In this document: positions 1 to 32,000 of the stretch, piece after piece
How positions within the stretch are numbered: the stretch's first letter is position 1
Layout: the number at the start of each line of letters is the position of its first letter
Assembly (NCBI RefSeq): GCF_000196555.1
Contig: NC_015067.1
Coordinates: 1,530,001 to 1,562,000, forward strand
DNA from: Bifidobacterium longum subsp. longum JCM 1217
GTDB taxonomy: Bacteria; Actinomycetota; Actinomycetes; Actinomycetales; Bifidobacteriaceae
Reading direction: 5' to 3'
DNA length: 32,000 bases
The notes under the pieces: generated by a model
Seen by the model: the letters and a program-made list of their open reading frames with translations, nothing else
Database searches by the model: none
Told to the model about the DNA's origin: nothing
Made by a program: the position numbers and the translations under genes

Positions 1-1538
<1,538 letters not shown>

Positions 1539-1639
1539 AACGCCCCATCGTAGCAATGTGCGAGGCCTAAGCGGCGAGGAACGCCCATGTTCACCCGTAT
1601 CGTGAGATTATCGTGCGTGATGTGGGTTCGTGATACAGG

Positions 1640-1933
1640 TTATTGACGCACGCCAAATGCCCGAGCGGTCTCATCGATAATCGGCATGTCATGCACGGCG
1701 ACGTGACTCACTTCGGACCATCGCGGGCCAATGGCTAATTGCTCAACCAAGGCTTGCACTGCGTCGCTGCTGCCTTGTGCTTCCAGCTCAACCGAGCCAT
1801 CGCGGCAATTACGCACCCAGCCCCGTACACCAAGCCGACGTGCCTGAGTCACCGTAAAATAACGGAATCCCACGCCTTGCACCAGTCCGGTGACCACTAT
1901 ATGTTTGCGGACCAAATTCGCCGATTGCCTCAT
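1640..1933 (-). CDS. acyP: acylphosphatase
   Basis: The 97-aa product carries the acylphosphatase signature VTGLVQGVGFRYF...LGVRGWVRNCRDGSVE. Its ATG is 12 nt downstream of the FGGY kinase stop. Confidence 0.85.
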   Translation of the reverse strand: MRQSANLVRKHIVVTGLVQGVGFRYFTVTQARRLGVRGWVRNCRDGSVELEAQGSSDAVQALVEQLAIGPRWSEVSHVAVHDMPIIDETARAFGVRQ

Positions 1934-1945
1934 GATGCTCAGTTC

Positions 1946-3421
1946 CTAATCCATCGTTCGCAGCATTGGGTAGAGGCTCAGGAATCGCCGGTATGCGTCG
2001 GCATATGTGCGTGCGGTGTCAGGATTCGGCTGGTATACAGTGCATTCGCATACTGATTGCAGCAGGTCTGGTACATTGAATACCAACGAGGCCATTGCCA
2101 CTGCTGGCAGAATATCGGCATTGGCGAACACTTCAATAGGATGCTCCAACACATCGGCCAGAATCTGGCACCACGCATTTTCTCTGGCTCCGCCGCCAAT
2201 CAGGGAAATCTCGGTGGGTTTGGCGTCAAAACTTTCCATACCTTGACGAATGGAGAAGGCCACACCCTCAAGCGCGGCACGCATCATGTCTGCCTTGGCG
2301 GTGTCTGGATCGAGGCCCACATAGGCACCGCGAATATTCGGATTCATAACAGGGAATCGCTCCCCCACCAGATATGGCAGGCATAGCACACCGTTGGAGC
2401 CGGGTTTGGATGTTTCGATAAGACGATGCGCCTCTACGTAATCGCCATCGGAGAATACGCCGGTAACCCATTTATGCACGTCACCGGCGTTGAGGAATGG
2501 CACGGCATTCACGAAGCCTTCTTCCACGCCAAATGCCAGATTCGCAGCACCTGGCTTGTCAGTGAACGGCTCGGGCGAAACGGTGGCGATCCAGCCTGAG
2601 GTGCCGATATTGATGTTGTATTGACCAGGGTGGCTGACACCGCTGGCAAGTGTGGTGGCACCCGCGTCTCCAATGCCCGCGTATACCGCAGTTCCGGCGG
2701 AAAAACCGGTGCGTTGTGCAGCGGATTCCGTCACTGTGCCAATGTTGTCTTGCGGATTGTGCAGGTGTGGCAATATGGTCATGTCGATTCCTGCGACCTC
2801 GCATAATTCGGCATTCCACTGGCCATTACGGATATTCATGGCCCCAGCTGTGGAACACGCCGCCACATCGCCCACGCATTCGCCAGTTAATTGGGCGATC
2901 AAGTAGTCCTTGGAACTGATCAATACATGACGAATGCGCGCGTACGTTTCCGGCTCGTGTTCACGCAGCCACATCAACTTGGGCAACGGCAAGCAGCCTT
3001 CGAGCCGGTTACCAACGGTGTTCAGGAAACGTTCTGCACCGCCCTGATATGTCTCGGCGAGTTGCTTGGCCTGTTCCTCGGCTCGGCCATCCGAATACAG
3101 AATGGCATTGCGGACGGGATTGAGCTCGCCGTTCAAAGCAATAACATCCTGCATCTGACCGCTGAAAATGATGCCACGAATGCGAGTCACATTGAATTCT
3201 GACTCGGATTGCCGCGCCTGCTCAATCATGTGCCTGGAGGCCGAGCAGAAAGCTTGCCACCATTGATCGGGGCTCTGCTCCCGATAGTCGCCGTTGATAA
3301 TAAGGTCAAGTTCGCTACTCGCACTAGCTACAATGCAACCCTGCCCATTAACTAAGGCACCCTTCAACGCCGTGGTCCCCGCATCAAATGCAGCCACATA
3401 TTCCGTAGTCATATCGTTCAT
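1946..3421 (-). CDS. FGGY-family carbohydrate kinase (xylulokinase/gluconokinase-like, substrate unknown)
   Basis: The N-terminal phosphate-1 motif AAFDAGTTALKG, the later GTSGW and the C-terminal LIGGGA are typical of FGGY kinases. The track ORF start (3460) is a TTG. The first ATGs are at 3421 (MNDMTTEY) and 3412. Confidence 0.85.
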   Translation of the reverse strand: MNDMTTEYVAAFDAGTTALKGALVNGQGCIVASASSELDLIINGDYREQSPDQWWQAFCSASRHMIEQARQSESEFNVTRIRGIIFSGQMQDVIALNGELNPVRNAILYSDGRAEEQAKQLAETYQGGAERFLNTVGNRLEGCLPLPKLMWLREHEPETYARIRHVLISSKDYLIAQLTGECVGDVAACSTAGAMNIRNGQWNAELCEVAGIDMTILPHLHNPQDNIGTVTESAAQRTGFSAGTAVYAGIGDAGATTLASGVSHPGQYNINIGTSGWIATVSPEPFTDKPGAANLAFGVEEGFVNAVPFLNAGDVHKWVTGVFSDGDYVEAHRLIETSKPGSNGVLCLPYLVGERFPVMNPNIRGAYVGLDPDTAKADMMRAALEGVAFSIRQGMESFDAKPTEISLIGGGARENAWCQILADVLEHPIEVFANADILPAVAMASLVFNVPDLLQSVCECTVYQPNPDTARTYADAYRRFLSLYPMLRTMD

Positions 3422-3530
3422 CGTAGCGCTGAAAAAAAAAGAATCATTCTTTGCCAGCAAAACGCGGCTTATTGCATCGTCTTGTTTCTAGAATGGGAAA
3501 TTGAACGAATACTACGACTAGTGAGGCATT

Positions 3531-4358
3531 ATGGCAATTCAATCGACAATCATGCTGAACAACGGCACTGTCATCCCGCAGGTGGGCTTGGGCGTATTCC
3601 AGACACCGGATGGTGATACTACAGTGAACGCGGTGCAGACGGCTCTGGAGAATGGCTACCGCCATATCGATACCGCAATGATTTACCACAACGAGGCTTC
3701 AGTGGGTGAAGGTATTCGCCGTGCTGGTGTGCCGCGCAGCGATTTCTTCTTGACCACCAAGCTGTGGAATGACGATATTCGCGCACGCCGCGGCAAGGAT
3801 GCATTCCAAGAAAGCCTCGACCGCTTGGGCGTGGATTATGTGGATCTGTATCTGATTCACTGGCCGGCAGACGGCTGGCAGCAGGCATGGGACGACTTGC
3901 AGGAGATTTATGCCTCCGGCCGCGCCAAGGCCATTGGCGTCAGCAACTTCCAAAAGCATCATATCGATGAGCTACTGACCCATAGCGATGTGGTGCCTGC
4001 TGTAGACCAGGTTGAGTCTTCCCCACAATTCACCAATCAAGAGCTTATTGGCCAGCTGCGTGCCAAGGGCATTCACACTGAAGCTTGGAGTCCGCTCGGC
4101 GGCACCGGCGGTAACCTACTCAGCAACCCAGTACTGGCCGGAATCGGTGCCAAGTACGGCAGGTCTGCTGCACAGGTAGTGATTCGTTGGCACATCCAGC
4201 GCGGCATCGTCGTGCTTCCCAAGTCCACTCATGCCGAGCGCATCAAGCAGAACTTCGAGGTCTTCGACTTCAACCTATCGGTCGATGATATGACCGCCAT
4301 CTCCGCCATCAACACCGGCAAGCGCAACGGTGCTGATCCGGACAATTTCAATTTCTAG
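3531..4358 (+). CDS. aldo/keto reductase (DkgA/YvgN-like)
   Basis: The 275-aa product contains the AKR catalytic tetrad contexts HIDTAMIYHNE (D,Y), TTKLW (K) and LIHWP (H). A GAGG Shine-Dalgarno lies 5 nt upstream of the ATG. Confidence 0.9.
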   Translation: MAIQSTIMLNNGTVIPQVGLGVFQTPDGDTTVNAVQTALENGYRHIDTAMIYHNEASVGEGIRRAGVPRSDFFLTTKLWNDDIRARRGKDAFQESLDRLGVDYVDLYLIHWPADGWQQAWDDLQEIYASGRAKAIGVSNFQKHHIDELLTHSDVVPAVDQVESSPQFTNQELIGQLRAKGIHTEAWSPLGGTGGNLLSNPVLAGIGAKYGRSAAQVVIRWHIQRGIVVLPKSTHAERIKQNFEVFDFNLSVDDMTAISAINTGKRNGADPDNFNF

Positions 4359-4381
4359 ACCTTTATCGGTCCAGATACGCA

Positions 4382-4417
4382 AAGAGGGAACTCTCCGTCA
4401 TTGGAGGGTTCCCTCTT
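4382..4417 (+). terminator. stem-loop downstream of the AKR gene
   Basis: AGAGGGAAC (4383-4391) pairs with GTTCCCTCT (4408-4416), with an inner TCTCC/GGAGG extension. TCTATATGCTTT follows. It sits between convergent transcription units. Confidence 0.5.
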
Positions 4418-4501
4418 CTATATGCTTTCGATTCGGCCACACCCTAGGTGCGAGAGCCTATGTCTTGTCGGTGTCTTGTCTTGTTGGTTTCGGGTATGCG
4501 A

Positions 4502-4533
4502 AAGCCCCTTGGGGCGTGTGCTCCAAGGGGCTT
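4502..4533 (-). terminator. rrn operon terminator hairpin
   Basis: The 11-bp perfect stem AAGCCCCTTGG / CCAAGGGGCTT has a 10-nt loop. It lies about 12 nt after the 5S 3' end and is followed on the minus strand by TTTCG. Confidence 0.5.
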
Positions 4534-4545
4534 CCTGTACGTGTG

Positions 4546-4663
4546 GTGCGGCGGCGTGCTACTCTCCCACACCCTGTCGGGTGCAGTACCATCGCCGTGC
4601 CAGGCCTTAGCTTCCGGGTTCGGAATGGGACCGGGCGTCTCACCTGGGCCATGGCCGCCGCAA
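4546..4663 (-). rRNA. rrf: 5S ribosomal RNA
   Basis: The minus strand reads ...GCGGCGGCCATGGCCCAGGTGAGACGCCCGGTCCCATTCCGAACCCGGAAGCTAAGGCCTGGCACGGCGATGGTACTGCACCCGACAGGGTGTGGGAGAGTAGCACGCCGCCGC. This includes the conserved CCGAAC and GGGAGAGTAGG-like boxes, and helix I closes GCGGCGGC/GCCGCCGC. Confidence 0.93.
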
Positions 4664-4832
4664 ATCTTCTCTTATACGGTCAGACGCTGGGGTCTGCCGG
4701 CCTGTGGCGGCCTGGGAACCGGACAGCGGACGCGGATATGTCGATGTTTCGTCTTGTGGCCAGACAATGCTCATTGCCGTCTGGTGTCGTTTGCAGGAGG
4801 AAGATGCGGTCCAACCGCCAGGGGTTGGAATG

Positions 4833-7900
<3,068 letters not shown>

Positions 7901-8327
7901 CCACGAAAGTGCATGGCCGCAAGATTCCTCTAGCAAATTCCCAGACGACAAATCATCACACTAAAAATGATCACAAAACGATCGAAACGAACAATAGAGT
8001 TCGATTCGAAATCAACAGCAAAACAAAGATTCAAAAACTCTTGTTTTGCTCGCGTCCACTATCCAGTTCTCAAGCCACCACGCACCGCCACGCCATCGCG
8101 CCGGCACACGGCCGGCCCCCAGGCACGACGGGCATCGAATCGCGCCAGGCAAAAAGCCTGGGGTGGCGATCCGGGAGCCCAAAAGCGCATCCATACCACC
8201 CCGGCACCCACCGCACGACCGGCAGGGCAAAGCCAACGACGTCTTCCACACCAGCAACCCCGCCGCCATCGCACCATGCGACGCGCGGGGCGCACACCGT
8301 CGGACGAACATCCGACTGAATTCTCCG

Positions 8328-9857
<1,530 letters not shown>

Positions 9858-10140
9858 AACTTCATGAAAAGCATCCGAATAGATGACTCTCAAAACAAAA
9901 AATTGACGAGCACGTCCTTAAGGAAGGACGCCCTCAAAAAACCTCACCCCTCATCAAACCCTCCCGGGTACCCAACCACCACGACAGGCAATCAGGCGAG
10001 GAATGAACTGGCAATCATTGACTATAAAGAAGTAGTACAAACACGCTCTTGAGTTCTCAAACCACCACCACTCACCCACCTCGCAGCTCCCCGGAGGAGA
10101 ACCACTCGCTGAGCGGCAGCAAGGAAATAACTTACACGCA

Positions 10141-10320
10141 TTCACGGACTCGCGCAAACCGGGCACGAAAAAACACGCCAGAATCGTTGCAACGACAGCG
10201 TTCCATCGGCGTGTCGAAATCAGCTTGAATCACGCCGTTACCATCAGGATACGCCGGCTTTTTATGGGGCTCACGTAACGAAATCAGATGTTCACCGGCG
10301 TGTCGCAACAATTTATTCCA
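10141..10320 (-). promoter_or_regulatory. rrn upstream leader with repeated boxes (candidate tandem promoter/antiterminator region, not resolved)
   Basis: The 10-mer CGGCGTGTCG occurs at 10207-10216 and 10297-10306, each in a similar about 20-nt context. AAATCAG is repeated at 10217-10223 and 10281-10287. I could not assign convincing -35/-10 hexamers. Confidence 0.25.
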
Positions 10321-10408
10321 CGTTCAACTCCCCTCAGTCCGATCACGCGGACGGCTCACCCGCAAAAAGCTCTCGTCCTTATGGCTCGACTATCGTCTCG
10401 CCTTCGTC

Positions 10409-10439
10409 TAAAAAAACAGTCCACCGGACTGTTTTTTTA
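10409..10439 (-). terminator. bidirectional intrinsic terminator between the GNAT gene and the rrn operon
   Basis: The perfect 14-nt arms TAAAAAAACAGTCC / GGACTGTTTTTTTA enclose a 3-nt loop. This gives a GC core stem flanked by an A7 tract and a T7 tract. It lies 37 nt downstream of the GNAT stop. Confidence 0.85.
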
Positions 10440-10475
10440 GACGCCTCAGCATCAAAGAGGGGAGCCAAAGGGGGA

Positions 10476-10976
10476 TTAGAAGGTCAGGCGCATCTGATGC
10501 CAGACCACGTCACCGTGAGTGGACTCCGAAATGCCCTCGTCCTCATACCCAAATTGCGCATAGAATCCGACCAGCCGATCTTTGCAGGTGAGCACCAGGC
10601 CTTTACGTCCAGCTGCACGAGTGTCTTCAATGACTTTCCTCATGAGTGTACTGGCGCAACCGCGATGCTGATACTTCGGCGCAGTATCCACGCCGAAAAT
10701 CATTTGCCAGTCACCTTGAGGGTTGTGCTGCGCGGCATCCTCGTACATGTCATCGGTCAAGTCACGCCGATCGGTCGCGAAACCGTTGATGAACGCCATG
10801 ACGATCTCGCCATCAATCAATAGCCAGAAACATTCCGGATAGGTCTCGATTCGGGCGCGCAGGGACGAGCGGTCGGCGGCCTCGGCGGCCGGGAAGCATT
10901 CGGATTCCATGGCGGCCAGCGCGTCCAGATCGTCGATGGTGGCGTGGCGGATTAACTGGGGATCAGAATCAGTCAT
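10476..10976 (-). CDS. GNAT-family N-acetyltransferase
   Basis: The 166-aa product has the acetyl-CoA binding region QHRGCASTLMRKVIEDTRAAGRKGLVL...FYAQFGY, typical of the GNAT fold. An AGAAGGA SD lies upstream of the ATG at 10976. Confidence 0.8.
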   Translation of the reverse strand: MTDSDPQLIRHATIDDLDALAAMESECFPAAEAADRSSLRARIETYPECFWLLIDGEIVMAFINGFATDRRDLTDDMYEDAAQHNPQGDWQMIFGVDTAPKYQHRGCASTLMRKVIEDTRAAGRKGLVLTCKDRLVGFYAQFGYEDEGISESTHGDVVWHQMRLTF

Positions 10977-11036
10977 GTTTTTGTCCTTCTCTTAACACTC
11001 CGTTGTGAGCAACTCTCCTCAATCACGCTTCGCGTG

Positions 11037-11065
11037 CTGGCTCCCCTCACCTTGAGGGGAGCCAG
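11037..11065 (-). terminator. 13-bp perfect hairpin after the oleate hydratase gene (no U-tract)
   Basis: CTGGCTCCCCTCA (11037-11049) pairs with TGAGGGGAGCCAG (11053-11065). The hairpin begins 8 nt after the ohyA stop codon. Confidence 0.55.
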
Positions 11066-11072
11066 ATGGATG

Positions 11073-12950
11073 TCAGATTACGCGGTATTCGCGTAACAGG
11101 GTGGCAATATCGGTGCCGTCGAGTTTCTTGAGCACCTTCTTGACCACGGCCTTTTCAATGAAGTTGAGCTTCATATCGGTGACCGGTGCACCGTCACGCA
11201 ATTTGACGGTGGCGTTGAGCAGGTTGCGCACGTCATAGACGCTACCCCACACTTCAGGCACGCCGCGGTCCACGCCGAGCAACGTGTAGACAGCTTCCAT
11301 ACCGGTGCGCATCGAGTATTCGGTGGTGAAAATCGTGTCGCGCGGGGTCTCGGCGAACTGGCCAAGGAATGCGAAGTTCACGGCACCATCGGGCACCACG
11401 TCCGGGCGGTCGCCGGCCGCGCGCGGCATGAAGAACGCGGTGATGTACGGCATCATGACCGGCACGGTGTTGGCGTGGTGCTTTGCGAGCGCCTCGATCT
11501 TGTCGGTCGGCACGCCCATGTGGTAAAGCCACTCCTCGCAAATCTCTTCACCGGTGCATTCGGTCATCGGCTTCTTCACATAGTTGCCGGGCTTGTCCGG
11601 GAACAGGCCGTAGACCCATACGCACAGCTGGTCCTTGGGCTGGTCGCGGAACTGCTGCTGGCGGTTCAGGGTCCAACTCATGAGCCAGTTGGAGTCCTGC
11701 ACGGTGACGATGCCGCCGGTGACGACCTTGCCGGAGAACGGGTCGCGCTTGCAGATCTTCTGGATGTACGGCGGAATCTCGCCGTCCAGGGTGGTGACGG
11801 TGGCGCTCATCCACTTGGTGGCATTCGGATCGGAGCAGAACTTCTCCGGATGGCCAAAGCTCGGGTCCTGGTCGGCGATACGCTTCCACATATCCCAGCC
11901 GCCACCGGGCTTCAGGTCTGGGTTCCATGCGGCGGGCGAGTTCTGGGAACCCATGGTGGAGTTCTCCACGCAACCGCCGTTGGTGATGAACACCAGATCG
12001 TTCTCGGTCAGGTCGATGGAGGATTTATCACCCTCGTGATCCACGTCGATGCGCACGGCAAGCTTCTTGGTGGGCGTGCTGGCAGGGTTGCGCTTGAAGA
12101 AGCCGGAGGTGGCCTGAATCTTCTGGATGGTGTCTTGGCCTACGCCGGTGTGCTCGCGCTTGGGGCCGGCTCCCCCGCCAATCGCGAATTCCACGTTCTC
12201 GACCTTGGTGTTGTAGCGGAATTCGACGCCGTGCGATTCCAGATACTTGACCATCGGCAGAATCATCGACTCGTACTGGTTGTAGCGGGTGAAACGCAGC
12301 GCGGAAAAGTCCGGCAGGCCTCCGATGTGATGAATGTAGCGCTTGATGTACAGCTTCATTTCCAGCGCGGAGTGCCAGTTTTCGAAGGCGAACATGGTGC
12401 GCCAGTACAGCCAGAAGTTGGAGTTCAGCACCTCATCATCGAAGAAATCGGTGATCGGCTTGTCATACAGGTCTTCGTCCGGGGTGAAGAACAGCTTCAT
12501 GATTTCCATCGAAGCCTTGTCGGACAGCCCGAACTTGCCCTTGAGCCCCGCGTCCTTGCCGAGATTCTTGGTGGCGCGGCACAGCGAGTAGTTCGGGTCC
12601 TCCTTGTTGAGCCAGTAGTACTCGTCGAGTACGCTGACGCCTTCGGTTTCGATGGAGGGAATCGAGCGGAACAGATCCCACATGACCTCGAAATGATTGT
12701 CCATTTCGCGGCCGCCACGCATCACATAGCCAAGGCCGGGAATATCAAGACCGTCACAGGCGCCGCCGGGTACCGGGTCCTTCTCAAGGATGTGGATGTT
12801 CTCGCCAGGCATCTGACCATCACGCACCAGATAACAGGCTGCAGACAATGCCGCCAGTCCGGTACCGATGATGTATGCATGCTTGTTGTCCACGTCGGCC
12901 GGCTTCTTCGGACGTGCGAAAGCCTCATAATTGCCGCTGCTGTAGTACAT
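11073..12950 (-). CDS. ohyA: oleate hydratase (myosin-cross-reactive antigen family, FAD-dependent fatty-acid hydratase)
   Basis: The 625-aa product starts MYYSSGNYEAFARPKKP...AYIIGTGLAALSAACYLVRDG...ILEK..VPGGACDG. That is the characteristic MCRA N-terminus with a GxGxxA FAD motif. An AGGAGG SD (12957-12962, minus strand) lies 6 nt upstream of the ATG. Confidence 0.92.
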   Translation of the reverse strand: MYYSSGNYEAFARPKKPADVDNKHAYIIGTGLAALSAACYLVRDGQMPGENIHILEKDPVPGGACDGLDIPGLGYVMRGGREMDNHFEVMWDLFRSIPSIETEGVSVLDEYYWLNKEDPNYSLCRATKNLGKDAGLKGKFGLSDKASMEIMKLFFTPDEDLYDKPITDFFDDEVLNSNFWLYWRTMFAFENWHSALEMKLYIKRYIHHIGGLPDFSALRFTRYNQYESMILPMVKYLESHGVEFRYNTKVENVEFAIGGGAGPKREHTGVGQDTIQKIQATSGFFKRNPASTPTKKLAVRIDVDHEGDKSSIDLTENDLVFITNGGCVENSTMGSQNSPAAWNPDLKPGGGWDMWKRIADQDPSFGHPEKFCSDPNATKWMSATVTTLDGEIPPYIQKICKRDPFSGKVVTGGIVTVQDSNWLMSWTLNRQQQFRDQPKDQLCVWVYGLFPDKPGNYVKKPMTECTGEEICEEWLYHMGVPTDKIEALAKHHANTVPVMMPYITAFFMPRAAGDRPDVVPDGAVNFAFLGQFAETPRDTIFTTEYSMRTGMEAVYTLLGVDRGVPEVWGSVYDVRNLLNATVKLRDGAPVTDMKLNFIEKAVVKKVLKKLDGTDIATLLREYRVI

Positions 12951-13155
12951 ATTCCGCCTCCTTGGGGCAGAGTTGACACTTCATCAACTCTTCTTGAATA
13001 GACATCATGTCGCATTATTGACGAACGCGCCATAGGCAACGTTCGGCGTTCTGCCGCATTCGCCAATACCTTGCATCTACGGTTTTCGAGGCCTATGTTG
13101 GCTGTTGGCTCATAACTATTGAAGGCATACAGGCATACTGAGGATGCGGGGTGCT

Positions 13156-13605
13156 TCACCGAACCGGATGATTGATAAGGTCCCGCTCAATCCATGCCAT
13201 GACCAAATCGGCAAGTCGGTTTACCTCCGCTTCGGCGAGTTCACGGCCTTTGGGCAGATGATGCCATTTTTCGATGCATCCGCGGCAGCATGTGGCGGTA
13301 GCATGCTGAGCGGTGAATACCGGATGGCCGCGCCATGGCGTCTGCCTGCCGTCGTTCTTCGGTTCGGCTGCGCCTATGCGGTCTCGCAACATTTCTCGCG
13401 CATGACGATCGATGGTCGCCTTGCCTTTGGTGCGGGCATAGGCTCGGTCTTTGTCGGTCAAAGCGAATTTGGCGCGGAACTGCGAATGAGACAGCCGTTC
13501 CAGCATCGTGGCAATCCATTGTTGCTCGTCATCGTTGTTACCAGTATCCGCCATCTCCATGCCCATACGTTCCACAGTAGTCGCGCACATCGTATGGTGG
13601 CACAC
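13156..13605 (-). CDS. DUF4186-domain protein
   Basis: The core KNDGRQTPWRGHPVFTAQHATATCCRGCIEKWHHLPKGRELAEAEV matches my memory of the DUF4186 signature (HPVFxAQHATATCCRxCLxKWH). The start is a GTG at 13605 with GAGGGAG 7 nt upstream. Internal ATG starts are possible. Confidence 0.7.
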   Translation of the reverse strand: MCHHTMCATTVERMGMEMADTGNNDDEQQWIATMLERLSHSQFRAKFALTDKDRAYARTKGKATIDRHAREMLRDRIGAAEPKNDGRQTPWRGHPVFTAQHATATCCRGCIEKWHHLPKGRELAEAEVNRLADLVMAWIERDLINHPVR

Positions 13606-13678
13606 GCCTTAGCTCCCTCTGATGAAGGAGCCCCCAGCAAAGCCAGGTGAGGGAGAGGCCAGGGGCGAAACCCGCCAA

Positions 13679-16600
13679 TCAGGCGGCAGGCAAGCAGCTG
13701 GGGCCAAACAGAATCTTGATCTCAGCAAACAACGAAGTATCTCGCTTGACGCGGAAACGATCGCCAAACGTGAGCACCTGAGCGTTACCCTTCTCATCCA
13801 GCACCGCAAGATGTACTTCGCAGTAACCAGGATGATTAGCGAGCACCTGACCGAGTTGCATCATGCGTTGGCGCTCCAACGCCACCGGCGGCAGCGTGAT
13901 GACCAACGGACGTTCATCCTCGGCTTCCAAGGTCGGAATCTGCATTTCCGTGGCTCTCAGAGAAACGGTTTCGTCGCGCAACTCCACTTGGCCACGAATC
14001 TGTACGATGGCGTCCACGGCAAGTTCGGCGGCGGCCGCTTCATAGACCTTGCCGAAGAACATGCATTGGATGGAGCTTTCCATGTCTTCGATGGTCACGA
14101 TGGCCCAGGGGTTGCCCTTCTTGGATACGCGCCGGTCCACATTGGTGACCAAACCAGCCAACGTGACCTGCTGTCCTTCACCCATCGTTTTGGCTCGATC
14201 AACCAGATGCGCGATGGACATTTCACGCAAGGACGCGAGAATCGACTGCATACCGGAGAGCGGATGGTCAGACACATACAGGCCCAACATTTCGCGTTCG
14301 AAGTTAAGTTTGGTCTTCTTGTCCCATTCCTCAAGATCGGGTACGGTCACGGAAGCGTCGCCCATGGCCTCCGCTCCCCCATCCTCGGCATCGGAGAACA
14401 AATCGAACTGGCCCTCCGCCTGTTTGCGCTTCAGACTCACCACCGAATCGATGGCGGCCTCGTGCACGGTGAGCAGCGCGCGACGGTTCGGGTCAATCGA
14501 GTCGAAGGCACCGGCCTTGATCAACGATTCGACCAATCGCCGGTTCAGCGCGGTCAGGGGCACGCGGCGGATGAAGTCCATGAAGTTCACGAACTTGCCG
14601 CGCGGGCCTTCGCGTTCGGCGATGATATCGGCCACGGCCTTGTCACCCACGTTACGGATGGCACCAAGACCGAATCGGACGACGTCGCCGACTGCCGAGT
14701 ACTCGTACACCGATTCGTTGACGTCCGGCGAGAGCACCTGGATGCCCATGCGGCGGGCCTCGCCCAAGTACAGTGCGGTCTTGTCTTTGTTGGTGGCGGC
14801 ACCTTGCAACAGGGCGGCCATGAACTCGACCGGGTAGTGCGTCTTCAGATATGCGGTCCAGTAGGAGATCAGACCGTATGCGGCGGAGTGCGCTTTGTTG
14901 AAAGCGTAGCCGGAGAACGGCACCAGAATATCCCACACGGCCTGGGATGCCTCTTCGGAATATCCGTGCTCCTTCATACCGGCGAAGAACGGCACCTTCT
15001 CCTTGGCCAGCACTTCGGGCTTCTTCTTACCCATGGCTCGACGCAGCACGTCTGCCTTGCCCAGTGAATAACCGGCGAGGATTCGGGCGGCGGACTGCAC
15101 CTGCTCCTGGTAGATGATCAGACCATAGGTCTCGTCAAGCACCTGCTTCAGAGGCTCCTCAAGCTCAGGGTGAATTGGCGTGATCTTCTGCAGGCCGTTT
15201 TTGCGCTTGGCATAGTTGGTGTGCGAATCCATACTCATCGGGCCCGGTCGGTACAGGGCGATAAGTGCGGAAATATCGTTGAAGTTATCGGGCTTCAGGG
15301 TTTTCAGCAGTGAACGCATGCCGTCGGAATCGAGCTGGAACACGCCGAGCGTGTCTCCTCGGGACATGAGTTTGTAGGTTTCGGCGTCATCGAGCGGAAT
15401 CTTGGTGTAGTCGATGGCGGGTTTGCCGTTGGCCTCGATGTTCTTCAGGGTGTCGTGGATGATCGTCAAGTTGGACAGGCCAAGGAAGTCCATCTTGACC
15501 AGCCCCAACGTTTCGCACGTGTGGTATTCGAAGGTGGTGGTGATGGTGCCATCGGTGCGTTCCAGCAACGGCGAGGTGTCGGTGATGGGTGCGCTACCCA
15601 TGATGGTGGCGCAGGCATGTACACCGGTCTGTCGGATCAGGCCTTCGATACCCTTGGCTTCCTCGGTGATGCGCTTGGTGTCCGGGTCGGAATCGTAGAG
15701 TTCTCGGAATTCCCTGGCCTCGGCATAACGTTTGGCGGCAGGGTCGAAGATGTCATGCAGGCTGATGTCTTTGCCGCCGGTGGCCGCCGGAGGCAGCGCC
15801 TTGGTGATTTTTTCACCGACTGAGAATTCATAACCCATGATGCGGGCGGAGTCTTTCAGGGCCTGCTTGGTTTTGATGGTGCCATAGATCACGCACTGGG
15901 CGACCTTATCGGTGCCGTATTTTTCGCCGCAGTATTCGATGACTCGCGCACGACCTTCAGGGTCGAAGTCGACATCGATATCAGGAAGGCTCACTCGCTC
16001 AGGGTTCAGGAACCTCTCGAAAATCAGGCCATGCTTGAGCGGATCGAGCTCGGTAATGCCCATGGAATAGGCGACCATGGCGCCTGCGGCCGAACCACGG
16101 CCCGGCCCCACCATAATGCCGTGGTCCTTGGCCCACTGAATGTAGTCGGCGACCACGAGGAAGTATCCGCAGAACTGCATCTGGCAGATCACACCACATT
16201 CGTAGTCGGCCTGCTTCAATACGTCGAGCGGCGGGTTGCCGTCGTAACGCTTCTCCAGACCTTCCTCGACTTTTTTGAGGAACAGGGAGGTCTCATCCCA
16301 GCCTTCGGGGCAAGGGAATTTCGGCATGAACGCGCCGTCTTCGTGGTCGTCGAACATCACGTTGCAGCGTTCGGCGATAACGAGCGTATTGTCGCAGGCG
16401 TCCGGGTGGTCCTTGAACAGTTCGCGCATCTCTTCGGCGGTTTTGATGTAGTAGCCGGTGCCGTCGAACTTGAATCGGTCCGGATCGTCAAGACGGGAAC
16501 CGGAGTTGATGCAGAGCATGGCGTCCTGCGCCTGTGCATCTTCGGCGTGTACGTAGTGGGAATCGTTGGTGGCCAGCAGTGGTGCGTTGAGTTTCTTGGC

Positions 16601-17248
16601 GATGGTCAGCAGGTCACCGGTCACCTGAGTTTCGATGGGCAGACCGTGATCCATGAGTTCGATGAAGAAGTTGTCTTTGCCGAAGATGTCCTGGAATTCG
16701 CCGGCGGCGCGCAGGGCCTCCTCGAATTGACCGAGGCGCAGACGAGTCTGGATGATGCCCGAAGGGCATCCGGAGGAGGCGATCACACCTTTGGAATAGG
16801 TGGCGAGCACCTCCTTATCCATACGCGGGTAGCGCATGACGCGACCTTCGAGGTTGGCCACGGACGAGGCTTTGATGAGGTTGACCAGGCCTTCGTCGTT
16901 TTCGGCCCACATGGTCAAGTGGGTGATAAGACCACCACCGGAGACGTCGTCGCGGCGCTGGGCTTCGGTGCCCCAGTGCACACGGGACTTGTCTTGACGC
17001 GCGGTTTCCGGGGTCACGTAAGCTTCGATGCCGATGATGGGCTTGACGCCATTGGCCACGCAGTTGGTGTACATCTCGTAGGCGCCATGCATGTTGCCAT
17101 GGTCGGTGATACCGACCGCAGGCATGCCAAGTTCGGCCGCACGCTTGGCCAAATCAGGAATCTTCGACGCACCATCGAGCAGCGAATAGTGCGTATGGTT
17201 ATGCAGTTGCACAAAGTTGTTCCCGTAATCAGCCATGCGCTCCACCAT
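13679..17248 (-). CDS. dnaE: DNA polymerase III alpha subunit
   Basis: The 1189-aa product has the N-terminal PHP domain FVQLHNHTHYSLLDGA, the polymerase core and a C-terminal OB-fold region. The second ATG at 17236 (MADYGNNF...) has a GGTGGAG SD and may be the true start. Confidence 0.97.
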   Translation of the reverse strand: MVERMADYGNNFVQLHNHTHYSLLDGASKIPDLAKRAAELGMPAVGITDHGNMHGAYEMYTNCVANGVKPIIGIEAYVTPETARQDKSRVHWGTEAQRRDDVSGGGLITHLTMWAENDEGLVNLIKASSVANLEGRVMRYPRMDKEVLATYSKGVIASSGCPSGIIQTRLRLGQFEEALRAAGEFQDIFGKDNFFIELMDHGLPIETQVTGDLLTIAKKLNAPLLATNDSHYVHAEDAQAQDAMLCINSGSRLDDPDRFKFDGTGYYIKTAEEMRELFKDHPDACDNTLVIAERCNVMFDDHEDGAFMPKFPCPEGWDETSLFLKKVEEGLEKRYDGNPPLDVLKQADYECGVICQMQFCGYFLVVADYIQWAKDHGIMVGPGRGSAAGAMVAYSMGITELDPLKHGLIFERFLNPERVSLPDIDVDFDPEGRARVIEYCGEKYGTDKVAQCVIYGTIKTKQALKDSARIMGYEFSVGEKITKALPPAATGGKDISLHDIFDPAAKRYAEAREFRELYDSDPDTKRITEEAKGIEGLIRQTGVHACATIMGSAPITDTSPLLERTDGTITTTFEYHTCETLGLVKMDFLGLSNLTIIHDTLKNIEANGKPAIDYTKIPLDDAETYKLMSRGDTLGVFQLDSDGMRSLLKTLKPDNFNDISALIALYRPGPMSMDSHTNYAKRKNGLQKITPIHPELEEPLKQVLDETYGLIIYQEQVQSAARILAGYSLGKADVLRRAMGKKKPEVLAKEKVPFFAGMKEHGYSEEASQAVWDILVPFSGYAFNKAHSAAYGLISYWTAYLKTHYPVEFMAALLQGAATNKDKTALYLGEARRMGIQVLSPDVNESVYEYSAVGDVVRFGLGAIRNVGDKAVADIIAEREGPRGKFVNFMDFIRRVPLTALNRRLVESLIKAGAFDSIDPNRRALLTVHEAAIDSVVSLKRKQAEGQFDLFSDAEDGGAEAMGDASVTVPDLEEWDKKTKLNFEREMLGLYVSDHPLSGMQSILASLREMSIAHLVDRAKTMGEGQQVTLAGLVTNVDRRVSKKGNPWAIVTIEDMESSIQCMFFGKVYEAAAAELAVDAIVQIRGQVELRDETVSLRATEMQIPTLEAEDERPLVITLPPVALERQRMMQLGQVLANHPGYCEVHLAVLDEKGNAQVLTFGDRFRVKRDTSLFAEIKILFGPSCLPAA

Positions 17249-17292
17249 ACCGTGTGGTCTGGGCGGGAAATATTTATCGATACGTACTATAA

Positions 17293-18064
17293 GGCGCTAT
17301 TGCTGTTTTTGTGGGTGGTGGTTCGTCGTTGAGCCGTTGAGGGAGTAAGTGGAGAGCGCTTTCCGGGTAGGATGTTTTCGACCAAGATAAACAAACAACC
17401 GCAAAGCGCCTGATGAACAGCATATTCAACCAGCTCCTCAACGTCAAAGGCGTGGTGGTCGAGACCGTGCGGATCGTCGATTCGCCCCTGCGCCCCGAGC
17501 CCGTGCTCGAGGTTCGTGTGCGCCCGCGCAGGGGCATGCTCCGATGCTCACCGCTGTGGCAGACGTCGTCATGGTTACGACCAAGGTGGCGGCGTGCGTC
17601 GTTGGCGTCATCGGGATTTCGGCTGCTGGCGGGTCGAACTGGTCGCCATGATGCCGCGCGTGGACTGTCCCGGGTGCGGGGTCGTGGTCGCGTCCGTGCC
17701 GTGGGCGGAACCGGGCAGCCGGTTCACGCGCGACTTCGAGTCCGAGTGCGCGTGGCTGATGAGCGACCAAGCCAAGACGGAATTGAACCATTGGGTGTTC
17801 TGGGCGTCCCACAACCGTATCCCCGAGATAGTCGAACTCGCGAGGAGGATCAGGAGACGGCGCCCGGACATCCTCAGGACCATCCAACTCGGCTACTCCA
17901 ACGCCAGGCTCGAGGCGTCCGACAACCGCATCAAGGTCACCATCCGCATGGCCTACGGCTTCCACCACGTCACCAACCTCATAGCACTCGTCATGCTCCG
18001 TTGCGGCGGACTCGACGTCCGACTCCCACAACCCGCAATCTAACCCACGAAAACAGCAGAAGCC
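17293..18064 (+). mobile_element. internally deleted ISL3-family insertion sequence relic (772 bp) retaining both terminal inverted repeats
   Basis: The left end is GGCGCTATTGCTGTTTTTGTGGGT (17293-17316). The reverse complement of the right end (18043-18064) is GGCTTCTGCTGTTTTCGTGGGT. The core 15-mer matches at 14/15 and both ends start with GGC. The ends enclose the transposase remnant. The flanking 8-mers differ (TACTATAA vs TCAAAAGT), so there is no target duplication. Confidence 0.7.
17413..18043 (+). pseudogene. ISL3-family transposase pseudogene (frameshift plus in-frame loss of the DDE core)
   Basis: Frame 1 gives MNSIFNQLLNVKGVVVETV...VRVRPRRG.LRC. Reading then continues in frame 2 (shift near 17550) with HRCGRRRHGYDQGGGVRRWRH.DFG...RVDCPGCGVVVASVPWAEPGSRFTRDFE..AWL. 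It then jumps near 17785-17795 straight to the ISL3 C-terminus WA..NRIPEIVELARRIRR...G.SNARLEASDNRIKVTIRMAYGFHHVTNLIALVML.CGG. The total is about 210 aa, against about 430 aa for intact ISL3 transposases. Confidence 0.75.
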
Positions 18065-18073
18065 TCAAAAGTA

Positions 18074-18508
18074 ATGAGTAAATATGATAGTCTGGTCAAG
18101 TATATATGTATCCTTGACGGAGATAGTTTTGGCTCTTGGGTTATTGACCGTGAAAACGATGGAACGCTCGAACATCCAATTCAGATGCCATATGTAAGCT
18201 ACTCTGATATGGTGCATCATTTTATCGATGATATATATGATTTTATCGACCATAACAAGGACATGGAGCTGAACCGTTACGGTGACATTCTGAATCAGAA
18301 TGGCCTTAAATGGGGAAGCAAGTCTATGAGCACCGCAGATGTATCGAATCTGGATGCACAGTGCATCATGGCATTGATCACCGGAGCTGTCCGGGCAGAA
18401 CGATTCTGTGATGGTGCTTTGCTTGGATTTTTCAAAGATGGCAGTATCCGGAAATGGCTGGAGCGACTGAAAGAACTTGATAATGGCAGCGGAACCGAGG
18501 TGAGATAA
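18074..18508 (+). CDS. hypothetical 144-aa protein, first gene of the DUF262 cassette (family not recognised with certainty)
   Basis: This is an ATG ORF in approximately 40% GC DNA, and its stop is 4 nt before the next start. The acidic N-half and the C-terminal AVRAERFCDGALLGFFKDGSIRKWLERLKEL give no confident family assignment. The start codon is only 10 nt from the IS relic end and has no obvious SD. Confidence 0.55.
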   Translation: MSKYDSLVKYICILDGDSFGSWVIDRENDGTLEHPIQMPYVSYSDMVHHFIDDIYDFIDHNKDMELNRYGDILNQNGLKWGSKSMSTADVSNLDAQCIMALITGAVRAERFCDGALLGFFKDGSIRKWLERLKELDNGSGTEVR

Positions 18509-18512
18509 AGGC

Positions 18513-19823
18513 ATGGCTGAAATTAAGAGCGTAAATGAACTGTTGAGCATGAATCTGAATATTCCGGACTATCAAAGGCCGTACAAGTGGGATATTCAAA
18601 ACATCGACGATTTATTCCTAGACATCACCAATGCAATTAGTGATGCGGACAGATACAGAACTGAGTTCAAATACCGTATCGGAACGATCATCCTGCACAG
18701 AACAAAGAATGACACCTACGATGTGGTGGATGGGCAGCAGAGAATCATTTCTCTGGTGCTTCTAAAGCAATGCCTTGAACCGGGATTTGAGTGTTCGATT
18801 CTCCAGATAGATTTCACCAACAAGGTGAGCCAGTTCAACATTCACAGGAACTATGCGTTTATCAGAGAGTGGTTCTCCCTAAAGAGCGAAGATGTAAAAC
18901 GGGACTTTATCCATGCCTTTGAGCATATTTTAGAGGTCGTCGTTGTTTGCGTAGACAAAGTAACCGAAGCGTTCCAGCTTTTCGATTCACAAAATACAAG
19001 AGGTAAGGCATTAGACCCGCATGACCTTCTGAAAGCGTACCACCTCCGTGAAATGAAAAAGTATCCCTATGAAATGGAACACGCTGTTACAAAATGGGAA
19101 GCAAAGGATACTGAGAAGATCAAAGAGCTGTTTGATCTATATTTGTTTCCAATCTTGAATTGGAGCCGAGGCATTAAAAGCAAACCGTTCATAGCCAAGG
19201 AAATCGACACCTATAAAGGTATCGCAGAAAGCTCAACCTATTCTTACGCACGACGGGCAAGCCGAGCTATGCCGTATTTCCAGATTACCGAGCCATTTAT
19301 TTCCGGCAACGACTTCTTTGAAATGGTCGAGCATTATATGTATCTGCTCCAGGATATTAAGTCGGAGATCTGCAACAATCCCCGTTTCAAGGAGATTAAG
19401 CTGGTTATCTGCGGCGGCAAGGATGTAGAAACACCGGAAGAAATGGACAAAGTAAAGTTCGGCTCTGCCGGTTTCGGATACACGAAGAATCTGTTTTATT
19501 GTGCGCTGCTTTGCTATTACGACAAGTTCCATAACTTCGATGAAATGGCAGTCAAGAAGCTATTTTCCTGGGCGTTTATGCTCCGTGTAGATATGAAGAC
19601 CCTGGGGTTTGACAGCGTAAACAAGTACGCTATCGGTGACGAAAATTCCAGATATACAAACACAATCGGTATTTTCTCCAAGATCAGCTTTGCCCGGATG
19701 CACCACGAAATATCCGGATTGCAGATAAAGGTACGGAGAGGACCGGACAGCCCATCCAATAGATGGATAGACTTGTTGTATGACACGATCAAAGAAATCA
19801 ATGGATATGGAGGTGCGGAATGA
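18513..19823 (+). CDS. DUF262 (ParB/GmrS-like NTPase) domain protein without a nuclease domain
   Basis: The N-terminal IPDYQRPYKW, the VVDGQQRIISL box and FQLFDSQNTRGKALDPHDLLK are the DUF262 signature. No His-Me/HNH-type motif appears in the C-terminal half. The stop overlaps the next start as ATGA (19820-19823). Confidence 0.85.
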   Translation: MAEIKSVNELLSMNLNIPDYQRPYKWDIQNIDDLFLDITNAISDADRYRTEFKYRIGTIILHRTKNDTYDVVDGQQRIISLVLLKQCLEPGFECSILQIDFTNKVSQFNIHRNYAFIREWFSLKSEDVKRDFIHAFEHILEVVVVCVDKVTEAFQLFDSQNTRGKALDPHDLLKAYHLREMKKYPYEMEHAVTKWEAKDTEKIKELFDLYLFPILNWSRGIKSKPFIAKEIDTYKGIAESSTYSYARRASRAMPYFQITEPFISGNDFFEMVEHYMYLLQDIKSEICNNPRFKEIKLVICGGKDVETPEEMDKVKFGSAGFGYTKNLFYCALLCYYDKFHNFDEMAVKKLFSWAFMLRVDMKTLGFDSVNKYAIGDENSRYTNTIGIFSKISFARMHHEISGLQIKVRRGPDSPSNRWIDLLYDTIKEINGYGGAE

Positions 19824-21763
19824 GCAAATTAGTAACTGAACTTCATATTATTGGTGAAAACGGCAATATGTTCGACACAGATATGGAGTACATAATCCCT
19901 CTATACCAGAGAGCCTATGCGTGGGAGGACAAGCAACTCACCCAGCTGATTGAGGATATTAACGATGTTGCGGAGGACTCCAATTACTACATTGGCTCCT
20001 TGATCGTTTCCAAGCAGTTCGGACGATATGAAGTAGTGGATGGCCAGCAGCGGCTTACCTCGCTGTATTTGCTGCTGAACTGCCTTGGAATCAAAACAAA
20101 GCCCACACTCACATTTGCGTGTAGAGAAAAATCGAACTATACCCTAAGAAACATTGAAGAACTACTGCTCGAAAACCGCAGCAAGATCGATATGGATCGG
20201 ATTGAACCGGGAATCCAAAGGGGCATCAGGATACTATCTCACGAATTGACAAAGGATCATTTCGACAGGGAAAGCTTTATGGAAAAGCTGGCTAAAATTA
20301 TCGTCTATCGGATTGAGGTTCCGGAGAATACCGATCTGAACCGCTATTATGAGATAATGAACACCAGAGGTGAGCAATTAGAGCAACACGACATTCTAAA
20401 GGCCACGCTTATGAGCTATTTGAGTGATGATTCTGAGAAGGGCTTGTTTGCGAAGATATGGGATGCTTGTAGCGATATGACCGGCTATGTGCAGATGCAC
20501 TTCATCAGCAAGAACAATGCGGTAAGAGAGGCTATTTTCGGCTCCGAATGGAACAGTATGCCGCCTAACAGCTGGCAGAAATACAAAAAGGCTATAAGTG
20601 GAACGACACAGGAAACCACCGGACATAAAATCTGTGACCTGATCGAAAAGAACTTCAAGGTTGAAGATGATGAAGGCTATGTGGATGGTGATGTGCGTGT
20701 TCGCTTTGAAAGTGTTATTGAGTTTCCATACTTCCTGCTGCATACGCTGAAGGTCTATGTGAGTCTTTACGGTGTCACCCATGAAATAGCAACTTCAAAA
20801 ATCGTGGATGAACTCTTGGATGATAAGAAGCTCCTTGATGCGTTCAACAGAGTTGTATCCTGCGGCATAACGGATACCGGCAGGATCGCAGACAGCAAAG
20901 AAGATTTTGCCAGAGGGTTTATTATTTGCCTGCTCAGAACCAGATACCTGTTCGATAAGTACATCATAAAGAGAGAGTACGCAAATGACAGCGCTGATGG
21001 CGAATGGAGCTTGAAGAGCCTGTATGTTTCCGGACAGCAATCGAAGAAGAAAGCATATTACGGGAACTCCGAGTTCACCCGTTCCGGCGAATGGACATGT
21101 ACAAATGATTGGCGAACCAAGACCAATATTATGATGCAGTCCGCCTTGCGTGTTTCCTACACTTCCCCAAAGGTAATGCACTGGATTACCAAACTCTTGA
21201 TATGGCTTTCGGAAGCTGATTGCAAGAATATCAAAAATGATGCCATTACAAAGTTTGATAAAGTTGCCGAAAACATCGCTATTGATGCAGTAAGGGAAAA
21301 CTTCTTTCAGGTTTGTTCGAACGGCGTGTATGCGATGGGTGTCAATACTCCGCATATTGTCTTTAACTACCTGGATTACTTGCTGTGGAATGACGACCGG
21401 AACGGAAAGAAGAAGAAATACAGCGACTTTGTTTTTGAATTTAGAAATTCCGTAGAGCATTGGTATCCGCAGAATCCATCTGAGGGAACATTCGAGCAAT
21501 GGAAGGATGGTGTTGACCAGTTTGGAAATCTCTGTATCATTCAGAGAAATGTGAACTCCAAATTTTCTAATATGTCTCCGGAAGCAAAGAAAAGTACATT
21601 TAAGGATATGATAGTCAAGGGGAGTATTAAACTTCGCATTATGAGTGAACTGACAGAAAAAAACGGCGACAAACCAGCCAGCCTTTACTGGAAGGAAAGG
21701 GCGTACAAGGCGCATGAAGAAGAAATGCTTGGCCATTTGAAAAAAGCTTGCAACATTGAGTAA
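19820..21763 (+). CDS. GmrSD-like fusion protein: DUF262 NTPase domain + DUF1524 His-Me finger nuclease (putative type IV, modification-dependent restriction enzyme)
   Basis: The N-terminus carries IIPLYQRAYAW, VVDGQQRLTSLYLLL and YYEIMNTRGEQLEQHDILK (DUF262). The C-terminus carries SVEHWYPQNP...FGNLCIIQRNVNSKFSNMSPEAKK (DUF1524 EH..PQ / GNL...N..N pattern). A GGAGGTG SD lies 5 nt upstream. Confidence 0.85.
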   Translation: MSKLVTELHIIGENGNMFDTDMEYIIPLYQRAYAWEDKQLTQLIEDINDVAEDSNYYIGSLIVSKQFGRYEVVDGQQRLTSLYLLLNCLGIKTKPTLTFACREKSNYTLRNIEELLLENRSKIDMDRIEPGIQRGIRILSHELTKDHFDRESFMEKLAKIIVYRIEVPENTDLNRYYEIMNTRGEQLEQHDILKATLMSYLSDDSEKGLFAKIWDACSDMTGYVQMHFISKNNAVREAIFGSEWNSMPPNSWQKYKKAISGTTQETTGHKICDLIEKNFKVEDDEGYVDGDVRVRFESVIEFPYFLLHTLKVYVSLYGVTHEIATSKIVDELLDDKKLLDAFNRVVSCGITDTGRIADSKEDFARGFIICLLRTRYLFDKYIIKREYANDSADGEWSLKSLYVSGQQSKKKAYYGNSEFTRSGEWTCTNDWRTKTNIMMQSALRVSYTSPKVMHWITKLLIWLSEADCKNIKNDAITKFDKVAENIAIDAVRENFFQVCSNGVYAMGVNTPHIVFNYLDYLLWNDDRNGKKKKYSDFVFEFRNSVEHWYPQNPSEGTFEQWKDGVDQFGNLCIIQRNVNSKFSNMSPEAKKSTFKDMIVKGSIKLRIMSELTEKNGDKPASLYWKERAYKAHEEEMLGHLKKACNIE

Positions 21764-21769
21764 GCAAAG

Positions 21770-21814
21770 AAGCCATAGCGACAACTCCAGGCGAGAGAGT
21801 GACAGCTATGGCTT
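21770..21814 (+). terminator. candidate terminator between convergent genes
   Basis: AAGCCATAGC (21770-21779) pairs with GCTATGGCTT (21805-21814) and TTCTTT follows. The 25-nt loop is long, which lowers confidence. Confidence 0.4.
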
Positions 21815-21818
21815 TTCT

Positions 21819-22157
21819 TTACACTTCAGCGTTGAAATGCCAAACCTTGGCGGGTATTTCTCTGTTGTTGCCGCTGATCTTAATGTGGTCGGTATAGATG
21901 TTCAATTTCCAATGGTTGTACTCATTGGCGTTGTATCTTTTACATTCCTGAGTTAGATATGATTTCAGAACCTCCCACTTTACCATGAGGATGTTCCTAC
22001 TCTTCAAGCGGAGCACAACAAGGGCTTTATCGGTTTCGCTCAGAACATGGGCTTGTTCTTCTGTAATATCAACCCAATAAAAACCTTGCGGATGCATCTT
22101 CGACTGAGGGGTGAAGAATGTGATGGTTTCGCCATTCTGTTTTCTCCCTCTAAACAA
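21819..22157 (-). CDS. hypothetical 112-aa ORF (TTG start; possibly a remnant)
   Basis: This is an open frame in approximately 40% GC DNA, convergent with the GmrSD-like gene. The track start is a TTG and the first ATG is at codon 21. I recognise no domain. It abuts the IS30 fragment junction. Confidence 0.35.
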   Translation of the reverse strand: MFRGRKQNGETITFFTPQSKMHPQGFYWVDITEEQAHVLSETDKALVVLRLKSRNILMVKWEVLKSYLTQECKRYNANEYNHWKLNIYTDHIKISGNNREIPAKVWHFNAEV

Positions 22158-22226
22158 GATTTTGAGGCTTCTGCTGTTTTCCTGAGTTCTAAATAGAAGC
22201 GCAACACCTAAACCTCAACTCCCTAT

Positions 22227-22440
22227 TGAACACATACACGGATCCGCCGCTACCTGCCCAAGAGGACCAGTCTCGACGGCCTGACGGACGCCGACCTGCA
22301 GGCCATCGTCCAGGAGATCAACGACACCCCCCATGAAGGTCCCGGACTGGGAAACACCCAACGAGGCTTGGTACCGCGAGCTCGGCAAGCTAATGTCGAG
22401 GACAAGCCACCCAAAGACGAGCATTGCACTTACAAATTGA
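22227..22440 (+). pseudogene. IS30-family transposase, C-terminal fragment with a frameshift
   Basis: The plus strand reads ...RIRRYLPKRTSLDGLTDADLQAIVQEINDTP. After a +1 shift at about 22330 it reads MKVPDWETPNEAWYRELGKL...* with the stop at 22438-22440. This matches the conserved IS30 tail (R.Y.PKG.dls....eL..i...lN.RPRK.LgW.TP.E.). The GC is about 60%, flanked by AT-rich DNA. Roughly the C-terminal 70 codons are visible. Confidence 0.6.
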
Positions 22441-22559
22441 ATCCGGGCCAGCCACTCGCCAACAACGTATCGGTCCATTATATGTCAGCAACATTCTGAA
22501 CTATCATGAACCATCAAGTACAACTAACTACTGAGAAAATCCAATCTTGCGAGAGGAAA

Positions 22560-23858
22560 TTATGCGGCGGTGATGCTATTTCTGATCATCGTGCGCCATT
22601 GAACGCGGCTAATAGGAGAAACAGTCTGGAATTGTAAAGACCTCAGGATCGTAAGGGCCTCTCTGTCCAGGGTCAACAAACTACAAATTCTGCGATCCTG
22701 TATCATACAATCAAAGTTAATTCGTTCTAAACCATAATGATCGAACAATCTCTGTAACAAACCGCCCCACCGGCTAAGCATCTCTATCAGGTTGCTCGGC
22801 GACGCCATATTCCACACAGTCATATATCTTTTATCCGAATACAGAGGTATGCACTGTGAAGCTCTGACTATTTCCGCCTTCTTTATGCCCGTTTCTTTGG
22901 AGGCATCCGCTATATGCCAAACATATGCGTATGGCGGATCATGCAGGATACATCGGATTAGCTCCAACATATCATAAAGGCGTTTCTTGGACCCTTTATC
23001 GCATTCCAGAGCCGCGCTAGCGAACCCAGATCTTTCACCACCTTCACAATGTATAATCCGAAGCTCATGTCTTTCGGTATCCACTTTGGGCCAGCTCCGA
23101 TTGGCTTTCATCAAAAGGTTTAGACCGTCAATAATCTCATTGATACAGAACTCAGACACATCCTTCGTCAAATCACTGAGCACTCGTATATGAATATCGC
23201 AATCCGTCTTCTCCGTGAATATATGATTCACCCAACGCGCGCCAGTTATCTTATACTCAGAGAAACGAAGCATACAATCATCTATATTTCTTCGTGCACT
23301 ACTCAACTGAGCGAGCATCTTTAATTCATCTAATCCAATGCGGCAATGAGTGCTTCCACAACTAAATTGTATTGTCGATATCCCATATTTAGGAAATACA
23401 TAACACAAGCGGTCAGACCAAGATTGAAAGCGAGCGAAAGTGCCAGGAGGCAATGACCTAGCACCAACGTCACCTCCAACTTCAAGAGGACAGCAGCCAA
23501 CCCCTCTCCCATTCTCATCCTGCAGATCAAGACCATTACTCTCATTTAGATAGCTTTGAAACGCATAGCACAAAGACATCAAAATGGCGATGGCCGCACG
23601 GTCATAAGCAGATTGAAAATCAGCAGTCGCCTTTCCGTTCACATCGGCCTGCAACACGCAGCAATCAGCAACATATTCATTCGCGCTGTCAGAAGGACGA
23701 AGATTAAACTGACATAGGGCCACACCAAAATGCTCCATATATGTCAGGTGCTCAAAATACTTCTCTATTGCAACACCGATTTCGCCATAAAGCGTTCGCG
23801 CAAGCTCAATGGGAATTCTTTTACCTTCATCCCGGATTACGTTCATGGTCACGGACAC
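22560..23858 (-). CDS. hypothetical 432-aa cysteine-rich protein, no recognisable domain
   Basis: This is a long uninterrupted ORF 41 nt downstream of the FtsZ-fragment gene on the same strand. The start is a GTG at 23858 with GAAGGAG 10 nt upstream (alternative ATG at 23846). No transmembrane segments, no P-loop and no tubulin signature were seen. Confidence 0.7.
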   Translation of the reverse strand: MSVTMNVIRDEGKRIPIELARTLYGEIGVAIEKYFEHLTYMEHFGVALCQFNLRPSDSANEYVADCCVLQADVNGKATADFQSAYDRAAIAILMSLCYAFQSYLNESNGLDLQDENGRGVGCCPLEVGGDVGARSLPPGTFARFQSWSDRLCYVFPKYGISTIQFSCGSTHCRIGLDELKMLAQLSSARRNIDDCMLRFSEYKITGARWVNHIFTEKTDCDIHIRVLSDLTKDVSEFCINEIIDGLNLLMKANRSWPKVDTERHELRIIHCEGGERSGFASAALECDKGSKKRLYDMLELIRCILHDPPYAYVWHIADASKETGIKKAEIVRASQCIPLYSDKRYMTVWNMASPSNLIEMLSRWGGLLQRLFDHYGLERINFDCMIQDRRICSLLTLDREALTILRSLQFQTVSPISRVQWRTMIRNSITAA

Positions 23859-23899
23859 GGCTAATCAACTCCTTCATTAGGCAATCAGCAGCTGCAGAA

Positions 23900-24328
23900 T
23901 CAAACACTGTCCGAGCATCGACCGAATCCGATTACTGTGACCTCTCCGCCCGAATCAATTTGGCCATCGAACATCATGCCCCAAACAATCATGGCATCAG
24001 GTTGAACGCAGGCACGTATCTCATCCACAGCACGCGTTACTTTCTGGAGTTTTTCATGAGCCGAACAAGCGAAAGAGATGCAGACGGCGTTCATCATCTT
24101 CAACGAATCATTTGAGAATGATGCCATTGCGCGCTTCGCGGCCTCAACTATTCCATCCGTACCTTCTGCTTGGCCAGCGCCGGACCAAGCCAGATCGTTG
24201 CCGCCCATCGCCGCTTTGATATCGGACCAATCAACATGTATGTACGAAGAATTCATATCAGATATATCATCCAATACCCGAAAACCAGCGTTTAACTTTT
24301 TCGCCATCTGCAACTCTTGCTTGTCCAT
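23900..24328 (-). CDS. stand-alone FtsZ-like H7/T7-loop/C-terminal-subdomain protein (no GTP-binding domain)
   Basis: VLDDISDMNSSYIHVDWSDIKAAMGGNDLAWSGAGQAEGTDGIVEAAKRAMAS...DAMIVWGMMFD....GEVTVIGFG aligns by eye with FtsZ GVQGISDLI.PGLINVDFADVKT.MS..G.A.MG.G.A.GE.RA.EAAK.AISS...IFG.......VTVIATG. An AAGGAG SD lies 5 nt upstream of the ATG at 24328. Confidence 0.7.
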   Translation of the reverse strand: MDKQELQMAKKLNAGFRVLDDISDMNSSYIHVDWSDIKAAMGGNDLAWSGAGQAEGTDGIVEAAKRAMASFSNDSLKMMNAVCISFACSAHEKLQKVTRAVDEIRACVQPDAMIVWGMMFDGQIDSGGEVTVIGFGRCSDSV

Positions 24329-24388
24329 TTTGACTCCTTATCGAGAGCTATCAATACTCCTCACAATATGCACGACAAGCAATCAACA

Positions 24389-24400
24389 GTAGATATCTAC
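24389..24400. repeat. perfect 12-bp palindrome GTAGATATCTAC in the spacer upstream of the FtsZ-fragment gene (possible operator)
   Basis: The palindrome is read directly from the sequence. It lies 61-72 nt upstream of the ATG at 24328, inside the 144-nt addA/FtsZ-fragment intergenic spacer. Confidence 0.3.
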
Positions 24401-24472
24401 CGGAATATTGAAGATGAACAAGCTACTAACGTTTAGCTGAAAACGAGTCAGTTACCGAGGCCCCGGCATTGA

Positions 24473-27400
24473 TCACGAAATGTGAATAATCCTGTGTCCA
24501 ATGAGCCCTACAAGCCATCGCCGTACTACAGCATATCCAGAATAGCGATGTTCTAGGGCCTCGGCGTAGAGAGCTTGTTGTTGAGCGTATTCGGTGCGGA
24601 GACGCTGAGACCAGTCTTTGACTGTTTCACCCGGGCGCATTTTGTCGGTTTTGTAGTCGAAGAGGGTGATGGTCTTGGCGGTTGGATCAAGGAAATAGCC
24701 GTCTATGATACCTCGGACCACGATTGTGTCGTCACATTGCTCAGCAACGTTGCCGCTGTCATTCTTCGTGTTGGGCACGCCACCAGCCATGCCGCTACCG
24801 TTCACCTTGGCATTAAGCCGGTTACGTTCAATCAACATCGAGAATGGCTCTTCCCGGAACAGAGTATCCCGATGAGCTCGTATTTGCGCCGATAGCGGGC
24901 AATTTTCTCCAGTGACAAACCAGAGCAAGCCTTCCAGCTCGCGAGTCAGCACAATATGAGCCACTTGCGGCGTGATGACATGATTCGCTTCCAGACGGTC
25001 AACAATGTTTCTCAGCTCGGCTTCGCACTGCTCACGGAACGGCTCAGTACCCCAATCAAAGAGTTCCAGTACATTGTGGACCGCAGTACCCACCTCCGAA
25101 GCAGATGGCTCAACGTCGGATACCTTCTTCATAAAGTCAGGAATAAAGAACCCACTATGCGCTTCCCGCCTTTGCTTCCAATCATCTAGATTGTCTTCCA
25201 GCATGGCAATTGGCGCAGCCGCGTCATCAGACGGCAATACAGCCAGCGAATCAGTGTCATCAGATATAGATTCCGCATCATCAATCATCCAGCTGCGAGC
25301 CTTGGAGGAACTCACTACCACTGGCATGCGCGGAGGCTCATCAGGCAATCGCAAACCAGTCACATCAATACGTTTATTGATATAGCCATACCCGTCCGTT
25401 CGCTCATTCATAGTGGTCGTCGGCTCAGGCGCAGCACTGCAGAATCGAATCGTAATGGCCCTGCCCGTCGCCGCCATAGCCGGCGCTGTTTCCTGTAGTC
25501 CCGCAGCAAGATTCCACGCACGGACCTCATTAGGGCGAAGAATCGCAGACGAATCATCATCCGCATCTCCAGACGCCAGCAATGATCCTAGAATCCAATA
25601 GAGATAATTGGGGCTACCACTATTCTTGACCACCGTTCGTGGATCTATGGTGCGTCCATCGCCGCTTAGCGCGATGCCTTGAGCCATCGTACGCAAATTC
25701 AGATTGCCATCATCGTTCTTTCCTGGACGGTACGATCCCGCGATAATCAACTTGCGTTCGGCACGAGTCATCGCCACATAGAGCAAACGAAGTTCCTCTG
25801 CCGCCTCCAACTCCTTGGCCCGCGAATCAATCACTGCGCGCTGGAAAGTATCCACTCGAACATGGTTACGTTGGTCAACCAACGATAAGGCACCTTCGCC
25901 ATATTCGGCAACAGCCCCATCCTCATTCCTTGTCTGATGAGCAATCGTGCGAACGACAGCGGTTCTCGATCCGGTCAGCAGATTATTGCTGGCACCCATG
26001 AGTATCACGACGGGCCATTGCAATCCCTTGGATTTATGAATCGTCATGATATGCACGGCGTTTTTGGTAGGCACTGTTGAAGCTTCTTCACCGGAGCCAC
26101 TCGCGGACCACATTGTTACGGCATCAAGGAATGGTTGCAATCCACGCTCCTGAGCTACAGCAAATGCATCAGCCTTTTCTACAAGCAAGCGCAGGTTCGC
26201 CTGCCGTCGCTCACCTTCAGGCATATTGCCTGCGAAATCGAACAAGCCAGAAACGGCATAGAGATGCCACAACGAATCAGACAGAGAGTGAACTCGCGCA
26301 TAATCGCATGCGGCATCATAGATTCGCAGGAATGCCGATATCTTTGCAAGCAACACATCAGAAGAAAGAACAGCCGATTCATCAGCTTCTCCCCCACTCT
26401 CAGCAATCCGCCGCATAACGTCAAATAGCCAGCCTCTGTTATGCAGACGAATCCGCGCCAAATCATCATCCGTGAACCCCATAGTCCGTAGCACCGCAAC
26501 CAACGGCACATCCTGATGACGATTGGCGATAATACGCAACCAATCCAAGGCGATCTGTATCTCCGGCTGACGATACAGGTCTCCAACGCCCTGTACTTCG
26601 ACTGGAATGCCGACACGATATAGTCGGTCAGCCAGGTCGGCAAAATGAGTAGCGCCACGAGCCAGCACCGCGATATCCCCATATGAATACTGCGCGCGAG
26701 GCCCCTCGCAGAGCTCCTGGACACGGCGCACTATCATGTCCACCTGTAATTCGTCCTTGCCGGCGCGAACTGTCGGTGCAGTGTCAGTGCCGTTTTCATC
26801 AGCCACAACATCAGCACTCAAGTCAGGTGCCGCGTTACTCACCAACAATTCAATGGCTTCTGCATCGAATGGTTTACCGGCTTGCTTTGCCGAGCCGATT
26901 TGCAACTGTTCCTTCAGGTAATCGGTCGCACCCATATTCGGCGTCATCAGTCGGGCAAATACCGTATTCACAAAAGTGATGATTTCCGGCACCGATCGAT
27001 AGTTCACCCACAATTCCCGGCGATGGCTCGCATCCGTAACACTATTGCAGATATCGCCGAACTCCTCCGGCGAGGCATCACGGAACCCATAAATGCTTTG
27101 CTTCACATCACCGACCATGGTAAGTTTGGCTGCATTTCGGCTGATTTCGCGAATGAATCGATTCTGCAGGGCGTTATTATCCTGGCATTCATCCACATAA
27201 ATATATCGCCACTGAGCACCGATACGCTTGGCCACGTCAGGCTGCTGCATGGCATCCAATGCCCAGAAAGCCACATCACTGAACTCCGCTACGGACTCCT
27301 GCTGTTTCACAAGCGCATACTGCTGGTCGAACGTGGTGATGAGCGCAATCAATCCTTCGAGTCTTCGCGCAGCGACCTCATCAAGCGAGTCCACTTGTTC

Positions 27401-28588
27401 AGCGGTAAAGGCCAGTTTCGATTGCAAATCAGAAACGATCCCTTTAATGCCCCGCACCGTTTCCGCCAAGCGACGGCCCAGTTCACTGTCTTTGGGTACG
27501 GCGATTGCCGTACTCTTAAGAATGGCAGTTTTGCCGACAGTAATGCGCTTGGGCAGTACGTCCAATGGATTGGCATCGATAACACGAGCACGAACTGCAT
27601 TCCATGATTCGCTACGCAAGTACTGAGGCAAATCGCATATCATCCGCAATGATTTGACTACCGTATCTTGCTGCGCGGTGTGCGCATCGTGGCAGCTGGC
27701 GAGCGCCTCATCAAGACACGATCGCAATTCGGCAAGAGGATGTTCTGCCATATCAATCCAGCCTCGAAAATAACGGTCCAAATATTCATTGCCGTATTCA
27801 CCACCAACGACCTGATTCAGCGACGCAATGTTGAACCGGTATGGTTCGGCGAGCCGGCTAAGCCAACCGATGCGGTTGGGCTTGGTGAGTGCCTTGTCAT
27901 ACAGGCTCATCATGGTGGCGCGCAAGTCACCATCATGCCGGGGCCCTTGCATGTTGTCCAACACATCCATGAACCGCGCGTGCATTGAGTTGCGCTCGTC
28001 ATACCACGATTCGAATAACGCGTCGAGTGTTTGGCCTCTCAGCCGGTTCTTCATGGCATCATCAGCAAGAATCTGGAATCCTGGAGCCACCGGCAATGTA
28101 TCGGCATTGCGATCCACGATTCTTTTGGAGAGCGCATCAATAGTGCTGATTTGCACGGTTGGCAGATCGTTCAAGGCAACGGAGAATACGGTTTGCGCAT
28201 GGTGGCAATCGTGCAGAATCGTACGCGCCAGTTCGCTGTCGTCTCCACCTAATTGATAGTCCGTATCCAAGAGCACGAGTGAACCCGGCTGGCATCCATG
28301 ATTGCGCCGCGCATACAGAATGGCGTACTGCAGGTTCTGTTCCAAGCGCCGGCGAATTTCTGCGGCTGCGGCAACGGTGAAAGTAATAATTAACGATTCG
28401 CGGATGGATGAATGCGCTTCGTCTGCATTACGGTTCAGCAAGTCCAGCAGAATATCCTGCAAGAGTTGAGTGGTTTTGCCGGTGCCTGCGGATGCGCTGA
28501 TGACGTAAGGCATGGTGTTTGTCGGAAAATCGTCCGAGAGATTATCCGCATCTTCCGACCTAGGTAATGCATCAACATGTTCTACCAT
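24473..28588 (-). CDS. addA: AddA/RexA-type helicase-nuclease (UvrD/PcrA-like SF1 motor + C-terminal PD-(D/E)XK nuclease)
   Basis: The helicase motifs seen are ISASAGTGKT (I), ITFTVAAAAEIRRR (Ia), YIYVDECQDNN (II), MVGDVKQSIYGFRDA (III), NYRS (IV), TIHKSKGLQWPVV (V) and LLYVAMTRAERKL (VI). The nuclease motifs are GTAVHNVLE, VRGIIDGYFLD...ITLFDYKTDK and QQQALYAEAL. A GAAGGAGG SD lies 6 nt upstream. The start overlaps the addB stop by 7 nt. Confidence 0.9.
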   Translation of the reverse strand: MVEHVDALPRSEDADNLSDDFPTNTMPYVISASAGTGKTTQLLQDILLDLLNRNADEAHSSIRESLIITFTVAAAAEIRRRLEQNLQYAILYARRNHGCQPGSLVLLDTDYQLGGDDSELARTILHDCHHAQTVFSVALNDLPTVQISTIDALSKRIVDRNADTLPVAPGFQILADDAMKNRLRGQTLDALFESWYDERNSMHARFMDVLDNMQGPRHDGDLRATMMSLYDKALTKPNRIGWLSRLAEPYRFNIASLNQVVGGEYGNEYLDRYFRGWIDMAEHPLAELRSCLDEALASCHDAHTAQQDTVVKSLRMICDLPQYLRSESWNAVRARVIDANPLDVLPKRITVGKTAILKSTAIAVPKDSELGRRLAETVRGIKGIVSDLQSKLAFTAEQVDSLDEVAARRLEGLIALITTFDQQYALVKQQESVAEFSDVAFWALDAMQQPDVAKRIGAQWRYIYVDECQDNNALQNRFIREISRNAAKLTMVGDVKQSIYGFRDASPEEFGDICNSVTDASHRRELWVNYRSVPEIITFVNTVFARLMTPNMGATDYLKEQLQIGSAKQAGKPFDAEAIELLVSNAAPDLSADVVADENGTDTAPTVRAGKDELQVDMIVRRVQELCEGPRAQYSYGDIAVLARGATHFADLADRLYRVGIPVEVQGVGDLYRQPEIQIALDWLRIIANRHQDVPLVAVLRTMGFTDDDLARIRLHNRGWLFDVMRRIAESGGEADESAVLSSDVLLAKISAFLRIYDAACDYARVHSLSDSLWHLYAVSGLFDFAGNMPEGERRQANLRLLVEKADAFAVAQERGLQPFLDAVTMWSASGSGEEASTVPTKNAVHIMTIHKSKGLQWPVVILMGASNNLLTGSRTAVVRTIAHQTRNEDGAVAEYGEGALSLVDQRNHVRVDTFQRAVIDSRAKELEAAEELRLLYVAMTRAERKLIIAGSYRPGKNDDGNLNLRTMAQGIALSGDGRTIDPRTVVKNSGSPNYLYWILGSLLASGDADDDSSAILRPNEVRAWNLAAGLQETAPAMAATGRAITIRFCSAAPEPTTTMNERTDGYGYINKRIDVTGLRLPDEPPRMPVVVSSSKARSWMIDDAESISDDTDSLAVLPSDDAAAPIAMLEDNLDDWKQRREAHSGFFIPDFMKKVSDVEPSASEVGTAVHNVLELFDWGTEPFREQCEAELRNIVDRLEANHVITPQVAHIVLTRELEGLLWFVTGENCPLSAQIRAHRDTLFREEPFSMLIERNRLNAKVNGSGMAGGVPNTKNDSGNVAEQCDDTIVVRGIIDGYFLDPTAKTITLFDYKTDKMRPGETVKDWSQRLRTEYAQQQALYAEALEHRYSGYAVVRRWLVGLIGHRIIHIS

Positions 28589-31500
28589 GCCTTGCCTCCT
28601 TCAGATGTATTATTCATATGAAGAGCCGCTTCTTTGAGCTCCAGCAATGTCACTGCTGTCTCCACCTCGAATATGTTGCTATTCAACACATCCCACGCCA
28701 TGATGTCGGCCACATCGCTGTAGGCAAGACCATCACGGCCGTCAACCAAAGAACGATAAGGGCGCACCGGCAGTTTGCCGTCCAATATGTTCTGGCAGGC
28801 ACCCACTATTTTCCCGTGCACATAATCCGCTATGCCACGAAATTCTTCCGCACTCAGTTGTTCGATACCGATGCCGGTTTCGTCGGATTCTCCTATAAGC
28901 ACGCCACTGTTCGGCATATCAAAGCCTCGCCATACGTTTCTGATGCGCATGTTCTGAGCACTTGAATCGTCACTTGGCTCATCGAACAGACTCGTTGATC
29001 CATCGTCTGCGCTCGGCAACATGTTGTATTGGTTATTCAGCGCGATGCGTTCTCGAATGGTTGCGCTGGGTTTAATCGGGAGAAAGAACATGCCTGCTAC
29101 TGGCATTCCGGAGTTGTGCTGGGCGGCAGAAGCATACGTAAACAGCTGAAGTTCATGGCCGTAGTACACATTTGAAGCGCGGCCGCCATCATTGCGAGAC
29201 GGTTTGCCGAACAACGTACGGGCAGAAGACTTATAGTCCAGCACAACAATGCCGGCGCTCTCTCGCGAAATATTGGTATCGCGAATTACCGTATCAATGC
29301 GGTCGACCTTGCCATTGATACGCAATGCAACCGGGATTTCCTTGTCCCTCGCCCTACCGATTAATTGTTCCCCTGAATATGGCGACTGCCATGCACCGGT
29401 CGTTCCTCCAACGTTGCCAAATACTTGCTCTACACACGTAGGCGTAAGCATCGTCTGTGCGGACGATAATGCCTCACGTTGCGCAGCAGCATCGACGGCA
29501 AAATCCATCAGCGTATCGACCAGCTGACGATGAATCATACGCATACGATTACTGGACCGCAGCACCTCCATACGCGGGTCTTCGTTCAGCACCGTCCACT
29601 GATTGCAGCCTCGATCCAGTCTGGAATAGTCGGCGATAAGCTCTTGCATGTCTGTTGCAGTGGGCTGAGGTGGTAAGCCGTTCAAATCTCGTTCGTTCTT
29701 GTGTCGCTCGATCCAGGCATTGACCGCATGTTCCAGCACTGCATGATAGAACGTGCCTTCAAGCGCGGCATCAAAAGCGAACGCATTTGCCACGTTAACT
29801 TTCAATCCGTATTTCAGGAAATACTCATACGGATTGCGATAGTACGTTTCTATTGCCGAAACCGATGCATTGAACACACGAGTCGAGATCGAAGGATCTG
29901 CACCATGAGTGCGATAAACGCGATGCACATAATCCGGCCTAGTGAACAACCGATATGCCAGTTCGCGGTCAAGGGGACGATACTCTGTTTCAACGGTCGG
30001 CACAGCGCGTTTGCTCGCTCCGATGATTTCGCTCGTATCCGATGTACCCGTCTCCCATTGGCTGATATATGGCGAGCATGCTTGTGCAGCGTTACGCAGA
30101 CTCTTTGGATAGGTCATAGACAACTGCTGCGTTGCGCTGGCAACAACACCGTTAAACCATAGCGGTTCTTGCCCGGACCTACGTTCCACCGTACCGGAAA
30201 GTACATTCCACGCTTCCAAAGTTTTGCCTTGGGAAGTCAGGAACTGTGACAAATCCAGCCGCTCGCCGTCATCGAGCAGACCGGTCTCATGCGGAATCGC
30301 AGGCAATTGAGATTCACTGCAACCCAGAACAATCACATATCTGTATGGATGTAAAGGCGATGACATCGGCAATACGTCCACGGCGCTGGCGGAGACCGGA
30401 CGCGAATCGATTGACTGCGCGGCGAGCGTCGAAGCTAGATTTCTAGCAAAGATTCCTACATATTCAGCAAAATAATCGTTACCGAGCTGTTGAACCATGT
30501 CGTCAAACGCATTCATGATGACGGTCCAAACTGGCGCGGATCCTTCAATGGTTTGGGCGTATTCGGTAAGAAAACCAACCATCCCGCCTAGAGCCTCCCG
30601 CACGGTTGCGCTAGGCCGCGGCCGAAACACATCAGCGGCTTGCTGAATCAGCGAACGAATCTTCTGCAAATGTGCAGCGAACGGTATGTCTGTATCGATC
30701 CATACCGTTGCCGGATTGTTGGAGTTCAGCTGATTTTCAATGTCATCGATTGCCGTTGGAGTCAAGTTCAGATACCGGCTGAAGATACCGGAACGCAGTA
30801 TGCGCAGGATGGACTGGGGTTGAAGTTCGTAGGTCGCGGAATCAAGCAGTCCCAGAATCGCATCAGCGAACGGATGGTCAAGCATCGTACTGGACGCGGC
30901 AATATTAATCGGTATCCCCTGATACGTGAATTCCGATGCAATTTGGGCTTGATATGAACCAAGGTCTCGTGAGGTGACCAGCACATCACCGTATGAAATT
31001 TCTGGATTGTCCGCGATGAACTTCTTGATGGACGCTGCCGCATAGCGCACTTCGGCAGTAGTATCCGGCATCGCACACACTGATGTAGAAGCGGATGAAG
31101 CGAAAATACTGGACAGCGTATTTCGGTTTCCATCATCGCGTCTCTGCAATGCTTCCAGATAATCCGGATCAGAACCGGCACCAACCATCACCGTCAGATG
31201 CACGTATTGCGCAAGTGTATGAACTATCCTCATCTCCGAAGCGTTGAGGTGTGCGAAACCGTACAGATAGAACCAGCGATTACTCCCATGCCGCTGTGCC
31301 CATGCACATATGGTTTCATGGGCGGCTCCGGGGAATGTATACCGTTTACCTAACCGTTGCTCCACCAGTTGCAGCAAAGAGCCAAGCACCGAAAGTCGAG
31401 CATTCGACTGATGAGCGGCCAGAGCAAGCACCTCTTCAGCACTGACCCCATCATTATGCAATTCAACAATTTGCTTGGTGAACTGGTCAATAGCCTCAAA

Positions 31501-31887
31501 CGAGTCACCAACCTGATTACGCAACGATTCATTATCATTCAGACACTTCGCTACGTAATTTCTCAGCGACATCATGCTGATTGATGGGCGAATGTACCTT
31601 CCATAATCCTGGTTGCCGATAATCGAGCTCATCATGCTTGCCAGAGAATGGACACCCACATTCATCCCCGGTTCCAGACGTTCGCGGAATTCCGGTCGGA
31701 CCATCGACTGCAGTACTTGCTTTTCCACATATGCGCGCAAGCTTGCCGGTGTCAGAATAACGAATCGCCCACGGCAACTATCCGGAAAATCTGCTTCCGT
31801 ACATCCGGCACCATCAGAAAGGACATGATCAATCAGGGCATGAATGTCATCACACCCTCGCTCGGGCCGTATCACCATGACACTCAT
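28582..31887 (-). CDS. addB: AddB/RexB-type nuclease subunit (inactivated motor, C-terminal PD-(D/E)XK nuclease)
   Basis: The 1101-aa gene lies directly upstream of addA, in the Firmicutes addB-addA order. The N-terminus RFVILTPASLRAYVEKQVL resembles AddB/RexB but has no Walker A. The C-terminal nuclease motifs are GTFYHAVLEHAV, GKVDRIDTV, VVLDYKSS and ELQLFTYASAA. A GGGGAGGG SD lies 6 nt upstream of the ATG at 31887. Confidence 0.8.
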   Translation of the reverse strand: MSVMVIRPERGCDDIHALIDHVLSDGAGCTEADFPDSCRGRFVILTPASLRAYVEKQVLQSMVRPEFRERLEPGMNVGVHSLASMMSSIIGNQDYGRYIRPSISMMSLRNYVAKCLNDNESLRNQVGDSFEAIDQFTKQIVELHNDGVSAEEVLALAAHQSNARLSVLGSLLQLVEQRLGKRYTFPGAAHETICAWAQRHGSNRWFYLYGFAHLNASEMRIVHTLAQYVHLTVMVGAGSDPDYLEALQRRDDGNRNTLSSIFASSASTSVCAMPDTTAEVRYAAASIKKFIADNPEISYGDVLVTSRDLGSYQAQIASEFTYQGIPINIAASSTMLDHPFADAILGLLDSATYELQPQSILRILRSGIFSRYLNLTPTAIDDIENQLNSNNPATVWIDTDIPFAAHLQKIRSLIQQAADVFRPRPSATVREALGGMVGFLTEYAQTIEGSAPVWTVIMNAFDDMVQQLGNDYFAEYVGIFARNLASTLAAQSIDSRPVSASAVDVLPMSSPLHPYRYVIVLGCSESQLPAIPHETGLLDDGERLDLSQFLTSQGKTLEAWNVLSGTVERRSGQEPLWFNGVVASATQQLSMTYPKSLRNAAQACSPYISQWETGTSDTSEIIGASKRAVPTVETEYRPLDRELAYRLFTRPDYVHRVYRTHGADPSISTRVFNASVSAIETYYRNPYEYFLKYGLKVNVANAFAFDAALEGTFYHAVLEHAVNAWIERHKNERDLNGLPPQPTATDMQELIADYSRLDRGCNQWTVLNEDPRMEVLRSSNRMRMIHRQLVDTLMDFAVDAAAQREALSSAQTMLTPTCVEQVFGNVGGTTGAWQSPYSGEQLIGRARDKEIPVALRINGKVDRIDTVIRDTNISRESAGIVVLDYKSSARTLFGKPSRNDGGRASNVYYGHELQLFTYASAAQHNSGMPVAGMFFLPIKPSATIRERIALNNQYNMLPSADDGSTSLFDEPSDDSSAQNMRIRNVWRGFDMPNSGVLIGESDETGIGIEQLSAEEFRGIADYVHGKIVGACQNILDGKLPVRPYRSLVDGRDGLAYSDVADIMAWDVLNSNIFEVETAVTLLELKEAALHMNNTSEGGKAW

Positions 31888-32000
31888 ACCTTACCCTCCC
31901 CAGTGAGTTGTATCTGTTCTCAGCATATAACTGACGCAACAAATATCCGGGACTTCGCGCATGACACTTTGCACTCTTACGCAAGCCTAGTGATTTCGTA

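Follow-up and report, generated by a model that had tools for sequence, protein, structure and literature searches.

A TgvAB-like gene pair preceded by a DUF6508 gene in Bifidobacterium longum subsp. longum JCM 1217

Organization and borders of the locus

The window, a stretch of 32,000 nucleotides of B. longum subsp. longum JCM 1217, contains a cassette of three genes, all on the + strand. The first gene, g1 (18074-18508), encodes an acidic DUF6508 protein of 144 aa that is considered here as an optional accessory. The second, g2 (18513-19823), encodes a TgvA-like subunit of 436 aa and the third, g3 (19820-21763), a TgvB-like subunit of 647 aa. The g1 stop codon and the g2 ATG are separated by a gap of 4 nt (aggc), whereas the ATGA at 19820-19823 constitutes the start of g3 overlapping the stop of g2. 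A GGAGGT Shine-Dalgarno sequence is localized at 19809-19814, within the 3' end of g2, and the sequence from 19809 to 19823 (+ strand) reads as a translational-coupling junction. The three co-oriented frames, the gap and the overlap had been described in an earlier note on this DNA, at exactly these coordinates.

The GC content of the cassette is 0.435, compared to 0.582 for dnaE, 0.584 for bases 1-17000 of the window and ~58% for the genome. The low GC claimed previously is thus correct in its direction and slightly overstated in its size (~44% against 58%, instead of 40% against 60%). The left border is a relic of an ISL3-family transposase (17413-18043, + strand, 64% GC), in which the ORF 17516-18043 matches the Pfam profiles DDE_Tnp_ISL3 (E 9e-16), HTH_Tnp_ISL3 and Zn_ribbon_ISL3. 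This transposase gene is truncated, because the match to the DDE profile spans only positions 163-238 of 240. The relic has taken the place of the native sequence upstream of g1, and the low-GC cassette begins ~30 nt past it. On the right side, the segment 22240-22448 (+ strand, 61% GC) is an IS30-family relic, 77% identical to a transposase gene of this family annotated in B. longum NZ_CP065398/CP065396; the position of the cassette between two IS relics, also described in the earlier note, is therefore confirmed. The nearest relatives are found in gut Clostridia, with 72-89% identity. Judged from its sequence, the cassette is a foreign, low-GC defence cargo, apparently acquired horizontally and flanked on both sides by IS relics.

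Domain composition of g2 and g3

The g2 protein is composed of a GmrSD_N/DUF262 domain (ParB-like NTPase/sensor; E 2e-28, residues 8-177) and of a DUF7834 domain (E 6e-51, residues 187-409), both above the curated cut-offs, and the Pfam search reveals no nuclease domain in it. It contains the motifs YQR, DGQQR and NTRG at residues 20, 73 and 161, respectively. The g3 protein contains GmrSD_N (E 6e-33, residues 18-197) and GmrSD_C/DUF1524 (E 4e-11, residues 515-637), also above the cut-offs, and its predicted build is a DUF262 domain, a helical linker and a DUF1524 His-Me nuclease. Its motifs are YQR at residue 29, DGQQR at 74 and NTRG at 181, followed in the C-terminal part by EHWYP at 546, GNL at 569 and NVNSKF at 577. 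The two proteins share 30% identity, confined to the DUF262 domain (E 4e-15). The GmrSD architecture of g3 and the assignment of g2 as a nuclease-less DUF262 paralogue with shared motif boxes, both already proposed from the sequence, are thus retained. Sequence matches of g3 in the PDB are weak (best E 3.5e-6). A PADLOC search, which had been suggested for the whole cassette, matches the N-terminal domain of g3, mainly DUF262, with the models HEC-06, Orf5 and SspE, and gives no match for g1.

The g2-g3 pair belongs to the TgvAB type

In V. cholerae, the VPI-2 proteins TgvA and TgvB (VC1767/VC1766) form a known enzyme of two proteins that cleaves phage DNA bearing chemical modifications. Their defining layout, a nuclease-less DUF262 protein encoded by a gene that overlaps the next one, for a DUF262+DUF1524 protein, is that of g2 and g3. 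In both systems the first protein also contains DUF7834, DGQQR is found in both proteins and a His-Me motif in the second. With BLASTP, g2 displays 25% identity to TgvA/VC1767 over 378 aa (E 4e-24), and g3 displays 26% identity over 411 aa (E 3e-32) to a TgvB/VC1766 sequence that ended at residue 399, short of the TgvB residues H571 and N602. Both alignments are colinear through the regions outside DUF262. The combination GmrSD_N + DUF7834 is common to g2, to TgvA and to one homologue each from Pasteurella and Syntrophomonas. The QR, DGQQR and NTPase motifs are found in both g2 and g3, and a TgvB-type His-Me motif in g3.

The pair is already known, for it stands in the homologue list of the TgvAB authors themselves. 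Hit 7 of the TgvAB census (O'Hara et al. 2024, Table S5) is composed of ACJ51918.1 and ACJ51917.1 from B. longum subsp. infantis; in the 399 residues given per protein, the former, listed as match of VC1767, is identical to g2 and the latter, match of VC1766, is identical to g3. The earlier note had held that the cassette is not a characterised enzyme and had named a prior cataloguing as the finding that would count against this claim. Since the published census lists identical proteins, g2 and g3 are already catalogued and the claim fails for these two genes.

For the V. cholerae system, it was reported in 2024 that both proteins are needed and that glucosyl-5hmC DNA is the target, that the function depends on both DGQQR motifs and on the His-Me residues of TgvB, and that the system is active in E. 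coli as two genes (PMC11014532, PMC11411939). The B. longum pair differs from it in several respects: the identity is only 25-26%, no type I R-M operon surrounds the pair, its two genes overlap by 4 nt instead of 8 nt, and a DUF6508 gene, which TgvAB does not have, is present upstream. On these sequence comparisons, we consider with a probability of about 0.8 that g2 and g3 form a TgvAB-type two-subunit type IV (modification-dependent) restriction system, to which one upstream accessory gene, g1, is added. By extension of the V. cholerae findings, g2 and g3 would act jointly; the DUF262 domains of both would bind NTP or hydrolyse it and would serve as sensors of modified DNA, which the g3 nuclease would cleave.

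The single-chain GmrSD enzymes (Eco94GmrSD, BrxU, HEC-06) and SspE act alone as homodimers. They share with g3 the DUF262-linker-DUF1524 layout and its motifs, whereas g3 is coupled to a nuclease-less paralogue. That g3 alone would suffice, as a single-protein enzyme of the GmrSD/BrxU/HEC-06 kind, is argued against by this coupling, which is kept in 70 of the 72 relatives whose sequence extends far enough downstream, and by the result obtained with V. cholerae TgvB alone.

The conserved unit is a pair

Among these relatives, g3 abuts g2 in 56 of the 58 diverged ones and in all 14 of the B. longum type, and an overlap of -4 or -8 is kept in nearly all. Concerning g1, it adjoins g2 in 13/13 B. 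longum-type copies and in 0/58 diverged g2 relatives. The DNA homology to the diverged relatives spans 18513-21764, from the ATG of g2 to the stop of g3. The conserved unit is therefore the pair g2+g3, which moves as a discrete two-gene module, and not the triplet. Outside B. longum, the triplet is found again in two contigs only (L160 and L024, 72-77% DNA identity), and in L160 its g2 is split by IS21. The proposal of three genes forming one obligate unit is not sustained by these counts: co-occurrence holds for g2 and g3 and breaks down for g1.

The DUF6508 family and its neighbourhoods

The acidity of g1 had been noticed from the sequence and is confirmed (pI 4.75, net charge -9). The protein had been left unplaced; it matches the Pfam family DUF6508 (PF20118) with an E-value of 3e-15 and 56.5 bits, for a gathering cut-off of 23.6. 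No match was obtained in PADLOC, NCBIfam or PHROG, and no mention of DUF6508 was found in the literature searched. The AlphaFold2 model is confident (pLDDT 95.1), and Foldseek matches it to no entry of PDB or BFVD. Comparison with four homologues gives pN values of 0.13-0.18 against pS values of 0.74-0.84; g1 is thus a real gene, since it is under purifying selection, and its sequence is the same in almost every B. longum copy. Pfam detects no HTH domain in g1, in contrast to the small upstream HTH gene that defines a controller (C-protein). Elsewhere, a separate HTH_26 gene precedes the DUF6508 gene or the pair.

The family comprises 971 cluster representatives at E <= 0.001, and its members are acidic (median pI 4.7; 65 of 70 below 5.5). 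A census of neighbourhoods was realized with a crude ORF caller on the ~80 best-scoring loci, whose proteins are 53-77% identical to g1. A nuclease partner, fused or on the same strand within two genes, is present at 51 of these 82 best-scoring loci, from different species. These partners are PDDEXK_4 (18 loci), GmrSD-type (15 loci), McrBC (11 loci) and a 338-aa protein accompanied by Dcm methylases (7 loci). Many junctions between DUF6508 and partner overlap by -8 or -4, and such stop/start overlaps involve three unrelated nuclease families. On viral contigs, 13 of 15 DUF6508 loci possess a nuclease partner. The other 31 of the 82 loci have no nearby nuclease and are neighboured by LysR, TetR, GNAT or ABC genes.

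Two kinds of fusions are observed. The nuclease-type fusions are McrC+DUF6508 and GmrSD_N+GmrSD_C+DUF4268+DUF6508. The others join DUF6508 to three unrelated ADP-ribose hydrolase domains, as ADP_ribosyl_GH (ARH)+DUF6508, NADAR+DUF6508 and Macro+DUF6508; the ADP_ribosyl_GH fusion lies directly 3' of a GmrSD-DUF4268 gene in three contigs (L192/L193/L195). Furthermore, unrelated nucleases follow DUF6508 proteins that share 99% identity, the DNA homology breaking 5 nt past the DUF6508 stop, and serine recombinase genes are often found just upstream of DUF6508.

Possible roles of g1

We read g1 as probably not a core subunit, and the neighbourhoods suggest that DUF6508 is a partner-agnostic accessory family. 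A partner-specific interface is argued against, because near-identical DUF6508 proteins precede unrelated nucleases. The DUF6508 gene would represent a conserved 5' flank, and the restriction nucleases exchanged behind it are unrelated to one another. The new part of the cassette is g1, a strongly conserved small DUF6508 protein encoded by a constant gene before exchangeable restriction nucleases.

Our best guess, a tentative one, is that g1 is a small acidic module that binds a protein or a ligand and may protect or regulate the nuclease next to it in a conflict based on ADP-ribosylation. It could, for instance, bind a phage or plasmid ADP-ribosyltransferase (ART) or an ADP-ribosylated target, by analogy with DarG. 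In the DarG antitoxin, a macrodomain eraser is fused to a DarT-binding domain, and the fusions of DUF6508 to Macro, NADAR or ARH erasers follow the same logic. The likeness is limited to this logic: no DarT/ART gene is seen nearby, neither the sequence nor the fold resembles DarG, and in the window DUF6508 stands alone beside a nuclease. Pfam finds no ADP-ribosyltransferase family on any ORF scanned in the window, and a DarTG-type arrangement was not found beside the Macro and NADAR fusions, where no ADP-ribosyltransferase gene was called on contigs that are short. DUF6508 also resembles, in fold or in sequence, no domain that binds ADP-ribose or an ART. Somewhat more speculatively, the whole family might be an unrecognised restriction accessory that handles ADP-ribosylation, either by neutralising ART-based anti-restriction or by recognising ADP-ribosylated DNA, and the B. 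longum triplet might then be a hardened TgvAB.

Alternatively, g1 may be a passenger with no role in restriction; it would then be the constant flank of a hot spot at which integrative elements exchange their cassettes. The end of inter-locus homology 5 nt after the DUF6508 stop, followed by differing cargo, the upstream serine recombinase genes and the 31 of 82 best-scoring loci without nuclease partner speak for this explanation. We consider it improbable in view of the independent fusions to McrC, GmrSD-DUF4268, ARH, NADAR and Macro, the stop/start overlaps with three unrelated nuclease families, the partners at 51/82 best-scoring genome loci and 13/15 viral-contig loci, and the strong purifying selection.

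EVE, SRA and YTH domains extend the target range of McrBC, and g1 could likewise be a reader of modified DNA, for example of ADP-ribosylated bases, widening the range of the nuclease that follows. Like these readers, DUF6508 is a small module attached in cis to, or neighbouring, several unrelated type IV nucleases, and its partners GmrSD and McrBC are modification-dependent. DNA bases that carry ADP-ribose are substrates of the Macro, NADAR and ARH erasers (PMC11543638, PMC11125620), and each of these erasers is found fused to DUF6508. Such a reader is nevertheless rather unlikely, given that the strong acidity (pI ~4.7, net charge -9) would be unusual in a DNA binder, that the mostly helical fold resembles no known reader, and that many DUF6508 copies stand alone, without effector.

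State of the cassette and allelic variation of g3

Concerning the copy present in the window, one may ask if it is a decaying, silent relic. An IS relic lies upstream of the g1 ATG, and no promoter-like site was found 5' of g1 in the scanned region 17300-22600, by a simple scan in which not every operon is expected to score; in some strains g3 is frameshifted or split, and IS21 insertions are found nearby. Against this, all three ORFs are intact in the window and the g2 protein is unchanged in >2,500 data blocks. The comparison of alleles also reveals a hypervariable stretch in g3 (21083-21124, + strand; residues ~422-435, SGEWTCTNDWRTKT), in which the copy number of a 21-nt unit differs among strains. 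This stretch has 13 alleles in 23 B. longum-type copies, whereas there is hardly any variation elsewhere in g3 or anywhere in g1. So many amino-acid-changing alleles in a gene otherwise constant suggest an ongoing selection on the protein, and we regard a silent relic as doubtful.

Least plausible of all is an obligate three-component heteromeric enzyme with g1 as an integral subunit required for activity or control: the 4-nt spacing of g1 and g2, the near-invariance of g1 across B. longum copies, the triplets kept at 72-77% DNA identity in two further lineages and the covalent fusions of DUF6508 to GmrSD-type and McrC proteins elsewhere would agree with it, but g1 is absent beside 58/58 diverged TgvAB-like pairs, near-identical DUF6508 proteins precede unrelated nucleases, and the V. 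cholerae system is active in E. coli with its two genes (PMC11014532, PMC11411939).

The cassette itself is not new: it is an unexceptional representative of a defence family that already has a name, and its host is a gut commensal that is very common. It can help to account for the barriers to transformation and the resistance to phages of B. longum. If the link between DUF6508 and ADP-ribose is functional, it would point to an unexplored layer of the arms race between phage and host, in which ADP-ribosylation counters type IV restriction or is sensed by it; with only three genes, the B. longum cassette would be a simple case in which to test this. A second, independent handle is provided by the hypervariable loop of g3, which may mark the site of contact with an inhibitor or a substrate.

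Organization of the cassette

The cassette consists of three genes on the forward strand: g1 (positions 18074-18508; 144 aa), which encodes a DUF6508 protein, g2 (18513-19823; 436 aa), with the domains GmrSD_N (DUF262) and DUF7834, and g3 (19820-21763; 647 aa), with GmrSD_N and GmrSD_C (DUF1524). The coordinates read from the sequence alone in the earlier note are borne out, its domain calls are confirmed and extended by Pfam, and the motifs it listed are found in both DUF262 paralogues, g2 and g3, with the His-Me signature in g3. The stop codon of g1 is separated by four bases from the ATG of g2, and the sequence ATGA at 19820-19823, preceded by GGAGGT six bases upstream, is common to g2 and g3. 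The kinship between g2 and g3 is confined to the DUF262 domain (30% identity).

The cassette has a GC content of 43.5%; the flanking dnaE and the first 17 kb are at 58%. A distance of 30 nt separates g1 from the end of an ISL3 transposase fragment, and the remnant of an IS30-family transposase gene occupies bases 22240-22448. A scan of positions 17300-22600 revealed no promoter-like site upstream of g1, where the DNA is an IS relic. The g2 protein is unchanged at the same locus, with dnaE on one side and an AddAB-like helicase-nuclease pair on the other, in ten B. longum genomes (complete or draft), and the unchanged protein was also found in more than 2,500 data blocks.

Genes 2 and 3 belong to the TgvAB family

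In Vibrio cholerae, TgvA has DUF262 as sole domain, TgvB combines DUF262 and DUF1524, and the two ORFs overlap. Neither gene alone confers protection, activity requires both DGQQR motifs and the His-Me residues of TgvB, and the targets are phages with glucosylated 5hmC (two 2024 papers, PMC11014532 and PMC11411939). Among the matches of the two-gene model that O'Hara et al. print in their Table S5, hit 7 comes from B. longum subsp. infantis ATCC 15697, with ACJ51918.1 as TgvA-like and ACJ51917.1 as TgvB-like protein; these are identical to g2 and g3, respectively, over the 399 residues printed for each. The V. cholerae comparison sequences were taken from the same table (399 residues each). 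TgvA displays GmrSD_N and DUF7834, as g2 does, and aligns with g2 over 378 residues (E 4e-24), while TgvB aligns with g3 over 411 residues, linker included (E 3e-32). Because of the identity to the Table S5 entries, the DUF7834 shared with TgvA and these alignments, we conclude that g2 and g3 are a member of the named, experimentally characterized TgvAB family, already catalogued. A full-text literature search for DUF7834 and for B. longum with GmrSD found no paper.

The earlier suggestion that a fused GmrSD nuclease with an extra subunit and a small third component may be a regulated or heteromeric variant is supported in part. Its genes 2 and 3 were already known, B. longum being among the listed hosts, and the set of three genes amounts to a minor variant of the TgvAB kind. 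By homology, g2 and g3 would, with high confidence, form a hetero-oligomer of the TgvA-TgvB type. With equal confidence, both DUF262 domains are predicted to use NTP and to sense modified DNA, which the His-Me domain of g3 would cut.

The pair, not the triplet, is the core

Relatives of g2 were taken from four assemblies and 80 metagenome contigs, and their neighbours were scored with local profiles. A g3-type gene abuts g2 in all 14 B. longum-type copies and in 56 of the 58 diverged copies (70-89% identity) with room downstream, usually with an overlap of -4 or -8. A DUF6508 gene is adjacent to g2 in 13/13 B. longum-type copies and in 0/58 diverged ones. When the window is compared with the relatives devoid of g1, DNA homology extends from the ATG of g2 (18513) to the stop of g3 (21764). 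A 154-aa ORF upstream of one such pair (locus L102) was compared and is not a divergent DUF6508. The g2-g3 pair is the core and g1 is the add-on of a minority lineage; the proposal of the earlier note that the three genes are a single unit is not supported, given this absence of g1 from the diverged copies and the limits of the homology.

Outside B. longum, the triplet was found twice, with 72-77% DNA identity to the window. In the metagenome contig L160, g1 is followed by the initial 190 nt of g2, an IS21 element, then the remaining part of g2 and g3; in a Mailhella MAG (L024), colinearity with the window extends from 18074 to 21444.

Variation of g3 among B. longum strains

A hypervariable stretch of g3 (21083-21124, residues ~422-435) displays 13 alleles in 23 B. 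longum-type copies. The alleles differ by scattered nonsynonymous substitutions, a 3-nt deletion, a replaced version (DEEEAS) and a 21-nt unit AATGATTGGCGAACCAAGACC (TNDWRTK) present in 0, 1 or 3 copies. Outside this stretch, about five sites of g3 vary in these copies, and none of g1. The pattern resembles the effect of diversifying selection acting on a linker-domain loop. A DGR-like mechanism was rejected, the substitutions not being adenine-specific.

In some B. longum strains g3 is frameshifted in runs of A (loci L007 and L002; window equivalents ~21430 and ~21660). In L007 the gene breaks after 'GKKKKY' into parts of 539 and 124 aa; in L002 it encodes 632 aa with an altered tail. These frameshifts represent either inactivation or sequencing error.

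The DUF6508 family

DUF6508 is the moderately interesting part of the cassette; a full-text literature search found no paper on this domain or on its genomic associations. The family comprises 971 cluster representatives at E <= 0.001, and its proteins are acidic (median pI 4.7). g1 is a real, selected gene, with pN of 0.13-0.18 against saturated pS. That g1 could be a gene truncated by an IS was rejected, as the homologues share the MSK... N-terminus and can be aligned from the ATG onwards. The model obtained from a 70-sequence alignment (pLDDT 95) is mainly helical with one hairpin. With Foldseek it matched nothing in PDB and BFVD below E 0.29; by sequence, using the single sequence or the 70-sequence profile, the sole PDB match was at chance level (E 0.17-0.53). 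No match to g1 was found in PADLOC, NCBIfam and PHROGs.

Genomic neighbourhood of DUF6508 genes

Genomes were scanned with an alignment of 14 closer sequences, and 80 loci from different species, the best-scoring 80 per scan, were fetched; genes were called with a simple longest-ORF caller and neighbours were classified. A nuclease partner on the same strand, fused or within two genes, is present in 51 of the 82 non-redundant DUF6508 loci. The partners are a PD-(D/E)XK_4 protein, mostly with an 8-nt overlap and followed by an uncharacterized 349-aa protein (18 loci), GmrSD-type proteins (15 loci), McrB/McrC (11 loci) and an uncharacterized 338-aa protein with two C5-methylases (7 loci). The other 31 loci have no common theme (LysR, TetR, GNAT and ABC neighbours). 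Sixteen contigs from viral collections give the same picture of partners, often with an adjoining gene for a large serine recombinase.

A recurrent, unannotated Lachnospiraceae cluster (L078, L079, L084, L090, L092 and L093; ~5980-12500 in L078) contains DUF7662 (334 aa), a 335-aa DUF6508 protein with a 195-aa C-terminal extension without assigned family, the 338-aa protein and a pair of C5-cytosine methylases, a set that may represent an R-M-like system. The loci L196 and L197 encode a fusion equivalent to this 335-aa protein, with a Macro domain instead. In Flavonifractor plautii (L012 and L014-L016, 5764-10960), genes for HTH_26, DUF6508, a 1063-aa McrB-like AAA+ protein and McrC follow in this order at a prophage end, beside holin and amidase genes; McrB and McrC are fragmented in some assemblies.

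A functional tie of DUF6508 is most strongly indicated by domain fusions. It is fused to McrC in Lancefieldella/Atopobium and forms the fusion GmrSD_N-GmrSD_C-DUF4268-DUF6508 in three MAGs. Elsewhere the GmrSD-DUF4268 nuclease has a separate DUF6508 gene upstream of it or, directly downstream, a gene for DUF6508 joined to ADP-ribosylglycohydrolase (ARH). Further fusions join DUF6508 to ADP-ribose hydrolases of three unrelated folds, namely ADP-ribosylglycohydrolase, NADAR and Macro. When the unannotated extensions at either terminus of the fusion proteins were compared by hhalign with one another and with the Macro and NADAR parts, no probability exceeded 30%, with shallow alignments.

The DUF6508 proteins preceding GmrSD-DUF4268 in a Bacteroidales MAG and PD-(D/E)XK_4 in Jeotgalibaca are 99% identical. 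Between loci L046 (1-598) and L037 (6819-7416), DNA that is 99.7% identical ends 5 nt past the DUF6508 stop codon. Across these loci, and also L052 and L043, DNA of 97-99.7% identity is followed by unrelated nuclease genes. Since identity stops 5 nt after the stop codon, the DUF6508 gene has a sharp recombination junction at its 3' end, where one nuclease cassette is exchanged for another. The g1/g2 boundary in the window is a junction of the same kind.

Proposed role of g1

The role of g1 is constrained by its acidic character, its indifference to the partner nuclease, its occasional occurrence alone and its repeated fusion to ADP-ribose erasers. We tentatively suggest that g1 binds a protein or a small ligand, rather than DNA, and that it might act in an ADP-ribosylation-related conflict. 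It could protect the nuclease from an anti-restriction factor of the ADP-ribosyltransferase (ART) type or, alternatively, signal such an attack. Precedents for ART-type counter-defence include ART anti-CRISPRs (PMC12421852), and DarG, where an eraser is joined to a toxin-binding domain, offers a parallel. No ART gene was found in the window or beside the Macro and NADAR fusions, on contigs of 1.6-3.7 kb. g1 could also act as a generic regulator or an assembly factor, or as a reader of ADP-ribosylated DNA. Finally, it could be a mere passenger at a site of cassette exchange, a reading most strongly opposed by the domain fusions and the overlaps.

Region downstream of g3

The interval from g3 to the IS30 relic contains a 112-aa ORF on the reverse strand (21819-22157), which only a subset of strains have annotated as a gene. 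It has no family match, and homology to other TgvAB-like loci stops before it. Beyond the relic, the low-GC region (45%) continues with two conserved genes on the reverse strand (22560-24328), found in each of the ten B. longum loci. The 432-aa product has no match in Pfam, PADLOC, NCBIfam or PHROGs, and the 142-aa product weakly matches the FtsZ C-terminal domain (E 9e-8). These genes may form a second cargo, unrelated to the first. IS21-family elements (IstA and IstB) have inserted independently: in two B. longum strains (L008 and L009) they separate g3 from the 432-aa gene, and in L160 (1400-3990) the element interrupts the g2 homologue in its 5' portion.

Follow-up and report, generated by a model that had tools for sequence, protein, structure and literature searches.

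A stand-alone FtsZ C-terminal domain encoded with an orphan partner gene in a variable island of Bifidobacterium longum

Bifidobacterium longum encodes a protein that corresponds to the second half of FtsZ and to nothing else. The gene, BLLJ_1315, lies at positions 23900–24328 on the reverse strand of the window, the whole 32-kb stretch of DNA that was analysed. Its 142-residue product comprises helix H7, the T7 loop (HVDWSD) and the elements H8–S10, and belongs to the FtsZ/tubulin superfamily as a C-terminal (GTPase-activating) domain. This half-FtsZ retains the T7 aspartates, lacks the GTPase half, is maintained by purifying selection and is obligately paired with an orphan gene in a variable genomic island. 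The best explanation, though a tentative one, is that half-FtsZ is a functional, lineage-specific FtsZ paralogue that interferes with host FtsZ through its retained bottom face, under the control of its partner.

Gene boundaries and expression signals

The half-FtsZ ORF begins with ATG and cannot extend further 5′, since a TAG closes the same frame 21 nt upstream. The strong Shine–Dalgarno sequence noted in the first-pass annotation is present as AAGGAG at 24334–24339 (reverse strand), 5 nt upstream of the ATG, and is kept in the other two haplotypes. The spacer between half-FtsZ and the addA stop codon measures 144 nt, as had been stated. Approximately 60 nt upstream of the ATG, direct reading reveals a perfect 12-nt palindrome, GTAGATATCTAC (24389–24400, reverse strand), which is a candidate operator. 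This palindrome falls in a block conserved between alleles, and its counterpart in the second allele is imperfect (CGGTA-N6-TACCG). Scans around the gene for a LexA box, promoter or terminator revealed nothing above chance. In B. longum genomes half-FtsZ is annotated as 'cell division protein FtsZ' or 'hypothetical', and these labels are misleading.

Homology and fold

The proposed match to the second half of FtsZ, originally made by eye, is significant by every test and extends from helix H7 to strand S10. The Pfam profile FtsZ_C (PF12327) recognises half-FtsZ with 32.8 bits (E 8.7e-8), above the gathering cut-off of 27. Positions 209–321 of the 353 in the TIGR00065 ftsZ profile align with residues 27–134, and the score of only 37.4 bits falls below the equivalog cut-off of 295.2 bits that defines FtsZ proper. 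A phmmer search of the PDB returned residues 200–311 of Mycobacterium tuberculosis FtsZ as the top match (E 3.6e-7), with one 1-residue gap. Furthermore, comparison of the half-FtsZ family with 18 full-length FtsZ sequences in hhalign aligned residues 12–137 with FtsZ columns 192–317 at 99.4% probability (E 3e-21).

The AlphaFold2 model of half-FtsZ has a pLDDT of 81.7 overall and of about 90 across residues 40–139, with low confidence in the N-terminal helix. The best 50 Foldseek matches of this model in the PDB are all FtsZ (TM about 0.8, E 4e-11), a result to be read with the composition of the AlphaFold2 input alignment, which is mostly FtsZ and biases the model toward the FtsZ fold.

The motifs singled out in the first-pass annotation are also borne out. 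The patterns EAAK.A..S and VTVI..G are represented by EAAKRAMAS and VTVIGFG, and HVDWSD (residues 31–36) aligns with the FtsZ consensus NLDFAD. The T7 synergy loop N-x-D-x-x-D thereby reads H31-V-D33-W-S-D36, with both acidic residues retained; the change from Asn to His at its first position is a state also found in Bifidobacterium FtsZ. Residues D33 and D36 are equivalent to D210 and D213 of Staphylococcus aureus FtsZ and are invariant in both intact alleles. The same is true of L94, which we take, by our own numbering, to be the equivalent of E. coli L272. Elsewhere, 23 of the 47 FtsZ columns conserved at ≥80% are kept and the SPLL motif is lost. Conservation is not clearly higher in the interface segments than in the core.

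Absence of the GTPase half

No nucleotide-binding half is encoded anywhere in the 32-kb window, in agreement with the earlier description of a stand-alone protein without a GTPase domain. The signature [GAS]GGTG[STA]G is absent from all six frames of the window, and a tblastn search of the window with full-length FtsZ found the half-FtsZ ORF as its sole match (query residues 173–316). At its other end half-FtsZ stops 6 residues past S10 (GFGRCSDSV), and both the C-terminal linker and the conserved C-terminal peptide, which has the form DLDIPDFLR in bifidobacteria, are absent from the protein.

Two explanations for the missing half were considered and rejected. The first is a split FtsZ in which a neighbouring gene supplies the GTPase half. 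With the signature lacking from the window, the 432-residue neighbour family has an hhalign probability of 0.2% against FtsZ, and the other neighbour, AddA, is a UvrD/PD-(D/E)XK protein rather than an FtsZ N-domain. The second is a 5′-deleted remnant of a full-length gene. No full-length ftsZ-like gene occurs in synteny, the N-terminus is common to all three lineages, each of which starts MD(K/E)QEL, and no closer full-length relative was found among 1.84 billion representative proteins.

Distribution, selection and origin

Half-FtsZ is found in thousands of assemblies, and an index of the assembly collection has the identical sequence in 11,189 blocks, complete genomes among them. The family is confined to the B. 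longum species group; the same 1.84 billion representative proteins contain no relatives of half-FtsZ other than canonical FtsZ. A wider family was rejected after an exhaustive search, which gave only the B. longum cluster, the short FtsZ_C-only matches being ordinary ftsZ fragments. In the case checked, 214-residue FtsZ_C-only calls at the ftsZ–sepF locus are artefacts of N runs in scaffolds. A phage or plasmid origin was similarly rejected, as phage records, IMG/VR contigs and BFVD structures contain no relatives. A scan of species-representative genomes, a set that possibly lacks the source genome, produced one spurious FtsZ match only. The literature searched mentions neither BLLJ_1315 nor any N-terminally truncated natural FtsZ. 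The claim that no family of this kind has been described thus stands across protein, structure and literature searches.

Half-FtsZ is a real gene under purifying selection. Comparison with the second allele (protein identity 69%) gives a dN/dS (ω) of 0.13 over 141 codons. Between the alleles pS is 0.65 and pN 0.17, and dS is about 1.5, with synonymous sites near saturation. The two intact alleles are identical in length and N-terminus. The earlier impression of an expressed gene rather than debris is consistent with this selection.

The gene is remote from the ftsZ locus. Its T7 motif, SYIHVD, is common only to Bifidobacterium-type FtsZ among 62 FtsZ sequences, and from this single motif half-FtsZ is most likely derived from bifidobacterial ftsZ. 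Neighbour-joining gives this origin a bootstrap support of only 14%, a long-branch problem.

Partner gene and genomic island

Half-FtsZ is followed by BLLJ_1314 (22560–23858, reverse strand), which encodes a 432-residue orphan protein. This partner gene starts with GTG, 41 nt after the half-FtsZ stop codon, and has a separate AAGGAG at 23869–23874. The partner protein is rich in cysteine (18 residues) and has a weak internal repeat (136–166 against 353–383, z 4.4). Searches of Pfam, NCBIfam, PADLOC and PHROGs and a profile search of the PDB gave no match to it, and its AlphaFold2 model is unusable (pLDDT 40). Intact half-FtsZ is always followed by an orphan gene for a protein of 426–432 residues, and the pair is conserved in two haplotypes. 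A third lineage has lost the partner, and its half-FtsZ has decayed to a pseudogene.

The two genes form a cassette (22453–24409, reverse strand) that behaves as an evolutionary unit. The cassette has 79% DNA identity to that of the second B. longum haplotype, and addAB beside it is 99.2% identical between the same two haplotypes. It is held in a low-GC (43–50%) variable island between dnaE and addA (18000–24472). In the source haplotype this island also contains two GmrSD-type genes (18513–19823 and 19820–21763, forward strand), a DUF6508 gene (18074–18508) and an ISL3 transposase remnant. The island neighbours in other haplotypes match UzuA (Uzume; E 5e-38), HEC-05 (E 9e-170) and PDC-S26 (E 8e-35). 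All island versions have defence genes at the same addA–dnaE hotspot, which places the cassette in a defence-island context in more than one setting. PADLOC-DB 2.0 contains no defence model that matches the 142-residue or the 432-residue protein.

Predicted action on FtsZ

Osawa and Erickson reportedly found in 2005 that the isolated C-terminal domain of E. coli FtsZ (195–383) is folded and does not act as a dominant negative in vivo. A dominant-negative effect in living cells is on record for short pieces of E. coli FtsZ that include the T7 loop (PMC9245647), and the two domains of FtsZ fold independently (PMC7327170). The subunit that bears T7 makes its longitudinal contacts through four regions, H10, S9, H8 and T7; all of them lie in the GTPase-activating domain (PMC8936486) and therefore within half-FtsZ. 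Mutations in the top interface are reported to be non-toxic, unlike those in the bottom interface (PMC8936486).

The bottom polymerisation face (T7, H8, S9 and H10) is the one FtsZ surface that half-FtsZ has kept. It is proposed that half-FtsZ, as the first gene product of a putative two-gene operon with the 426–432-residue orphan in a defence-island hotspot, docks by this face onto the top face of host FtsZ, which carries the GTP. By occupying the top face of free FtsZ–GTP monomers it would bar these monomers from filaments. Half-FtsZ may also complete the catalytic site of a monomer in trans, burning GTP, or may sit at the shrinking end of a filament. The net outcome would be a conditional interference with Z-ring assembly, whose timing may be set by the partner protein and a trigger (phage infection or DNA damage).

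This prediction departs from the first-pass annotation, in which half-FtsZ was expected to cap or destabilise filaments. In FtsZ the top face is exposed on free monomers and at the minus end, where filaments shrink, since they grow at the bottom end that displays T7. A top-face binder would consequently not cap growth, and monomer sequestration or trans-GTPase activation is predicted in its place. A phage or plasmid tubulin, the other target that had been suggested, is unlikely, as SYIHVD is specifically a Bifidobacterium FtsZ motif. A bolder possibility, though a doubtful one, is that half-FtsZ works in trans at the nucleotide face of host FtsZ and forms the effector or the sensor of an unrecognised two-gene defence-island module.

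Alternative explanations

The retained bottom face could instead serve as bait. Half-FtsZ would then be a target mimic, or decoy, that shows a free FtsZ bottom face and draws off proteins that attack this face, an explanation that we consider rather unlikely. The bottom of the FtsZ monomer is a proven target surface for inhibitors, being bound by both SulA and MciZ, and the kept T7 loop and bifidobacterial SYIHVD motif fit a faithful mimic equally well. The attacker may be a phage division inhibitor, with half-FtsZ as a sponge or as a sensor arm through which the 432-residue effector is released or activated (guard model), although we know of no FtsZ inhibitor from a Bifidobacterium phage. Alternatively, the attacker may be the 432-residue partner itself, with half-FtsZ as its target-mimic antidote. 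The defence-island context in all haplotypes, the divergence of the alleles inside near-identical flanks and the gene order, small then large, are each consistent with a decoy, whereas the lack of PADLOC matches for both proteins speaks against it.

Natural disruptions of the pair bear on the decoy from both sides. In CP146882.1 the partner gene is interrupted by an IS element and half-FtsZ is intact, and the lineage without the large gene has only a small-gene pseudogene; both cases favour a decoy. Against this, half-FtsZ is frameshift-truncated beside an intact 432-residue gene in at least 14 contigs, which argues against a 432-residue toxin that needs half-FtsZ as antidote. As each gene is found broken with the other intact, any effect of the pair is dispensable, and for the same reason the pair does not behave as classical toxin and antitoxin.

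A link to FtsZ could also have been lost altogether. In this case half-FtsZ would be a co-opted domain, a structural or adaptor subunit of the 432-residue protein, whose T7 residues are a relic or are reused for another ligand; we regard this as unlikely. Its identity to any FtsZ is just about 30%, half of the strongly conserved columns have changed, and the phylogeny resolves no recent origin from host ftsZ. Four conserved cysteines have been gained (C83, C88, C107 and C138) alongside a Cys-rich partner with which half-FtsZ is strictly paired. However, alleles that have diverged to near synonymous saturation agree in retaining both catalytic aspartates and the lineage-specific T7 motif. Furthermore, T7+H8 is among the segments closest to bifidobacterial FtsZ, with 50% identity; S10 alone is higher, at 56%.

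The position of the gene beside repair functions raises the question of a DNA-damage checkpoint. Here half-FtsZ would be an analogue of SulA, YneA or ChiZ with the same FtsZ docking, acting as a chromosomal housekeeping regulator that is co-induced with the adjoining repair genes and delays division, which is improbable. Half-FtsZ directly follows addB–addA, is transcribed in the same direction and is not separated from them by a clear terminator, and an 878-residue DnaE-like gene and a WYL/HTH_11 regulator are found further upstream. The damage-induced division inhibitors of actinobacteria are poorly known. Nevertheless, no LexA-box-like site is found nearby, and a Uzume-like gene in divergent orientation stands between half-FtsZ and addA in haplotype 2. 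The gene is also part of the low-GC variable island rather than of the conserved backbone, and is restricted to the B. longum group, with a pseudogene in one lineage.

The view that half-FtsZ is a dead relic left by partial duplication of ftsZ, or an artefact of annotation or assembly, is largely refuted: FtsZ_C-only database calls are common, those checked being artefacts, and one lineage has a pseudogene, but the low ω, the shared length, N-terminus and Shine–Dalgarno sequence of both intact alleles, the many assemblies with the exact sequence, the distance from the ftsZ locus and the lack of an N-domain remnant in the window all speak against it.

Significance

The regulation of FtsZ in Actinobacteria, and especially in bifidobacteria, is poorly understood; to our knowledge these bacteria lack Min, Noc/SlmA and FtsA. 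The FtsZ-inhibiting proteins of known structure considered here, SulA and MciZ, all attack the T7 (bottom) face. If the favoured interference with host FtsZ is correct, half-FtsZ would be the first candidate for a protein that binds the GTP-bearing top face, and a top-face binder or trans-GAP of this kind would mirror SulA and MciZ. Half-FtsZ would also provide a ready tool for studying filament polarity, GTPase activation of monomers and treadmilling. Should the pair prove to serve in defence or conflict, mimicry of a host division protein would join the known repertoire, and such self-mimicry would connect the Z ring directly with anti-phage or conflict biology. B. longum is among the most abundant human-gut commensals and is a probiotic species, and half-FtsZ is carried by thousands of its sequenced strains.

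Comparison with known systems

Half-FtsZ resembles canonical FtsZ in its H7–S10 homology, its fold, its T7 aspartates and the bifidobacterial variant of its T7 motif. It differs in having no nucleotide-binding domain, GGGTGSG signature, C-terminal linker or C-terminal peptide for binding membrane anchors and, judged from its sequence, would be unable on its own to bind GTP or to polymerise head-to-tail.

SulA and MciZ are small proteins that block FtsZ assembly at the longitudinal polymerisation interface, and the predicted role of half-FtsZ is alike. They bind the bottom (T7) face of FtsZ, of which half-FtsZ is a copy; the predicted target of half-FtsZ is instead the GTP-bearing top face at the other end of the subunit, or else it would compete with FtsZ for inhibitors of this type. 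In sequence, half-FtsZ belongs to none of the SulA, MciZ, MinC, SlmA and Kil families: Pfam and NCBIfam return FtsZ only, and no PHROG matches. The plant protein ARC3 has an FtsZ-like domain, is a negative regulator of chloroplast FtsZ and is no longer a GTPase polymer. ARC3 is a eukaryotic multidomain protein in which most of the FtsZ core is fused to other domains, and not a stand-alone C-terminal half.

Modules of the CbtA/CbeA type, which are aimed at the cytoskeleton, are similar in being small, bicistronic and accessory, with a plausible FtsZ connection and a place in a variable island. Unlike these, the half-FtsZ pair has no homology to toxin, antitoxin or defence families in PADLOC, Pfam or NCBIfam, and it differs from a classical addiction pair in that each gene is naturally disrupted with the other intact.

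Agrobacterium FtsZ1 and FtsZ3 (Hyphomicrobiales) are likewise non-essential, truncated extra ftsZ copies outside the dcw cluster, and overexpression of FtsZ1 blocks division (bioRxiv 10.1101/2025.09.29.679267). These Hyphomicrobiales paralogues keep the N-terminal peptide and GTPase domain and lose the C-terminal motifs, whereas half-FtsZ is truncated in the opposite way. Engineered E. coli FtsZ fragments, namely the dominant-negative 30-mers and the C-terminal domain 195–383, contain the same interface elements as half-FtsZ, and T7-loop fragments inhibit growth (PMC9245647). Such fragments are laboratory constructs, whereas half-FtsZ is a natural, selected gene with a partner gene.

Sequence and structural homology of half-FtsZ

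The exact half-FtsZ sequence is BLLJ_1315 of Bifidobacterium longum subsp. longum JCM 1217, which is labelled 'hypothetical' or 'cell division protein FtsZ', depending on the source. It is encoded on the minus strand at positions 23900–24328 as a 142-residue product with an ATG start. The Shine–Dalgarno site and spacer reported in the first-pass annotation agree with the sequence: AAGGAG lies 5 nt ahead of the ATG, and 144 nt separate the gene from the stop codon of the upstream helicase–nuclease gene. An in-frame TAG 21 nt before the ATG closes the reading frame on its 5′ side, and therefore no longer ORF is possible.

Pfam FtsZ_C matches half-FtsZ at 32.8 bits (E 8.7e-8), above the curated threshold of 27 bits, and residues 27–134 correspond to positions 209–321 of 353 in the NCBIfam ftsZ model. 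A phmmer search of PDB sequences matched 49 FtsZ entries, plus two non-FtsZ entries weakly (E > 0.5); the top match was M. tuberculosis FtsZ residues 200–311, with one single-residue gap. Profile–profile comparison of residues 12–137 with 18 full-length FtsZ sequences gave a probability of 99.4% (E 3e-21). All four methods agree with the initial description of the ORF as the second half of FtsZ, lacking the GTPase half. The 50 best PDB matches of an AlphaFold2 model (pLDDT 81.7; ~90 at residues 40–139 and 50–60 in the N-terminal helix) are all FtsZ, with TM ~0.8, although the model is not independent evidence because its underlying alignment was mostly FtsZ.

The half-FtsZ motif HVDWSD aligns to NLDFAD, the consensus of the FtsZ T7 loop; both catalytic aspartates are thus kept, as had been read by eye. 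The tubulin signature was found in no frame of the 32-kb window, and tblastn of full-length FtsZ over the window matched only the half-FtsZ ORF (FtsZ residues 173–316, from the first codon), which bears out the claimed absence of the nucleotide-binding half. Half-FtsZ belongs to the FtsZ/tubulin superfamily at domain level, yet is no FtsZ itself: the GTPase domain, linker and C-terminal peptide are all missing, and its score falls far under the equivalog cut-off.

Distribution and genomic context

The 142-residue sequence occurs in 11,189 indexed blocks of the assembly collection, complete genomes among them; the gene is taxonomically narrow and very abundant within a major gut commensal. The gene order was the same in all ten half-FtsZ contexts read: DnaE-like, AddB-like, AddA-like, half-FtsZ, a 428/432-residue protein, GmrSD, GmrSD_N/DUF7834, DUF6508, ISL3 remnant and dnaE. 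The DnaE-like gene in these contexts encodes 861–878 residues and is disrupted into pieces in one strain. Nine of ten further contexts, read via the AddA protein, had this order; in the exception (L032, CP146882.1) an IS element cuts the 432-residue gene. The remaining window genes are housekeeping (rRNA operon, hisD, sugar kinase, MCRA and dnaE). The complete rRNA operon (5S, 23S, 16S; 4546–9855, minus strand) lies ~14 kb from half-FtsZ, and several of the long ORFs listed in that region are spurious overlaps with the rRNA.

The addA–dnaE interval (18000–24472; loci L001, L015–L024 and L035–L039) has at least three haplotypes in the B. longum group. This stretch is a variable, low-GC (43–50%) defence-island hotspot, and the known genes besides the cassette of half-FtsZ and its 432-residue partner are defence genes in all versions seen. 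The window haplotype carries two GmrSD genes (type IV restriction), DUF6508 and an ISL3 remnant; haplotype 2 carries an Uzume-like gene (PADLOC UzuA, E 5e-38) and three unknown genes, or, in a variant, HEC-05 (E 9e-170); and haplotype 3 carries PDC-S26 (E 8e-35). Neither half-FtsZ nor its partner matched a PADLOC model.

A perfect palindrome, GTAGATATCTAC (24389–24400), precedes the half-FtsZ start by ~60 nt; it falls in the one upstream block that the alleles conserve, and may be an operator. A 112-residue ORF (21819–22157, minus strand), annotated as a gene in some genomes, sits between GmrSD and the cassette; it has no family match and lies outside the block conserved between haplotypes. 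The AddB/AddA-like pair (24473–31887, minus strand, and beyond; L025 1807–13116) has a GC content of 51–54%, under that of core genes. Upstream of it are the 861–878-residue DnaE-like gene, which lacks the OB-fold part, and a divergent WYL/HTH_11 regulator; together these may form a separate damage-response or accessory repair cluster.

Alleles, decay and natural knock-outs

Other B. longum strains carry a second half-FtsZ allele at the same site (150–153 residues, 69% protein identity). Haplotype 2 DNA is 99.2% identical to the window across addAB and just 79% across the cassette (24409–22453). Between the two alleles, half-FtsZ has pS 0.65, pN 0.17 and omega 0.13, and the partner omega 0.31. 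Both alleles share the MDKQEL start, the Shine–Dalgarno site, D33, D36 and L94, which we take to be the equivalent of FtsZ L272. By these comparisons half-FtsZ is a gene, not debris, as first proposed. Between haplotypes, dS is ~1.5 for half-FtsZ and ~0.45 for the partner, which suggests different histories, or recombination inside the cassette.

A third lineage is more distant, its addA sharing 86.6% identity with that of the window. It has no partner gene, and its half-FtsZ has become a pseudogene that carries stops at codon 7 and at the position of W116. This ORF (P0017) occurs on eight contigs, with both stops confirmed in two (L035 and L037); at L035 2923–3342 (also L036–L039) it adjoins a PDC-S26-type PDDEXK_4 gene. 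The two alleles and this pseudogene indicate that the truncated form is ancestral at the locus, without a full-length precursor, and that half-FtsZ decays once its partner is gone. A syntenic full-length ftsZ-like gene, of which half-FtsZ could be a 5′-deleted remnant, occurs in none of the three B. longum-group lineages. The suggested linkage to the 432-residue gene holds in both intact haplotypes, but not in the third lineage.

At L032 13731–15748, the IS (rve) insertion shortens the 432-residue gene to 292 residues and leaves half-FtsZ intact. Conversely, a 1-nt deletion in a G-run (L043 5001–5396), which could be a slippage site, shortens half-FtsZ to 131 residues with loss of the last strand; this variant occurs on at least 14 contigs with the 432-residue gene intact. 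As each gene is naturally broken with the other intact, these sequences argue against a classical addiction pair. That each gene has loss-of-function variants shows that strains can do without the module, as is usual for conditional defence or conflict genes.

Isolation and origin of the family

A family profile was scored against all 1.84 billion representative proteins. Above 70 bits there were only the family's own cluster and its fragments (310, 146, 124 and 77); the next matches were ordinary FtsZ at ≤68 bits, and 1,693 proteins reached E ≤1e-3. Short FtsZ_C-only matches resemble pieces of canonical FtsZ. In the one case traced, 214-residue FtsZ_C-only calls on 372 contigs were rejected as relatives: they lie at the ftsZ–sepF locus and result from runs of N in the scaffolds. 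Such calls, present on hundreds of Bifidobacterium adolescentis-type metagenome scaffolds, are artefacts of 100-N gaps inside ftsZ (L040 3400–4700), which advises caution when mining databases for 'half FtsZ' proteins. No relatives were found in phage genomes, IMG/VR contigs or viral structure predictions. The literature yielded neither a natural N-terminally truncated FtsZ nor a paper on BLLJ_1315, consistent, like the profile scan, with the initial impression that no such family had been described.

The partner (BLLJ_1314; 22560–23858, minus strand), labelled 'hypothetical', has its own two alleles as its only relatives and no family match in Pfam, NCBIfam, PADLOC, PHROGs or PDB sequences; its structure model (pLDDT 40) is unusable. 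It is unrelated to FtsZ, and therefore the cassette is not a split FtsZ in which the partner supplies the GTPase half. The partner has a weak internal repeat (residues 136–166 versus 353–383, W-x3-L-x3-F-x2-YG-x3-I-x-F-x-C; z 4.4 against shuffles) and an unusually high Cys content, with 13 of its 18 Cys shared by both alleles. Half-FtsZ itself has four conserved Cys that are absent from FtsZ.

The T7-region string SYIHVD occurs in three of 62 aligned FtsZ sequences, one of which falls in a cluster labelled FtsZ of Bifidobacterium adolescentis; the remaining sequences have variants of (P)G(L/F)INLD, the consensus at this position. Identity to bifidobacterial FtsZ is 56% in S10, 50% in T7+H8 (the second highest) and ~30% overall. 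The shared SYIHVD and the T7+H8 identity suggest that half-FtsZ derives from a bifidobacterial ftsZ. This origin is tentative, given the 14% neighbour-joining bootstrap support on a long branch and the low GC of the cassette (43–50%, versus 57–61% in the dnaE backbone).

Proposed mechanism

In the FtsZ filament, the T7-contributing subunit touches its neighbour via H10, S9, H8 and T7, all in the GTPase-activating domain (PMC8936486), and all four regions lie within half-FtsZ. Each of the two FtsZ domains folds on its own (PMC7327170), and fragments of E. coli FtsZ that carry the T7 loop act as dominant negatives (PMC9245647). For these reasons, the most economical reading is that half-FtsZ would dock on the top face of FtsZ, where GTP is bound. 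Filaments of FtsZ elongate at the bottom end, which exposes T7, and lose subunits from the top; incoming monomers join via their top face. As a bottom-face mimic, half-FtsZ would therefore sequester FtsZ monomers; alternatively, it might complete the catalytic site of the monomer and so set off hydrolysis in trans, or occupy the shrinking filament end. The filament 'capping' of the first-pass annotation does not fit this polarity; its observation of half-FtsZ is confirmed, and its interpretation is supported in part.

Top-face docking is held tentatively. Of 47 strongly conserved FtsZ columns, half-FtsZ keeps only 23, and conservation in its interface segments does not clearly exceed that in the core. 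In isolation, the C-terminal domain of E. coli FtsZ was reportedly inactive in vivo (Osawa and Erickson, in 2005), which also counts against docking. The retained surface would equally suit a decoy or target mimic, a possible though less favoured role, and co-option as an adaptor is about as likely as that role. A damage-checkpoint role is improbable; a LexA box was looked for and not found. A dead remnant, at odds with the features common to both alleles, is very unlikely.

Comparison with known systems

SulA and MciZ bind the bottom face of FtsZ; in its proposed role, half-FtsZ would be their mirror image. FtsZ1 and FtsZ3 of Hyphomicrobiales are truncated paralogues that have the GTPase domain and lack the C-terminal motifs, the opposite truncation to that of half-FtsZ. 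Plant ARC3 is an FtsZ-derived negative regulator that, unlike half-FtsZ, is multidomain and eukaryotic.
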